64,000 nt of DNA. It comes from Nitrososphaerota archaeon (GTDB taxonomy: Archaea > Thermoproteota > Nitrososphaeria_A > Caldarchaeales > Calditenuaceae). This document shows, in pieces, positions 1-64,000 of the stretch (positions within the stretch are counted from its first letter, which is position 1; each line of letters opens with the position of its first letter). The notes under the pieces were generated by a model. The model saw nothing but the letters and a program-made list of their open reading frames with translations. It searched no databases and had not been told where the DNA came from. A program made the translations under genes and the position numbers. The stretch spans positions 1,440,001-1,504,000 of the forward strand of contig JBEPYO010000001.1 of assembly GCA_041641295.1 (NCBI GenBank), read 5' to 3'.

Positions 1-1020
1 GGAAGTGTAGTCTATGTTCATCGATAATGCTAGGAGTTCTTGCATCGGTATAACGTACATGAAGTCTATTGCATCGGGGGGCCTGTATCCTCTGGGGCGG
101 TCTGCCAGCTCCTCCACCCTGTCCTCAACCCCCTTGGTAAGCCTCCTACCACACCGGGGACACCTGTAATCCATCTCCTTCGCCTTCTCGGGGGGGATTG
201 GGCCCACACCACACCTCCTATGCCCAGACCAGTGATATTTGCCGTAGCTGGGCGGGACCTCCAGTGTCATCAAGACTTTGCTCCTGTCCTTGGTCCGCAG
301 AGCCTTGACGAGCTCCTCGTATGATGGTGTCTCTAGGTTGAGGACGACGGCCTCTCTCCCCAGCCGGTAGGGGTAGGGGCTGTGGGAGTCTGAAGAGCTT
401 AGGAGTATGTACTTGTCTAGGCTGCTCACCCTCCAGTTCATGGGCGGGTCAGAGCTCAGCCCCGTCTCTATGGCGTATATCTTGTCAGCCCTATCCTCGT
501 AGCATTCCTCCACCTTGTCTACCCCTCCTATGGCTCCGAAAATCGACCACCACGGAGTCCAGGCGTGTGCCGGAAAGATGAAACAGTCCTCGTCAACCTC
601 CAGTAGCTTCTCCACCAGCTCGACAGGTCTAATGTTCAGGACAGGCCGTCCATCGGAGGATATGTCGCCGTAGCGTGAGAGCGACTCTGCTGCCACCTTT
701 GAGGTCTCAAGGTCTCGGAAGAGTATTACGTGGTGTATTCTCCTGGCTTTCCCTTGGAACTCGTGGACCGTCGCCACCTCAGTCTGTATTATGAAGAATA
801 TGTCGCTGGGGCCTGACTTTAGCTTGTAGATGCCTGTGCCGTCAATCTCTTGGAGCTCGGATCTCAGCTCCCTAAACCACTGGGGATGGAGCGAATCCCC
901 TGTCCCCAAGAGGTTCAGCCCCTTCAGGGAGGCGTGGTATCCTATCTCGCTGAGCATCATCCGCGGCGACGTTGCTCCACTAAACCTAGAGTGGATCTGA
1001 AGGTCTGCAATAATCCTCAT
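1..1020 (-). CDS. endoQ: Endonuclease Q family (PHP-domain) DNA repair nuclease, 3' end runs off the window
   Basis: Not in ORF track. Manual translation from ATG at 1020: MRIIADLQIHSRFSGATS...GTGDSLHPQW...IHHVILF...DGRP...PAHAWTPWWSIFG...IETGLSSDPPMNWRVSSLD...SSDSHS...GKYHWSGHRRC...CPRCGRRLTKGVEDRVEELADR, the typical EndoQ motif series. Confidence 0.9.
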   Translation of the reverse strand, partial: MRIIADLQIHSRFSGATSPRMMLSEIGYHASLKGLNLLGTGDSLHPQWFRELRSELQEIDGTGIYKLKSGPSDIFFIIQTEVATVHEFQGKARRIHHVILFRDLETSKVAAESLSRYGDISSDGRPVLNIRPVELVEKLLEVDEDCFIFPAHAWTPWWSIFGAIGGVDKVEECYEDRADKIYAIETGLSSDPPMNWRVSSLDKYILLSSSDSHSPYPYRLGREAVVLNLETPSYEELVKALRTKDRSKVLMTLEVPPSYGKYHWSGHRRCGVGPIPPEKAKEMDYRCPRCGRRLTKGVEDRVEELADRPRGYRPPDAIDFMYVIPMQELLALSMNIDYTS

Positions 1021-1082
1021 CAGAGACTCTAAGCCAAAACAACTGTGATTGGATTTAACTCTTCCATCCGACTCGGAAGATA

Positions 1083-3758
1083 CTATTCCTCCCTACCCCT
1101 TCTCTCAGCGATCCGCGCCCTAACCCGGCCGATGATTGCGGCGACTAGGGCTATAGCCGTCGCTACTGCGAGGGCCCCCACCATCAGGGTGGCGGGGATA
1201 GCTGTCCCCCCTACTACGAGAGAGTTTAGGCCGAATCTCAGAACTCCAGCTGGAGCATAAACCTCAAACCTCTCATCACCATAAACTACCTCAACACGGT
1301 ATGGTCCAAGGGCTTCGGGCAGCCTAGTGAATAAAGCCCTTCCATCACCTCCTGTATTTCCTGACGCTGCCAATAGGCCGGGCCGGCGGAGAGAATAGAT
1401 TGAGACTTTAGCACCCTCCACCGGTCTCAGAAACACATCCTGCACGATTACTACGATTTGTGTCTGTGGGACTGTTACTTGTATTTCCTTTCCTGTGTGC
1501 TGCACCTCTTGTCTGAGAAGCTCTACTCCTTCGGTGGTCTCGAGGGATATGTTGAGTGTCCTGTGGACAAGCTTTCCAATCCTAGGTATCCCGCCCGAAA
1601 TCGGGTATCTTTCGCCGTCGAGAACAAGCGTCCCGTTGAATGGCTCTCCATCGCTCCAAACGATCCTCAACTTCGCTGTGCTGATCGGGAGTGTTAGGCT
1701 CTCACCTCTGTACTCTGACGGGAGTATCTCCTCATCAAGGGCCAGTATTGGTTTTCCTGTCTCGCGGAAATAAACGGTTAGCCTGTGGGGTGCTTCGGGT
1801 AGTAGGGGAGCGTATAGTCTGTTGCCCGTACCGCTGTAGTTCCCACCAGGGCCGCTGAGGATCCACTCAACCACTATAGGTGAACCATCACCATCTACGA
1901 GTGTCAAGTCCACGTCATAGACCTGTACATGTATGTCGAGGACCGTGTTTCCCTCTATTCTCGCCTCCCCGGAGAAGACAGTGATGCCATGGTGGCGTAC
2001 AGATAGGCGGTATGACCCGCTTGGTACGCCAGGGATGGTTATTCCGCCATAAGTGTCGCTCCTAAACGCGAGTGTGTGGAGTGTGATCTCAGCACCCGGC
2101 ACCGGCTTCCCGTCCATTGAGAGTATCTTGAGGCTGAGGCTGTAGATTGGCAGGATGATTTTTACAGGCTCGCCGGGTCTCACACTCGAGCTGGCACTCA
2201 CCCTCGAGTTGAATGCGGCAGACTCGTTAACAGCGGATACAAGATAGGTGGCGAGGGGCTGCTGAGGAATAACCAGTACGCCATCCCTCCTTGCAAGATT
2301 TGAGAAGCTAGTCTCGGGTGTTGGCCCCCTTACTTCGAAGACTGCTCCGACAGGGTTTCCAGCCATGTCTACAGCAGAGACGATCAGATTCGAGACAGCT
2401 GTCTTCGCCTCAAAGCTTAGTGGGCTAAATCCTTGGGTCGGGTGATAGCCGATGTATCGTGGTGCTGAGAAAACCTCGACTCCTCTCCAATGGATTGTGA
2501 TTGAGTAGTTTCCGGTCGGAAGTAGGTAGAAGCTGGCGTAGCCGCCGGTGGACTGGTTTAGGGCCTGGGCTGTCCTTCCTGTCTGAGGCTCCTCAACCAG
2601 CTGCAACAATACTGTAGCATTTATGAGTAGTCTTCCGCTCTGGTCTATCGGATAGACCCTGAGGGTGTAGAGTTCTGTGCGAATCGTCTTCGCCGAGGCC
2701 AAGTCTAACGCCTCATGAGACGATACGTAGACTCTGATTTCCTCACCCACGAGGGGTGGTGTATAGGTGATAACCACATCGTAGCTGTAAAAGTCTGGAA
2801 GCCTCTTAAACTGGACGACTCCCTCACTGTCCGCCGTAAGTCTAACCTCGTAGGTGTACATGTGGGCGTCGAGTAAGAGCTTTGCCCCGCCAAGCGGTAT
2901 TACCCCATCATGGTCAGTTACTGTCAAGTTGAAGGTCCTGTAGGGGCTAAGCCTGAACGGTCCATAAACTGCACCCTCAAGCCCCCACAACCACCACTGG
3001 CTATCACTGCCTAGAGGCCCATACCTGTAATCATAGACGAATCCGCTTGGGTATCTAAGCGTGAGTGTGACTGTGGGCTGCATCTCGAATAGCTGTGAGG
3101 ATATTTCAGGGGGGAAGCTAAAGGGCAAGGTGAATAGTAGAGTCCATCCACGAGTTTCGCCCTCGAAGATGTATTTAATGGGGTCTACGGCGTCTAGCCT
3201 CTTTTTCAGCGATATCGTTGAGCTGAGGGACTCTCCATACCCGGGCCAAGCATACCAGACCTTTGCAGACTCCACTTGGATAGGCTGACCAACACAGTAC
3301 CCTACAACAGTCACTTTCCAGTCCGCGAGCTTCCTGTCACCATAAACAACAGCGTTCGAATCCTCCACCACATAGTCTTGGATATAGCCGGTCCTGTTCA
3401 TTGCATCAAGCCTCTCGATGATTGGCCTCAGCTCATCCTCCCACTTCTGCGTAAACTCTCGCACATAGGGGTCTCTAGCCCGAGAGCTACAGTCGGTATT
3501 AACCAGCTGGAAGGTTAGGTTGCCGATCTCCCCCGGAAAATACCTGTCTCCGTACCTGTCGAGCCATTGGGGCTCTCCCACCCCACCCTGCTCCCCTAGC
3601 GGGAGGAAGTAGACTTGGATACTCCACTGCGGGGGCTGCGCACTAGCTGTTGATGACAGGCTGGCTAGGGTGAGGAGTAGTACTACTATAAATGACGCTC
3701 CAAAGATGAGGGTTGAGAAGCCGATCTGCACACTTAAGACCCGCATGTAAATGACCAT
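1083..3758 (-). CDS. Large secreted, C-terminally anchored surface protein with tandem carboxypeptidase-regulatory-like (prealbumin-like) beta domains
   Basis: N-terminal hydrophobic signal; repeated D-x-x-G-x-P-(V/L)-x-G-A-x-V...T-D-x-x-G...G-x-Y-x-(V/L) units; C-terminal TM helix plus basic tail RVRARIAERR. Confidence 0.7.
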   Translation of the reverse strand: MVIYMRVLSVQIGFSTLIFGASFIVVLLLTLASLSSTASAQPPQWSIQVYFLPLGEQGGVGEPQWLDRYGDRYFPGEIGNLTFQLVNTDCSSRARDPYVREFTQKWEDELRPIIERLDAMNRTGYIQDYVVEDSNAVVYGDRKLADWKVTVVGYCVGQPIQVESAKVWYAWPGYGESLSSTISLKKRLDAVDPIKYIFEGETRGWTLLFTLPFSFPPEISSQLFEMQPTVTLTLRYPSGFVYDYRYGPLGSDSQWWLWGLEGAVYGPFRLSPYRTFNLTVTDHDGVIPLGGAKLLLDAHMYTYEVRLTADSEGVVQFKRLPDFYSYDVVITYTPPLVGEEIRVYVSSHEALDLASAKTIRTELYTLRVYPIDQSGRLLINATVLLQLVEEPQTGRTAQALNQSTGGYASFYLLPTGNYSITIHWRGVEVFSAPRYIGYHPTQGFSPLSFEAKTAVSNLIVSAVDMAGNPVGAVFEVRGPTPETSFSNLARRDGVLVIPQQPLATYLVSAVNESAAFNSRVSASSSVRPGEPVKIILPIYSLSLKILSMDGKPVPGAEITLHTLAFRSDTYGGITIPGVPSGSYRLSVRHHGITVFSGEARIEGNTVLDIHVQVYDVDLTLVDGDGSPIVVEWILSGPGGNYSGTGNRLYAPLLPEAPHRLTVYFRETGKPILALDEEILPSEYRGESLTLPISTAKLRIVWSDGEPFNGTLVLDGERYPISGGIPRIGKLVHRTLNISLETTEGVELLRQEVQHTGKEIQVTVPQTQIVVIVQDVFLRPVEGAKVSIYSLRRPGLLAASGNTGGDGRALFTRLPEALGPYRVEVVYGDERFEVYAPAGVLRFGLNSLVVGGTAIPATLMVGALAVATAIALVAAIIGRVRARIAERRGREE

Positions 3759-3929
3759 ACGCTTGGCTCATTTAAGCCCTTTTGGGTCTTTTAAGCCATC
3801 CACTCCCATTCTTCACGTTCTATTGTTTGTCTGATAGTTGGAAAAGGATAAGTAGGAGGAAGTAAGCGTCTTTCCGATTGACAGAGAATGCCTCCTCCAC
3901 CTATGACGTGTCCCTCGAGGAGATATTGA

Positions 3930-4760
3930 ATGCGTCCCAGGGGTATTTCCCCTGTTGTTGTCGTCTCTTCTAGGCAACCAGCCCTAGTGGCGGCTGGCCT
4001 GCTAGCCTCTCAGGAGGCCACCCACGTTGTTGTGGCTGACTATGGCCAATCTGAGGGGCATTACGTTATAGAGGGTGTTATAACTGGGCGTGAAATACTC
4101 GGTTTACTTGTCAAGGACAGCGAGGTCTGGAGGCATGTGATGAGGGTGAGTTCGGGGGAGATTTCCCGGCCCGTGCCATATGCGAATAGGCGAGACAGCC
4201 TATTGATGCTCTTCGCGCGGATGTCAGAGTTTGGAGTCGGCTTCGCCTTGGTGGACGATACGAGGCCCCGGGTTGTCGACCTTCTGGCTGTGCTGAAATA
4301 CTCAGCTACCAATAGGTCTTTGCGGTCCTTCTTCAGAAATTACAAGGCGTCCGACATCAGCTCGGGCCCGGAGGTCTTATCCGTTAATACAGACCAGACG
4401 GTCCTCGAATGCATCCATTTGATGCTAAATAAGGGTGTCAGGAGGCTGGTCGTCGAGGGGAGCCGCATGATTTTGAGCGATAGGACGGTTGTGAGGTTCT
4501 TGTTTGGCTCCACTGACAGTATGGAGTTGGTTAGAGATAATCCTGAGAGGCTTTTCAACATGTCTGTAGGCGAGTTGGGTGAGCTCCTTCAGCATCCCGC
4601 TGTTGTCGCTAGCGGCGACGACTTGGAAGTCGTTTTAGACAGGCTCGTCACAAGCGAGGCTAAGTGCTGCCTACTCCGGGACGGAGATGGAATAATAACT
4701 CCTTGGGACTTGACCGTAAAGCTCTTCCAGAGGGCCGGCCCAGCGGCGAGGCCTATGTAA
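3930..4760 (+). CDS. CBS-domain protein
   Basis: CBS-like segments (VLSVNTDQTVLECIHLMLNKGVRRLVV; GVITGREIL; GIITPWDL). Confidence 0.75.
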   Translation: MRPRGISPVVVVSSRQPALVAAGLLASQEATHVVVADYGQSEGHYVIEGVITGREILGLLVKDSEVWRHVMRVSSGEISRPVPYANRRDSLLMLFARMSEFGVGFALVDDTRPRVVDLLAVLKYSATNRSLRSFFRNYKASDISSGPEVLSVNTDQTVLECIHLMLNKGVRRLVVEGSRMILSDRTVVRFLFGSTDSMELVRDNPERLFNMSVGELGELLQHPAVVASGDDLEVVLDRLVTSEAKCCLLRDGDGIITPWDLTVKLFQRAGPAARPM

Positions 4761-4834
4761 TACCGTGGATTGATTACTTTCGCCGAGGTGTCCATAGGCA
4801 GATATAACTCTGCTCCCTAAGGGCTCTCAGGGGT

Positions 4835-5350
4835 ATGCCCGAACACGCGGCGCGTATTGAGCAGATAGTGTCCCAAGTCAGGGTTAAGCTGATCAAGGAC
4901 GTAGCCCGGCTGAGGGTTGGTGGCCGGGAATTAGCCGACCTTAGGCAGGGGTCGCAGATAACTCTTCCGCTCTGGGCGATGGAGAAGCTCTGGGAATCGG
5001 GCCTAGCTGAGCCGGTTGGCGGTGTCATTGACCTGCCAAAGCTGACCCAGCTTCTATGGAGGGAGCGGAAGAGCCCCGTCGAGTTGGTGGAGCTTCCTGA
5101 GAGGTTTTACTACAGCATGGCATCCGCACTCGCCGGGCAGAGGGATAGGGACCCTGAGTCGCACAAGGCGCTATTGCAGGCTTACCGCGACCTAGTCTCG
5201 CTCAGAATGTCTAAATTACTATCCTTCGCCCTCCGGGGCCTAGACCCATCCCTAATCCGCAACATGGTTGACGAGGAGAAGGAGCTGTATCTGCGGGTCC
5301 GCGAGGCTGTCGAGTCTTGGCTCGAATCTATAGGCTTGGGGGTGAGATGA
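4835..5350 (+). CDS. gins23: GINS complex subunit Gins23 (Psf2/3-like)
   Basis: N-terminal B-domain (G-x-x-I-T-L-P-L-W-A), LVELPERFY, R-x-x-K-L, EEKELY; its stop directly abuts the mcm start. Confidence 0.85.
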   Translation: MPEHAARIEQIVSQVRVKLIKDVARLRVGGRELADLRQGSQITLPLWAMEKLWESGLAEPVGGVIDLPKLTQLLWRERKSPVELVELPERFYYSMASALAGQRDRDPESHKALLQAYRDLVSLRMSKLLSFALRGLDPSLIRNMVDEEKELYLRVREAVESWLESIGLGVR

Positions 5351-7351
5351 GTGGCTGAGACAATCGAGGAGGAGCTGGCCCGATTCTTCAAGCAGGAGAA
5401 GTACAGGGACATGATCTCGAGGGCTGTCGTGTCGGGCCGAAAGACGGTCCCCGTTGATTTCAGCGACCTCTTGATATTCAACAGGGACTTCGCAGAGAAG
5501 GTTCAGGCAGAACCTCTCACCTACCTCCCACTACTCGACAACGCTGCATACAAACAGCTTGAGCTCGAGTATCCTGAGTACGCCGCACTGGTCAGGTCCT
5601 TTAAGACAGCGGTCAGAGGCCTCCCAGACTCTATCCCGATCAGGAAGATACGCTCAGAGCACCTCCGGAAGCTCATAGCCGTGGATGGCATAGTTGTGAG
5701 GGCCTCAGCCGTCAGACCCCTGCTGGAGAGGGCCGCCTTCAGGTGCCGTTACTGCGGAAACATCTACACTGTTGAAGGCTCCAAGCAACCCCCACGCTGC
5801 AGAAACCCCAGATGCCTCGAGAAGCGGCCATCATTCGAGCTGGTCGAGGAGGAGTCCGTCTTCGCAGATTTCCAGACACTCGGCGTCCAGGAGAAGCCGG
5901 AGGACCTGCCGCCTGGACAGCTTCCACGCATCATCGATGTTCGGGTTAAGGGCGACTTCGTCGACGTGGCGGCGCCTGGCGACAGAGTCACTGTAACAGG
6001 CATACTCATGCTCTCGGCTGAGCAGGGTGAGCATGCGGCTCAGCCCCGGAAAGTCTTCCTCGACGCAGTCTCTATCGAGCCCCGTGGTAAGGAGCTGGAG
6101 TCCCTCTTGATCACTCCTGAGGAGGAGAAGATGTTTAAGGAGATGGCTGCGGATCCGCAGAACTATCAGAGGCTGATAGAGTCTGTCGCGCCCTCTATCG
6201 AGGGGCTGGAACACATCAAGGAGGCGGTCCTACTACTGCTGTTCGGAGGGAGGAGTAAGGTCTTCCCGGACGGCGTAAGGGTGAGGGGAGATGTTCACGT
6301 CCTCTTGGTCGGAGACCCTGGGACAGCCAAGTCAACCCTACTACTCTACGCGGCCCAGATTGCTCCGCGGGGAGTGTACACCTCTGGGAGAGGCAGTACT
6401 GCTGCTGGATTGACTGCTGCGGTTGTTAGGGATGCGGGGGGAGGGCTAGTGTTGGAGGCGGGGGCGAGTGTACTCGCGGATATGGGGGTTTGCGTGATTG
6501 ATGAGATTGACAAGATGAGGCCTGAGGACCGGGTTGCGATGCACGAGGTCATGGCTCAGCAGACGGTGAGCATAGCTAAGGGCGGAATAGTAGCCACGCT
6601 CAACGCCCGGTGCAGCATACTTGCGGCCGCAAACCCAGAGCTAGGCAGATACGATGTCTACAGGCCCTTCAACGAGAACGTCAACCTCCCAATAACCCTC
6701 CTCTCAAGGTTTGACCTGATCTTCGTCCTGAGGGATGAGCCGAGCCCAGAGGCTGATAAGAAGGTATCAAGCCACATAGTCTCTCTACACATTGAGGGCG
6801 GGGTTAAGAAGGAGCCGCCAATCCCGCCAAACATACTGAAGAAATACATCGCATACTCCAAGAAGATCGAGCCGGTACTGACGCAGGAGGCTGCCGAGGT
6901 CCTCCAGCAGTTCTACCTTAACATGAGGGCTGTCTACGAGAAGACCTCCACCGTCTCCATTACCGCGCGGCAGCTCGAGTCTCTGATAAGGCTGGCCGAG
7001 GCACGCGCGAGAGCGTGTCTCCGAAATGTGGTCACTGTCGACGATGCGCAGGTGGCTGTTAGGCTCATGAAGAGGAGCCTCTCTGAGGTTGGGATAGACG
7101 TTGAGACAGGCAGGCCTGACATTGATGTCATCATGACTGGGAAGCCTCGTAGCGTGCGCGAGAAGCTGAGCCTCGTCCTAGACGTGATTCGGGAGTTGCA
7201 GGAGCAGCACGGGTACGCCGATGATGAGGCTTTGAAGAAGGAGCTGCAGGAGCAGGGGCTCACAAAGGCTGAGATTGACCGTATACTTAACAGGATGATT
7301 ACTGAGGGTAGGATTTATACGCCCAAGCCAGGTGCCTACAGGCTGGCGTAA
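5351..7351 (+). CDS. mcm: Replicative helicase MCM, no intein
   Basis: Zn finger CRYC...C...C, Walker A GDPGTAKS, IDEIDKM, SRFD arginine finger, ITARQLESLIRL, C-terminal winged helix. Confidence 0.98.
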   Translation: MAETIEEELARFFKQEKYRDMISRAVVSGRKTVPVDFSDLLIFNRDFAEKVQAEPLTYLPLLDNAAYKQLELEYPEYAALVRSFKTAVRGLPDSIPIRKIRSEHLRKLIAVDGIVVRASAVRPLLERAAFRCRYCGNIYTVEGSKQPPRCRNPRCLEKRPSFELVEEESVFADFQTLGVQEKPEDLPPGQLPRIIDVRVKGDFVDVAAPGDRVTVTGILMLSAEQGEHAAQPRKVFLDAVSIEPRGKELESLLITPEEEKMFKEMAADPQNYQRLIESVAPSIEGLEHIKEAVLLLLFGGRSKVFPDGVRVRGDVHVLLVGDPGTAKSTLLLYAAQIAPRGVYTSGRGSTAAGLTAAVVRDAGGGLVLEAGASVLADMGVCVIDEIDKMRPEDRVAMHEVMAQQTVSIAKGGIVATLNARCSILAAANPELGRYDVYRPFNENVNLPITLLSRFDLIFVLRDEPSPEADKKVSSHIVSLHIEGGVKKEPPIPPNILKKYIAYSKKIEPVLTQEAAEVLQQFYLNMRAVYEKTSTVSITARQLESLIRLAEARARACLRNVVTVDDAQVAVRLMKRSLSEVGIDVETGRPDIDVIMTGKPRSVREKLSLVLDVIRELQEQHGYADDEALKKELQEQGLTKAEIDRILNRMITEGRIYTPKPGAYRLA

Positions 7352-7356
7352 ACGTT

Positions 7357-9516
7357 ATGAGGGTTGAGGAGGCCGGGCTGTCGGAGTGGCTTCTCGAGTC
7401 CCTGAAGCGCGAGGGAATAGAGACCCTCTACCCACCTCAGGCCGAGGCCCTTCGGAAGGGTCTCCTGCAGGGCCGGAACCTCGTGGTCTCCTCACCCACC
7501 GCATCGGGGAAGACGCTCATAGCCATAATGGCGGCCCACCGACACCTCGAGAACAGGCGGAAGATACTATACCTCACACCCCTCAGGGCCCTGACCTATG
7601 AGAAGTCGGTGGAGTTCAGGAGGATACTTGCTGAAAATGGTCCAGGGTTTAGGGTGGTGGCTGTCTCCGGCGACTATGATGACCCAGGCGAATGGATAGG
7701 GAGCAACGACGTCATAGTCTCTACCTATGAGAAGGCCGACAGCCTAGTCCGCCACCGCGCCAAATGGCTCTCAAGCATAGGGCTAATAGTCGTTGATGAG
7801 GCCCACATGATAGGCGACCCTGACAGAGGACCTACACTTGAGATGACGATAGCCAAGCTCCTCGAAACGCTTGAGGCGCCCCAGATACTCTGCCTCAGCG
7901 CAACCGTCAGAAATATAGGGGACATAGCGGAGTGGCTTGAGGCCGTCCCAGTCCAGAGCGACTTCAGGCCTGTCCCGCTCAGGGAGGGTGTTCTACAGGG
8001 GGGCCGCATCTTCTTCTCGGATGGTGAGACCCGAGTTTTGAGGGCTGGCGCCGACCCCCTCAGCGGGCTTGTCGCCGAGTGTCTCATGGATGGTGGACAG
8101 GTCCTAGTCTTCGCTTTGACGAGGAGGAAGGCTGAGAGCTATGCTGAGAGGCTGGCACAAGCTCTCACAAGCCTCAACCTTCTTGACAGCGCCGACAGGG
8201 AGAGGCTGGAGGAGGCCTCGCGCAGAGTATTGGAGGAGGCCGAGTCTCCCTTCTCCGAGAGGCTGGCCAGGCTGATCTCGCGGGGTGTTGCCTTCCACCA
8301 TGCGGGGCTCGGTCACATCCATAGGAGGCTGATAGAGGATGCTTTTCGAGAGGGCGTGATCTCGGTGCTGTGCGCAACACCCACGCTCGCTGCCGGCGTC
8401 AACCTGCCCGCAAGGATGGTAGTCATCCCTGAGTATCGCCGCTTCGACTCGAGGAGCGGGATGAGGGCCCTGAGCGTGACGGAGTATAAACAGTTCTGTG
8501 GGCGGGCCGGTAGGCCGCTATACGATAACATAGGATACTCGATACTCGTTGCGGGCAGCAGGACTGAGGCTGAGTATCTGATGGAGAAGTATATTCAAGG
8601 GCTGCCGGAGAAGGTCTACTCTGTCCTCGGAAGCGAGAAACATCTCCGAAGCCACATACTCTCCCTAATCTCATCGGGTCTCGCCAGGTCCGAGCTCGGA
8701 TTGAGGAGGATCATCGGCAGGACGTTCTACGCCCACATCTTCGGCACACAGGGGCTCGTTGAGAAGATAAGCTCCGTCCTACAACTCCTAGAAGCCCACT
8801 CACTAATCTCTAGCGACGACGGCTTGGAGGCGACTAGGCTCGGGGCACGTGTCTCAGAACTCTACATAGATCCTTTGACCTGTGTCGAGATACTCAACTA
8901 CACTGCCGGGGTCGAGAAGCTCTCCACCCTCGGCGCCCTACAGATAATCTGCCTCACACCAGACCTGTCAGACCTCTGGGTCGCTCGGATCCGCCCCGCC
9001 ACCGTTAAACGCATCTTGGATGAGCTTGGCGAGGAGCTGTTCGTAAGTCTTCCAGACCCCGTCGAGTATCCTGAGGAGTATGAGCTGCAGCTCGACAGTC
9101 TGAAGAATGCTTTGGTGCTGTGGGCGTGGGTCAGCGAGGTTCCTGAGAGGGAGATTTATGAGAGGTTTAACGTGGAGCCGGGCGACTTTGCAGCCCTTAG
9201 AGAGAGGGCCGAGTGGATCTCCTACGCCGCCTCGAGCATCCTAGAAGTGGTGGGGCGGAGAAAGCTCGCATCATTCTACAGGATATTGACTGAGAGGCTG
9301 AGGCATGGGGTCTTGGAGGAGCTGCTAGAACTCGTCTCGCTCCCCGATATAGGTCGGGTCCGGGGTAGGATGCTTTGGCGCTCCGGCTTCAGGTCGCTTG
9401 AAGACATTAAGAGGGCAAGCATCGACGAACTCGCTAAGGTTCCAGGAATCGGCACAGCAATTGCGGGCAAGATAAAGAAGGCGGTTGAGAAGCTAGACTC
9501 TGCAACCGAGCAATAG
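7357..9516 (+). CDS. hel308: Ski2-like SF2 helicase Hel308/Hjm
   Basis: PTASGKT, DEAH, LSAT, FHHAGL, TPTLAAGVNLPA, GRAGRP, C-terminal HhH. Confidence 0.95.
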   Translation: MRVEEAGLSEWLLESLKREGIETLYPPQAEALRKGLLQGRNLVVSSPTASGKTLIAIMAAHRHLENRRKILYLTPLRALTYEKSVEFRRILAENGPGFRVVAVSGDYDDPGEWIGSNDVIVSTYEKADSLVRHRAKWLSSIGLIVVDEAHMIGDPDRGPTLEMTIAKLLETLEAPQILCLSATVRNIGDIAEWLEAVPVQSDFRPVPLREGVLQGGRIFFSDGETRVLRAGADPLSGLVAECLMDGGQVLVFALTRRKAESYAERLAQALTSLNLLDSADRERLEEASRRVLEEAESPFSERLARLISRGVAFHHAGLGHIHRRLIEDAFREGVISVLCATPTLAAGVNLPARMVVIPEYRRFDSRSGMRALSVTEYKQFCGRAGRPLYDNIGYSILVAGSRTEAEYLMEKYIQGLPEKVYSVLGSEKHLRSHILSLISSGLARSELGLRRIIGRTFYAHIFGTQGLVEKISSVLQLLEAHSLISSDDGLEATRLGARVSELYIDPLTCVEILNYTAGVEKLSTLGALQIICLTPDLSDLWVARIRPATVKRILDELGEELFVSLPDPVEYPEEYELQLDSLKNALVLWAWVSEVPEREIYERFNVEPGDFAALRERAEWISYAASSILEVVGRRKLASFYRILTERLRHGVLEELLELVSLPDIGRVRGRMLWRSGFRSLEDIKRASIDELAKVPGIGTAIAGKIKKAVEKLDSATEQ

Positions 9517-10422
9517 GCTAACGCCGATAGATGCCGCGAGGATATCAGCTGAGGATCCAGGCCTCGCGTCGATGCGTCTGAGGTATCTGTCGAGTTCTAG
9601 GACTGCTTTTAGGCCCTCCGATGTGTAGGCTCCGCCAAGGCCTAGGGCAGCTTCAGCCATCGACTGCGCGATACGGGCAACCACAACGCCACGACGCCTA
9701 ACAATATGAGTATCAGGCCTACATGCCATTACGGAGAGAAGAGCGTTAACACATGCCTTCTCAAAGGAGCCAGTCTCCTCCCTCCACCTGGAGAGTGTTT
9801 TGAGGGCGACGTCGAAGGTTAGTGGAAATCCTTCGAGGAGTTCGTCAGCTACCACATCTCTGCCGCGATATGGTTCGAGCGCCTCTAAAAGCCCCACTCC
9901 ACGCCTCCTCAGATAAACATAGGTCTCGGGGCTCGTGACATCTAGGAATGGGACGCGGCCTAGGCCGCCTGGCCTGACATGATCTATCGCCCTGAAGATG
10001 TGGAGAGTGTCGGACGGGCCCATGCTTTTGACAGTAGAGACCGCGGCCCGTCTCAAAGCATTGGTTCCCACTCTTCCCTCGAGACTTCCAGCTGCGGCTG
10101 CGAGGGGCATAGCCAGCAGTATCGCTCCAAGGTGCGTGTTTCCACCCTTCTGAACCCTCAGCATCTCCCTCACGGCCTCAAAGACTAGAGGGCCCAGACA
10201 GCCCCGCAACCTTCCCCTCCTCCCAAAAGCCGCGGCCTTAGCGAAGTGGGGGTAAAGTGAAGTGGCGCTCGCGGAGAACCTGAAGATATCTAGTTCTTTA
10301 AGGGGGTTTACGCGGTCGACGAGTCCGGGCTTGGGGTGGGCTGCGGCCTCGAATATGAGTCCGGTGGTAAGGCACCTCGCAACCTCTAGGTCCCAGTTGG
10401 TGAAGGTGTTAGGGCTGGTCAA
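9493..10422 (-). CDS. citG: CitG-like triphosphoribosyl-dephospho-CoA synthase family protein
   Basis: E-x-x-x-x-PKPGLVDR, GNTHLGAILL, DTHIVRRRG, PGSSADI motifs. Confidence 0.8.
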   Translation of the reverse strand: MTSPNTFTNWDLEVARCLTTGLIFEAAAHPKPGLVDRVNPLKELDIFRFSASATSLYPHFAKAAAFGRRGRLRGCLGPLVFEAVREMLRVQKGGNTHLGAILLAMPLAAAAGSLEGRVGTNALRRAAVSTVKSMGPSDTLHIFRAIDHVRPGGLGRVPFLDVTSPETYVYLRRRGVGLLEALEPYRGRDVVADELLEGFPLTFDVALKTLSRWREETGSFEKACVNALLSVMACRPDTHIVRRRGVVVARIAQSMAEAALGLGGAYTSEGLKAVLELDRYLRRIDARPGSSADILAASIGVSLLLGCRV

Positions 10423-11336
10423 GGCGCTACCCTCCGCTTGTAGGCTATGACGACTCTTTGCTCAGGGTCCCATCTCGCCTCGAAGCCCACCGCCCGGAGC
10501 CTCTCCAACACCCCCCTATAGAGCCTAAGACCCCTAGACTTCTCACCAGGCCTCCCAACATAGTGGACCAGAATCCCGCGAGGCTTGAGAATCCTGAAGA
10601 GCTCAGCGTAGAACTCCCCCGAGTAGAGCTCACCCGCCAGAGAGAATCTAGGTGGGTCGTGGATAACAGCCTGAAAGGCTTCTGACGGTAGGCTGTATAT
10701 CAGACGAGAGGTGTCGTCGTTCACAATTGTTATCTTCTCCGACTCGAGGTCCCATGACCAGGGGTTGATCTCCGCTATCTTGAGGACGTTGACGTCTTTC
10801 TCAACTGTTATGACAGATGAGGCGCCCAGCCGGGCAGCCCAGATCGCCGAATAGCCAAGACCCGTACACGTATCTAAGACGACGCCGTTTCTTAACCTAC
10901 TTGAGGCGACCCTCACCTTCAGGTATGCGTCCTCCTCAGGGTAGACGCCCTTGACCCGGTGCATGTGTATGCCGTCAATCTCCAGTGTGGGTGCGTGCCC
11001 CTTCATGCTCTTGACCAGCTTGTAGAAATGCTCAGCCCTAACCTCGACCTTCCTCAACTCTCCTGATACGAGGGCGAATACAGACCTCTCATCCCGGGCA
11101 ACCCTCCTAAACTCTTCTAAAGGTATAGCCTCCCCCCTAACAACCACCTTTTCTCCCGAAACCTCCACCAACTCCTTGCTACGCCACAGGTCAAGACTGA
11201 CCTCCACCATCCCCCCTCCCCCTTCAGCGGCGTGAAGCAGGTCAAGCGCCACCTCGCTGGTGAACAACGGATAGGCCTGACGCCTGAAGGGATAAGTGTT
11301 GAAACGGCTGAGATCAATTCCGACCGGCCTATCCAC
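10419..11336 (-). CDS. Archaeal SAM-dependent methyltransferase (COG2521-like)
   Basis: APTLEIDGIHMH, VLDTCTGLGYSA, IHDPPRFSLAGELYS. Confidence 0.85.
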   Translation of the reverse strand: MDRPVGIDLSRFNTYPFRRQAYPLFTSEVALDLLHAAEGGGGMVEVSLDLWRSKELVEVSGEKVVVRGEAIPLEEFRRVARDERSVFALVSGELRKVEVRAEHFYKLVKSMKGHAPTLEIDGIHMHRVKGVYPEEDAYLKVRVASSRLRNGVVLDTCTGLGYSAIWAARLGASSVITVEKDVNVLKIAEINPWSWDLESEKITIVNDDTSRLIYSLPSEAFQAVIHDPPRFSLAGELYSGEFYAELFRILKPRGILVHYVGRPGEKSRGLRLYRGVLERLRAVGFEARWDPEQRVVIAYKRRVAP

Positions 11337-11400
11337 GCCCCCACTACAGACCGGCTGCTAGAGGATTTTTAGTCTGCCTCCAGCCTCACCTACACGCAGT

Positions 11401-11425
11401 TTTTTACGGTGTAAAAATATTTTTA
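11401..11425. promoter_or_regulatory. Overlapping palindromes in divergent promoter (candidate operator)
   Basis: TTTTTAC-ggt-GTAAAAA (11401-11417) overlaps perfect palindrome TAAAAATATTTTTA (11412-11425), ~22 bp upstream of the HTH gene start. Confidence 0.45.
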
Positions 11426-11446
11426 GACGGAGCCCCATCTCAAGAC

Positions 11447-12172
11447 ATGCCAAGCCGAGTAGAGCAGCTCATCCCCGCCCTGAGGGCTGCACTGGCCATC
11501 AGGCTAGTAGACAAGTATAGGCTGAAGAAGAGCCACGTCGCCAAAGCCCTAGGAGTCAGCCCAGCCGCAATTACCCAGTATGTCTCCGGGTCTAGGGGGC
11601 TCCGCCTGCCAACCGGAGACATCTCTGTCGAGGAGATAGACGCACTTGCCGAGCGTATCGCTAGGAAGATCTCCCTTGGCATGATTGATTCAGCATCGAC
11701 CGAGCTTACAGTCTTCCTCAACCAGTTGATAGCTCCGCGGATTTCTCAGGAGCTTAGAGCGGGGGCCGGGATAGATGCCTCTGTTATCAAGTCCTTGATG
11801 GACCGCATAACGCTGGAGGAGGAGGCAGCAAAGCGAGCCCTAGAGCTCTCAACAAGTGCAAGTTCCCAGCTCGCGAAAATGGTCTTGAAGCAGATGGCCG
11901 TCGATAGCATGAGGCACGCCGACATCCTCGCAACACTCATCCACGCAATAGAGAACAACGAGGATGTCAGCCTAACCAAGGACGACCTCGTACTCATAGC
12001 CGAGATGTCTAAGTTTGAGAGTAAGGCGGAGGAGCAGAGGCTTGCCGAGATACCGCTAAGAGAGATGAAACCAGTCATCAAGGCCCTACTAACCTCCATA
12101 GACATGGACGAAGAGAAGCATGAGATGCTCTTGAAGATAGTCCTCGGTGGAGAAGATAAATTAGGGAATTAG
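11447..12172 (+). CDS. HTH transcription regulator fused to a ferritin-like domain
   Basis: N-terminal HTH (KSHVAKALGVSPAAITQYVSGSRG); C-terminal E...DSMRH...E...DEEKH ferritin-like ligand pattern. Confidence 0.75.
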   Translation: MPSRVEQLIPALRAALAIRLVDKYRLKKSHVAKALGVSPAAITQYVSGSRGLRLPTGDISVEEIDALAERIARKISLGMIDSASTELTVFLNQLIAPRISQELRAGAGIDASVIKSLMDRITLEEEAAKRALELSTSASSQLAKMVLKQMAVDSMRHADILATLIHAIENNEDVSLTKDDLVLIAEMSKFESKAEEQRLAEIPLREMKPVIKALLTSIDMDEEKHEMLLKIVLGGEDKLGN

Positions 12173-12192
12173 GATAGAGTGTGTAGGGGTCT

Positions 12193-12702
12193 TTGGATAG
12201 GCTCTGGTCTCCCTGGCGGATGGAGTATATCAAGAGGGCTGCTAAGAGTGGTGGCTGTATTTTCTGCGAAAAGCCCCGCGAACGTAGGGACCGTTCAAAC
12301 CTCATACTGGCTCGGGGGAGATACTGTTTCGTCATGCTCAACGCCTACCCCTACAACTCGGGACACCTAATGATAGCCCCCTACCGCCACGTAGGCCAGC
12401 CCACCCTCCTCAGGGAAGCCGAATTTGTAGAGATATTCCGCCTCCTCCGAACCTTTCTAACTGCTTTGGACAAGACATACTCCCCATCAGGCTACAACAT
12501 TGGAATGAATGTGGGTAGGGCCTCAGGCGCGGGGATTCCCGGTCACATACACTTGCATGTTGTGCCTCGATGGACAGGCGACACAAACTTCATGCCCGTG
12601 ATATCAGACACTAAGGTCCTACCCGAGACGCTTGACCAAACATATGAGAAGATCTACGCCGTCCTCGACGACTCCGTAAAGTCGAGGCTATTCAACGAGT
12701 AA
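12193..12702 (+). CDS. HIT family hydrolase (FHIT/Ap4A-type)
   Basis: LWSPWR, CIFC, LNAYPYNSGHLM, HIHLHVVPRW. Confidence 0.92.
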   Translation: MDRLWSPWRMEYIKRAAKSGGCIFCEKPRERRDRSNLILARGRYCFVMLNAYPYNSGHLMIAPYRHVGQPTLLREAEFVEIFRLLRTFLTALDKTYSPSGYNIGMNVGRASGAGIPGHIHLHVVPRWTGDTNFMPVISDTKVLPETLDQTYEKIYAVLDDSVKSRLFNE

Positions 12703-12710
12703 TATATTCC

Positions 12711-13763
12711 TTAGAGAATATTCTCTCCGCAAGAGACTGCCACTTCTCCCCCACCAGTGGTTTGAGCCTTGTTCAGCCTTTCCCTCGCCTCGATGTAGTA
12801 GGGTGACGCTGGGTTTGCCAGTAGGACTACCTTGCTCACCTCGTCGTGTGTCGCGTAGACGTACCCTGTCAGGTGGGCAAGCTCTTGGGCGAATGTCATG
12901 AGATCCTCAATCGTGGGCATGTGCTCCTTCTTGAGGCGTTTCTGAGACTCGCCCACGTGGACATAGCCCTTACACTCTACGAAGTCGGGCTTGGCGAGCC
13001 TTATCGCCTCCGCATACTTTTCGGGTGATTTGAGGTTGAGATACTTGACGAGTGTAAGCCTGATTACTTTTCTGCACTTGAACCGAGGCATGATGCTGAG
13101 GCTTCTCCATACCCTCTCCCAGCTATCAGGTATCAGGGGCTTGTTGACGCTCAGGTGGGTCTCCTTGTCGGGTCCGTAGAAGCTTATGTAGAGGTTAGTG
13201 GGCTCTGCATCCTTCTCCAGTAGCTCCTCCAGCCTCTCAGGCATAGTCCCATTGGTGACAAGGAAGGTTGTCATGCCCCTGCTCCGGGCAAGCTTGATGA
13301 ACTCGGCGAGGTAGGGGTAGATGGTTGGCTCACCGTCCAAGCTAATAGCGATGTTCGTCGGCGTCATTGCCTCGAGGAACTTCTTCTTATCTACGCGTGG
13401 ATTACCTTTGAAGCCTGAGAGGAGTTGTCTCTGCTCCTTGATCATGGCGTCGAGTAGGACTTCTGGCGGGTCCCACTCGCCAGAGTAGGGCTGGCCACGG
13501 TTTATTGTGTGGAATCTCCAGCAGAAGACGCAGGCCATGTTGCAGTACTGGAGGCTGGGGGTCATTTGGAGGCATCTATGACTCTCTACGCCGTACCAAG
13601 ACTTGTAGCAGGCCTTTCCACCCCTGAGGGCCGACTTGGTCCAGTGGCAAATCTTTACCGCGCTGTGCCCGCCTACCAGCCGATACCCGCTACGGATGAA
13701 TTTCTCAGCCCCCTTAACCTCCAGCCTAACTATTCTCCTCGGCTCAGACAGCGTCTCAGCCAT
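12711..13763 (-). CDS. taw1: 4-demethylwyosine synthase Taw1/TYW1 (radical SAM)
   Basis: HSAVKICHWTK, CYK, SHRCLQMTP, CNMACVFCWR, GEPT. Confidence 0.95.
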   Translation of the reverse strand: MAETLSEPRRIVRLEVKGAEKFIRSGYRLVGGHSAVKICHWTKSALRGGKACYKSWYGVESHRCLQMTPSLQYCNMACVFCWRFHTINRGQPYSGEWDPPEVLLDAMIKEQRQLLSGFKGNPRVDKKKFLEAMTPTNIAISLDGEPTIYPYLAEFIKLARSRGMTTFLVTNGTMPERLEELLEKDAEPTNLYISFYGPDKETHLSVNKPLIPDSWERVWRSLSIMPRFKCRKVIRLTLVKYLNLKSPEKYAEAIRLAKPDFVECKGYVHVGESQKRLKKEHMPTIEDLMTFAQELAHLTGYVYATHDEVSKVVLLANPASPYYIEARERLNKAQTTGGGEVAVSCGENIL

Positions 13764-13877
13764 ACGCTAATAGTCAATTTGAATGAAAGCGGGATTTAAG
13801 CTTGGAGGAACAGCACAGAGCCATGTAGATTAGATATAAAAGCTTGGACAATATATCTGAGCAACGCCTAAGAGGGC

Positions 13878-15272
13878 ATGCGGCTTGTCTTCAAGTTCGG
13901 GGGAACCTCGCTAGGCGATGGTGAGCGTATCAGGAATGCTTGCAATATTGTCCGCTCATACCGCGAGCGTGGAGACAATATAGTTGTGGTCTGCTCAGCA
14001 ATGGGTGATACAACCGATATTCTGCTCGAACTGATGGACTCGGCTGTCAGGGGTGAGAGAGGGAGGCTTGAGGACGGGCTAGAGAGGCTGAGATCCGCCC
14101 ACATAGAGGCTGTAGAATACGTATTGAGGGGGGATGGGCTGAAGAGTGAGGCTCTGAAAGTGATTGAGGAGAGGCTGAGCGATCTCACCCACATCTTATC
14201 AAGCATCTACTTCCTCCGCGAAGTTACCCCTAGGACCAGGGACTTGGTCCTATCCTTCGGCGAGAGACTGTCAACATGGATTTTCACATGTGCGCTCCGT
14301 GGTCTAGGAATAGCTGCAAAGTACCTCGAGGGCGGCGACGCTGGCATAATCACCGACTCTGACTTCGGATACGCCACACCACTCATGGAGGAAACACTCA
14401 ACAACATCAAGAATACGATACTGCCACTGCTCGGTCAGGGGGTCGTGCCTGTAGTCACAGGCTTTATCGGACGTACGCGCGATGGAGCCATCACTACGCT
14501 GGGGAGGGGAGGCTCTGACTTCACTGCAACGCTTCTTGGGAGCGGCATCAAGGCCGACGAGGTCGTGTTGTGGAGCGATGTCGATGGACTGCTTACTGCA
14601 GACCCTAGGATAGTGAGGGGGGTCAAGGTTATTCCCCAGCTCTCATACGAGGAGGCCCTCGAGATGGCTGTCTTCGGAGCTAAAGGCCTCCACCCCCGCG
14701 CAATAGAAGCGGCCCAAAACGGAGGCGTAAAGGTCCGCATAAAGAACACCTTCAACCCCTCCGCCCCGGGAACACTCATCACTGACCGGGGCCTAAGTAC
14801 CGATTCCGTCGTCAAAGGAGTACTCTTGGTGAGGGATGTCGCAATGATTACTGTCCGGGGCGCAACGGCGGTTGGAAAGCCGGGAAGCGCCGCACGAATA
14901 CTCCAGAGCATATCCAGCCGCGGAATAAATGTCATGATGATCTCGCAGAGCGTCTCGGAGTCTAGCATATCGCTGATAGTTAGGCGGGAGTCTGCGGACG
15001 CGGCCTTGGAGGCTATTCGGGACTCGAATCCGCCTAGCTTGATTAGGGGTGTTGAGTGTGAGAAGGATGTGGTAGTGGTCGCGGTTGTTGGTGAGGGGAT
15101 GAAGGGGACGCCGGGCGTAGCCAGCAGGGTCTTCGGCGCGGTGGCCCGTAGGGGGATAAATGTTAGGATGATAGCTCAGGGTAGCTCGGAGCTCAACATC
15201 TCCTTCGTCGTAAAGGAGGCTGACGGCGTCGAGGCTGTCCGCGCAATACATGAAGACTACGGGCTAGGCTAA
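13878..15272 (+). CDS. lysC: Aspartate kinase with C-terminal ACT domains
   Basis: KFGGTS, SAMG, GERLS, TTLGRGGSD, DVDG, two ACT repeats. Confidence 0.95.
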   Translation: MRLVFKFGGTSLGDGERIRNACNIVRSYRERGDNIVVVCSAMGDTTDILLELMDSAVRGERGRLEDGLERLRSAHIEAVEYVLRGDGLKSEALKVIEERLSDLTHILSSIYFLREVTPRTRDLVLSFGERLSTWIFTCALRGLGIAAKYLEGGDAGIITDSDFGYATPLMEETLNNIKNTILPLLGQGVVPVVTGFIGRTRDGAITTLGRGGSDFTATLLGSGIKADEVVLWSDVDGLLTADPRIVRGVKVIPQLSYEEALEMAVFGAKGLHPRAIEAAQNGGVKVRIKNTFNPSAPGTLITDRGLSTDSVVKGVLLVRDVAMITVRGATAVGKPGSAARILQSISSRGINVMMISQSVSESSISLIVRRESADAALEAIRDSNPPSLIRGVECEKDVVVVAVVGEGMKGTPGVASRVFGAVARRGINVRMIAQGSSELNISFVVKEADGVEAVRAIHEDYGLG

Positions 15273-15291
15273 TGCCCACTGCGCGTTGACA

Positions 15292-16515
15292 TCAGGCCTC
15301 TAGTGTGGCAAGCCCTCTGGATATGAGATAAACGGCAGCATATACTGGAAGCTCGGTCGAGCGCGGCTCAGCTATCTCATCAAACTCCTCGCCCCCCAGC
15401 CTGAAGCCGGGCGAATAAGCAATCCTCACCCTCACCTTCCTATCTCGCGGGAGAACCACACACTCGTTGAGAGGGTCGAAGTCGTCAAGCATATCTAATG
15501 GCACTTTCCTAGCGAGGAGGCCCGTCTTCCCATTCAGCGTGCCCGAAAGCCTTAACAGCCTATGGATGTCTGTTGTGACTACAGGGTCTATTCTGAGGGC
15601 CTCTTGTCTGACCGCCTCCTCAACAAGGAGGGTCCAGAATCCGAGTGGGGCCACAGCCCAATCAGGCTCCATGGACCAGGCCTCTCTCACCTTCTCGGCT
15701 AGGTCGCCGTATTTGGCAAGGCCTTGGACAGAACTCGGTCTCTGTAGTAGCGAGTAAATTCTTCTTACTATTCTGCCCCGCCATCCCGGTTCATGTAGCA
15801 TAGGCGGTGGCAGTAGGTTTAGCCTAGGCCTCCCCCGTCCCTCTCGCCTCCAAGGCAGCCCCAAGAGTCCTGGGACGAGCCCCACGCATGTCAAGTAGCC
15901 CACCAAGTCTTTTCTCGCCATCTGGTCGAGGGACAGGTGATCTTGCGAATAGGCCACGATGTGGTATCCCCTGTTCCCCGAAAAGCCAACTTCAACTTCC
16001 CCCTCATCGACGCCCAGCTCCTCGACAAGTATCTCGACAAGCCTTACCGCCTCTGCTCTAGCCGCGCCGAGGCAGGTGTCGCAGACCCACTCAACTTCCC
16101 TTCCAGCCGAGCCACACTTAGGACAGGTCTCACCCCCATCCTCTAGGAGCCCGTGAACAATACAGACTCTGTAAACATGCTGGGACACGCATGGCACGTC
16201 CAGATGGTCGGCGTCGATGTCGAAGATAAGGTCTGCAGCCATCCACCCCTTCTCCTCCATAGGCGCCGCGGGGTACTGGTAGTAGGCAGCCGAGCGATAA
16301 GCATGTAGCGGCGCAACCCGCGCTATCTCGGCCCTAACCTCCTCAGCAGACCTGAAAGACAAATGCCTAACCATCTCACCCCTCTCAAACGACCAGTATC
16401 CAAACTCCCTCGCCTCGGGTTTTGGGGGTGGTGAGATAAGGCTGGCATTTTCCCTGTAATAATCTCTGAAAACCTGCCTTACAAACGCTGACGAGCGGTC
16501 GACTAACGTTGACAA
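15292..16515 (-). CDS. priS: DNA primase small (catalytic) subunit with Zn-ribbon insertion
   Basis: REFG, DLIFDIDAD, FSGNRGYH, IDPVVTTDIHRLLRL-x-GTLNGKTG; TTG at 16515 chosen over the ORF-track start 16581 because a TATA-like element lies ~30 bp upstream. Confidence 0.93.
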   Translation of the reverse strand: MSTLVDRSSAFVRQVFRDYYRENASLISPPPKPEAREFGYWSFERGEMVRHLSFRSAEEVRAEIARVAPLHAYRSAAYYQYPAAPMEEKGWMAADLIFDIDADHLDVPCVSQHVYRVCIVHGLLEDGGETCPKCGSAGREVEWVCDTCLGAARAEAVRLVEILVEELGVDEGEVEVGFSGNRGYHIVAYSQDHLSLDQMARKDLVGYLTCVGLVPGLLGLPWRREGRGRPRLNLLPPPMLHEPGWRGRIVRRIYSLLQRPSSVQGLAKYGDLAEKVREAWSMEPDWAVAPLGFWTLLVEEAVRQEALRIDPVVTTDIHRLLRLSGTLNGKTGLLARKVPLDMLDDFDPLNECVVLPRDRKVRVRIAYSPGFRLGGEEFDEIAEPRSTELPVYAAVYLISRGLATLEA

Positions 16516-16590
16516 TCCCGAGAGGCCGATCAGGCTGGAGGAATAAAAACTAAGCTCGTCCACAATAAAGCCACCTCCCATAGGTCTTCT

Positions 16591-17214
16591 CTAGACGTGG
16601 AGGCTGAGGCGGGTTAAGATACGCTGCCAGTCAAGGCGGGTTACAATATAGACTAGGACCATGGCCGCACCCGCGCTCATCAAGGCGAATATTATGGTAG
16701 ACTCGGGGCTGAGTCCCGCCGGCCCGCACTCGACCAGCAGACAGGCTAAGTCTGACCAATACAAAGCCGCAAATGCGACGACAGTGGTTATGAATAGCTT
16801 CCCAGCGAAGACTAGTGGCCAGAAATACATGTTACGATACCCGCCCACAGCAATCAAGAGGTAAACAACGTCATCAGGCACAGGCGTAGCGGCGGTCAGC
16901 AATATCGCTATCCAGCCATACTTCCTGATGAGCCTCTCAAGGGGGGCGAGCCTCTCGAGTGACTCCTTGCTTAGAAGCCTCCTACCACCCTTGAAGACGT
17001 TGAAGAGTATTAGCTTACCCGAAGCCGCGCCTGCAGCACTTATGAGTGCTGTGGGAATCGGCTCGAGCTTACCCGCTATGATTCCTATGAGTATGGGCGG
17101 GATATATGGCCCCGAGACGAAGGGAAGCAGGCTTCCCAGAAAGCTCGCGGAAAAAACACCCGCATAACCGAGCATAGTCAGACTAGTCCAGAACTCGGGG
17201 TCAAAAAGGCTCAA
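16591..17214 (-). CDS. DedA/VTT-domain membrane protein
   Basis: Multiple TM helices, TPVPDD and GK motifs. Confidence 0.75.
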   Translation of the reverse strand: MSLFDPEFWTSLTMLGYAGVFSASFLGSLLPFVSGPYIPPILIGIIAGKLEPIPTALISAAGAASGKLILFNVFKGGRRLLSKESLERLAPLERLIRKYGWIAILLTAATPVPDDVVYLLIAVGGYRNMYFWPLVFAGKLFITTVVAFAALYWSDLACLLVECGPAGLSPESTIIFALMSAGAAMVLVYIVTRLDWQRILTRLSLHV

Positions 17215-17342
17215 ACACTTATGAACGGACTATTCAGGCCAATATTTAAAAATGCATCACACGTCAACCCATCCTATCAGCCCATGGAATCTGTGATTAA
17301 TCTTAAAGAGTCGCTCATATCAACTGATACGGGGCACCGGGG

Positions 17343-17645
17343 TTGAAGGTGGTCATACAGATTCCCTCCGCTCTAAGGGCGCTCACCGGCAACACAAACC
17401 AAGTGGAGGTGGAGGCTCAGACAGTGGGCGAGGCCCTAGCAGCGCTCCTAGAACTCTATCCCAGCATTGGGCGATACATCTTCGACGACCAGCAGAGGCT
17501 GCGAAGCTTCATCAACATCTTCATCAACGACCGGGACATAAAAACACTCAACGGCCTCGAGACCCGCCTCAAAGACTCGGACAGAATCCTGATACTCCCA
17601 GCCATCGCAGGTGGACTCTCCCGGGGAATATGCAAATATATTTAA
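17343..17645 (+). CDS. Ubiquitin-like SAMP/MoaD-family sulfur carrier with 9-aa extension after the GG motif
   Basis: IPSALR, TVGEALAAL, FINIFINDRDI...GLETRLKDSDRILILPAIAGG followed by LSRGICKYI*. Confidence 0.9.
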   Translation: MKVVIQIPSALRALTGNTNQVEVEAQTVGEALAALLELYPSIGRYIFDDQQRLRSFINIFINDRDIKTLNGLETRLKDSDRILILPAIAGGLSRGICKYI

Positions 17646-17676
17646 AAGGCAGCCGCGAATCAGGAATCATCGAGGT

Positions 17677-18864
17677 GTGTCTGACCTAGTCCAGCGTGAG
17701 GTCGTGAAGGGTTCAAACTATACTAGCTTCACGATGGAGGAGATAAGGCGGTACGGCCGGCACCTGATAATGCCTGAGGTGGGATTAGAGGGGCAGAGAA
17801 GGCTCAAGGCGGCGCGAGTTCTTGTCGTTGGTGTCGGAGGACTCGGTGCGCCAGTCTCGCTCTATCTTGCTGCAGCGGGTGTGGGAAAGATCGGGCTACT
17901 TGACTTTGACGAAATCGACGAGACGAATCTTCAGCGCCAAGTAATCTTCTCCACACCTGACGTTGGGAGAAAGAAGGTGGAGGTCGCGAAGGAGCGGCTA
18001 CTCAAGCTAAACCCCCACATAGAGGTCGAAACACACGATACTCTAATCAACTCTGAGAACGCCCTCGACATAATAAGGGAATACGACATAGTTGTCGACG
18101 CCACCGACAACTTCCCAACCCGATACCTCCTCAACGACGCCTGCGTCATGCTTGGGAAGCCCCTAATCTACGGCAGCATATTCAGGTTCGACGGCCAAGT
18201 AAGCGTCTTCTACGCCGGGAAAGGCCCATGCTACAGGTGCCTATACCCAGAGCCGCCGCCACCAGGCCTAGTCCCCTCATGCGCCGAGGGCGGGGTACTG
18301 GGCGTCCTCCCAGGCATCGTGGGCTCGCTACAGGCAAATGAGGCCCTCAAACTGATAATAGGGATTGGGGAGCCACTCATAGGCAGGCTACTACTAGTAG
18401 ATGCTCTATCTATGACCTTCAGAGAACTCCGCATCAGCAGGGATAGGAACTGCCCTGTGTGCGGCGACAACCCGACTATCAAAGAGCTGATAGACTACGA
18501 GCAGTTCTGCGGGACAAGGGTTTCCGGCGAGGCCTTGGACGCAGCACGCAACTCTATCACCCCGCTCGAGCTGAAGAAACTCTTGGAGCGCGGTGAGGAG
18601 ATCCAGCTCATCGACGTGAGAGAGCCTGTCGAGTGGGAGATATGCAGAATACCCGGAGCCAAGCTCATCCCTCTCGGCCAGCTCACCTCTAGACTCCACG
18701 AGATAGACCAAACAAGAAAAGTGATAGTCTACTGCCACTCAGGCCAGAGAAGCGCCCTAGCCGTCAAACTACTCAGAGAACTAGGCCTAACAAACACCTA
18801 CAACCTCGCAGGGGGAATCGACGCCTACGCAGAACAGGTCGACCCATCAATCCCCCGCTATTAG
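17677..18864 (+). CDS. moeB: E1-like adenylyltransferase MoeB/UbaA fused to rhodanese (MoeZ/Uba4/MOCS3 architecture)
   Basis: RYGRH, GVGGLG, NLQRQ, CYRC, PSCAEGG, CPVC, rhodanese CHSGQRS; likely start GTG 17677 (TTTAAA at 17641-17646), frame open from 17593. Confidence 0.93.
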   Translation: MSDLVQREVVKGSNYTSFTMEEIRRYGRHLIMPEVGLEGQRRLKAARVLVVGVGGLGAPVSLYLAAAGVGKIGLLDFDEIDETNLQRQVIFSTPDVGRKKVEVAKERLLKLNPHIEVETHDTLINSENALDIIREYDIVVDATDNFPTRYLLNDACVMLGKPLIYGSIFRFDGQVSVFYAGKGPCYRCLYPEPPPPGLVPSCAEGGVLGVLPGIVGSLQANEALKLIIGIGEPLIGRLLLVDALSMTFRELRISRDRNCPVCGDNPTIKELIDYEQFCGTRVSGEALDAARNSITPLELKKLLERGEEIQLIDVREPVEWEICRIPGAKLIPLGQLTSRLHEIDQTRKVIVYCHSGQRSALAVKLLRELGLTNTYNLAGGIDAYAEQVDPSIPRY

Positions 18865-18919
18865 CACCCCACCCCCCAAAAAACCTAAAAACCCGCCCAA
18901 AACAAGTGAAGCCGGAGAG

Positions 18920-19027
18920 GCGGGGGTCGCCAAGCCTGGTCAAAGGCGCAGGGCTCAGGATCCACGTCTAAATGGATGAGAACCCCTGTCCCGTAGGGGT
19001 TCGTGGGTTCAAATCCCACCCCCCGCA
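18920..19027 (+). tRNA. tRNA-Leu(CAG) with 23-nt intron at canonical 37/38 (18960-18982)
   Basis: Acceptor GCGGGGG/CCCCCGC+A, anticodon stem CAGGG/CCCTG, anticodon CAG 18956-18958, long variable arm, GGTTCAAATCC; BHB motif: central helix CTCA/TGAG, outer helix TCCA/TGGA, bulges GGA and AAC; CCA not encoded. Confidence 0.95.
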
Positions 19028-19120
19028 TGGATTTTTACAACATTAAGCTCATTATTGGTAGCACGGGAACGCTCTACAACCTATTAACATAGTATTAGCC
19101 GCCAATTTTCTAGAAGGTTC

Positions 19121-20143
19121 TCACGGCTTCACTACCGCTTTTATGGCAGCTCTCTTCTGTACCGCATCAATTGCCTCACCTATCTTTTCGAGTGGGAATG
19201 TATGAGTGACTATTGCTGAGGGTTTGACTGCCCCTTTCTCCATTAGGCTCAGCGCCTCATGGTAGTTCTTTCTTAGGGCGTCGGCGCTGCCTGTTATTGT
19301 TAGCTCGCTATAGTGTATCTTGTTGGGGCTGATGCTTATCTCGTAGTCTGGGTGCGCACCGGCGAATATGTTTATGCGTCCGCCCTTTGATACGAGTCTC
19401 AGGGCAGTTGACATGGCGTCCCTATTGTTTATAGCTAGGATGACTGCGTCGGCCCCGTAACCATCTGTGGCCTCCATAACGGCTTTGTAGGGGTCGATCT
19501 CGAGCGAGTTTATAACTAGGTCCGCACCAAGTGTGTTTGCCATCTTGAGCCTCCCTTCATGATGCCCAATCATGATTACTTTCGATCTGAGATTTCTTAT
19601 GAGCTGGAGATGTAGGAGACCCATGGGGCCGTCGCCTATGATTGCGACTGTGTCTTCAGACTTTAGGTCCAGTTGCTCGATAGCGTGGAGGCAGCATGCT
19701 GTAGGTTCTGTCAGGCATGCATCCTCGACCCTAATGTTTTCTGGTATTCTAATCAGGTTCTGTTCGGGGACCTTGATGTATTCTGCAAACCCTCCGTGAA
19801 CATATCTTTTTTCAGCGCAGAGGTTCTCCCTCCCAGCCCTACAATACTTGCATAAACCACATGATGTGATTATGTATGGTACCACCCTATCCCCCTCTCT
19901 GATCGTTTTGACGTCTTGGCCCGTGCTGACGACCACGCCCGCCCACTCGTGGCCTGTAAAACCTGGGCTGGACTTCCCGAATGAAGTCTCTCGATAACTC
20001 TTCAACCCGTTGAAGAACTTTATATCGCTCGCACATATCCCACATGCCTCCACGCGGACCAGTACTTCACGTTCTCTTGGAACCGGTATAGCGGCATCCT
20101 CGATGACGACTTTGTGGGGTGATAGGACGAAGGCCGCCTTCAT
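19121..20143 (-). CDS. Zn-dependent (MDR) polyol/sugar dehydrogenase
   Basis: CGICASD, GHEWAG, CGLCKYC...C, GDGPMG; start placed at MKAAFVL (20143) to avoid overlap with the divergent gene. Confidence 0.9.
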   Translation of the reverse strand: MKAAFVLSPHKVVIEDAAIPVPREREVLVRVEACGICASDIKFFNGLKSYRETSFGKSSPGFTGHEWAGVVVSTGQDVKTIREGDRVVPYIITSCGLCKYCRAGRENLCAEKRYVHGGFAEYIKVPEQNLIRIPENIRVEDACLTEPTACCLHAIEQLDLKSEDTVAIIGDGPMGLLHLQLIRNLRSKVIMIGHHEGRLKMANTLGADLVINSLEIDPYKAVMEATDGYGADAVILAINNRDAMSTALRLVSKGGRINIFAGAHPDYEISISPNKIHYSELTITGSADALRKNYHEALSLMEKGAVKPSAIVTHTFPLEKIGEAIDAVQKRAAIKAVVKP

Positions 20144-20295
20144 CACAGCAGAATACTTACTCGCCTCTATCGCTATATAACTTAGCCGCATATCCTCCTC
20201 TCTTCTCTCTGGTTCTCCGATGGAGAGGGATAGGACAGAATCCACGCGGGGTAGTTATTTTAACTCCCACGAGGGTCTGGAGGTGTGGGGGAATT

Positions 20296-21303
20296 ATGAG
20301 GTGGAAAATAGCGATTGTGAACTCGGCAACTTTTGGGGCGTATACGGGGGTTCTTGAGAGGCTAAGCAAGGTGGGTGAGGTTGTGAGAATAAATGTGCCG
20401 AGGGAGATTAGTGGGGAGAAGCTAGCCTCCCGTCTAGCGGGGTTCCAGTTTGTCGTAGCCAGCACGAATCCGCGGTACGACGAGAAGTTCTTCAGGGCAA
20501 ATACTGACGTGGTTTTGCTGGCGAGGAATGGTATTGGCCTAGATAACATAGACGTGAAGGCTGCTACGGAGTGCGGTGTTGTTGTAACCAGGGTGCCTGG
20601 AGAGGTGGAGAGAGAGGCCGTGGCGGAACTCGCCATTGCACTGATGCTTGACGCTGCACGCTCAGTCTCCGCAGCCTACAACGCCGTAAGGGAGGGGAGA
20701 TGGCATGAGAGGGGCCGGTTCATCGGGCTTGAACTAAAGGGGAGGACAGTGGGCATCATAGGTCTCGGAAACATTGGGCGGAGGGTCGCCGAGATACTGT
20801 CTAAAGGGTTCGGAGCCCGGGTTCTCGCCTACGACCCTTACATCTCCGAAGACGCTGCGGCCAGTATCGGGGTGAAACTTACGGACTTGGAAACGCTCCT
20901 GAGAGAATCAGATATCGTGACGCTCCACGCCCCTCTTACAGAGGAGACGCGCCACATCATAAACGTGAAGACGATTGCGTTGATGAAGAATGGCTCTATA
21001 CTGGTCAACACGGCTAGAGGAGGTCTCGTCGATACTAATGCATTAGTTGAGGCCCTTAAGGCCGGCAAGCTGAGATATGCAGCATTAGACGTCGTGGAGG
21101 GGGATTATGTAATGCCTGGAAACCCACTCTTACAGTTTGAGAATATTGTAGTTACGCCTCACATTGGCGCCTACACCTACGAGTCGTTCGGCGGGATAGA
21201 TGAGTGTGTCGCCGAGGCTATCGAGGCTGTTGCTAAGGGTGAGAAGCCAAAGTACGTGGTTAATCCAGAAGTGTATGAGGGGCGGGTGAGGAGGCTGGAG
21301 TAA
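20296..21303 (+). CDS. D-isomer-specific 2-hydroxyacid dehydrogenase
   Basis: RNGIGLDNID, GLGNIG, NTARG, ALDV, TPHIG; start placed at MRWKIA. Confidence 0.9.
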   Translation: MRWKIAIVNSATFGAYTGVLERLSKVGEVVRINVPREISGEKLASRLAGFQFVVASTNPRYDEKFFRANTDVVLLARNGIGLDNIDVKAATECGVVVTRVPGEVEREAVAELAIALMLDAARSVSAAYNAVREGRWHERGRFIGLELKGRTVGIIGLGNIGRRVAEILSKGFGARVLAYDPYISEDAAASIGVKLTDLETLLRESDIVTLHAPLTEETRHIINVKTIALMKNGSILVNTARGGLVDTNALVEALKAGKLRYAALDVVEGDYVMPGNPLLQFENIVVTPHIGAYTYESFGGIDECVAEAIEAVAKGEKPKYVVNPEVYEGRVRRLE

Positions 21304-21351
21304 AATCAAATTTATATGGATCGATTGAGCATAGACAAATTGTAAGCGTCC

Positions 21352-21915
21352 ATGTTATTCTCCGCAAAAATTGATTTGGCTAAAAGAATGATTGAACCAC
21401 ATACAAAACACAACGTGGTGAGGCTCTCTGCTCTAAAGGAATACTTCAATGATCAAGTCGAGGTGGAGAGAATGATTAACAGCCTTGGGGACTTGGTCGT
21501 CTATGAGTATTTTGAGAATAGTTTCGGGGATGAGGAAGAAAATGTGAACTTTGGGCTGACGGTGTTGTATCCGGGGAAGGTTGGGCGGGAGTATTTCCTG
21601 ACCCGTGGACATTTCCATGAGAAGCGGGCTGCTGAGATCTATATTGGCTTGGAGGGTGAGGGGGTCATCTTAATGCAGTCGGAGGATGGGAAGGTGGAGT
21701 GGCGCCCTCTCGAACCAAACACTGTCGTTTACGTGCCGCCGGGGTGGGGGCATCGGACAATAAACACGGGCAATCAGAGGCTAACTTTCTTCTTCGCCTA
21801 TCCCTCAGACGCAGGGCATGACTATGAGATTGTTAGGAGGAAGGGCTTCGCAAAGCTGGTTGTAGAGGAGAATGGGCGACCGGTTTTAATCGACAACCCT
21901 AAGTATCGTACGTGA
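21352..21915 (+). CDS. Cupin-type glucose-6-phosphate isomerase family protein
   Basis: PGKVGREYFLTRGHFH...E.Y, YVPPGWGHRTINTG, AGHDY. Confidence 0.9.
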   Translation: MLFSAKIDLAKRMIEPHTKHNVVRLSALKEYFNDQVEVERMINSLGDLVVYEYFENSFGDEEENVNFGLTVLYPGKVGREYFLTRGHFHEKRAAEIYIGLEGEGVILMQSEDGKVEWRPLEPNTVVYVPPGWGHRTINTGNQRLTFFFAYPSDAGHDYEIVRRKGFAKLVVEENGRPVLIDNPKYRT

Positions 21916-21959
21916 GATTTCGCTTCGTGATTAATTAATCTCTTTTAGGGCTATAGTAT

Positions 21960-22994
21960 CTATGGGTTGAGAATTACTCGGAGGTTTTCAAGCTTCTGTG
22001 CTTCGCTGAAGCCGTTAACACCCTCTATCAGTGGGAGGCGCATGCTTATCAGCTGCTTAAGGTCCACCCTGCCTGAAGCCACTATGTCCAGAGCTTTCTT
22101 AAACTCGACTGGTGTTGACATAGATGTTCCGAGCACCCTTATCTGCTTATAGTGTATGATATTCGTATCTATTTCGACTCCTTTGACGCCGGCAGGTAGT
22201 CCAGCAAAGTAGTTGACTGCTCCCCCAGGCCTAACAACTCTCAAGGCATCCCTCTGCGCATCAGGTACGCCGACGGCCACTACTACTGCATCTACCCCCT
22301 CACCGCCCGTTAGCCTCTGAACCTCCTTTGCAACATCTACCCCCTCGCTCAGCAAGACTACGTGGTCAGCCCCCAGACGCTCAGCAAATCTTGCTCTAGC
22401 CTCGCTCTTCTCACACATGATTATTTTGCTGAGGCCGAGCGCCTTGGCTAATAAAAGATGCATGAGCCCAATTGGACCAGCGCCAAATATTGCCAGGCTA
22501 TCTCCAGCGCTCAATCCAAGCTTTAGCTGCCCCCTCAGACAGTCTGACAGGGGCTCTACAAGGGCGGCCTCCTCCATGCTCAGCCAGTCCGGAATCTCTT
22601 GGACACATCCAACGGAGAAGGCTGCGGCTGGAACGACCATGTATTCTGCAAACCCTCCGTCAACGTCTATGCCGATAGCATACCTCTTGGGACATAGAAC
22701 ATGCTCCCCTCGCAGACAGTAGAAACAGCTCCCGCAGAAGATGTTTGGATTCAGTGTTACACGCTTATTCAACAGCTCCTCCCTGCCCTTACCCGCGTCC
22801 ACGACTACACCCGCAACTTCATGCCCGAGGGTCACAGGAACTTTAGTCCTTGAGCCATAATTGTATGCCTTCAGGTCTGTCGCACATATGCCGGCGGCTG
22901 CAACTTTCAGAACAACCTCTCCTTCTCTCGGAACCGGTCTATCAACCTCTTCGAGCCGAAGATCCTTTACGCCATATAGCCTGAGCGCCTTCAT
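21960..22994 (-). CDS. Zn-dependent (MDR) polyol/sugar dehydrogenase
   Basis: GICATD, GHEVAG, CGSCFYC...C, GAGPIG. Confidence 0.9.
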   Translation of the reverse strand: MKALRLYGVKDLRLEEVDRPVPREGEVVLKVAAAGICATDLKAYNYGSRTKVPVTLGHEVAGVVVDAGKGREELLNKRVTLNPNIFCGSCFYCLRGEHVLCPKRYAIGIDVDGGFAEYMVVPAAAFSVGCVQEIPDWLSMEEAALVEPLSDCLRGQLKLGLSAGDSLAIFGAGPIGLMHLLLAKALGLSKIIMCEKSEARARFAERLGADHVVLLSEGVDVAKEVQRLTGGEGVDAVVVAVGVPDAQRDALRVVRPGGAVNYFAGLPAGVKGVEIDTNIIHYKQIRVLGTSMSTPVEFKKALDIVASGRVDLKQLISMRLPLIEGVNGFSEAQKLENLRVILNP

Positions 22995-23000
22995 CCCACA

Positions 23001-24032
23001 TCACGCGAGAGGTAGTGCAACGGGTCTACCTGTCTCCACTGACTTATGTGCCGCAAGAACTGCCTCTAAAGCCTTCCTCCCATCCACGCCGGTTACGGAA
23101 GGCTCTTTATCATGGATTATGCAATCGGCGAAGTGTTCGATCTCGTTTATGTATCCATCTCTAAACCTGTCTCTCCAGCTCTTGAAGCTCTCCGTTAGTA
23201 CGCGCATATCTTTTGTTACACGGGTCAGGGTTGTGCCTCTTATTTCTCCAACGGTAATTACTCCTTCAGTGCCCAAGATCTCAATCCTAGCATCATAACC
23301 ATAACCAACAGGGCATGCCCCATCAATGACCCCCAGACCATTGTTCCTAAACCTCGCTAAAACGACGGCCACATCATAAAAGTTAGGATACTTCTCCCTA
23401 AGGTCTGGACGTATGAGAGCTGAGACATCGCAGCAAATAGATGAATACTCATCACCCATAATCCATCTAAGTGTATCAAAATCATGGCTATTGACTTCTG
23501 CCAAGAATCCAATTCCCGTCTTTGGGTCCAGTGCCCAAGGAGGCGGCAAACCAGGTCCGCGACCCACCGACTTGACAAGGATAGGCCTCCCAATCTCTCC
23601 AGACTCTACTATTTTTTTAGCGGATGTAAACTCGGGGTCAAAACGCCTCATGAACCCAATCTGAAGCTTCACACCATATCGCTTGGTTACAGAGATCATT
23701 TTATCAGCCTCTTCAAGCGTCAAGGCCATGGGCTTCTCGCAGAAGACGTGCTTCCCAGCCTCAGCCGCCTCAATGGTTAGTGAGGTGTGAGTGAAAGTTG
23801 GTGTTGTTATCACTACAGCATCGAATTCGGACTTCCTCAGAGCTGTCGTGAGGTCTTTAAAGACTGCTAATCCGCCCAGCTCTTCCCCTAGCTTCGTCGC
23901 AGCGGCCAAATCACTGTCCACAATAGCTACGAGCTCTGCATTCTTTACCCTCGTCATAATGTTTCTCGCATGCACAGTGCCTGCCCTCCCAGCACCAATC
24001 ACGCAAAAGTTGACAATCTTTTGTGCAGGCAT
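23001..24032 (-). CDS. Gfo/Idh/MocA oxidoreductase (inositol 2-dehydrogenase-like)
   Basis: GAGRAG, CEKP, GFMRRFD, HDFD, YGYDAR.EI.GTEG. Confidence 0.88.
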   Translation of the reverse strand: MPAQKIVNFCVIGAGRAGTVHARNIMTRVKNAELVAIVDSDLAAATKLGEELGGLAVFKDLTTALRKSEFDAVVITTPTFTHTSLTIEAAEAGKHVFCEKPMALTLEEADKMISVTKRYGVKLQIGFMRRFDPEFTSAKKIVESGEIGRPILVKSVGRGPGLPPPWALDPKTGIGFLAEVNSHDFDTLRWIMGDEYSSICCDVSALIRPDLREKYPNFYDVAVVLARFRNNGLGVIDGACPVGYGYDARIEILGTEGVITVGEIRGTTLTRVTKDMRVLTESFKSWRDRFRDGYINEIEHFADCIIHDKEPSVTGVDGRKALEAVLAAHKSVETGRPVALPLA

Positions 24033-24073
24033 TTCGGAGACCTAAAGGCTTATAGGACCTATTTACTTTTCCC

Positions 24074-24868
24074 TTAAAAGTCTCCTCCCACTACAATCAC
24101 CTCACCTGATATGTATGAAGCCTCATCCGAAGCGAGGAATAGTATCGCCCTTGAAACCTCCTCAGGTTTTCCAAGCCTTCCGAAGAGGTAGCGCTTCTTG
24201 ATATCCTCCTCCGTTAAACCCCTTGCTTCGAGGTATCTTCTAAAGAGAGGTGTGTCTATCGCCCTTGGGGCCACAGCATTGACCCGTATCCCATAGGGTG
24301 CTAACTCGAGAGCTAGAGCCTTGGTGAAGCCGATAATGCCAGCCTTTGACGCCGCATATGCCGTTGACAATAACCCGCCACGGATGCCTTGTATCGACGA
24401 TACATTGACTATCGAGCCTCTTATAGAATTGCTTATCATATGTGAGACAACATATTTGCAGAACAGATAAACAGATTTTAGATTAACATCAATTGTTTTC
24501 TGCCAAGCGTCTGTGGTAGTCTCAAGAAGCGTGGCAATCAAGTGAATAGCGGCATTGTTCACAAGAATGTCTACTCGCCCATATCTATTCACTACGCTCT
24601 CTACGCATCTCTTCACATCTTCCTCGTTGGAGACATCCGCTTTTACGAAAAGGGCAGCCCCCTGACCATGTATGTCGGTGATCTCTTTCTCTAAATGCCT
24701 CCCAGCATCTTCATTGATGTCTACCAACACTACCCTGCACCCCTCATCTACAAACAAGGTCGAGGTCGAGCTACCAATCCCACTGGCTGCCCCAGTAATT
24801 ATCGCTACACGATCTTTTAGCCTGTATCTGCTCAAGCTAACACATCCTCGAAGAAGTTTTCTATCCAT
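24074..24868 (-). CDS. SDR family oxidoreductase
   Basis: TGAASGIG, NNAA, YAASK; true start may be TTG at 24835. Confidence 0.9.
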   Translation of the reverse strand: MDRKLLRGCVSLSRYRLKDRVAIITGAASGIGSSTSTLFVDEGCRVVLVDINEDAGRHLEKEITDIHGQGAALFVKADVSNEEDVKRCVESVVNRYGRVDILVNNAAIHLIATLLETTTDAWQKTIDVNLKSVYLFCKYVVSHMISNSIRGSIVNVSSIQGIRGGLLSTAYAASKAGIIGFTKALALELAPYGIRVNAVAPRAIDTPLFRRYLEARGLTEEDIKKRYLFGRLGKPEEVSRAILFLASDEASYISGEVIVVGGDF

Positions 24869-25868
24869 CTTTATAGGTTTCCTTGATGTAGGGAATAACC
24901 TTCGTACCCATGAACCTAATGAACTTTCTCTGGTCTGGGCTTGTACTTAGAAACTCGATCTCGTTTACACCCATTCTGACCCACTTCTCAATACGCTTAA
25001 TGGCATCTTCCTCACATGTTATTATGAACCTCTTCTGGAGGACTTGCTCCCGCGTAATTGTACTTCCCAGCCTCTCGAGCTCGCGTGGGTCGTAAATATC
25101 TGAGTCGAAAATACCTGGCACCATAGTCGGGTTCCAGAATCTGCACCCCTCAATAGCCCTGTCCAAGTCTTCGTCATATGATACAACACTATGAACTATC
25201 TTCTTAATCTTAGAGACATCGCGTCCCGCATCTGCCGCCCCCCTTTCCATCGCAGGTAATACCTCACTCACAAAAACTTGCTCAAACACGCGGGCGGAAA
25301 CCACAACCCCGTCGGCGTAGTAGCCCGCTACATAGCCGGACTTCTTTCCACTCGCAACCATGAATATGGGAATCTTAGTCTTGGGTTTTGTGTAAAGATT
25401 TGCCTGCCTAAGCTTATAGTACTTTCCATCATAATCAATAAAATCTCTCGTCCAGAGGGCCCTGATTATTTCAAAAGACTCTCGCACACGCATAAGTCTT
25501 TCATTATAAGGAGGCCACGGCAGCCCCAGAGGCATCTCATTCATTGCCTCGCCCGTTGCAAGACATAAAAACACTCGGCCTGGAAATATGTAGTCTAGTG
25601 TCGCATATGCTTGAGCAATAAGTGCTGGATGATAGCGCATTATTGTCGCACATACAGAGCCTATCCTCATTCTATGAGTCTTCACAGCCGCTATTCCAAG
25701 CCAGCTAAGTGCGAAGCCGGAGTGCGCATTTGTATGGCTCCACGGGTGGAAATGGTCACTAGACCATATCGTGTCGAAGTTGTAGCGCTCAGCCTCCACA
25801 GAGAATTCCAGAAGACTTACAGGGTCGTATTGTTCGTGTGCGCAGTAAAAGCCAAACTCGATAGTCAA
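24861..25868 (-). CDS. LLM-class F420-dependent dehydrogenase, Fgd/G6PDH-like
   Basis: AHEQ, SDHFHPW, RYHPALIAQA, TGEAMNE, GKYY.L..A.LY; start placed at TTG 25868. Confidence 0.8.
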   Translation of the reverse strand: MTIEFGFYCAHEQYDPVSLLEFSVEAERYNFDTIWSSDHFHPWSHTNAHSGFALSWLGIAAVKTHRMRIGSVCATIMRYHPALIAQAYATLDYIFPGRVFLCLATGEAMNEMPLGLPWPPYNERLMRVRESFEIIRALWTRDFIDYDGKYYKLRQANLYTKPKTKIPIFMVASGKKSGYVAGYYADGVVVSARVFEQVFVSEVLPAMERGAADAGRDVSKIKKIVHSVVSYDEDLDRAIEGCRFWNPTMVPGIFDSDIYDPRELERLGSTITREQVLQKRFIITCEEDAIKRIEKWVRMGVNEIEFLSTSPDQRKFIRFMGTKVIPYIKETYKDG

Positions 25869-26150
25869 CGAGGAAAAAATATGTAAGGAGATATTTAGAG
25901 ATAACCCGATATTCTGCGAGCATAGAGTAATGCGCGCGTTCATAAACCATTAGAGAATCATCCATTAATCTCCCACTGTCTACTGGCCAGTTAAAAAAAT
26001 TTCATGAACCCGTGAAATTATGTGATCCTAGGTGCCGGCCAAGTGTATTTAAAAGATTTTATGATATTGGAGACAAAAACAATCATATAAGATAGCAGCC
26101 ATATTCTGCGTGCGGAAAAATTTTTAAGTAGGCGAAAGTATTGCAGCTCT

Positions 26151-26918
26151 GTGAGACTAAAGGATAAGGTAGCTATAGTTACAGGCGGCGCTCGAGGTAT
26201 AGGATTTGCAATAGCTTCAAGGTTTGCGAAAGAAGGTGGGAAGGTAGCGATATTGGATATAGATTTGGAGAAGGCTGAAAAAGCTGTAAATACCATTAAA
26301 AATGAAGTCAGTGGGGCGGAAGTCATAGCGCTCCAAGCAGATGTGAGCAATGTTGACTCCGTTAAGAGATGTGTTGACGAGGTCGTTAAAAGGTTTGGAA
26401 AAATCGACATATTAGTGAACAATGCGGCAATCCACCTTGGAAAACCATTCCATGAAGAGCCGCTGGAATATTGGGAGAAACAATTCAGAATAAACGTGCT
26501 TGGTACAGTTATACCCTCCCAGCTAGTTGTGCCTCACATGATTAAGGCGGGAGGCGGCTCAATCATCAATATCTCGTCGAAGGCTGCGATCACGGGTGAG
26601 CCGGGGCACGCCGCCTATAGTGCACTGAAGGGCGCAGTACTCTCACTAACACTTGCGATGGCCGTTGACTTGGCACCATACAACATCCGGGTCAATGCTA
26701 TATGCCCAGGACCTACAGAGACAGACCTATTGTACTCGGCCACAACAGAAGAGGAGCGGAAAAGAATGGCTGCTAGAGCTCCTTTGAAGAGGCTGGCGAA
26801 GCCCGAGGATATAGCGGCAGCCGCCCTCTACCTCGCGTCTGATGATTCTGCATATGTGACTGGGCAGAAGTTCGTCGTGGATGGCGGCATGACGATCGTC
26901 GCTGTCGAGAGAGTGTAG
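26151..26918 (+). CDS. SDR family oxidoreductase
   Basis: TGGARGIG, NNAA, YSALK, NAICPG. Confidence 0.9.
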   Translation: MRLKDKVAIVTGGARGIGFAIASRFAKEGGKVAILDIDLEKAEKAVNTIKNEVSGAEVIALQADVSNVDSVKRCVDEVVKRFGKIDILVNNAAIHLGKPFHEEPLEYWEKQFRINVLGTVIPSQLVVPHMIKAGGGSIINISSKAAITGEPGHAAYSALKGAVLSLTLAMAVDLAPYNIRVNAICPGPTETDLLYSATTEEERKRMAARAPLKRLAKPEDIAAAALYLASDDSAYVTGQKFVVDGGMTIVAVERV

Positions 26919-26987
26919 CAGGCGTAATACACCCGCTAATACCTTTAATAAGCCCATGCAATAACAATGGTTACGGGTCCCTGATTT

Positions 26988-28619
26988 ATGTCTAGAAAGT
27001 TCATTATCCGCGACCCATTCGCACTGCATAGGGAGGGTGTATTAAAGAGTCGCGGTTACGCGGCGTGGAGGAGTAACATCTACGTGGCTGAAGCCATCTC
27101 TGATGTGTTGAAACCGTGTTTTGGCCCCAAAGGCATGTCTAAGCTGGTTATCGACAAGTTTACTGAAGGGACGCTCACGAGTCATGGTGCGGAGATACTG
27201 GAAAAGCTTGACCTTCACCACCCCGTAGCTAGGCTTCTCAGTGAGGCATCCAAGACCGTCGACAAAACGGTAGGGGATGGCACCAAGACAACAATTATAT
27301 TGATTGGGGAATTATTAAGAAAAGCTGCAGATCTGGCAACTAAGCAGCTAAAAGTCAATACAATAATACAGGGATACTCGATAGCATATAACACTGCATT
27401 GAAAAATCTACGGTCGTTTAGTATGGCGGTCAACACGGTCGATAGTAATTCAATTAAAAAATTTGTATCCGCAATGTTCACCGCTAGGACTTTAGGTAAT
27501 GCCGATCACCTCTCAGAACTAGCAACCCAGGCTATAGCCACAACCATTAGAAAAAACGGTGATAACAAGGTCCTAGATAGGGATGCTGTAAAAATTGTTA
27601 AAAAAGCCGGAGGAAGCATCATGGAGAGCAAGGTACTAGATGGTGTTATCATCGAGAAAGGGGTTGCTCATCCAGCTATGCCGCGAATTATAAAAAATCC
27701 GAGAATCGCGATGCTAAATATGGCCTTAAAAATAGATGAATTCAAGCATCTACAGCCGTTTAAGTATCATATAGATATCAACAAGTCTGGCAGCATCAAT
27801 CAGTTCCTACAGGAAGAGGAGAGGATTGTTCGAAGTATGGTTGAGAGGGTGTTATCGGTTGGCGCAAATGTTGTCATATGTAGAAAGAGGATGGGGGACG
27901 TTGCAAAACAATTGCTTGCAAAGGCCGGCGTTATGGGAGTAAGCCGGCTACTCAATGAGAAGGAGTTTACTAGCGTCGCAAAGATCACGGGCGCTAGAAT
28001 AGTTTCCAGCATAGATGATATCAGGGAGGAGGACTTGGGCAGAGCGGGGCTCATTAGAGAGATGCAGATAGGAAGTGAGCGGGTCCTAGCTATCGAGGGA
28101 TGTAATAGTTCAGGAGGTGTTACGGTTCTGTTGAGAGGTTTTTCAGAGAACGTACTAAATGACATCGAACACGCATTCAAAGACGCGATAACTTATGTTT
28201 CCTCGATGTTAGAGGGGCCAGCCTACTTGCCGGGGGGAGGGGCTGTAGAGGAGTCGCTAGCCATAGCTATTAGAAAGGAGGCTTTAGAGCATGTGGGAAA
28301 AGAGCAGGAAGCTATCATCTCATGTGCAGACGCTCTAGAAACTATTCCGCGGCTTCTTGCAGAAAACTCTGGGCATGACCCATTAGAAGTGCTGACTGAG
28401 CTAAGAGCAAAACATGAGAAAGGCGAGAACCAGTACGGATTTGACGCCTTTACTGGCGAAGTATGTGACATGATTAAACTTGGCATAGTTGAGTCTCATA
28501 GAATGAAGGAGCAGGTGTTAAAGACAGCATTTGAGACAGCTATTATGCTGTTAAGGGTGGATGAGTTGGTTGATAGACGGTATGCTAAGAGGCATGAGGG
28601 TGAGCTTGGCGGGGAATAA
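26988..28619 (+). CDS. Divergent group II chaperonin (thermosome-like) subunit
   Basis: Full-length TCP-1 layout: GPKGMSK, HPVARLL, VGDGTKT, HPAMP, PGGGA.E, IPRLLAENSG, LLRVDE; several ATP-site residues altered. Confidence 0.9.
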   Translation: MSRKFIIRDPFALHREGVLKSRGYAAWRSNIYVAEAISDVLKPCFGPKGMSKLVIDKFTEGTLTSHGAEILEKLDLHHPVARLLSEASKTVDKTVGDGTKTTIILIGELLRKAADLATKQLKVNTIIQGYSIAYNTALKNLRSFSMAVNTVDSNSIKKFVSAMFTARTLGNADHLSELATQAIATTIRKNGDNKVLDRDAVKIVKKAGGSIMESKVLDGVIIEKGVAHPAMPRIIKNPRIAMLNMALKIDEFKHLQPFKYHIDINKSGSINQFLQEEERIVRSMVERVLSVGANVVICRKRMGDVAKQLLAKAGVMGVSRLLNEKEFTSVAKITGARIVSSIDDIREEDLGRAGLIREMQIGSERVLAIEGCNSSGGVTVLLRGFSENVLNDIEHAFKDAITYVSSMLEGPAYLPGGGAVEESLAIAIRKEALEHVGKEQEAIISCADALETIPRLLAENSGHDPLEVLTELRAKHEKGENQYGFDAFTGEVCDMIKLGIVESHRMKEQVLKTAFETAIMLLRVDELVDRRYAKRHEGELGGE

Positions 28620-28744
28620 GCTCCCACCAGCCACACAGTTAATGGGTAAGTTTATGTGAGCATAGCACTGCATTGGACTCTGCTCGTAGCATATAGTCGG
28701 AAAAATATTATTTAAGGGCCGCTGGTTGGAGTTTGGGAGGGTTT

Positions 28745-30292
28745 ATGAGCCCTCAGTACCTTATTGGTGTCGATATTGGGACAGCTGGAACGAAAGCAGC
28801 TATATTTGACGTTGAGGGCAACCAGTTGGCCGTATCATATGAAGAGTCTAAACTTTATTATCCGAGGGTGGGATGGGTTGAACAGGTTCCCGAAGACTTC
28901 TATATTTCGACGGTTAACACTGTCAGGGAGGTTGTTAAGAAGTCTAGGATCGACCCGCGCCAAGTCGCGTCAATTGCTTTCAGCGGACAGATGGCCGGCA
29001 TATTGGCGATAGATAAGGACTGGAACCCCGTGATGCCATACGACTCGTGGCTTGACATTAGGTGTGAAAAATACATCGATTATTTGAAGGCGAACCATGA
29101 AGAGTTGCTCATAGATAGGACTGGCGTGCCGCCGACTGTTGACCATCTCCCTAAAATGATGTGGTGGAAGAACGAGAGGCGCGAAACTTTCGAGAAGATA
29201 TGCAAATTTACCGTCCCCGCAGTGTATGTGGCCGGCAGACTAGCAGGGCTTAAGGGTGAAGACGCATTCTATGACTACACGTATGTAACTTTTACAGGGT
29301 TATTCGATATCCACAGGATGGATTGGTCTGAAGAGCTTGCCGAGATTTTCAAATTGCCGTTGGACAAGATGCCCAGGGTGGTTAAACCTTGGGAAGTGAT
29401 CGGAGAGCTCACGCAGGAGTCGGCTGAGAAAATGGGGCTTGTAAAGGGGATACCTATTGTAGCGGGGGCTGGAGATGGTATGGCTTGCGCGTTTGGTGCC
29501 GGATTGACGCAGCCCGGCCTATGCCTAGACATCGCTGGAACGGCCTCTGCCTTCTACGTCTCAACCGATAAAATTGCCCCAGATGTCAAACATAGGACGC
29601 TACTACACCTCAAGTCTGTCGTCCCAGATCAGTGGTGTGTTGGGGCGTATATTAATGGTGGTGGCCTATGTCTAAGATGGTTCAGGGACGAGATTGCTAA
29701 AGAGGAGAAGACAATAGCCCAACAGCAGGGGAGAGACCCGTATGAAATCTTGGATGAGAGAGCTTCAGAAATCTCCCCTGGTAGCGAGGGGGTATTCTTC
29801 ATCCCCCACCTTGGCGGAAGGGCATATCCTTACAACCCGCGCATCAGAGGTGTGTGGGTAGGCTTCAGCTGGAAACACACCAAAGGGCACCTCTACAGAT
29901 CCATACTAGAATCCATAGCGTTTGAATATAATCACTACTTGAAAATCCTCCGCGAGCTGTTAAGTAACATCAGGATAGGTGAGGTTAGGGGGATAGGAGG
30001 TGGGAGCAAGAGCCGGATTTGGTGTCAGATAAAGGCCGATATCTTAGGAGTCCCATACGTCTTGCTTAACAGAGAAGAATATGCCGTCACCGCATTGGCC
30101 GTTATCGGTGGATATGGTGTTAAAGTGTTAAAAGACTACAAGAAGACGATTGATGAATGGGTCAAGCCCGTTAAAAGGGTTGAACCAAGAGAGGAGGTGG
30201 CCAGCGTCTATCGTAAGTATTCAGAGTATTATGAAAAACTGGTTGCGCGAATCGATTACTTGATGGAAGACCATAGCAAACTATTCTCATAG
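28745..30292 (+). CDS. FGGY family carbohydrate kinase (xylulokinase-like)
   Basis: IGVDIGT, GWVEQ.P, SGQM, W.D.R, AGAGD, GT, GGGSKS..W.QIKADILG. Confidence 0.9.
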   Translation: MSPQYLIGVDIGTAGTKAAIFDVEGNQLAVSYEESKLYYPRVGWVEQVPEDFYISTVNTVREVVKKSRIDPRQVASIAFSGQMAGILAIDKDWNPVMPYDSWLDIRCEKYIDYLKANHEELLIDRTGVPPTVDHLPKMMWWKNERRETFEKICKFTVPAVYVAGRLAGLKGEDAFYDYTYVTFTGLFDIHRMDWSEELAEIFKLPLDKMPRVVKPWEVIGELTQESAEKMGLVKGIPIVAGAGDGMACAFGAGLTQPGLCLDIAGTASAFYVSTDKIAPDVKHRTLLHLKSVVPDQWCVGAYINGGGLCLRWFRDEIAKEEKTIAQQQGRDPYEILDERASEISPGSEGVFFIPHLGGRAYPYNPRIRGVWVGFSWKHTKGHLYRSILESIAFEYNHYLKILRELLSNIRIGEVRGIGGGSKSRIWCQIKADILGVPYVLLNREEYAVTALAVIGGYGVKVLKDYKKTIDEWVKPVKRVEPREEVASVYRKYSEYYEKLVARIDYLMEDHSKLFS

Positions 30293-30438
30293 ATGATATT
30301 CCGGCGTTAACTTTCTTTATACTGTCGTGCTTCTAATTAAGCTATCGACTGACGAGGTAAAAAGGTATGAAACGCTACGTATCGATATGTATCGTGCTAT
30401 AAATGTTTATATGTAGGCATTTCGATCTAATCTCCGCT

Positions 30439-32073
30439 ATGGAAAAGGAAAAGCCTTCTGAGAAAGCAATATCGAGGAGGGCTGCTATCAGTCAAACGGC
30501 CAAGATCGCAGGCGTTGCTGCGGCTGGGCTCGTTGTGGGTGGGGTCGCAGGTTATTTGTCAGGAACAGCAGCGCAGCCTAGGCCGGCCACTGTTACTGTC
30601 GAGAGGCCAGTGGAGAGGACTGTAACCCTTCCAGGCGGAACAGTCACAGTTGAAAGGGAGAGAACTCTCACGGTCACCGCGACCGCCCCAGGTGCGCCCA
30701 CCGGTGTTGCCGAGCTTAGAGCCCAGCTAGCAAAAAGATACGCGACAGGTAAGCCTGGGGACAAATTCCTTGTCGGATATGTTACCTGGACCTTGGCCCA
30801 AGAGGCGCCAAAGTATGACTATCAGGGCGCCGATCAAGCAGCTAGGCAGCTTGAACTTGACTTCAAGGGTATAGAGATAGGGGCCGAGGCATTAAAGGCT
30901 GTAGAGGCTACTGACTCGCTAATTGCGGCAGGCGCTAAGGGGATTGTTTACTGGGCCCCCGCCATAGCTGCTATGCAAGAGATAGTGAGGCTCTGTGAGG
31001 AGAACAAGGTGTTTGCATCCACAGCTTGGTGCAGGGATCCAGCCCTACTACCGGGAGACAAGGGGCCATACTGGTTCCTAGAGTTCAGCACGATGTCGGA
31101 TGAGATGAGCTTCCACTGCATGACACTACTCTATGAGAAGATGAGGAAGTATGGAAGGAGCAAAGTCCTTCACGTGCAGTCTTCAAAGACTATTGCACCC
31201 GACTCTACCGCGCTCATCAATCAGGGAATAGCACTAGCGTGGAGAAGGTATCCATTCATACAGAACCTCGGGCATTACTGGGGTGAATGGGCGTATCCTG
31301 GAGGTAGAAAGGCTGGAGAGGATGCATTGGCAGTCAGAACAGACTACGAAGCGGTCTGGGGACACAACGACGACCAAGCGATGGGCACCGTCTCAGTATT
31401 CAAGGAGAGAGGGATAGATATTGGCCCATTCACGGCAGCTAGAGACGCAATAGTAGCCTATGTAGACCTAGTGATAAAGGGTGAGTTGTTCGTAACGTCA
31501 CTCACGGAATTCCAGTATTTCGGCGGCAAACGCGTCACCGCTATCTACGATGCCGTTACAGGGGCCTCATATCCGCTCAGAGACGAGATGGTTCAGTCAC
31601 CATGGGTCACCACCGTTCTCAACCTCTCAACACCAGGAATCAAGGAGGAGAACGAGGAACTAATCAGAAGCTCTGGTCTTGAGTGGCATCCAAACTTCGT
31701 AGTAGTTGACGCTGCCAAGCTCTTAGACTTCCTGAAGATAAGCGAGGTATATCCGTCAAGGATGTATCCATACGACTTCAGGACTCTGTCAGTGGGTAAG
31801 GTTAGAGAGCTTGGACTCACATTTGACAGGCACGCGAAGAACTACCTAACGGCAAACGACTACTACTACGTTCCGATGATGGAGAGGATGAAGGTGACAG
31901 ATGACAGGACGAAGGGAGAAAACTTAGAGTCATTCAGGAAGCAATTCGGATTAACAATGAAATACTTCTTGGACCTGAACTGGGATACGTGGAAAGATAA
32001 CGAGGCTAAAATAAGCGCTGCTCAGGCAGAAGGGCTGAAGCTGCTGCCGCGGTGGGGAGCAATAGTAGAATAA
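30439..32073 (+). CDS. Sugar ABC transporter substrate-binding protein with Tat signal
   Basis: SRRAAI twin-arginine followed by hydrophobic helix, T/V-rich linker, HNDDQAMG motif of RbsB-like binding proteins. Confidence 0.85.
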   Translation: MEKEKPSEKAISRRAAISQTAKIAGVAAAGLVVGGVAGYLSGTAAQPRPATVTVERPVERTVTLPGGTVTVERERTLTVTATAPGAPTGVAELRAQLAKRYATGKPGDKFLVGYVTWTLAQEAPKYDYQGADQAARQLELDFKGIEIGAEALKAVEATDSLIAAGAKGIVYWAPAIAAMQEIVRLCEENKVFASTAWCRDPALLPGDKGPYWFLEFSTMSDEMSFHCMTLLYEKMRKYGRSKVLHVQSSKTIAPDSTALINQGIALAWRRYPFIQNLGHYWGEWAYPGGRKAGEDALAVRTDYEAVWGHNDDQAMGTVSVFKERGIDIGPFTAARDAIVAYVDLVIKGELFVTSLTEFQYFGGKRVTAIYDAVTGASYPLRDEMVQSPWVTTVLNLSTPGIKEENEELIRSSGLEWHPNFVVVDAAKLLDFLKISEVYPSRMYPYDFRTLSVGKVRELGLTFDRHAKNYLTANDYYYVPMMERMKVTDDRTKGENLESFRKQFGLTMKYFLDLNWDTWKDNEAKISAAQAEGLKLLPRWGAIVE

Positions 32074-32135
32074 ATCTTTATCCATAATTTTTTATTTACG
32101 TGAAATATTTTTTAATTGCGTTTACATTATTTATG
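32074..32135 (+). terminator. Oligo-T rich tract after the substrate-binding protein gene (likely partial terminator)
   Basis: Several T-runs (ataattttttattt, atatttttttaatt) between binding-protein and ATPase genes. Confidence 0.4.
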
Positions 32136-32146
32136 TTGATTGGGGA

Positions 32147-33706
32147 ATGGGCTCCTCCCAAGAGATACTTGTAGAAGCAAAGAACATCACTAAAACATTC
32201 GACACAGTAGTCAGAGCTCTGGATGGCGTTAGTATAGAAGTGAGAAAGAGGGAGATCCTTAGTGTAGTAGGGGAGAATGGTGCTGGAAAATCCACGCTAA
32301 TGAAAATTCTTGTCGGTATACATCCACCAGATAGCGGAGAGTTATACTACATGGGCGAGCGTATTCCATTTCCTAAAAACCCGCTAGACGCCCTGAAAAG
32401 GGGTATCTCAATAGTTTACCAAGAGAGAGGTGTCATCCCCCACCTCAAGGTCTACCAATTTCTATTCCTAGGCCTCGAAGACAAGTTCACAAAGCTCGGG
32501 CGGCTACAGCTAGAAAAAATCATAGGTACGGCCAAGTCCGTTTTTGATGAACTGGGAATCAAATGTGATCTGGGAAGCTATCTATACGAGTTACCTCTAT
32601 CCACTCAGAAGATGGTTGAAATAGCGAGGGCAATTCTGAGTATCAGACTGGCTACAGGTGAGGGCAGGGAGGGCGAGGTCACCCCTCTGATAATACTTGA
32701 TGAGCCAACCGCCCCACTATCAATAGAAGAGAGAGACGAGTTATTCGAGTATCTGCTAAACCTAAAAAAGGAGAACTCATTCATATTTGTGTCACATATC
32801 ATCCCCGAAGTAATGAAATTTAGCGATCGCATATACGTTCTACGGGATGGAAAGGTCGTGGCACATCACGACGTGGCTGCGGAGAAGGTCACCGAAGAAG
32901 AGTTGTTCAGAGAAATAGTCGGCCGAGAATCCTACTACGATCTTTTAGAAAGATACGGTTATGGACAAGAGCAGCTTCAAGAGAGGCCCACAATCCTGTC
33001 TGTTAGAAATCTCACCAAGAAAGGATACTACACAGATATTTCCTTCGATATTCGCGAGGGAGAATGTGTTGGGCTTTTTGGACCTGCTGGCTGCGGTAAG
33101 AGTGAGATCGCCAAAACTCTCTACGGTGTCCTTACATTCGATAAGGGCAAGATAATCATGGATGGTCATGAATTGAGGGCGAAGGGTGGACCATACTCTA
33201 GAATACGGAGGGGCCTGGGGTATTTCTCGGGTGAGACGGGTAAAGAGCTCTTCCTCTACTGGTCGATAAGAAAGAATGTCTCGATAATTAATTTTGAAAA
33301 GGTTGTTAGAAAACACCTCGGAGTTGTTCCAGTAATAAGCCTGAGGCTGGAGAAGAGCCTAGCTGAAAAAATAGTGAAGAAGCTACGGATTAGGGCCCCG
33401 AGTGTCGATACCGAGTGCTACTCTCTTAGTGGTGGCAATAAGCAGAAGGTCTCAGTCGGTAAATGGCTTGAGAAGAGTCCGAAAGTATTGATTCTGGAAG
33501 ACCCCACTATTGGCATTGATGTGGGCGCGAGGGAAGACATATACGAAGTCCTACTAGAAATGAAGAAGAACGGGGTCTCAATGCTGCTTGTAAGCGACGA
33601 CCCCAAGGAATATGCGATTCTCTGTGACAAAATACTAATGCTAAAGGATGGGGTGGTTCAGCGGGTTTGCTCAAATAAGGAATTCAGGAGTTTGATGGGT
33701 CTATGA
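32147..33706 (+). CDS. CUT2 sugar ABC transporter ATP-binding protein (two NBDs)
   Basis: GENGAGKST, ILDEPT, FVSH; second NBD GPAGCGKS, LSGGNKQK, LEDPT.GIDVGA. Confidence 0.95.
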   Translation: MGSSQEILVEAKNITKTFDTVVRALDGVSIEVRKREILSVVGENGAGKSTLMKILVGIHPPDSGELYYMGERIPFPKNPLDALKRGISIVYQERGVIPHLKVYQFLFLGLEDKFTKLGRLQLEKIIGTAKSVFDELGIKCDLGSYLYELPLSTQKMVEIARAILSIRLATGEGREGEVTPLIILDEPTAPLSIEERDELFEYLLNLKKENSFIFVSHIIPEVMKFSDRIYVLRDGKVVAHHDVAAEKVTEEELFREIVGRESYYDLLERYGYGQEQLQERPTILSVRNLTKKGYYTDISFDIREGECVGLFGPAGCGKSEIAKTLYGVLTFDKGKIIMDGHELRAKGGPYSRIRRGLGYFSGETGKELFLYWSIRKNVSIINFEKVVRKHLGVVPVISLRLEKSLAEKIVKKLRIRAPSVDTECYSLSGGNKQKVSVGKWLEKSPKVLILEDPTIGIDVGAREDIYEVLLEMKKNGVSMLLVSDDPKEYAILCDKILMLKDGVVQRVCSNKEFRSLMGL

Positions 33707-34692
33707 AGGGAGAATTTGAGAAGTCAACTGTGGTAACAACCGTTGCGCTGGCTTGGAGGCTGATTAGGATAAATCCCGCATTGTGGACCATTTTCAGTCT
33801 AATAGTCCTCTTCTCTGTAATAGTTCCAGAAAAGTTTCTCTCGGCCAGCAATCTGGTGGCTATTCTGAAGAGTTTTGCTGTAACCGCGATGCTGTCCGTG
33901 GGGCCGACCTTCGTAATATTGATGGGCTCTATCGATGTCTCTTATATGGGTGTGTGGATGTTTGGTGGCGCCCTTGTATGGCTGCTCTACCCATATCTTG
34001 GCCTTGCGTCAATACTGGTTTATCCTGTATTCGGCCTGCTTGTCGGACTAGTAAATGGCTATATCCATGTCAAGGCTAAGATACCATCATTCATACTCAC
34101 AATCGCGGTGACCGCTGTATTTGCGTTCCTAACCACATATGTTAGAAACGTCTCAGGGGTATTGACGCTCACTGTTCCAGCATATAATTTCCTGAGGGAG
34201 TCGCCCATACCCTACCTTCCATCACCATTCCTACTGGCACTGCCGACTATTGCTTTGGCGATATTCTTTATGTTCTTCACTAAAGTGGGGACCTATCTCT
34301 GCGCTATAGGGTCTAATGAGGAGGGTGCCAGCCTAGCTGGAATCAATGTCAGAAAATATAAAATACTTGCTTTCATGATTAGCGGGTTCTTAACAGGGCT
34401 AGGCTCTATCGCTATTTTTGTCCACCTCGGAAACCAGACAAGGGTGGACTTTGACCCCAGCGAGTTGATTAGAGGTTTAGCTGCAATAGTCCTTGGGGGG
34501 ACACCTTTGGCCGGTGGGATGGGTGGCCCGCATAGGACTCTGATGGGTGCACTAGTTTATGTTTTGATATTCAATGGGCTGTTCCTACTGCCTGGTGTAG
34601 ATCCGAACCACCTCAAACTCTATATAGGTACGCTTTTGCTGGCGGCTGTTGTCGTCGCGTCGAAAGCTCTTAAAGGTGCCTTAATCGCCTAG
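33703..34692 (+). CDS. Sugar ABC transporter permease
   Basis: GSIDVS, IPSFILT, AIGSNEEGASLAGIN, AAIVLGGT.L.GG.G. Confidence 0.92.
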   Translation: MKGEFEKSTVVTTVALAWRLIRINPALWTIFSLIVLFSVIVPEKFLSASNLVAILKSFAVTAMLSVGPTFVILMGSIDVSYMGVWMFGGALVWLLYPYLGLASILVYPVFGLLVGLVNGYIHVKAKIPSFILTIAVTAVFAFLTTYVRNVSGVLTLTVPAYNFLRESPIPYLPSPFLLALPTIALAIFFMFFTKVGTYLCAIGSNEEGASLAGINVRKYKILAFMISGFLTGLGSIAIFVHLGNQTRVDFDPSELIRGLAAIVLGGTPLAGGMGGPHRTLMGALVYVLIFNGLFLLPGVDPNHLKLYIGTLLLAAVVVASKALKGALIA

Positions 34693-34706
34693 CGAGTGGT
34701 GCAAAC

Positions 34707-35669
34707 ATGGGTCAAACAATCGTTTATAGGGAGTGGCTGCATAGAAATCTTAACACTATAGTGCCGATCTCCGGGCTTTTATTGTTAATTACTCTTTTAC
34801 GGATTGCCAACCCATTCTTCCTAGCGAGCTGGGACAGTGCAATCACTCTGATCTACGGTATGTCATTTTTCCTAATAGCGGCTTGCGGGCTTACGCTAGT
34901 CATTCTTATGGGCTCGTTTGATTTTTCCGTTCCCAGTGTTCTAAAGCTTTCTGCCATGATATTCGCTGTCCTATATCCTTCCATCGGCTTTCTATCAATA
35001 CCCTCGGCCCTAGGTGTAGCCCTAGTTTTCGGATACGTGAATGGCTTGTTACTGGCGAAGTTTGGAATCCCCTCTTTTATGGCCACTCTAGCCACATCTA
35101 TGGTGGCTGAGGGGCTAGCCCAAATAATCTCTGGTGGATATACGCGGATGATAACTGACCCGGCATTCAGGGCTATCTCGACGACCATGATATTTGGTTT
35201 GCCGGCGATATTTTATTGGAGCGTGGTTTTGTGGCTTGTCGCCGTGCTTATTACGATGGTTACACCCTTCGGTAGGGCTATCTACGCTATTGGCGGAAAT
35301 CTGGTAGGGGCGAATCTCGCTGGGATAAATGTCTCAAGGGTTAGGATTCTAGTCTTCATGATCTGCGCACTGTTCGCGGGTCTCGCGGGTATTTTCTATG
35401 CTTCTCAGATTCAGGGGGCGCATATGCAGGTTGGTGTCTTGGACACGATACCTCTCTTTGCGAGCGTGGTTGTGGGTGGGACGGCGTTGACTGGGGGTGT
35501 CGGTGGTGTGCATAGGACTCTGCTGGGGGTGTTGATTATCAGGTGGCTGGATTCTGGTCTAAGCATGCTGGCAATAGATCTGAACATTAGGATGATAATC
35601 TTCGGAGTTATCGCGATTGTGATGGCGATATTGACGATAGATAGGCGGAGGATTAAGATAATGAAGTAG
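34707..35669 (+). CDS. Sugar ABC transporter permease
   Basis: GSFDFS, IPSFMATL, YAIGGN, VVVGGTALTGGVG. Confidence 0.92.
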   Translation: MGQTIVYREWLHRNLNTIVPISGLLLLITLLRIANPFFLASWDSAITLIYGMSFFLIAACGLTLVILMGSFDFSVPSVLKLSAMIFAVLYPSIGFLSIPSALGVALVFGYVNGLLLAKFGIPSFMATLATSMVAEGLAQIISGGYTRMITDPAFRAISTTMIFGLPAIFYWSVVLWLVAVLITMVTPFGRAIYAIGGNLVGANLAGINVSRVRILVFMICALFAGLAGIFYASQIQGAHMQVGVLDTIPLFASVVVGGTALTGGVGGVHRTLLGVLIIRWLDSGLSMLAIDLNIRMIIFGVIAIVMAILTIDRRRIKIMK

Positions 35670-35672
35670 GTT

Positions 35673-36752
35673 TTAGCTGAGGTTCCAGTGGACTGGTATA
35701 AATCTGCTCTTCTTAGATTCTTTAGCTGGAGGCCTCCCCACAATCGCTATCTTGTAGCCGCATTTCGGGCACGTGTTCTGGGGTGTTAGACGCCACTCTA
35801 TTATGTCGAATCCAAACCTCTCCACAACCATGTATCCACATCCTGGGCAGTAGGTGTGCTCGTACGGATGGCCTGGTACGTTTCCTATGTAGGCGTAGTT
35901 CATTCCCTCTTCTTTCGCTATTCTCCAGTGGGCTTCGAGCGTCTCTATCGGCGTCCATGGTAGGTGCATTAGCTTGTAGTCTGGGTGGAATCTTAGGAAG
36001 TGTATGGGCGTGTCTGGGCCGAGGTTGTCGTGAACCCATCTCACAAGCTTTCGAGCCGCGTTTAGGTCGTCGCCGATTTGGGGGACTACTAGGTCGGTTA
36101 TCTCGATGTGTATCCGCGTCTTCTCCTTCATCTCGAGGAGTGTCTGGAAGATTGGCTCCGCGTCGGGTATCCCGATGTAGCGTCTCACAAACCCCTTCTC
36201 CCCATTACCCTTAAAGTCTACTGTTGCTGCGTCGAGGAATGTGGATGCCATGGCCACTGACTCTGGTGTCCAGTATCCGTTGGTGACGAAGATGTTGAAT
36301 AGGCCGAGCCTCTTGGCCTCTAGGCCCACATCCCGCGCAAACTCCATGAAGATTGTCGGCTCGTTGTAGGTGTAGGCTATTCCGTGTGAGCCGTACCGCG
36401 CAGCATGCTCCGCCACCTGTCTCGGAGTAACCTCGATTCCTTCAACCTTCCTACGCTGGCTGATGTCGAAGTTTTGGCAGTATTGGCAGAGCCAGTTGCA
36501 GCCAGTAGTGGCTATGCTGAATATCTTTGTACCGGGCATATAGTGTGTTACTGGCTTCTTCTCTATTGGGTCGATATGGCTTGCGATTACCCTGCCATAG
36601 ACGTAGAGGTAGAGTTTTCCGTCGTGGGCTCCCCTAACCCCACATAGACCCACTTGGTTGTCGGAGAGGCGGCAATATCTGGCACAAGCTGTGCATTTAA
36701 TCTTCCCTCCCTCTATAGTCCATAGCTCCGCCTCTTTTCCGGGAATTTGCAT
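35673..36752 (-). CDS. amrS: AmmeMemoRadiSam system radical SAM enzyme
   Basis: CTACARYC, DPIEKKP, GCNWLCQYCQN, AYTYNEP, RFHPDYK, YIGNVPGH, two C-terminal CxxC. Confidence 0.9.
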   Translation of the reverse strand: MQIPGKEAELWTIEGGKIKCTACARYCRLSDNQVGLCGVRGAHDGKLYLYVYGRVIASHIDPIEKKPVTHYMPGTKIFSIATTGCNWLCQYCQNFDISQRRKVEGIEVTPRQVAEHAARYGSHGIAYTYNEPTIFMEFARDVGLEAKRLGLFNIFVTNGYWTPESVAMASTFLDAATVDFKGNGEKGFVRRYIGIPDAEPIFQTLLEMKEKTRIHIEITDLVVPQIGDDLNAARKLVRWVHDNLGPDTPIHFLRFHPDYKLMHLPWTPIETLEAHWRIAKEEGMNYAYIGNVPGHPYEHTYCPGCGYMVVERFGFDIIEWRLTPQNTCPKCGYKIAIVGRPPAKESKKSRFIPVHWNLS

Positions 36753-36810
36753 AATGCTCTTACTCTAGCTGTAATGGTCGGCCGCCGCTCTTAAACTTTC
36801 ACCTACTACG

Positions 36811-37404
36811 TCATTGTTTAGCAATTCTGATGTAGTTCTTTAGTATCTTCTCTCCTGTTCTGCCCGACTTTTCCGGGTGGAACTGTGTCCCGAACAGGGC
36901 CCCTTCCCCGATTATTGAGGGGAAGTCAGTCTCGTAGCTAGTGGTGGCTATGACTATGCGCTCGTCTATAGGCTGTGGGGCGTAAGAGTGCATGAAGTAG
37001 ACGTATTCGCCCGCCTGGATATCTTCTGTCAGGGGTGAGGGCCTGATAGGGATTATCCTGTTCCAGCCCATGTGGGGGAGCTTTGACGCCCTTAGTCGTG
37101 CGACCCGTCCCCTGAATACTCCCAGCCCCGTCCCAGGCCCCTCATCGCTCGAGTCGAATAGTATCTGCATTCCGAGACAGATTCCGAGGAATGGTCTGCC
37201 TGAACGTATATAGTCCAACACCTCTTCACGTATTCCTTCAATTCTGCGCGCCGCCTCCGTGAAGTTTCCGACCCCGGGGAAGATGAAAGCATCTATAGTG
37301 TCGTCTGGCTTCTCGAGTATGACGACCTCAGCCCCAAGCCTCTTTACCGCAGAAGTTATGCTGAAGAGGTTGCTGAGTCCTATGCTCAGTATACCCACCC
37401 GCAA
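36811..37404 (-). CDS. hisH: Imidazole glycerol phosphate synthase glutaminase subunit
   Basis: PGVGNF, GICLGMQ, PHMGWN, QFHPEKS. Confidence 0.95.
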   Translation of the reverse strand: MRVGILSIGLSNLFSITSAVKRLGAEVVILEKPDDTIDAFIFPGVGNFTEAARRIEGIREEVLDYIRSGRPFLGICLGMQILFDSSDEGPGTGLGVFRGRVARLRASKLPHMGWNRIIPIRPSPLTEDIQAGEYVYFMHSYAPQPIDERIVIATTSYETDFPSIIGEGALFGTQFHPEKSGRTGEKILKNYIRIAKQ

Positions 37405-37406
37405 AG

Positions 37407-37991
37407 CTATATCACACCCTTACTGCTTGGCGGCCCTCTTCTCCTCTGCTCTCTCTGCCAAGCATTCCTGAGGGCCACGGCCAGGGCTTTTACCGCCGCC
37501 TCAACCTTGTGGTGGTCGTTTAACCCATACCTCACATTGATATGTATCACTGCTGGGATGGAGTGGGCGAGTGACTGGAAAAAGTGGACTATGTCTTCAG
37601 CCGCCATATCTTCAATTGACGTGTTCGATATGCCGATGTCGACCTTCGCGTGTGGCCTCTTCACCAAGTCTACTGAAGCCTCGGCTAGGGCCTCATCCAT
37701 GGGTATGAGTGCGTATCCGAACCTTGCTATGCCTGAGCGGTCTCCAAGCGCCTCGCCAAGGGCCTGTCCAAGCGTTATACCCACGTCCTCGACGCCGTGG
37801 TGCTTAAGGTCCCACTCCGCCTCCACTGATAGGTCCATGAGGCTGTGATAGGCGAGAAGTGTGAGGATGTGGTCGAAGAATCTTATCCGCGTGGAGCCGC
37901 TGAATCTCCCCTCCCCCTCTAGGAGGAGTTTTACGTCAACCTTTGTCTCACCTGTCTTGCGTGTGACAGAGCTCTCGCGCCTCTCCATCAA
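37407..37991 (-). CDS. hisB: Imidazoleglycerol-phosphate dehydratase
   Basis: FFDH, HHGVED, PMDEAL, NDHHKVEA, PSSKG. Confidence 0.95.
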   Translation of the reverse strand: MMERRESSVTRKTGETKVDVKLLLEGEGRFSGSTRIRFFDHILTLLAYHSLMDLSVEAEWDLKHHGVEDVGITLGQALGEALGDRSGIARFGYALIPMDEALAEASVDLVKRPHAKVDIGISNTSIEDMAAEDIVHFFQSLAHSIPAVIHINVRYGLNDHHKVEAAVKALAVALRNAWQREQRRRGPPSSKGVI

Positions 37992-39160
37992 ACCGCCCCC
38001 AACACCTTGGCTATGTCGTCTGGGCTCGACATTATGGCGTCGCTGCCGAGGGATGCAAAGAACTCGGCAGACTGTGAGGGATTGGGTGCTAGGCCCACTA
38101 CTGCGGCGAAGAGGGTCCTGTAGCCGTACTTTTCGACGCTCCGCGCCATGAAGAAGTCTTCAGCCGAGTTCCCCAAGTAAATCGGGGATGCGGCCCCACC
38201 CATCCGTGTTACTGCCTTAACAATGCCGTATGGGCTCGGCTTCTTAACCACCTCACCCACCTGCCGGTACTCGTCCGCGAGGAAGACGCAGGCATCTCTA
38301 TTGAAGTATCTCATCAGTTCGCCCAGAACGATCTCTGTGGAGAACCTGTCCCTGCCGCTCACGATGCCCATATTCTCGACCCCAAACCTTCCGGCAAGCC
38401 ACTCCAAAGTCTCCTCCCTCACATTAACCCGCTCCTTCAAATACATCCCGGGCCCCAGGTCGAAGTAATTCCCTTTTCCATAGATTAGGCGGACGTTCTC
38501 TGGACCATAGTAGATGTCGCAGAAGAGGGTTTCGAGTAGCCCCTCCCCGTAACTCCCGGGCCTGCCTATTATGCGTCTGAAAGTCTCGAAGAGCTCGAGC
38601 TGCCCCCTCTTCACTGCAAACTCTCTTAGGGTCTGTTCGAGATCCGAGACGGAGAGGACTTGATCACCCACACGCCGCATGGTCTCTGATATAATCTGCT
38701 CGAGTGGTGGGGGTGTAGACTTGTACTCGTGCTGCATGTGCCCCGTCCTCAGGTCCACGGTCTGAGAAACGGTTTCTAGGAGGGTTTGAGGGTTTTCAGC
38801 ATCCTCTACCGCTGAGTCAAGCCCGTGTATTACCTCGGCCCTATCCCTTGGAAGCCCTGTGAATAGCCAGAGAGATAGAATGTATGCTGTGTCTGTGTCG
38901 TTGTTAAATCCCCCCGTCGACCTTAGGAGATAGATGTGGCTGCTGTTGACGGTGTGGGCGATAAGCTCTAGGTTTAGTATCTTCTCGAAAAGTATACTGA
39001 CCGTCTTCACTATAGCCATGTCGTAGCTCTCCCGCGTGTCTATTAGTACTCCGTCGCAGTCGAAGAGTATGGAGTCTACTATTCTGAGCATTTTAGCCGA
39101 CTCCTTATAGATGTAGGTCGGGGTCTCGCTTGAAATCTTGAAATATTTTGCCAGGGTCAA
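37988..39160 (-). CDS. HAD-family hydrolase within his operon (candidate histidinol-phosphate phosphatase)
   Basis: FDCDGVLID motif I, SGR motif II, KPSP, GNSAED; overlaps hisD and hisB by 4 nt each. Confidence 0.7.
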   Translation of the reverse strand: MTLAKYFKISSETPTYIYKESAKMLRIVDSILFDCDGVLIDTRESYDMAIVKTVSILFEKILNLELIAHTVNSSHIYLLRSTGGFNNDTDTAYILSLWLFTGLPRDRAEVIHGLDSAVEDAENPQTLLETVSQTVDLRTGHMQHEYKSTPPPLEQIISETMRRVGDQVLSVSDLEQTLREFAVKRGQLELFETFRRIIGRPGSYGEGLLETLFCDIYYGPENVRLIYGKGNYFDLGPGMYLKERVNVREETLEWLAGRFGVENMGIVSGRDRFSTEIVLGELMRYFNRDACVFLADEYRQVGEVVKKPSPYGIVKAVTRMGGAASPIYLGNSAEDFFMARSVEKYGYRTLFAAVVGLAPNPSQSAEFFASLGSDAIMSSPDDIAKVLGAV

Positions 39161-40452
39161 AGCCTCGCAGCCTCCTCTAATGCCCTAAGGTGTAGGGGCA
39201 GCCTCTCAGCCGAAATTAGATCCCGCATCTCTCGATAAGCGCGTCTAATGTCTGTTTTCGAAGATCTGACTGTGGGGAGCAGCTTCACATAGTCTAGAAC
39301 AGTTAACCCTCCTCTTATGGATGCCCATCCATCCGTCGGCAAGACATGGCTGGGCCCAGCATAGTAGTCTAGAAAGACTCCTGAGGAATGTCGGCCATAG
39401 CTCACGACTCCGGCACTCCTTACATCCCTAAGCCTCTTTCTCCCTATATCGGCGTAGATTAGCAGGTGCTCTGGTGCAAAAGCCTCTATGAAGCGGGTTG
39501 CAGCATCCCAGCTGTCGGCAGTGCATACAAATCCGCGGGTACTCAGGGACTTTGAGGCGGGCGATTCTGGGGGCAGCTCCTTCAACAGGTCTGAGAGGCT
39601 CTCGATGATCTTGGACTCCGATTCGGGGTCAAGCGCCAGAGCCCCAACCAATGTGTCTGGACTGTGCTCGGCCTGCGCAGCCATCTCTAGTGCGACCTGT
39701 CTGAAGGGTGTAGTCGAGTCAACTACAACGAGCAGCTCTGTAGGCCCCGCTGCGAAGTCTACTGCAACATCCCTCGAGACAAATCTCTTAGCCTCGAGGA
39801 CATACATGTTCCCCGGCCCCACTATCTTCTTCACACTCCTGACCGTCGCCGTGCCATATGCAAGGGCCGCTATGGCTTGAGCGCCACCAGACCATAGTAC
39901 CTCGCTGAAGCCGGCTATGTACGATGCGGCTAGGACAATTCTCCTATCCTCCTCGCTTTTACGAGGTGGCGTGGCTAGGACGAGTCTTTTGACACCCGCA
40001 ACTGTTCCCGGGACACCCATCATCAAGACGGTGGACGGATAGGATGCAGACCCCCCGGGTGCGTAGCATCCCACAGACTCGAGGGGGACTGGTCTAATCT
40101 CAACCCTAGTACCGCCAATAGTAATGTTTAGGGTCAGCCGCTTGTAGAGCCTCCTCTCGAGGGCCGATAATCTCTTTCTAAGACGCTTCATGGCTGAGAC
40201 TATTTTAGAGGGGGCTGCCTCGTATGCCTCCCTCGCCTCCTCCCTAGATGATACGAGTTCCTCTCTGTTTAGATGGATACCGTCAAACTGCTCCGACATC
40301 CTGATCAAGGCCTCGTCACCCTCCCTCCGTACCGCCCAGACGATCTCTTTAACAGCCTCTATAACCTCGGGTGGTGGGCTGGCCTGCGCTCGGATAAGAC
40401 GGGCTGCTTCAGCCGCGTTCTCTCTCGATATCCTTACCACTCTCACGTCCAA
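39157..40452 (-). CDS. hisD: Histidinol dehydrogenase
   Basis: PGG.A.YPSTVLM, GGAQAIAALAYGT, GPGN, AGPTE, QAEH, APEHL, HVLPT. Confidence 0.95.
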   Translation of the reverse strand: MDVRVVRISRENAAEAARLIRAQASPPPEVIEAVKEIVWAVRREGDEALIRMSEQFDGIHLNREELVSSREEAREAYEAAPSKIVSAMKRLRKRLSALERRLYKRLTLNITIGGTRVEIRPVPLESVGCYAPGGSASYPSTVLMMGVPGTVAGVKRLVLATPPRKSEEDRRIVLAASYIAGFSEVLWSGGAQAIAALAYGTATVRSVKKIVGPGNMYVLEAKRFVSRDVAVDFAAGPTELLVVVDSTTPFRQVALEMAAQAEHSPDTLVGALALDPESESKIIESLSDLLKELPPESPASKSLSTRGFVCTADSWDAATRFIEAFAPEHLLIYADIGRKRLRDVRSAGVVSYGRHSSGVFLDYYAGPSHVLPTDGWASIRGGLTVLDYVKLLPTVRSSKTDIRRAYREMRDLISAERLPLHLRALEEAARL

Positions 40453-41404
40453 TCTCCTCTAGAGGGAGTATGAGTTCAGGCTTGTGGGCTACTAGGCCCT
40501 GAGCCAGCCTCCTAAGCTTGGGGAGTATCTTGTGGAGTTCCGACTTATCAATGACGGTGTTCACGGCATACCAGCCCTCCATGGACAGCTTGTTGATGGT
40601 GGGGGACTTTAGAGCAGGGAGGGTCGAGAGCAGTTCCTCGAGGTTCTCCTCCCTGACGTTTAGGAAGATATGAAGCTTCTTCTCCGACTCTAATACGCCA
40701 GTGAACATGGTTAAGATGTCGTAGATCTTTTCACGCTTCCACCCATCCTCAAGCGACTTCTTATTAGCTATCAGCAGGGCGGAACTCTCCATCAGCTCCT
40801 CCACCACAGCCAAGTTATTCTGCTCGAGTGTCCGGCCAGTCTCTGTGTTGTCGACGACAGCATCCGCAGCGAGGGGAGGCTTAGCCTCCGTAGCTCCAAA
40901 GGACAGGAGTATTGAGACTTGGGGATTGTCGCCATACCGATACCAGGGTGTGATTATCATGGGCCTCTTGGACCCAAACCTTGAGGCGTAGGCCTCAGTC
41001 GCAACTACTCTATTCATCGTTATGTTGAGGTATTCGGTTGCTATTCTCACGGGCCGGCCGTTGGAGAGGTTCTCCTCCAAGAAATGGTCTAGGCTCTCGT
41101 ATCTACTGCTAGCCGGAGCCGCGAAGACGAGCTTAACCCTCCCAAACTCGAGATCCCGAAGTATCTTAACATCCGCCCCCGTCTCCTCAACCCAATCACG
41201 ACCCGTGATACCCACGTCGAAAAGACCCTCCGCAATATAGACAGGTATCTCCTGCGGCCTAAGAATTCGCAGCTCGATCTCCCTATCACTGATTAGCGGG
41301 CTGTAGCTCCTCTCATAGCCCTCCACTCTATAGAAGGCCTTCTCTAGCAGCTCGATAGCCCCCTTCTCTAAGGACCCCTTAGGGATTACCATTCTTAAAC
41401 GCAT
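40409..41404 (-). CDS. hisG: ATP phosphoribosyltransferase, long form
   Basis: PKGSL, RPQEIP, GITGRD, IATEY, GATEAK, TGRTL..N.L, C-terminal regulatory domain PALKSPTI. Confidence 0.93.
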   Translation of the reverse strand: MRLRMVIPKGSLEKGAIELLEKAFYRVEGYERSYSPLISDREIELRILRPQEIPVYIAEGLFDVGITGRDWVEETGADVKILRDLEFGRVKLVFAAPASSRYESLDHFLEENLSNGRPVRIATEYLNITMNRVVATEAYASRFGSKRPMIITPWYRYGDNPQVSILLSFGATEAKPPLAADAVVDNTETGRTLEQNNLAVVEELMESSALLIANKKSLEDGWKREKIYDILTMFTGVLESEKKLHIFLNVREENLEELLSTLPALKSPTINKLSMEGWYAVNTVIDKSELHKILPKLRRLAQGLVAHKPELILPLEEIGRESGKDIERERG

Positions 41405-41497
41405 GACCTGTCTGGGCTCACTACCTCTGCCTCAGCTAATAAAACTATGGCCTCTAACACGGGCTTTGGCGGTGAACTGGCGTCCTGTTAGTCGGTT

Positions 41498-41641
41498 CTA
41501 CTCGCTCCAGAGCTCCCTCTTGAGTAGGTCTCTCACCGCTGCCCTCAGAATGGCTGAGCGGCTGGGATAGATCTTCTTCTTTACAAGCTCGTCCATACCC
41601 TCTATCAAAGCCTCTGGAAGCTTAACACTTATCAGCTTCAT
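41498..41641 (-). CDS. Small ribbon-helix-helix regulator, CdrS-like (47 aa)
   Basis: Not in ORF track (<60 aa). MKLISVKLPEALIEGMDELVKKKIYPSRSAILRAAVRDLLKRELWSE*. Confidence 0.88.
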   Translation of the reverse strand: MKLISVKLPEALIEGMDELVKKKIYPSRSAILRAAVRDLLKRELWSE

Positions 41642-41674
41642 CGCGGTAGGTGAGAAGTTATCCGCTGGTAGATA

Positions 41675-41799
41675 AACTCAATACCCTAAACCATTGAACA
41701 TAATACTCAAAAAATTTTATGGGAATATATCTGAGGCGTTTATGGCGCCGCCTTGTCCACGGAAAGGGTATATAAGTAGGACACATACAACTCAATACC
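41675..41799. promoter_or_regulatory. Repeated YAATACY motifs in RHH/thermosome divergent promoter
   Basis: AACTCAATACC at 41675-41685 and 41789-41799, TAATACT at 41701-41707; thermosome TATA (TATATAAG) near 41769. Confidence 0.45.
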
Positions 41800-41810
41800 G
41801 GTGATTAATT

Positions 41811-43478
41811 ATGGCGACAGCTCCAGGTAGCGTGGGTACTGTCCCAATATTAATTCTGAAGGAAGGCACCCAGAGGACGAGGGGCAGAGAAGCCCAGTCT
41901 GCCGCCATCATGGTGGCTAAGGTTATCGCGGAGACGATGAGGACCTCCCTCGGACCACGCGGAATGGACAAGATGCTTGTAGACAGCTTCGGCGACATCG
42001 TGATTACCAATGACGGAGCCACGATCCTCAAGGAGATGGATGTTGAGCACCCAGTTGCTAAGATGCTTGTAGAGGTTGCGAAGGCTCAGGACGAGGAGGT
42101 GGGGGATGGGACAACGACCGCCGTAGTCCTGGCGGGCGAGCTTCTCGCCAGGGCGGAGGAACTCATAGAGAAGGAGGTTCACCCCTCAATAATTATAGAC
42201 GGGTTCAGGAAGGCGGCGAAGGAGGCAATCAATATACTAGACAGTATAGCAGTTCCTGTAGATCCGAAGAATAAGCAGGAGCTGGCTAAGATTGCTAAAA
42301 GCGCCCTCGTCAGCAAGCTCGTCTCTGAGTACGCCGACTTCATAGCAGGCTTGGCGGTGGACGCGGTCCTCAGGGTTGCGGAGCAGGTCAACGGGCAGTG
42401 GAGGGTAGACCTCGACGATATTAAGCTGGAGAAGAAGGAGTATGGGTCAATCATGGATACGAGGCTGGTCGAAGGCGTGGTCCTCGACAAGGAGATTGTA
42501 CACCCTGACATGCCTAAGCTCGTTAGAAACCCGAAGATAGCTCTGCTCGACGCCAGCCTCGAGATAGAGAAGACGGAGTTTGACGCTAAGCTGAATATTG
42601 AGAGCCCGGAGCAGATGAGGGCCTTCATGGAGGAGGAAGAGAGGATGCTGAGGGATATGGTCGAGAAGATTGCCGCCACAGGCGCAAACGTAGTCCTCTG
42701 CCAGAAGGGTATAGATGACCTCGCCCAGCACTTCCTCGCTAGGAAGGGTATCGTCGCGGTGAGGAGGATTAAGAAGAGCGACATGGACAAGCTCGCCAAG
42801 GCTACAGGTGGCAGAATCGTGTCGAGGGTGGATGACCTAACGCCAGCAGACCTAGGCACCGCGGAGCTGCTGGAGGAGAGGCGGGTTGGCGAGGATAAGA
42901 TGGTGTTTATTGAAGGCTGCAAGAACCCCAAGTCGGTAACAATACTCATCCACGGAGGAACACAGAGGATAGTTGACGAGACTGAGAGGTCCTTCAAAGA
43001 CGCCATAAACGTTGTCAAGGACATTCTCTTGGAGCCGAAGATAGTTGCTGGAGGCGGTGCGCCGGAGATAGAGGTCGCATCAAGGCTAAGGGACTTCGCT
43101 AAGACACTGCCGGGTAAGGAGCAGCTAGCCGTTGAGAAGTTCGCCGACGCCATCGAGAGGGTGCCGATGCAGCTGGCGGAGAACGCCGGCCTCGACCCCA
43201 TCGAGAGCATAGTCGCCCTAAGGTCAAGCCACAAGGAGGGTAAGAAGTGGGAGGGAGTCAACGTCCTCGAGAACAAGCTAGGCGACATGTGGGCTGCAGG
43301 AGTCCTTGAGCCCGTAGTAGTGAAGAAGCAGGTAGTCAAGTCAGCCGTCGAGGCGGCCTGCATGATACTTAAGATCGACGACATCATAGCAGCCTCCAAG
43401 CTCTCCGAGACAGGATCGAAGAAGGAGAAGAAGGAGGAAGAGGAGGGGGAGTCAAGCACCTCCTCTAGCTTCGACTAG
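41811..43478 (+). CDS. ths: Canonical thermosome subunit (group II chaperonin)
   Basis: [45 protein letters not shown]; acidic tail. Confidence 0.98.
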
Positions 43479-43479
43479 A

Positions 43480-43731
43480 GTGCTCATGACTCTTCAGAAG
43501 CGGCTAACAAAGTACGAGATCACCAAGATTATTGGTGGCAGGGCCCTCCAGCTCTCCCTAGGCGCCTTCCCACTGGTCGAGCCTCAACCCAACGATACAG
43601 CCTTCACCATAGCACGCCGCGAACTAGCCCTAGGAGTCCTACCGATCATAGTTAGGCGTCACCTACCAGACGGCACTTATATTGACATACCGCTAAAAGA
43701 GGCCCTCGAGGAAGAGAAGATCACGATATAA
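43480..43731 (+). CDS. rpoK: RNA polymerase subunit Rpo6/K
   Basis: LTKYE...IIGGRALQLSLGA, IARREL..GVLPI.VRR.LPDG. Confidence 0.95.
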   Translation: MLMTLQKRLTKYEITKIIGGRALQLSLGAFPLVEPQPNDTAFTIARRELALGVLPIIVRRHLPDGTYIDIPLKEALEEEKITI

Positions 43732-43732
43732 A

Positions 43733-43762
43733 GAGGAGGCACCCTCCTCATACACAATTTTT
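43733..43762 (+). terminator. Hairpin plus T-tract after rpoK
   Basis: GAGGAGG-cac-CCTCCTC perfect 7-bp stem immediately after the stop, followed by aattttt. Confidence 0.45.
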
Positions 43763-43833
43763 ACTCTGGAATTCCTCAAAAATTTCTAGGGTAGTCATTT
43801 TATAACCATCACCTATGGCCAATCAATGCTTGG

Positions 43834-44943
43834 ATGTTTAGGGTCGGCGCTATCGACTTAGGGTCAGGGCCTGCCACCTTTAGCCGCACAGCATATTTAG
43901 AGGTCTCCTCCACCCTGCCGGCCATCGTCGACTCCTTCATAGGGTATTTCGGCTCCTCAGAGTTTCTTGAACTTTTATCCAACCCTTGGACATTCAGGCT
44001 TCTCTGCCGCTCAGTAAACCTCAACAACGACGACGCAGGGAGCATAGCTTTGATGGTCTCGGCTCTGATGAATAACGCTAAAAGGGATTGGGAGATAAGC
44101 GTGGCTGGCGGCCTGTACGCGAAGAGGTTCACGGTCCCCGAGACTGTTGAGAAGGTTGCCTCTGAGATGGGTCTCTCTGAGAAGCAGGTAGACTGGCTGA
44201 AGTACTCGAGCAGGATGACGGCGAAGGTGGATGACGTTGCCGTCCAGGACGGATTCCGCCTCTGGCTCCACGTTATAGTCTTCAACACTCAGGCGGAGTG
44301 GGCTGTCATACAGGTGGCCTCTAAGGCAGGCCTCAACAGGCTGTACCAGTGGCACTCTGGGCGCATCTCCTACTCTCGATTCACGGTCGAGCCACATACA
44401 GGAGTTTCTTCTGCGATGAGGAGTTTCTACTCGCTTGACTTCACGCTGAAAAAGAACCTCGAGCTCCAGAAGGGATGTCTCGAGATACTCAGCTACCCGG
44501 TCTCCCGCCTCAGGTCGGTCAAGATAGGCCTCAGCGGTAATCAGACAAGGCTAAGCGACTTCACCCAGGAGGGCGTTGCGGGAGATGTAAACCCCCTCAC
44601 GGCCCCGGTTAGGGTAAACTGGACGGCCATAGCAAATATCGCGGGCTCTCCGCCGCGCAGTTTCGAGGACCTCCTAGCTGTGAGAGGTATTGGAGCGGAG
44701 ACATTGAGATTCCTAGCAATCTGCTGCCATAGGATGCTAGGTATAACACCCTACCTTGAGGACATCGCGATCCTGTTCAGCGAATTGCAGGAGAAGGGGC
44801 CGCCGGGCGGGAGGACCTACCAGATCATGTGGGACCTCATCGAGGCTGTTAGGTATTCGCTCTTATCCAGCGATAAGAGCAGGTCCATCGCCACGAGGCT
44901 TGAACTGATCGTAGAAGGAAAAAGCGATAATAATGGGGGCTAG
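43834..44943 (+). CDS. Divergent DUF763-family protein
   Basis: FLELLSNPWTF, SSRMTAKVD..AVQDGF.L..H......WAVIQ, Y.W.S, EPHTG, HhH-like LLAVRGIGAETLR.LA. Confidence 0.7.
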   Translation: MFRVGAIDLGSGPATFSRTAYLEVSSTLPAIVDSFIGYFGSSEFLELLSNPWTFRLLCRSVNLNNDDAGSIALMVSALMNNAKRDWEISVAGGLYAKRFTVPETVEKVASEMGLSEKQVDWLKYSSRMTAKVDDVAVQDGFRLWLHVIVFNTQAEWAVIQVASKAGLNRLYQWHSGRISYSRFTVEPHTGVSSAMRSFYSLDFTLKKNLELQKGCLEILSYPVSRLRSVKIGLSGNQTRLSDFTQEGVAGDVNPLTAPVRVNWTAIANIAGSPPRSFEDLLAVRGIGAETLRFLAICCHRMLGITPYLEDIAILFSELQEKGPPGGRTYQIMWDLIEAVRYSLLSSDKSRSIATRLELIVEGKSDNNGG

Positions 44944-45251
44944 AGCATCCCCAGCATCTCTTTTGCCTCATCAGTCATCCTTTCTGGCGTCCAGGGCGGG
45001 TCGAATACGAGGTCAACATCGACACGTGTCACGCTTGGGCACATGGTCTTAACAGCCTCCTTAACCTGCTCCACGATGAAGAAGCCGACGGGGCAGCCGG
45101 GTGCTGTGAGTGTCATCTTGATGTAGACAGAGTTGTCATCCCTGATCTGGAGGTCGTATATTAGCCCGAGGTCCACTATATTCACAGGTATCTCGGGGTC
45201 GTAGCACATTCTCAGGGCCTGGAGTATCTTCTCCTCACTAGGCTTCTCCAA
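44940..45251 (-). CDS. DUF59/SufT-like Fe-S cluster assembly protein
   Basis: DPEIPVNIVDLGLIY, MTLTAPGCP, VFDPPWTPERM. Confidence 0.92.
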   Translation of the reverse strand: MEKPSEEKILQALRMCYDPEIPVNIVDLGLIYDLQIRDDNSVYIKMTLTAPGCPVGFFIVEQVKEAVKTMCPSVTRVDVDLVFDPPWTPERMTDEAKEMLGML

Positions 45252-45325
45252 GGCTTACACCGTCTTATCTTGCGGCTCGGTGACTTTTAAATCTCCCCTC
45301 ACAACAAGGCTGTTGAGTAGGTGGA

Positions 45326-46495
45326 ATGATCCTAGACCACCTCAGGATAGCCGCCCTTTATTCTTTGGCAGTCCTTATGTTTTTGACACAGCTGGCGTGG
45401 ATATGGATTATTCACAAACGGACAGTCTCGCTCCACAGGCTTGAGAAGCTGGAGAAGTCTTGTCGGGAGACCGGTCTACGCATCTCAGCCATCATTCCGG
45501 GGCGGAACGTGGCAGGGTGGGTTGAGAGGTGCCTGTCCACCCTCCTATCGCAGAGAGGGGTGAGGGTAGAGGTCATTTTCGTCGATGATGAGTCGGAGGA
45601 TGATACGGGTGTTCTGGTACTCGAGAGATTCTTGAAGAGAGGTGTTAGGTATGTGAGGGTTGGGGGCCCTCCGTCGGGTTGGCTGGGGAAGAACTGGGCG
45701 TGTTGGAGGGGGTTCCAGCACGCTTCGGGTGAGTGGCTCCTATTCTTGGATGCCGACACGGAGTTCTTCGATGAATGTGTTCTGGCCGATGCCGTTAGGA
45801 GGTGCGGGGAAGGGTTGGACGCCCTCTCCCTTATCCCCCGCCTTGACCCGGCTGCCCCCTCATCCAAGATAATGCTGCCCCTTCTACAGAACATCCTACT
45901 GTCCCTCTTCTCGCCCGCCCGCAGCAACGACCCCCAAGACCCCAGAGCAATCCTCTTCGGAGCCTTCATACTCGTACGCAGAGAAGTCTACCTCGAGATT
46001 GGCGGACACCAAGCAGTCCGGGATCGCATACTGGAGGACAGGGCCTTGGCAAGCCTCCTCAAGGGCAGAGGATATAGGATCAGACTGCTGGATGGTACTG
46101 AGAGGTTTGGAGCAGAGTACGCTGGGAGCCTAGGCGGCTACATGGCCGCCATCAAACGGCTTATCGCAGACTACTCAGTCACACACAGTCTAGCTAAAAT
46201 GAAATACTATATTGCAGGAGCCGCCATACTCTTTCTTCTACCCCAAGTTGTCTTAGTTGCCGCCAGCCTATACGGCAATGCTCCATTAGCAGTCTTAGCC
46301 GCAGCGTCTGTAGCAACTAATATGGCTGCCAACTACTTGGAGCTTAGGAGGGTGCGCGTAAAATACGCCCCCCTCTATGCGCCTCTCACCGTTTTGGCCA
46401 ACTGGGTCTTGGTTACAGCCCTAATCGAGGCCTACCTCTCATTCAGGTCTGGGCGTTTGGGGCTGACTTGGCGTGGGAGGAGGATCGAGGCTTAA
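45326..46495 (+). CDS. Membrane glycosyltransferase family 2 (HpnB/CrtQ-like)
   Basis: IIPGRN, VDDESED, GWLGKNWAC, LFLDAD, ILEDRALA, WRGR; N- and C-terminal TM helices. Confidence 0.85.
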   Translation: MILDHLRIAALYSLAVLMFLTQLAWIWIIHKRTVSLHRLEKLEKSCRETGLRISAIIPGRNVAGWVERCLSTLLSQRGVRVEVIFVDDESEDDTGVLVLERFLKRGVRYVRVGGPPSGWLGKNWACWRGFQHASGEWLLFLDADTEFFDECVLADAVRRCGEGLDALSLIPRLDPAAPSSKIMLPLLQNILLSLFSPARSNDPQDPRAILFGAFILVRREVYLEIGGHQAVRDRILEDRALASLLKGRGYRIRLLDGTERFGAEYAGSLGGYMAAIKRLIADYSVTHSLAKMKYYIAGAAILFLLPQVVLVAASLYGNAPLAVLAAASVATNMAANYLELRRVRVKYAPLYAPLTVLANWVLVTALIEAYLSFRSGRLGLTWRGRRIEA

Positions 46496-46498
46496 AGT

Positions 46499-47647
46499 CT
46501 ATTTAGCGAGATATACTATGCTCTCCCGGGCTGCACCTATTCTGTGAACCCTACCACTGGTTGCAACCCTCTTACCGACTACGCGTATCTTCTCGACCCT
46601 AAACCCCACCCTCTCAGCCAGATCTGCTAAAATGTAGTCAGACTCCACCACCCTGTCAGGATACACGCCACCCGCAACCACGACAGCAGCCTTCCCACCA
46701 CTCTTCAACACCCTCCACATCTCCCCCAGAGAATCAAACATATCCGAGAAGTATAGCTTGGCGGAGTCGGGCAGGTCCTCGAGCCCGGGTATAGTCCTCG
46801 GCACCTCTCTACCCACAAGACCGATATACGACCTCACTAGGTCATGCACTCTCTTCCCGAAGAATACCTCCAGCTCAACCTCATACACCTTAGTGTATTC
46901 TATCTTGTTGAGGTATGGTGGTGAGGTTATAATGGCGTCCACAGACTCGTCCTCTATTTCTTCGAGCCTCCTAGCGTCGCCTTGCAGTATTATGGCCGGC
47001 CCACTCTTGAACCTCACCCTCTTCACATCCTCAATCATCGACTGGGCAACCTTCCGAAATACGGGCCTGAGCGGCGGGGCAGGCCGCTTAACAAACCTCA
47101 AGACCGACCCATCCCTATAGATGTAGGAGGCCTTTACCGCCGCATTCATTAAAGCGAGCATTAGAAAGACTTTCGCGTCCCCCGAGCAGACCTCCTCTAT
47201 CACCTCCTTCAGGCTGAAGAGTTCCTCAAGCGTTCTCTTAGGGAACGCCTTCCTGACTGTGGGGCTCAGGCCATCTGGGAGGGGTGATTGGCGGGGAGCT
47301 GCTGAGAGGCATCTGTCGAGCGCGTCCCTCAACTCTACTGGGTCGTAGATCCGCGTCTTCGCTAGGGAGACGAAGACGGCCAGCGGTGAGGCATCAACAC
47401 CTACTCCCATAAAACCCTTCTCCATGCATGTTAGAGGCGTGGTCCCAGAACCAGTGAACGGGTCAAGGACAACAGCACCCTCCGGAACCCCCATCTCCTC
47501 TAGCAGCATCAGTACTAGGTCGCGGGAGAACCCCTCCTTGAAATAGAACCACCTGTGAATGGGTATATTCTTATTCGGCTTAAAAGTTGCTAGGCTCCAG
47601 AGATCGTATCTCTCCTCGACGGTATAGCTGCCCTCAAACACTCCCAA
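46499..47647 (-). CDS. Amino (N4-C/N6-A) DNA methyltransferase, alpha motif order, orphan
   Basis: PIHRWFYFKEGFS, motif I DPFTGSGTT, later motif IV TSPPY. Confidence 0.8.
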   Translation of the reverse strand: MGVFEGSYTVEERYDLWSLATFKPNKNIPIHRWFYFKEGFSRDLVLMLLEEMGVPEGAVVLDPFTGSGTTPLTCMEKGFMGVGVDASPLAVFVSLAKTRIYDPVELRDALDRCLSAAPRQSPLPDGLSPTVRKAFPKRTLEELFSLKEVIEEVCSGDAKVFLMLALMNAAVKASYIYRDGSVLRFVKRPAPPLRPVFRKVAQSMIEDVKRVRFKSGPAIILQGDARRLEEIEDESVDAIITSPPYLNKIEYTKVYEVELEVFFGKRVHDLVRSYIGLVGREVPRTIPGLEDLPDSAKLYFSDMFDSLGEMWRVLKSGGKAAVVVAGGVYPDRVVESDYILADLAERVGFRVEKIRVVGKRVATSGRVHRIGAARESIVYLAK

Positions 47648-47781
47648 CCAACATCCCGATAACCAGTCTAATAAACGCTTGGGCCCAGCTCCTGTCTCCT
47701 CAACCCCTCAACCCGTTCTGCATATGCGTTATGCGGCTGGATACTTAAATAATGGCAGACCAAATATTGAATACGATTTAG

Positions 47782-49779
47782 ATGGGTAAGAACGGTAACA
47801 AGAAGAAATTTACCCTCAGTTGGATGATTGGTGGGGCTCAAGGCTCGGGTGTGGACTCTTCTGCAAACCTCTTTGCATACTCCATCGCCTCTGCCGGCTA
47901 CTACGTCTTCGGAAAGAGGGAATACTACTCAAACATCAAGGGAGAGCACTCATACTTCAACGTAGTAGCGTCTGACTCGCCTGTAAGGAGCACCGTCGAC
48001 CACGTGCATATTCTCGCGAGCTTCGACGCCGAGACGGTGTTCAGGCACGCTTGGGAGGTTGAGGAGGGTGGAGGGATTATCTATGACGTTGCCCTTGAGA
48101 ACGAGAGTCTCAGGAATATTCCAACCATCGAGGAGCGGCTGAAATCAGAGATTGCGGAGAGGCTCAAGAACGAGAACCTGGGTGAGACTCTTCGCGACGT
48201 TCTGACCGCGGCTAAGAGGAGGGGGGTGAGAATCTATCCGATACCATATATGGATCTTATCAAGAAAACGGGTGAGATAATTGGCGAGAAGCAGCTCACA
48301 CTCTTGCTGAGGATGGTTAACACGATGGCCGTCGCCGCGTCCTTCGCGATTCTCAAGGCAGACATTAACCGCCTCCACCGGGGTCTGTCCTATGCGTTTA
48401 GGGCTAAGAAAGCCGTTGTAGACATGAACTTCACAGCCTGCAAGGTGGTCTACGACTATGTCCATAACAACTTCGCCGACGACTTCCCCCTAACCCTCCC
48501 AAACAGGAAGAACGGCGAAGACCTTATACTAGTCAATGGGACGACAATCGTTGGCATAGCCAAGATCGTGGCCGGGTGCAGGTTCCAGTCATACTACCCC
48601 ATCACACCGGCCGCTGATGAAAGCGTATACCTTGAAGACAAGCAGGTCTTCAACCTGAACTCTGTATCCGATGGAGACGAGTACGAGTATCCGCACCTAG
48701 CAGAGAGCAGGCAGCTGTCCGATAAGGGGCACATCCTTGTATTCCAGTCGGAGGACGAGCTGGCGGCTATAGACATGGCCATCGGCGCTAGCCTTGCCGG
48801 CGTTAGGGCCGCGACATCCACCTCTGGGCCCGGTTTCTCCCTCATGGCCGAGGGGCTGGGGTTCGCCGGGATGAACGAAATCCCAGTAGTAGTGACTGTA
48901 TTCCAGAGAGCTGGGCCGAGCACCGGCCTACCAACCCGCCACGAGCAGGGAGACCTACTCTTCACAATCTTCGCAGGGCATGGAGAGTTTCCGCGAATAG
49001 TAATGGCTTCGGGAGACATGACAGAGGCCTTCTACGACACAATCAAAGCCTTCAACTATGCCGAGAAGTTCCAGATCCCAGTGATCCACCTTCTCGACAA
49101 ATCCCTAGCCAACTCGACACAAACCATACCGATCCCGACGGTTAACGAGGTGCTCTTGGACCGCGGCCTATTCATTAACGAACACTTGGACGGAAAGACC
49201 TACAAGCGTTTCCAGTTTACTGAAGGCGGAATCTCCCCCAGAGTTCCACTCGGTACGCGCGGTGCGATATTCTGGAATACGGGCGACGAGCACGATGAGC
49301 TGGGCCATATCAGTGAGGACCCAATTATAAGAACTCGCATGATGGATAAGCGTATGGGCAAGCTAGAGCTCATAAAAGAGTCCATCCCAGCGAGCGACAA
49401 GATCGCCACTTACGGCGACCCCGACGCAAAGGACTGGATAATCAGCTGGGGCTCGACTAAGGGCCCGATACTTGACGCGCTTGAGATGCTCGAGGAGGAG
49501 GGCGTCGGCCCCATCGGCTTCCTACAGGTCAAGATTCTCCACCCATTCCCCGCCGAGCTCTGCTTGGAGACCCTCCAGTCCGCTAAAAGGATAATCGATA
49601 TCGAGCAGAACTATAGCGGGCAGATGGGCAGGCTAATGGCTATGGAGACCGGTCTGCGGCCCACGAACCTGATCGTGAAGTATAACGGAAGACCATTCAC
49701 ATCGACTGAGGTTAGGGACGCGGTCAAAGAGGTGTTGGCGAGAAACACTAAAAGAATAGTGATGAATAGAGGTGGGTAG
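47782..49779 (+). CDS. 2-oxoacid:ferredoxin oxidoreductase alpha subunit (gamma-alpha fusion)
   Basis: GGAQGSGV, YYSNIKGEH, YPITPA, QSEDE, TSTSGPG, RAGPSTGLPT. Confidence 0.95.
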   Translation: MGKNGNKKKFTLSWMIGGAQGSGVDSSANLFAYSIASAGYYVFGKREYYSNIKGEHSYFNVVASDSPVRSTVDHVHILASFDAETVFRHAWEVEEGGGIIYDVALENESLRNIPTIEERLKSEIAERLKNENLGETLRDVLTAAKRRGVRIYPIPYMDLIKKTGEIIGEKQLTLLLRMVNTMAVAASFAILKADINRLHRGLSYAFRAKKAVVDMNFTACKVVYDYVHNNFADDFPLTLPNRKNGEDLILVNGTTIVGIAKIVAGCRFQSYYPITPAADESVYLEDKQVFNLNSVSDGDEYEYPHLAESRQLSDKGHILVFQSEDELAAIDMAIGASLAGVRAATSTSGPGFSLMAEGLGFAGMNEIPVVVTVFQRAGPSTGLPTRHEQGDLLFTIFAGHGEFPRIVMASGDMTEAFYDTIKAFNYAEKFQIPVIHLLDKSLANSTQTIPIPTVNEVLLDRGLFINEHLDGKTYKRFQFTEGGISPRVPLGTRGAIFWNTGDEHDELGHISEDPIIRTRMMDKRMGKLELIKESIPASDKIATYGDPDAKDWIISWGSTKGPILDALEMLEEEGVGPIGFLQVKILHPFPAELCLETLQSAKRIIDIEQNYSGQMGRLMAMETGLRPTNLIVKYNGRPFTSTEVRDAVKEVLARNTKRIVMNRGG

Positions 49780-51458
<1,679 letters not shown>

Positions 51459-51483
51459 GGGTGAAGTATGTCTCTGGCTATAT

Positions 51484-52932
51484 TTATCCGCTCACCCCTG
51501 AACCCTTTCGGATTCTCGAGGCGAGGCGCGGGCTCATAGCCGGCTCTAGGCTAAGGGCCAGTAGTATGAAGGTGATCGAGGTTAGAGCGATTAGGAGGCC
51601 CGGGGGGACTACCCACCACCAATAGCCCACGAAGATTGCACCCGTCCTAAAGGCCTGCTCGAGTATACCTCCCCAACTGGGGATCTGCGGGTCTCCCAGG
51701 CCTAGGAAGCTCAGCCCAGCCTCTGCAAGGATCGCCGAGGGGATGCTGAGTATCATCTGCCCTAAGACATAGGGGGCCACATTAGGCGCTATGTGTTTTG
51801 CTATGATCCTTAAGTTTCCTGCCCCTATTGACTTGGCTGCCTCTGTGAGTGGTGAGTTCCTGAGCTGAATGACCATCGACCTGACTAGGATTGCCAGGCC
51901 TGGCCAGCTAAACAGGGTCAGGAGGAGTATGATGAATAGGAGCCCCGGCCTGAAGGTGTAGGCTAGCAGGATGAGGATGGGTAGGAGGGGGATGTTGGCT
52001 ACAACGTCCGCCGCCCTCTGGATTAGGTGGTCCGCCCTACCCCCTAGATAACCGCTCAGGAGGCCTAGCGAGGTGCCTATGAAGGTTGTAACGCCGGCTG
52101 CAAGCAGGCCTATGGAGAGCGAGACGGGGAACCCGAAGAGGAGGCCCTGAGCTAAGTCCCGTCCCAAGGTGTCTGTACCCATTAAACCATAGACAGTCCC
52201 CGCCAGAACAACCGCGGCCTCGTCCACGCTGTCTGTTGCGTCATGGCGATACAGCAGGAGCCTAAACACATACTCTCCCCAGAGGGGCTCAGTGCGGCCG
52301 TCGCCAGTGGGTCTTGAAAAGATATAGTCCTCAAGCCTCTGGGATACGTCCTCCTCTCTAATCTCCACTCCATAAGCCTCTGACAGCTTCTGGGCAACGG
52401 TTGTCTGAACACTCCTTGAGGATGCGGGGAAAATCCTCAACGGCTGATCAGCATACCTTGTGTAGGGTGGGGTTTCACCAGGCCTCGGGCCACTCGGGCT
52501 AAGTGTTGCAAGACTAATCTCTACCGCGTCCGGCCGTATGACAACCACCTCAACCACGGGTGGAGCGGACTGAAACCTTATCCCACTAATCCTCACTGCT
52601 ATCCCACTGGGATGCTCCGGCGAGTCATACCGAAGCCTAGCCTCGTAGATGGCGAACGTCTCATCCGAGTAGACCAGTCTGTCGAGTCTGAGTATTGTGT
52701 GGGGGAAGCTAGTGCCTGAGGAAGCCCACTCTGGTGGTACTGCCTTGGGGTACTCGGCCCAGTAGGAGGGATTGTTCCAGATTTTGGGGCCGTAGTCCAG
52801 TGGATAGCTGGAGATGGTGTAGAGAGAGATGGCCGCCATAATTGAGAGGATTATTATTGATAGGCGGCCCTGCCAAGACTCTACAACGACCCTGAGGGGC
52901 GTGGGCATGTGGAGCCAACCAACCTCAAACAC
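51484..52932 (-). CDS. Peptide/nickel ABC permease DppC/OppC with large extracellular insert
   Basis: GLMGTDTLGRD, EAAKSIGA...II.KH..PN, AEAGLSFLGLG, WWWVVPPG. Confidence 0.88.
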   Translation of the reverse strand: MFEVGWLHMPTPLRVVVESWQGRLSIIILSIMAAISLYTISSYPLDYGPKIWNNPSYWAEYPKAVPPEWASSGTSFPHTILRLDRLVYSDETFAIYEARLRYDSPEHPSGIAVRISGIRFQSAPPVVEVVVIRPDAVEISLATLSPSGPRPGETPPYTRYADQPLRIFPASSRSVQTTVAQKLSEAYGVEIREEDVSQRLEDYIFSRPTGDGRTEPLWGEYVFRLLLYRHDATDSVDEAAVVLAGTVYGLMGTDTLGRDLAQGLLFGFPVSLSIGLLAAGVTTFIGTSLGLLSGYLGGRADHLIQRAADVVANIPLLPILILLAYTFRPGLLFIILLLTLFSWPGLAILVRSMVIQLRNSPLTEAAKSIGAGNLRIIAKHIAPNVAPYVLGQMILSIPSAILAEAGLSFLGLGDPQIPSWGGILEQAFRTGAIFVGYWWWVVPPGLLIALTSITFILLALSLEPAMSPRLASRIRKGSGVSG

Positions 52933-52943
52933 GTAGCCAAATA

Positions 52944-54524
52944 TTACTTCTTAGCAGGTGCCTCGACTCGCGAAGGGCCCACACTCCGAGCCCTACCGCC
53001 CCTGTACCACCTCCAGAAGTATATTCCAAAGATTGATAGCTGTATGAGAAATACAGTAATCAAGGCGAGCGTCTCGGCCGTATACCCTCTGATAACCAAG
53101 ACAACACGCCCTACATCCCTGACATCCACGGTTGAGTAAACCCTACCGAATGGCGTCTCGGCCGAGAAGTTGTAAACCCCACCAGGTATCCTTAGGCTTA
53201 ACCTGCCGCCGACCCCTCTAAATGAGCCGTTAACATAGATCTGTGAATCTTGTATGATGAATCCTGCCGCGTGCCTCACCTCGACCTCAACAAGCCTCCC
53301 ATCCACGTAAATTGTCGCCGGCTTCCCCACCTCAAGTGTAAGGGGGCCGACAGACTCGCTCACATCAACCGAGTAAACCTTGAGAGAGGGTCTGACAGTT
53401 ATGATAGGGGGGTATCCTCCCTCGATTATCGAGACAGTCTTCGGAATGATAACCGATTCAGACCCATTCCTCAGGGTGAGGTATCCAGGTAGGCTTATGG
53501 AATAGTCCTCAACCCAGAGTCCGAGGTATCTGTCATAAACCCTGACTCTATAGTCTGGAATGCGGATCACCAGCCGCTCGAATCTCCCCGTGGTGAGATT
53601 TGCGGTTACCACCTCCAAGCCGTTGCGTATAAGATCGTTGAGGCCTATGGTTGTAGACGAGCTAACTGGCGGCGGCTCCTCAACCATGGGAGACACCGTC
53701 ACCTCGAGACTCTGTTCAAACCTCCCACCCCCACGCCCAGTGTAAACGACGCTAACCACCAGTGTACCGTATCTAAGAGGTACAAGTCCATTCTCACCCA
53801 CCTCTCCCAGCGGTGGGATATACACTTCAATGAGGCGCATTGGTATGCCCGAGCCGGGGCCCTCGAACGTGTACTCCGCTACTACTGGCTCAGCCTTATA
53901 CAGTATGTGTAGTTGCCCGGTATACCCGCTCAACTCTATTGATTCGTAGTGCCGGAGCGTTATCTTCACACCCAGCGCGTTGGGTGGGATTTGGAGATGT
54001 AGGGTGGAGTTTGGCCTGACGAATATTTTCTTGGTCTCATTTCTTTCCTCCTTTATCGCGAATCCTGAGAGGGTTGACCCAACTATCCTCGCCTCCAAGA
54101 CTTCTTGAGTGTTGGAGTCTGTCGGGATTGACCCAGCCGGCTGGAAATCTATCCACCCGAGGGCAGACTCCTCTAGGCTGAGCACTTCGATAGTAGCTCT
54201 CCCCCGGCCTATAACATTCAAGGCTGCGGTACCGACATCCTCGTCTCTAAATCTCCAGATCTCCACAGCCTCTCCCGCCCTTATGCGGAAGGCGTGCTCC
54301 TCCCCTCTGCTTGTCGTCAATATCACGGAGACATCCAGCCCTATAGCCTTCAACACCAGCCTCTCCCCCACCACAAACCTGTATCTAGCGCCGTCCAAGA
54401 AGGGTAGGAACTTCGCGCCTCCATAGCCGATTAGCAGAAACCCCTCCTCTTGAGGCTGGACTGTGGGTGGAAGCACCACAAGTATCGTCATCGCTAGCAC
54501 TATAGCGGCTACGCTCTTCCCCAT
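52944..54524 (-). CDS. Hypothetical secreted, C-terminally anchored protein
   Basis: Start placed at MGKSVAAIVLAM signal peptide (the ORF-track extension overlaps the upstream gene); beta-rich body; C-terminal TM plus basic tail. Confidence 0.6.
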   Translation of the reverse strand: MGKSVAAIVLAMTILVVLPPTVQPQEEGFLLIGYGGAKFLPFLDGARYRFVVGERLVLKAIGLDVSVILTTSRGEEHAFRIRAGEAVEIWRFRDEDVGTAALNVIGRGRATIEVLSLEESALGWIDFQPAGSIPTDSNTQEVLEARIVGSTLSGFAIKEERNETKKIFVRPNSTLHLQIPPNALGVKITLRHYESIELSGYTGQLHILYKAEPVVAEYTFEGPGSGIPMRLIEVYIPPLGEVGENGLVPLRYGTLVVSVVYTGRGGGRFEQSLEVTVSPMVEEPPPVSSSTTIGLNDLIRNGLEVVTANLTTGRFERLVIRIPDYRVRVYDRYLGLWVEDYSISLPGYLTLRNGSESVIIPKTVSIIEGGYPPIITVRPSLKVYSVDVSESVGPLTLEVGKPATIYVDGRLVEVEVRHAAGFIIQDSQIYVNGSFRGVGGRLSLRIPGGVYNFSAETPFGRVYSTVDVRDVGRVVLVIRGYTAETLALITVFLIQLSIFGIYFWRWYRGGRARSVGPSRVEAPAKK

Positions 54525-55234
54525 CCCCTCTTCACACCAGCCCTCAGCGTGGCGGCTATGGTCAGCGTCGCTGCAACAATTAGACCCAAGGCAACGGAGT
54601 CTGTGAATACTAGTGAGTAGAGGACTGTGAGGGCTACGGCTAGGCTGGCCGCTGTGGCTGAGTAGATGAAGACCTCCCCTTGCTCGCGAACCAGTGTGGA
54701 GCCATAGACCCTCCAAGAGTAGATGACTAGGGCGATGGATGATAGCGCGGCGAGGGCTGCGAAATACTGGGGTGGCTGAACCCTTTCCCACGCCTGCCTG
54801 TCAACGAACATGTTTACTAGGGCGAGGAACAGGTGGCTGCCCTCCCCCCTTGCCTGAGCAGCTACTGCCCAGATGAAGTAGGTGCTTGTCAGACTTGTGA
54901 CGTAGCTTAGCACAGAGGCTCTTGGGCTTGTGCTCTTGACAATGCCTATCATTGCTATGAATGGTATGCTTATCAAGTATCCCCCTGCTAGGTCTATGAG
55001 AAAGTACGGCCTCCTCTCAAGAACCAGAATCACTAAGCTTGTGATTGCTGGCAGATATATCAGTGGAATCACAATGTTTTGATACCTAGCCGGGAGATAG
55101 GTTGATAGGAGCGAGATGCAGCCCAGAATTACGAAGGGTGTCAGCATGATCTTGGCCAGATAGTCTATGCTCATTAGTAGGGGTGTTAGTAGGACAGCTG
55201 CCAGCAAGACCCTGTCAACTAGCCGAGACCCCAT
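54509..55234 (-). CDS. Hypothetical polytopic membrane protein
   Basis: About seven hydrophobic helices; overlaps both neighbours. Confidence 0.65.
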   Translation of the reverse strand: MGSRLVDRVLLAAVLLTPLLMSIDYLAKIMLTPFVILGCISLLSTYLPARYQNIVIPLIYLPAITSLVILVLERRPYFLIDLAGGYLISIPFIAMIGIVKSTSPRASVLSYVTSLTSTYFIWAVAAQARGEGSHLFLALVNMFVDRQAWERVQPPQYFAALAALSSIALVIYSWRVYGSTLVREQGEVFIYSATAASLAVALTVLYSLVFTDSVALGLIVAATLTIAATLRAGVKRGWGRA

Positions 55235-56535
55235 TCAACACCCCTCCGCATCGCCTCTTTAACCACGTCTATTGCATACCCTTTACCAATCTCGATGACT
55301 GAGCCCGGCTCGGAGAACCTCGACAACCAATCATCCTTAAACTGTCTGTCAAGCTGAAGCAACCGGCTAACCTCGCCTTCAAGTCTCGAAACGTAACTGG
55401 CTACATCTGGGACGCATATAATGTATCTCGCACCAACCATCCTGCACGCGTTTATCATCGCTTCAACTATGCCTGTGTTTTGTGATGGCGGGTTGACCAC
55501 AAAGACAACCATGCTTGAACCAGTGAGTGTTCTTGAGAACTCCTCAACAACCTGTTCCTCCTCACGCCCCTGTGAGGGGAAAACCCTAGCTATGTACTGC
55601 TCTATCGCTATTCTGGAAAAAACGCGTCTGGGGGAGATCTTCTCGTCGAGGCTAAGCGACGGGTTTAACAGCCAGAACTGTACCGGGTTCCCCTCCTCCT
55701 CGGCTGTCTGGCAGAGCCGTCGTATCAGGATGGAGATATCGGTCAGGAGGGCTGCATTTTCTCCAGTGTTGATGGAGGAGGAGCAGTCAACGACTATGTG
55801 GAGGGTTACCTCCCCCTTCTTGACATACTTCTTGGCGACTAGCTCCTCCTCATCGACCTGCTGGGCGTACCTAATCCAGTGAATATCCCTTACTCTGTCT
55901 CCCAGCTCGTAGGGCTTGATGCCTGAGAACTCGTCGTCATAGCCCACTAGCCCCCGGTAGCCGAGACCCATCGGCGGCCTAATCCAAGGTGCGGGTAGCT
56001 TGGTGTATGCGGCTCCAACCAGTTGCTCGCCGACCGGGACAATAATGTCAGATGCCACCTCTAGCTCCCTAGCGTCATAGCAGAGTTTCAGCGGGTCGTG
56101 TATCAGCAAAATCACTTTTCTAAACCTTGCAAGACTGATAGATGGATCAACCTCGAGCGTGTATGATGATTCGAGACTTTCGCCCGCACCTATGATGCCT
56201 TCTGGGTTTGACGGTCGCTCCACAATTCGTGTACCGAATGGGGGTTTATCCACCACCCGCACGAATAAGCGTTGCTCGCTGTCAAACCACACGTGCAGCC
56301 TGACCTTCAAGAGTGTCTTATCGCCTACTCTCTGGGGCTCGACCGTCCGCTCTACTTTGAGGCCCTCGACGTCTAGGCTTCTGAGCCTTCTACTCGCCAG
56401 TAGGATGTATGTGGCGAAGAATGTCTGCAGAAAAAAGGAGGCTAGGAATAGGAAGGGCTGGTAGAGTAGTATTGAGACGAATAGTGTCCATCCGGAGAGG
56501 CTTATTAGCAGTAGCGCCGCCTCTCTTGTGAGCAT
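55219..56535 (-). CDS. DUF58-domain protein
   Basis: EFSGIKPYELGDRVRDIHW...LVAKKY, VVDCSSS (DxSxS); directly follows MoxR. Confidence 0.85.
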   Translation of the reverse strand: MLTREAALLLISLSGWTLFVSILLYQPFLFLASFFLQTFFATYILLASRRLRSLDVEGLKVERTVEPQRVGDKTLLKVRLHVWFDSEQRLFVRVVDKPPFGTRIVERPSNPEGIIGAGESLESSYTLEVDPSISLARFRKVILLIHDPLKLCYDARELEVASDIIVPVGEQLVGAAYTKLPAPWIRPPMGLGYRGLVGYDDEFSGIKPYELGDRVRDIHWIRYAQQVDEEELVAKKYVKKGEVTLHIVVDCSSSINTGENAALLTDISILIRRLCQTAEEEGNPVQFWLLNPSLSLDEKISPRRVFSRIAIEQYIARVFPSQGREEEQVVEEFSRTLTGSSMVVFVVNPPSQNTGIVEAMINACRMVGARYIICVPDVASYVSRLEGEVSRLLQLDRQFKDDWLSRFSEPGSVIEIGKGYAIDVVKEAMRRGVEWGLG

Positions 56536-57488
56536 TACTTTGGTGCCTCCACCCTCTCAAGCACCTTCCTCGTAACCAGCATAGTTTCCTGCTCTCCCCT
56601 GCCCAGAGACGATGTCCTCCTCCTCAGAAGGATTCTGTGATTTAGTATGAGTGGAGCCACGTACTTAACATCGTCAGGTATAACATAGTCTCTCCCCTTT
56701 ATCGCTGCGTATGCCTTAGACCCGTAGAGTAGAGCTGTCTCAGCCCGCGTGCTCGCGCCCATAACCACATCAGGCATACTCCTCGACTCCCTAACAATAT
56801 CCACGATGTATCCGAGTATGTCGTCGTCTATGTAGACATTCTTTACGGCCTGAATAGCCTCGAGAACTTTTTCAGAATCGGCCACAGGGCTGACGTTTAG
56901 ATCCTCGCCATGCCTATTCTTAAGCCTGAGTATCTCGATCTCCTCGTCGCGCGTTGGATAGTTTACGAGGACGCGTATTAGGAATCTGTCAAGCTCTGCC
57001 TCAGGCAGCGGGTAGGTGCCCTCCAGCTCGATCGGGTTCTGCGTCGCTATAACCATGAATGGTCTTGGGAGGGGGTATGTCTTCCCCTCGACAGTGACTT
57101 GGAACTCCTGCATAGCCTCAAGCAGTGCCGACTGGGTCCTCGGTGCTCCACGGTTGATCTCATCTGCGAGAACTATGTTTGCGAAGATGGGGCCGGGCCT
57201 AAATAGGAATTCTCCTGTGCGCCGGTCGAATATCATTCCACCGACTATGTCGCTTGGTAGTAGGTCGTTGGTGAACTGGATTCTCTTGAATGAGAGTGTT
57301 AGGGTGTTGGCGAAGGCCTTCGCTAGATAGGTCTTTGCGAGTCCCGGCACACCCTCGATTAAGACATGCCCCTGCACTAGGAGGGAGATAAGCAGGGAGT
57401 CAATGGCGACATCCATCCCAACTATCGACTTGTGTATCTCTTCCCTCACCCTTTCAGCCAAGTCCTTGATCCAAGAGAGCTTCGACAA
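56535..57488 (-). CDS. moxR: MoxR family AAA+ ATPase
   Basis: GHVLIEGVPGLAKT, RIQFTNDLLPSD, LADEINR, ATQNPIE.EGTYPLPEA.LDRF. Confidence 0.95.
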   Translation of the reverse strand: MSKLSWIKDLAERVREEIHKSIVGMDVAIDSLLISLLVQGHVLIEGVPGLAKTYLAKAFANTLTLSFKRIQFTNDLLPSDIVGGMIFDRRTGEFLFRPGPIFANIVLADEINRGAPRTQSALLEAMQEFQVTVEGKTYPLPRPFMVIATQNPIELEGTYPLPEAELDRFLIRVLVNYPTRDEEIEILRLKNRHGEDLNVSPVADSEKVLEAIQAVKNVYIDDDILGYIVDIVRESRSMPDVVMGASTRAETALLYGSKAYAAIKGRDYVIPDDVKYVAPLILNHRILLRRRTSSLGRGEQETMLVTRKVLERVEAPK

Positions 57489-57503
57489 TCTCGTCTCACC
57501 ACC

Positions 57504-57839
57504 CTACGAGCTTATCAAACGACTCAGTATCCACCTGTATATGCTGGCTGGGATGAGCCTAGATAGCGGCCCTGTCAGGAGACTTCTCCAGACCTTGGCG
57601 CGAAAGCCTCCAATTAGCCTCAGGGCGATATACGCCTCCAACAGGGTTTCGGCAGCCTCTAAGGGCTTATCTCTCTTGACGCCTCTCAGGAAATCCCGCA
57701 GCTCTTCAATATAGTTCCTCGGGACGGCCTCAGACTCCTCCCTCTCCCTCCTGAGCAGGATGGCTGGGAGAATCAGGGATGCGAGCATGATGATTAGGAT
57801 TAGAAAGGGGTCTATAACCGATGTAATAAGAGTGGCCAT
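57504..57839 (-). CDS. Small hypothetical membrane protein
   Basis: N-terminal TM helix; co-directional with moxR, TATA-like element upstream. Confidence 0.55.
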   Translation of the reverse strand: MATLITSVIDPFLILIIMLASLILPAILLRREREESEAVPRNYIEELRDFLRGVKRDKPLEAAETLLEAYIALRLIGGFRAKVWRSLLTGPLSRLIPASIYRWILSRLISS

Positions 57840-57896
57840 GAGTCTGATTACTTGGTGTAGGCGATTCCTATAAAAGTTTAACCGATCATGACAGGG

Positions 57897-58613
57897 TTAG
57901 GTTTTCATAAGCCTCCTAAGTAGAGGTATCTCATCAATCTTCCTCTCACTAAGTAGATGCCAGATGATACCCTTCGGCCTAGCAATTTTAGTATTGGTTG
58001 CAAGTACGCCATCCTCAGTTACTATATAGTCCACCGGGACGTCAAACTCCTCTACTGGAATCTCGCTGACGACTTGTAGGGGATGAACCGTCGTTGTAAT
58101 TGGCGTATCCTCTGAGACCCTGCCCAGCATCCTCAAGAGGGCGTACTCTATCTCAGAGTAGCCCTCACCCTTTCCCACGCGAGCACCACTCCGCGAGACA
58201 GCCACAGAGCCAACCACTATAAAGTCGATTTTGTCGAGGCTCTCCGGCTCCACCTTCTCGCCAAAAGTGAACCCTCCCCTAATCGTGGATGCCTGCCTGT
58301 AGTTGCGCTCGGAGATTTTAGATGGCTCGAGAAGGAGGAATCCCTCGCGGAGACGTGGAGTAGGCATGACCAGCCTCTTCCCCAATCTCATGCATAGCTC
58401 TCTAACAGGGCGTTGGGGCGAGTCGGGGCTCACCTTCACGGTCCGCGCGGATCTGAACGAGTCGAGTTGGAGCAGCCTCTTGGCTGCCGCCTCAGCTCCT
58501 AGGAAATTTGGAATACGCCCATGGATGGGGAATGGTGGCAGCGCTACCTTCTCTCTGACGAGCAGGTCCCAGACGTGTTCGCGTATCTTCTGCTTCTGCT
58601 CGCTTAGGCTCAA
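57897..58613 (-). CDS. 5-formyltetrahydrofolate cyclo-ligase paralog (COG0212)
   Basis: GRIPNF.GA, KVSPDSPQ, PTPRLR.GF, GSVAV, RVGKGEGY, TTVH..Q, D.PVD.IVT. Confidence 0.88.
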   Translation of the reverse strand: MSLSEQKQKIREHVWDLLVREKVALPPFPIHGRIPNFLGAEAAAKRLLQLDSFRSARTVKVSPDSPQRPVRELCMRLGKRLVMPTPRLREGFLLLEPSKISERNYRQASTIRGGFTFGEKVEPESLDKIDFIVVGSVAVSRSGARVGKGEGYSEIEYALLRMLGRVSEDTPITTTVHPLQVVSEIPVEEFDVPVDYIVTEDGVLATNTKIARPKGIIWHLLSERKIDEIPLLRRLMKT

Positions 58614-60616
58614 CTCTTTTCAGCCGGTTTGAGGAGCTCCGAGATGTCCTTGACGCTTATACGGTCCTCCACACCTAAGACCCTCCTAGCGTCCTCGAGC
58701 ATGGCTAGGCAGAAGGGGCACTCGGTAACCACTGTAGTCGCACCCGTCTCCAGCAGCTCCTCAAGTCTGTGCAGGTTTTCACGCTTAGCCCGCTTTATGT
58801 CGAGCCAGTAGTTACCGCCACCCGCTCCGCAACACATGGTCTGTCTGCCGCTCCTCCTCGGCTCCCTCAACTCAGAGCCACTAAGTGCCTCCCTCGGTTC
58901 AGCTACGAACCCATGCATCCTCGAGAAGATGCATGAGTCGTGTATGGTGAGGGGCCCTACCGCGGCCAGCTTAAATTTCCCCTCCTTCACAAGTCTGTGT
59001 AGCAGCTGTATGTGGCTCACTACTCTAAACTCCGCTCCTAAATCCCTGTACTGTCGAGAGAATATGTCGAAGCAGTGTGGGCAGTGGGTGATAACCTCCT
59101 TAACCCCCTTGGACTTCAGCAGGCTTATCACCTCCTCGGCCAGTTCTTGGTACCTCCCCTCCTCCCCCAACCTCCTCGCGGGATCACCATTACACACCTC
59201 CTCGCTAGTCATCACTGCAAACCTAACACCCGCCGAGACCATCAGCGACGCTATCTGCTTAACAACCTGCCTAGCCCTAGGGTCGTAAGCCCCCATGCAT
59301 CCAACCCAGTAGACCGTCTCAACCGACTCCTCATCCTCAACCCTCCTAACTCCCATCTGGGCAAGCTCCTCTAGGAGCTTCACCCTCTCACCCTGACCAA
59401 GCCCAAACGGGTTCCTAGCCCTAGCAAGGTTCGAAAGCGTCTCAACCCCCTTCCTAGTGACGCTCCCACGCAGAGCAAGCGCCCTCCTCAGCTCAACTAT
59501 AAGCTCCATAGGGCTTATGAGGACCGGGCAGGCATACTCACACGCCCCGCACGTGGTGCAGGCATAGACCTCGTCTAGTGTGAAGGTGTTGGAGTCGAAG
59601 AGGTCTTCACCCCTCCTCTTCCACCAAGCCCTCCTTAATTTCTGGACAATAATTCGAGGGGAGAGAGGTGTGCCTGCGATGAGGGCTGGGCAAACCTCGT
59701 CACAGCGTCCACAGTCTGTGCAGGCGTCGAGCTGTAGTATCTGGCGTGGCTTAAGGTCACTGATGCTGCTTATGCCTACGGGGGGTAGACTCGCCTCCAA
59801 GTCGAGCTTGCTCAGTATGAAGGGTGTCTCTAACAGGCCTGGGGCCTTGGCATGCTGTTTATTCACTGCCACGTTAAGCGAGGCCGCAAGTATGTGTAGC
59901 AGGTTGGTGAATGGCAGGGCTGCCACGCCTGCGAAGGAAGCCACCGCGTGTGTCCACCAGAGAGCTCTATACACCGTCACCAAGGCATCGCCTCCAACGT
60001 TCAGGCCGCCAATATAGGCCGCCAGCAACGCCCCTACTGGAGAGTAGATGCTCCAAGGCGGGCTCCGTAGATATATTCTGATTCCCTCAAGGATGAAGCC
60101 TGTCACGCCTATGAAGAGTAGTAGCCAGAGTATTGCCAGATACTCCCTCCTATAGCTGAGTCGGCTTGGCTTTGTGACTGTCCTCCTGAGTAGGGCGTAC
60201 ACCAGACTCAGTATTAGGAGCAGGCCGAAGGCATCCAGTAGGACCTCGAAGACTAGGTAGAAGTCCCCTACTAGGAGACGCGTCTTGAGCGGCCGCAAAA
60301 TATCGTAGTCAACAAATACTAGGGTGGTGCCTATGAAGAGTGCCAAGATGCCGTAGGATATTAGAAAATGCATCACACCAGGCCTAATGTCGCGGAGGAT
60401 ACGTCTCTGAGCCCACGCAAACTCTATAATCGACTTTATGAACCCGCTTGGGCTGCTCTTGAAGGCGCTCCAGATAAGCCTCAAATCATAGCTTCCCAGC
60501 CTCAAGTAGATGCCGTAGAGGAACACCGCGGCGAATGGTGCGAGGACAATATACATGATAATATCAGTCCCCTCAGGCATCAGGATGAGATTCTCTCTGG
60601 CGGGCACACTACTCAT
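58610..60616 (-). CDS. Membrane Fe-S oxidoreductase, HdrE/NarI-like + HdrD/GlpC-like fusion (FadF-like)
   Basis: N-terminal TM block with conserved His; two CxxCxxCxxxCP; CCG domains (WVGC, CPHC, HDSC, CCGAGGG, CPFC). Confidence 0.88.
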   Translation of the reverse strand: MSSVPARENLILMPEGTDIIMYIVLAPFAAVFLYGIYLRLGSYDLRLIWSAFKSSPSGFIKSIIEFAWAQRRILRDIRPGVMHFLISYGILALFIGTTLVFVDYDILRPLKTRLLVGDFYLVFEVLLDAFGLLLILSLVYALLRRTVTKPSRLSYRREYLAILWLLLFIGVTGFILEGIRIYLRSPPWSIYSPVGALLAAYIGGLNVGGDALVTVYRALWWTHAVASFAGVAALPFTNLLHILAASLNVAVNKQHAKAPGLLETPFILSKLDLEASLPPVGISSISDLKPRQILQLDACTDCGRCDEVCPALIAGTPLSPRIIVQKLRRAWWKRRGEDLFDSNTFTLDEVYACTTCGACEYACPVLISPMELIVELRRALALRGSVTRKGVETLSNLARARNPFGLGQGERVKLLEELAQMGVRRVEDEESVETVYWVGCMGAYDPRARQVVKQIASLMVSAGVRFAVMTSEEVCNGDPARRLGEEGRYQELAEEVISLLKSKGVKEVITHCPHCFDIFSRQYRDLGAEFRVVSHIQLLHRLVKEGKFKLAAVGPLTIHDSCIFSRMHGFVAEPREALSGSELREPRRSGRQTMCCGAGGGNYWLDIKRAKRENLHRLEELLETGATTVVTECPFCLAMLEDARRVLGVEDRISVKDISELLKPAEKS

Positions 60617-60678
60617 AACTTACACCAAAGCTAGATTCCATAAGCACTAGTTATTAATTAGTTATCCACTCCACATCT

Positions 60679-60900
60679 GTGGCGATGGTGAGGTATCTGG
60701 TCGTCGTTTGTGCGAAGTGTGGCAGCTACAGGGTTGTAAGCGGTGTGCAGAAAACTTTCAGATGCTTTAGCTGCGGAACCGTGTCTGGTCTAAGGCAGGA
60801 GCTTGTAGTGGCCTATGCCAACACGGCCGAGGAGGCGAGGCAGAAGATCGCGCACCTGAAAATTTCTAGGGCGGCGAGGAGGGAGGAATCAAAGCCATGA
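60679..60900 (+). CDS. Small zinc-ribbon protein (DUF1922-like)
   Basis: Y.VV.CAKCG...KTFRCFSCG...AEEAR. Confidence 0.65.
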   Translation: MAMVRYLVVVCAKCGSYRVVSGVQKTFRCFSCGTVSGLRQELVVAYANTAEEARQKIAHLKISRAARREESKP

Positions 60901-62016
60901 ATGCAGCTCTATGACTTCCTCAGGCTCGCCGGCATAGTTTTTGAACCTAGCTGGGGTGAAAGTTTCGACTGAGACTGGCGCCTTTCCACTGGCTATATAC
61001 TCTACTAGGTCTTGGCTCAGCGCTGGACCCCGCATTATCCCGTAGCCATCAAGCCCGTCGATGATGAACAGGTTTGGATTGCTCGGAACCTGCCCCACTA
61101 GGGGGCGGCCATCTGGTGTGGAGCTGCATACACCAGTCCAACCTCCCGTCAGCCGGTAGTCCTCGGGGCGCTTCAGCCTATCCAGCAACTTCTGCCCAAG
61201 CTCATCGATGAACTCCCTCGCAGGATGTGGGGGACAATCTGAGGGTGACTTGAGCTTTACGGCAAACCCGTTACCCACTAGGAGCGAACTCAGCCCGAAC
61301 CGCCTCATATAGACGTGGTTCTCCTCAATAAACACGGGAACATCGCATACATTCCCCGCCACATTAAATGACAGTACTTGGCATGCGTAGACAAGCGTTG
61401 GCACCCGCCAGATCCCACTCTTAGCGAGGAGATCCCTATTCCACGCGCCAGCGGCTAGGACAGCTTGATCGAAAGAGAGCCCATCCCCTCTCAAGTGAAT
61501 GATTCTCTGATCCGCGTCTAGTCCTGTGATCTCCGTCCACTCGTAGATCTTGACACCAAGGCCGTCCAGCCTCTCTCTCAGGGAAGAGAAGAGGCCAGAC
61601 ATCTCAACCACAATGTCATCGGGGGTATAGAGACCAACCTCATAGTCTTTAACCCTCATCCAGCCAACCCAGTCGGCCAGCTCTCCATTACTTAAGACCC
61701 TATACCTGACACCGGCACCATCCAATAGCTCCCTCGAGTATCTCGACATCCAGTAAGGCTCTATTGAGAGAAACCCTGTCCTCAGAACAGAGTCTGAAGC
61801 GACACTCCTGTAAATCTCTTGACTCCTCTTAGACAGCTGTATGTCGATGGGAAGTACTAGTTGTGTAGTGTGTATCCCCGCGCATTTTCCACTAGACCCG
61901 CTTCCCAGATGCCCAGCCTCAACGAGTGCAACCTTGAACCCCTTCTCGGCGGCAAAGTAGGCCGTGAAGGAGCCTACTACGCCGCCACCCACCACGACCA
62001 GTTCATAGTGCCTCAT
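60889..62016 (-). CDS. FAD-dependent glycine/D-amino-acid oxidase family protein
   Basis: VVGGGVVG, GSSGK.AG, LAAGAW, TPDGRPLVG, G..GYG. Confidence 0.85.
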   Translation of the reverse strand: MRHYELVVVGGGVVGSFTAYFAAEKGFKVALVEAGHLGSGSSGKCAGIHTTQLVLPIDIQLSKRSQEIYRSVASDSVLRTGFLSIEPYWMSRYSRELLDGAGVRYRVLSNGELADWVGWMRVKDYEVGLYTPDDIVVEMSGLFSSLRERLDGLGVKIYEWTEITGLDADQRIIHLRGDGLSFDQAVLAAGAWNRDLLAKSGIWRVPTLVYACQVLSFNVAGNVCDVPVFIEENHVYMRRFGLSSLLVGNGFAVKLKSPSDCPPHPAREFIDELGQKLLDRLKRPEDYRLTGGWTGVCSSTPDGRPLVGQVPSNPNLFIIDGLDGYGIMRGPALSQDLVEYIASGKAPVSVETFTPARFKNYAGEPEEVIELHSWL

Positions 62017-62137
62017 GCTGGTTCTATAGTATTAGCCTCGACATTATAAACTTCTCAACTTATAAAGGATATTATATTTCGCAGCCCCAGATTAGTATTT
62101 AAGGGCAGTTTATTATCAATTATTTGGTGATATAAAC

Positions 62138-62209
62138 GTGTGTACTATATTTTTGATTTTGAGTTGCATAATTATAATTCTTTTCGTCTATTTGACCTCG
62201 TATTATTAG
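62138..62209 (+). CDS. Candidate 23-aa single-TM microprotein
   Basis: GTG...TAG gives MCTIFLILSCIIIILFVYLTSYY; GGTGA SD at 62126-62130, TTTAAG at 62098-62103. Confidence 0.25.
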   Translation: MCTIFLILSCIIIILFVYLTSYY

Positions 62210-62276
62210 TCCAAGTTGTATCCGCCTGTGATTGGGTTAAATAGTGATTGTTGTTATTGTTGTATAGTAGCCGTTT

Positions 62277-63665
62277 TTAAGATTTTCTACCACTTTTCTC
62301 GAGGTATTTCTGGAGTATGCGGAGGAATTTTTCCGCCACTTCGACGCTGTTCCTGCCGGTTATTGTTATCATAGGCTCCTTCCCCCAGTCTCCCCGGTGA
62401 AATATTATGTCGGTCACTTTGCCGGCCGACTCGTAGGCTCTTGCAACCCCCCATCTAATGGTCATACCCTCGACATATTTGATCTCAGGCGGCTCTTGGC
62501 TTCTGTCGTATGAGCTGATGGAGAATCCGAGGTCGCGGGCGACTGCGAGGATCTCCTCAGAGTATTTGATGTTCATGGCGGCCCTCTTTGATGGGTCGTA
62601 CTGGGCTATCGTCAGGACTGTGTCGGCAACATGTCTGGAGCCACCCATCCAGGGATGCGAGGCGGCCTTCAGTCTGTTGAAAATCCGCGTAATCCTTCCT
62701 GGGACAGCCACCACCTCATCTCGGCTGGTAGCGCCTAGTGGGGCCTCTGCTATGTTTATTCCGGACTCGGGCGCCAGCTCTCCAGCCCCTTCAGCATCCT
62801 CGATTATCCTTACAGCCTCGCGAACATTTGTCAACGCATCTAGAAGACTAGCTCGCTTAGCCACATATGACATGGGGTTAACCGGCCCGGCACCCTGACC
62901 TATTAGGAACCCTCCCTTAATCGCCTCATACACAAAGCTCTGAGCCTTCTTAACTGCCTCCGGTATTGTGGAGCCCTTCGCCAGCTCTGTGGCCACTGCA
63001 GACGCAAATACACAACCCGTACCATGCGTTGCTCTAGTGTCGAGTCTCGGAACCTCAAATCTATAGTATGAGCCCTCATAGTATAGTATATCAATGACTC
63101 TCTCGCCATGTAGGTGGCCGCCCTTCACAACGACAGCCGGTATCCCAAAATTATCCGCAAGCGTCTTAGCCACTAACTTCTGGTCCTCCTCCGTCATGAT
63201 TCTAATGCCGCTTAGGACTGTTGCCTCACTGGCGTTAGGTGTTATTACTGTGGAGATTGGGAGTAGGCTCTTCTTCAGCTCGTCCACGGCAGCGGATTGG
63301 AGGAGCTGGGCCCCACTCTTAGCAACCATCACTGGGTCAACGACCTTTGGCACGTCAAGCCCGCGCAGCTCCCGGCTTACCGCCCTAATTATCTCCGAGG
63401 TATGGAGCATCCCTGTCTTAACCGCGTCCACACCAATATCGCTTACACACACTCTTATCTGCTCGGCTATGAAATCGGGGTCGAGGTCAACTATCTTTGT
63501 GACCTCTTTAGTGTTTTGGGCAGTCAGGGATGTTATGGCTGACATTCCATGCCCTCCCAGAGCCGCTATGGTCTTGAGGTCTGCCTGAATCCCGGCCCCG
63601 CCCCCGGAATCGGAGCCAGCAACTGTGAGAACTCTGGGAACCCGCGAGACCATACTGTGTAACAT
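62277..63665 (-). CDS. thiDN: Bifunctional HMP(P) kinase / thiamine-phosphate synthase ThiDN
   Basis: AGSDSGGGAGIQAD, KTGML, DPVM, TPN, HGTGC; C-terminal ThiN (GSRHVA, RAAMNIKY, YDR..EP, GD.GKEPM). Confidence 0.95.
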   Translation of the reverse strand: MLHSMVSRVPRVLTVAGSDSGGGAGIQADLKTIAALGGHGMSAITSLTAQNTKEVTKIVDLDPDFIAEQIRVCVSDIGVDAVKTGMLHTSEIIRAVSRELRGLDVPKVVDPVMVAKSGAQLLQSAAVDELKKSLLPISTVITPNASEATVLSGIRIMTEEDQKLVAKTLADNFGIPAVVVKGGHLHGERVIDILYYEGSYYRFEVPRLDTRATHGTGCVFASAVATELAKGSTIPEAVKKAQSFVYEAIKGGFLIGQGAGPVNPMSYVAKRASLLDALTNVREAVRIIEDAEGAGELAPESGINIAEAPLGATSRDEVVAVPGRITRIFNRLKAASHPWMGGSRHVADTVLTIAQYDPSKRAAMNIKYSEEILAVARDLGFSISSYDRSQEPPEIKYVEGMTIRWGVARAYESAGKVTDIIFHRGDWGKEPMITITGRNSVEVAEKFLRILQKYLEKSGRKS

Positions 63666-63668
63666 ACT

Positions 63669-64000
63669 CTACCCCATTCTTATAACTATGTCAGATACCT
63701 GCAGCAGCTGTTCGACAAAACTCTTCTCCCTCACAGATATGCCAGTGCCCTTATCATCTGCGAGCCTAGAGCCGTAGTAGGCTGTGACCAGCCACGCCCT
63801 CGCGAGGGACATGGCAGAGAATAGCTGCGCCGGCTCTCCTGCGTGAATGTAGATGGTTACATCGTTTATAGCTAGGATAGGTGTGGGGTTCTTGCTGTAC
63901 TCCTCTAGGAGTGGCCTTATCGACTCTTCGTTTGCCTTAGCCAGCCTACTCACGTCCTCCGCGTCTCTTCCAATGAGCCTCGGGGGCCTTATCTCCCAGC
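63669..64000 (-). CDS. Hypothetical protein, 5' end outside the window
   Basis: Frame open to the window edge (...WEIRPPRLIGRDAEDVSRLAKAN...INDVTIYIHAG...YYG...DDKGTGISVREK), 3 nt from the thiDN start. Confidence 0.6.
   Translation of the reverse strand, partial: WEIRPPRLIGRDAEDVSRLAKANEESIRPLLEEYSKNPTPILAINDVTIYIHAGEPAQLFSAMSLARAWLVTAYYGSRLADDKGTGISVREKSFVEQLLQVSDIVIRMG

Follow-up and report, generated by a model that had tools for sequence, protein, structure and literature searches.

A divergent accessory thermosome paralog linked to a replaceable carbohydrate cassette in Caldarchaeales

Introduction

Lineage-specific duplication is usual for the genes of thermosomes, the group II chaperonins of archaea, and the resulting paralogs are commonly taken to be housekeeping subunits that are interchangeable or tuned to temperature. 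In bacteria with multiple GroEL paralogs, which are group I, GroES-dependent chaperonins, an extra chaperonin is encoded with, and needed for, specific pathway proteins; in a thermophilic bacterium, the gene of an 'archaeal-like' chaperonin reportedly belongs to a specific (stress) operon; and in vertebrates, BBS6, BBS10 and BBS12 serve a single, specific assembly task. The three BBS proteins are group II chaperonin paralogs that have diverged strongly (PMC2846930), and the bacterial protein is thermosome-like and lies outside the standard housekeeping set (PMC5635000). An 'archaeal chaperonin' also figures in the cargo listed for predicted provirus regions of Caldarchaeales MAGs (PMC10547907). 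The literature searched, the supplementary files of which could hold more, contains no account of a linkage between a thermosome paralog and a cassette.

The window analyzed here, a 64,000-nucleotide stretch from the genome of a hot-spring member of Caldarchaeales, encodes a thermosome paralog that can be compared with each of these systems. With canonical archaeal thermosomes (alpha/beta; in Sulfolobales, TF55 alpha/beta/gamma), it shares the three-domain fold and the built-in lid, and with the beta chains of Sulfolobales and Acidianus, the DGTKT P-loop. Unlike the canonical subunits, it is accessory, lies inside a catabolic/importer cassette with which it is co-inherited, lacks the GMDK Asp, has Arg for Lys161 and, in its subclade, His for Asp60, and carries a remodeled lid stem. 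Like the specialized subunits of CCT/TRiC, it is a group II paralog with a diverged apical domain and unequal nucleotide use, but it is orthologous to no CCT subunit. In concept, it matches the pathway-dedicated GroEL paralogs of bacteria, as an extra chaperonin copy encoded with a pathway, but belongs to group II, is archaeal and travels in a replaceable nutrient cassette. It differs from the eukaryotic, CCT-derived BBS6, BBS10 and BBS12 in keeping the nucleotide-site core and in its metabolic context, and from the bacterial 'archaeal-like' chaperonin in the domain of life and the gene context.

A third thermosome gene of archaeal descent

The paralog gene (26988..28619, + strand, 543 aa, full length) lies between a short-chain dehydrogenase (SDR) gene and the genes of an FGGY kinase and an ABC importer; the ORF, the profile matches and the gene order all confirm the full-length gene of the TCP-1 fold, and its setting, as described in the original prediction. 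Its protein gives a single full-length match to Cpn60_TCP1 (PF00118; residues 37-529, profile positions 1-487 of 490) at 473.1 bits, compared with 656.3 bits for the canonical thermosome subunit encoded at 41811..43478 (+ strand), with which it shares 36% identity (189/521, 8 gaps, E 6e-122). Another canonical copy is located elsewhere on contig C1 of the same genome, making the paralog the third. Among the NCBIfam models, the paralog exceeds the cut-offs of the equivalog models thermosome_alpha (485.9 vs 450) and thermosome_beta (485.5 vs 400) but, unlike canonical thermosomes, falls below that of the subfamily model TIGR02339, thermosome_arch (483.7 vs 671.1). It reaches the cut-off of none of the CCT subunit models, the best being gamma (375.7 bits vs 553.45).

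The clade of the paralog spans two archaeal classes, with members in Caldarchaeales and in a few Bathyarchaeia, and is also represented in metagenomes from hot springs. In a tree built without CCT sequences, it receives 100% SH-aLRT support and is nested inside the canonical 'copy 2' thermosome lineage; by this placement, the paralog arose through duplication of a single canonical thermosome type within this lineage. Kinship with CCT subunits is rejected on the nesting among archaeal canonical thermosomes in this CCT-free tree and on the CCT model scores, and the CCT side of the earlier interpretation is not supported in this respect.

Purifying selection acts on the paralog: among 11 genome pairs, the 8 for which dS is estimable give dN/dS of 0.08-0.16, and the reading frame is unbroken in all 17 genomes that carry the gene. 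In the same genomes, the canonical copy has dN/dS of 0.023-0.040 (ten close pairs), and in the nine pairs with both estimates, the dN of the paralog exceeds that of the canonical copy by a factor of 4-10; part of this elevation could reflect relaxed constraint.

A TATA-like box, TTTAATAA (26944..26951, + strand), is located 37 nt 5' of the ATG of the paralog and is kept in the two congeneric loci, although as a feature read from sequence alone it is weak. Separate TATA-like boxes (both read by eye) precede the paralog and the kinase, and therefore, co-transcription of the two genes is not established. A promoter and terminator scan relying on bacterial consensus sequences (sigma-70, intrinsic terminators) yielded 8 promoter-like sites vs 7.1 expected and is uninformative.

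Fold, lid and location of the divergence

The AlphaFold (AF2) model of the paralog (pLDDT 88.1, pTM 0.84) contains the N- and C-terminal strands, the stem loop and a protrusion helix of 24 residues (267-290), and in Foldseek comparisons, it matches the Thermococcus KS-1 chaperonin with a TM-score of 0.90 and the solved thermosomes 1q2v, 1a6d and 4xcd with TM-scores of 0.86-0.90. The predicted structure has the equatorial, intermediate and apical domains of the group II fold with the built-in helical protrusion (lid). The helical protrusion had been described as longer by about four residues. The 4-residue insertion relative to the canonical copy, in LKIDEFKHLQPFKYHIDI, is real, but in the model it sits outside the protrusion helix, in the low-confidence lid-stem loop (248-266) ahead of it.

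The divergence of the paralog is distributed unevenly among the domains: in the same 12 genomes, it exceeds that of the canonical copy 3.7-fold (apical), 3.0-fold (intermediate) and 1.8-fold (equatorial). Both in the lid stem (248-260) and in the segment 299-307, residues that are invariant in canonical thermosomes are swapped for conserved, clade-specific ones, such as K248 and F252 (each in 40 of 40 clade rows) and R299 (39 of 40). Clade-specific residues are invariant among sequences that share only 44-50% identity.

The nucleotide site

All motifs originally reported to depart from the canonical copy are found in the translation and its alignment with the subunit at 41811-43478: the paralog has PCFGPKGMSK where the canonical copy has a differing motif, TSHGAE vs TNDGAT, GDGTKT vs GDGTTT and MFTAR vs ALVSK. 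The Asp of the GMDK motif is replaced by S51 in the paralog and is kept in none of the 53 clade proteins with a readable N-terminal motif. As arguments for an altered ATP site, two of these changes are weakened. The P-loop (G96-D-G-T-K100-T, residues 96-101) has Lys in the fifth position in all 55 clade proteins (P0004-P0058), and ADGTKT occupies the same position in the solved Sulfolobales/Acidianus thermosome beta chains 3j1e_A and 6xhi_A (two chains aligned), which rules out the Lys as the mark of a crippled ATP site and takes GDGTKT off the list of abnormal features.

In CCT, the equivalents of Asp60 and Asp386 are hydrolytic residues and the equivalent of Lys161 is a sensing residue (PMC6765261). 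One of the hydrolytic Asp pair is missing from the paralog, which has H66 in the position of Asp60. The reported loss of a catalytic Asp thus holds for this protein but does not extend to the clade: among the 54 clade proteins with a readable N-terminal region, this position is His in 14 and Asp in 40, and in the tree, the change is limited to a subclade. The predicted ATPase of the His66 subclade is possibly slowed. The Lys161 position is taken by R167 in the paralog, a conservative change, and by Arg in 38 of 40 clade rows, whereas all 28 canonical rows have Lys. The rest of the core is in place: D399, the equivalent of Asp386 and the KDA Asp noted previously as kept, is invariant over the 67-row alignment, as are P-loop residues G96, D97 and G98 and residues G417 and G418 of the GGG motif (G416-418), G416 being at least 90% conserved. 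The conservation of the P-loop, the GGG motif and D399 in the paralog clade argues for nucleotide use.

The carbohydrate cassette

The paralog belongs to a replaceable cassette of ~16.5 kb (19121..35669, both strands) with conserved housekeeping genes on either side: to the left, ThiF/rhodanese (17611-18864), and to the right, radical SAM (35673-36752) and the his operon. Directly 5' of the paralog, across a 69-bp gap, is the SDR gene (26151..26918, + strand), an ortholog of which also adjoins the paralog in other loci (L034-L037, L041, L044; Bathyarchaeia-type loci). The next gene 3' encodes the FGGY-family carbohydrate kinase (28733..30292, + strand; FGGY_N 176.9 bits, FGGY_C 90.7 bits). The kinase ORF opens with TTG at 28733, but the ATG at 28745 is the likely start; the orthologs begin at the equivalent Met-Ser/Cys-Pro/Ser-Gln-Tyr. 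The kinase stays below every equivalog cut-off, including those of the two closest models, XylB (290.1 vs 380.25) and gluconokinase (285.9 vs 648.55).

Further 3', all on the + strand, are the genes of a CUT2-type ABC importer: a solute-binding protein (30403..32073; 556 aa; Peripla_BP_4 at 26.9 bits, under the cut-off of 35.1) whose N-terminus carries a twin-arginine motif and then a hydrophobic stretch, an ATPase (32147-33706) in which ABC_tran matches twice, and two BPD_transp_2 permeases (33703-34692 and 34707-35669). On the other side of the paralog lies an oxidoreductase arm (19121..25943, both strands) consisting of a Zn-ADH (19121-20245, - strand), a D-2-hydroxyacid dehydrogenase (20119-21303, +), a cupin/GPI-like protein (21352-21915, +), an IolM-like Zn-ADH (21960-22994, -), an IolG-like GFO/IDH/MocA protein (23001-24032, -), a second SDR (24074-24868, -) and an F420-type luciferase-like oxidoreductase (24861-25943, -).

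Co-inheritance of the paralog and the cassette

Orthologs of the paralog, the kinase (at least 73% identity) and the binding protein co-occur in one and the same set of 17 among the order's 76 genomes, the remaining 59 having none of the three. In 15 of the 16 other genome loci, the kinase is the next gene 3' of the paralog on the same strand. One genome of the order has the two genes on one contig but 12 kb apart. In a congener that lacks the paralog, a different cassette occupies the same chromosomal site. The Bathyarchaeia-type and metagenome members of the clade still reside among orthologs of the same SDR, ABC importer and dehydrogenases. This recurrent link to a sugar cassette in the gene neighborhoods, the co-occurrence, the cassette swap and the purifying selection all bear out the proposal that the chaperonin moves with a catabolic module.

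The proposed pairing with the kinase fares less well: it is backed by the adjacency in 15 of 16 loci, but the basal (Bathyarchaeia-type) members have no FGGY kinase adjoining the paralog, and an ancestral partnership with the kinase therefore cannot be demonstrated. The Bathyarchaeia genome behind L054 yields no kinase match, but only ~0.6 Mb of it is present, and absence is not implied. There is also a 64%-identical kinase paralog without an adjoining chaperonin, one copy of which has an in-frame stop. More generally, the cassette co-distributes as a whole, and therefore, the phyletic pattern singles out no client, given that any cargo gene of a mobile cassette would look alike.

The Bathyarchaeia-type members have a neighbor protein of 460-484 aa that belongs to no Pfam family; a protein-atlas search gives a tentative lead to a PQQ-like beta-propeller cluster, with a high score but with recognition below the usual level.

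Further divergent paralogs next to importers

The order contains 11 further, more divergent paralog loci, drawn from seven author-chosen genomes; these loci represent roughly six lineages and are not independent of one another. In 10 of the 11, genes of a binding-protein-dependent ABC importer are found within 5 kb, against a background of 17-25% of the window's own genome lying within 5 kb of an ABC ATPase or permease match; the remaining paralog gene is directly 3' of an MFS transporter gene. Hydantoinase A is encoded beside two of these paralogs (L099 and L106). In two others, the nucleotide motifs are eroded, L098 having no GDG motif and L100 reading GDGFIS.

All 14 examined binding proteins of the chaperonin-linked cassettes have an RR motif and a hydrophobic N-terminus, and TatC is present. 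The twin-arginine binding proteins are nevertheless rejected as the specific partner and remain a lead, because the same type of N-terminus occurs on at least five other putative binding proteins of the genome and on that of the alternative cassette of the congener, all without a chaperonin nearby.

Possible roles of the paralog

That the paralog is a conserved, cassette-linked accessory thermosome is highly probable, and its co-inheritance with one sugar uptake/breakdown cassette suggests that it serves this cassette as a dedicated folding helper; overall, the original prediction is partly supported. The favored scenario, held with moderate confidence, is a functional subunit that was duplicated, evolved fast, came to be inherited with the cassette and adapted to one or more of its proteins. 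One of the two housekeeping thermosome genes gave rise by duplication to the accessory paralog, which then evolved fast, chiefly in the apical (client-binding, lid) and intermediate domains, and was inherited, lost and exchanged together with a single carbohydrate cassette comprising the importer, the kinase and several dehydrogenases. The protein would form or join a double-ring, ATP-driven folding cage, and the changed lid stem and apical surface would adapt this cage to at least one cassette protein. The candidate clients include the adjoining kinase, the ABC ATPase and the twin-arginine binding-protein precursor; that the clients are cassette proteins at all is a tentative proposal, with slightly less than an even chance.

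The best surviving alternative, although unlikely, is an extra general-purpose subunit that mixes into the housekeeping ring or forms a ring of its own and tunes capacity or kinetics during growth on the imported sugar, without preference for cassette proteins, comparably to temperature-specific thermosome subunits elsewhere. Such a role would fit the retention of all ring-forming and nucleotide-site elements, the presence of both canonical thermosome copies in the genomes that carry the paralog and the P-loop shared with ordinary Sulfolobales beta subunits. However, the strict gain and loss with one cassette (17 of 17 genomes, 0 of 59) and the location of other paralogs in other importer cassettes are unexpected for a general helper, and the divergence is strongest in the apical domain and the lid.

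Less probable still is a chaperonin-derived, non-folding role in solute import, with little or no ATP turnover, in which the paralog would scaffold or regulate the ABC importer, or act as a holdase for the twin-arginine binding-protein precursor. ABC importer genes are the sole element common to nearly all paralog loci, and the eroded motifs of the more divergent paralogs point in the same direction, as do the N-termini of the binding proteins; the His in place of the hydrolytic Asp60 could mean a weak ATPase, which would fit a holdase or another non-folding role. Set against this, the RR-type N-terminus is unspecific, and the nucleotide-site core is conserved in the paralog clade. A decaying or neutral duplicate hitch-hiking in a mobile cassette has a negligible likelihood: the paralog is indeed the fastest-evolving cassette gene (46-87% identity between loci where the kinase shows 73-88%) and the GC content is lower across the cassette than in its flanks (0.46-0.51 across 20-36 kb vs 0.53-0.58 over most of the remaining window), but the frame is intact throughout, the dN/dS values are low, the clade-specific residues are invariant and the clade spans two archaeal classes.

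Implications

As an accessory lineage that is under selection, remodeled in the lid and the apical domain and inherited with a cassette, the paralog departs from the usual view of thermosome paralogs. A broader and rather unlikely generalization is that group II chaperonins dedicated to particular clients have radiated in Caldarchaeales and some Bathyarchaeia, each of them encoded in, and exchanged with, a nutrient-uptake cassette and folding one or more proteins of that cassette, the candidate clients being either the ASKHA (actin-fold) ATPases encoded beside three of the lineages (the FGGY kinase, and hydantoinase A in L099 and L106) or components of the importers (ATPases or twin-arginine binding proteins). 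If true, this radiation would be a prokaryotic, modular parallel to CCT subfunctionalization. Heterologous expression of catabolic cassettes from thermophiles might require their own chaperonin. The paralog offers a natural, tractable system for studying how group II chaperonins gain client specificity, a question that in eukaryotic CCT can be approached only retrospectively.

Sequence and predicted structure of the paralog

The accessory thermosome gene at 26988-28619 (+) encodes a protein of 543 aa with one full-length Cpn60_TCP1 match (473.1 bits), and is one of three Cpn60_TCP1 genes in the source genome (1.56 Mb, 5 contigs), the other two being canonical. The protein is 36% identical, across 521 alignment columns, to the canonical thermosome encoded at 41811-43478 (+; Cpn60_TCP1, 656.3 bits), and a comparison of the two sequences confirmed all the motif differences listed in the original prediction. 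Among the NCBIfam models, the paralog exceeds the cut-offs for thermosome alpha (485.9 vs 450) and thermosome beta (485.5 vs 400), falls under that of an older thermosome subfamily model (483.7 vs 671.1) and scores far under the cut-offs of all CCT models.

The AlphaFold model of the paralog, obtained with an input alignment of 67 sequences, is confident (pLDDT 88.1, pTM 0.84) and contains the terminal strands, the stem loop and the long protrusion helix 267-290. The sole poorly predicted internal stretch, 255-257, lies within the lid-stem loop that bears a 4-residue insertion. When compared with solved thermosomes using Foldseek, the model yields TM-scores of 0.87-0.90.

Nucleotide-binding site

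As described in PMC6765261, in TRiC and thermosomes the attacking water is held by Asp60 and Asp386, and the gamma-phosphate is sensed by Lys161. The Asp386 equivalent of the paralog, D399, is invariant among 67 aligned sequences, as are two glycines of the GGG motif, the third being at least 90% conserved. The Lys161 equivalent is Arg167, and this position is occupied by Arg in 38 of the 40 rows of the clade (the paralog together with the relatives that carry its signature, Lys in the fifth P-loop position and loss of the Asp of GMDK), compared with Lys in all 28 canonical rows.

The altered ATP-site motifs of the original prediction are present, but two of them carry less weight than proposed. 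His66 replaces the Asp60 equivalent only in a subclade (support 97%) that accounts for 14 of the 54 clade proteins with a readable N-terminal region, the remaining 40 having Asp; among 12 aligned genome-derived paralogs, His is confined to the three from the same genus as the window. All 55 clade proteins (P0004-P0058) have the P-loop Lys (GDGTKT), but its interpretation as an ATP-site defect was rejected because the solved beta subunits of Acidianus and Sulfolobales (3j1e_A, 6xhi_A) normally have Lys there as well. The single clade-wide loss in the nucleotide site is that of the Asp of GMDK, which is invariant in the 28 canonical rows and variable within the clade (S, Y, F, K, L, H, V, N or G).

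Phylogeny and selection

The identity of the database relatives to the paralog falls without a gap from 87% to 44%, and all of these carry the clade signature; canonical thermosomes come next among the matches, at 43% or less. In the maximum-likelihood tree of 68 rows, the clade (40 rows, SH-aLRT 100%) has a long stem (0.25 + 0.42 substitutions per site) and is placed within the canonical ‘copy 2' lineage of these archaea. The dN/dS of close paralog pairs is 0.08-0.16 (8 of 11 pairs; in the remaining 3, dS is saturated), compared with 0.023-0.040 for the canonical copy in the same genomes (10 pairs); for the cassette genes that neighbor the paralog, the values are 0.03-0.09. For the three closest pairs, dN is 0.070-0.096 in the paralog vs 0.010-0.013 in the canonical copy.

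The excess divergence of the paralog over the canonical copy in the same 12 genomes is 3.7-fold in the apical, 3.0-fold in the intermediate and 1.8-fold in the equatorial domain. The lid stem (248-260), residues 299-307 (where the canonical QKGIDD corresponds to RKRMGD in the paralog), residues 317-333 and the C-terminus (D529 in 40 of 40 clade rows, R530 in 34 of 40) contain positions that are invariant in canonical thermosomes but hold a different, clade-conserved residue. Residues 299-312 probably correspond to the client-binding helix of CCT apical domains. The paralog lineage is conserved, under selection and fast-evolving.

Linkage to an exchangeable nutrient cassette

The paralog is present in 17 of the 76 genomes of Caldarchaeales (hereafter, the order), spread over four genera (3 of 8, 1 of 13, 6 of 8 and 7 of 14 genomes), and, in a phylum sample of 401 genomes, was found in this order only. 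The original prediction that the gene moves with a catabolic module holds: orthologs of the adjacent FGGY-family carbohydrate kinase (28733-30292, +; at least 73% identity) and of the solute-binding protein of the ABC importer (30403-32073, +; at least 67%) are encoded in exactly these 17 genomes and in none of the other 59. The kinase is the next same-strand gene after the paralog in 15 of the 16 other genome loci; in the 16th, the contig ends 375 bp past the paralog, and the kinase is found 12 kb off on the same contig. This adjacency is kept despite rearrangement elsewhere in the cassette, and the paralog-cassette gene order recurs in records named Ca. Wolframiiraptor spp., Aigarchaeota and Nitrososphaeria. 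Enrichment cultures of Wolframiiraptor are known from PMC9246946. A second FGGY kinase, 64% identical to that of the cassette (L094, 9247-10797, +; L095, 9325-10869, +), is accompanied by IolG-like and Zn-ADH or SDR genes, with no chaperonin adjoining; in one genome, this copy is interrupted by an in-frame TGA.

The basal members of the clade come from a single contig of a Bathyarchaeia MAG and from several metagenome contigs, in which the neighbors of the paralog include orthologs of the same SDR, importer (binding protein 69-76% identical), cupin protein and dehydrogenases, with no FGGY kinase adjacent to the paralog; in another basal type, the paralog follows the importer and a beta-helix protein. 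Divergently upstream of Bathyarchaeia-type paralogs lies a gene for a 460-484-aa protein (L062, 759-2213, -; L061, 1298-2680, -; L054, 4997-6412, -) that matched no Pfam family and has a weak protein-atlas lead to PQQ-like beta-propeller proteins.

The cassette (19121-35669) further encodes IolG-like and IolM-like dehydrogenases, SDRs, a cupin/GPI-like protein and an F420-type luciferase-like oxidoreductase. A tungsten-type aldehyde:ferredoxin oxidoreductase is a cassette member in most relatives but is absent here; this gene (AFOR_N + AFOR_C; e.g. L046, 12412-14274, +) comes after the kinase in 11 of the 16 other genome loci, in two of which one or two dehydrogenase genes separate them. All 14 cassette binding proteins (that of the window and 13 others) have an N-terminal twin-arginine motif with a hydrophobic segment after it, and TatC is encoded in the source genome; such an N-terminus is general in the lineage because binding proteins without a nearby chaperonin have it too.

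The GC content is 0.46-0.51 over 20-36 kb, compared with 0.53-0.58 in most of the window outside the cassette. The cassette is flanked on the left by housekeeping genes (ThiF/rhodanese and primase) and on the right by a radical SAM gene, the his operon (36811-41404, -; GATase, IGPD, HAD hydrolase, histidinol dehydrogenase and HisG) and the canonical thermosome. In a congener that lacks the paralog (L092), the same flanks (orthologs of 17611-18864 and 35673-36752) enclose a different cassette of 13 kb, which encodes another ABC importer and three oxidoreductases of the GFO type. The cassette can be replaced as a unit, at a site that is a hot spot for swapping. Among the cassette genes annotated by Pfam, neither an integrase nor a transposase was seen.

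Further divergent thermosome paralogs

At least three Cpn60_TCP1 matches were detected in 43 of the 76 genomes of the order, and 11 further divergent loci, from seven genomes, were examined; L101 is one of them, and the remaining ten were drawn from a set of 58 matches. Two of these (L096, 9082-10809, -; L097, 8379-9757, +) represent a nested duplicate inside the clade of the paralog, with 38% and 34% identity to the window's protein; one has a CUT2 importer nearby, and the other comes immediately after the gene of an MFS transporter. The other nine make up a separate group with very long branches and unsure placement in the tree. Genes of binding-protein-dependent ABC importers are located within 5 kb in 10 of the 11 loci, which represent about six lineages and are not independent, and where some of the Pfam binding-protein and permease matches fall under the gathering score; the eleventh locus comes directly after an MFS transporter gene. 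The corresponding background in the window's own genome, a rough estimate, is 17% (3-kb flank) to 25% (5-kb flank) near an ABC ATPase or permease tblastn hit.

In a single genome of the order, the six Cpn60_TCP1 matches include three very divergent ones (353-419 bits) whose nucleotide motifs are eroded. The paralog at L098 (8161-9936, +) belongs to an apparent importer operon (possible binding protein-ATPase-permease-permease-chaperonin), ahead of a polysaccharide deacetylase; that at L099 (8368-9945, +) directly follows hydantoinases A and B in an apparent operon; and that at L100 (8501-10138, -) directly follows a MalK-like ATPase. Each of the six divergent paralogs from four other genomes (L101-L106; 288-521 bits) has ABC importer genes next to it, in varying company: HAAT-type permeases, a D-serine-dehydratase-like protein, enolase and APH kinase, Asp/Glu/hydantoin racemase and a hydantoinase A-like protein. 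The last of these heads the apparent operon of L106 (hydantoinase A-like gene-racemase-ATPase-permease-permease-chaperonin), with an unannotated 387-aa ORF upstream.

Possible role of the accessory thermosome

A search of the full-text literature found no description of the thermosome-cassette linkage, although supplementary gene lists could hold some; ‘thermosome' and ‘chaperon-' have 0 occurrences in the main text of the Wolframiiraptor paper and none in a Calditenuaceae paper. According to PMC10547907, predicted provirus regions of Caldarchaeales MAGs hold ‘Archaeal chaperonin', hydantoinase/oxoprolinase and ABC transporters, and GroEL-annotated gene clusters are among the strain-unique genes.

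These observations are consistent with an accessory thermosome subunit that is maintained by selection and moves together with a nutrient cassette. The simplest functional reading is that the paralog would assist the folding of at least one protein of the cassette. Within Caldarchaeales, the best single candidate client is the FGGY kinase next door. FGGY kinases and hydantoinase A share the actin-like ATPase fold (Pfam clan assignment), so the idea of an actin-fold client stays open, extending to three of the lineages only. Rather than to the kinase, the basal clade members and the further paralog families point to what all the cassettes have in common, the importer.
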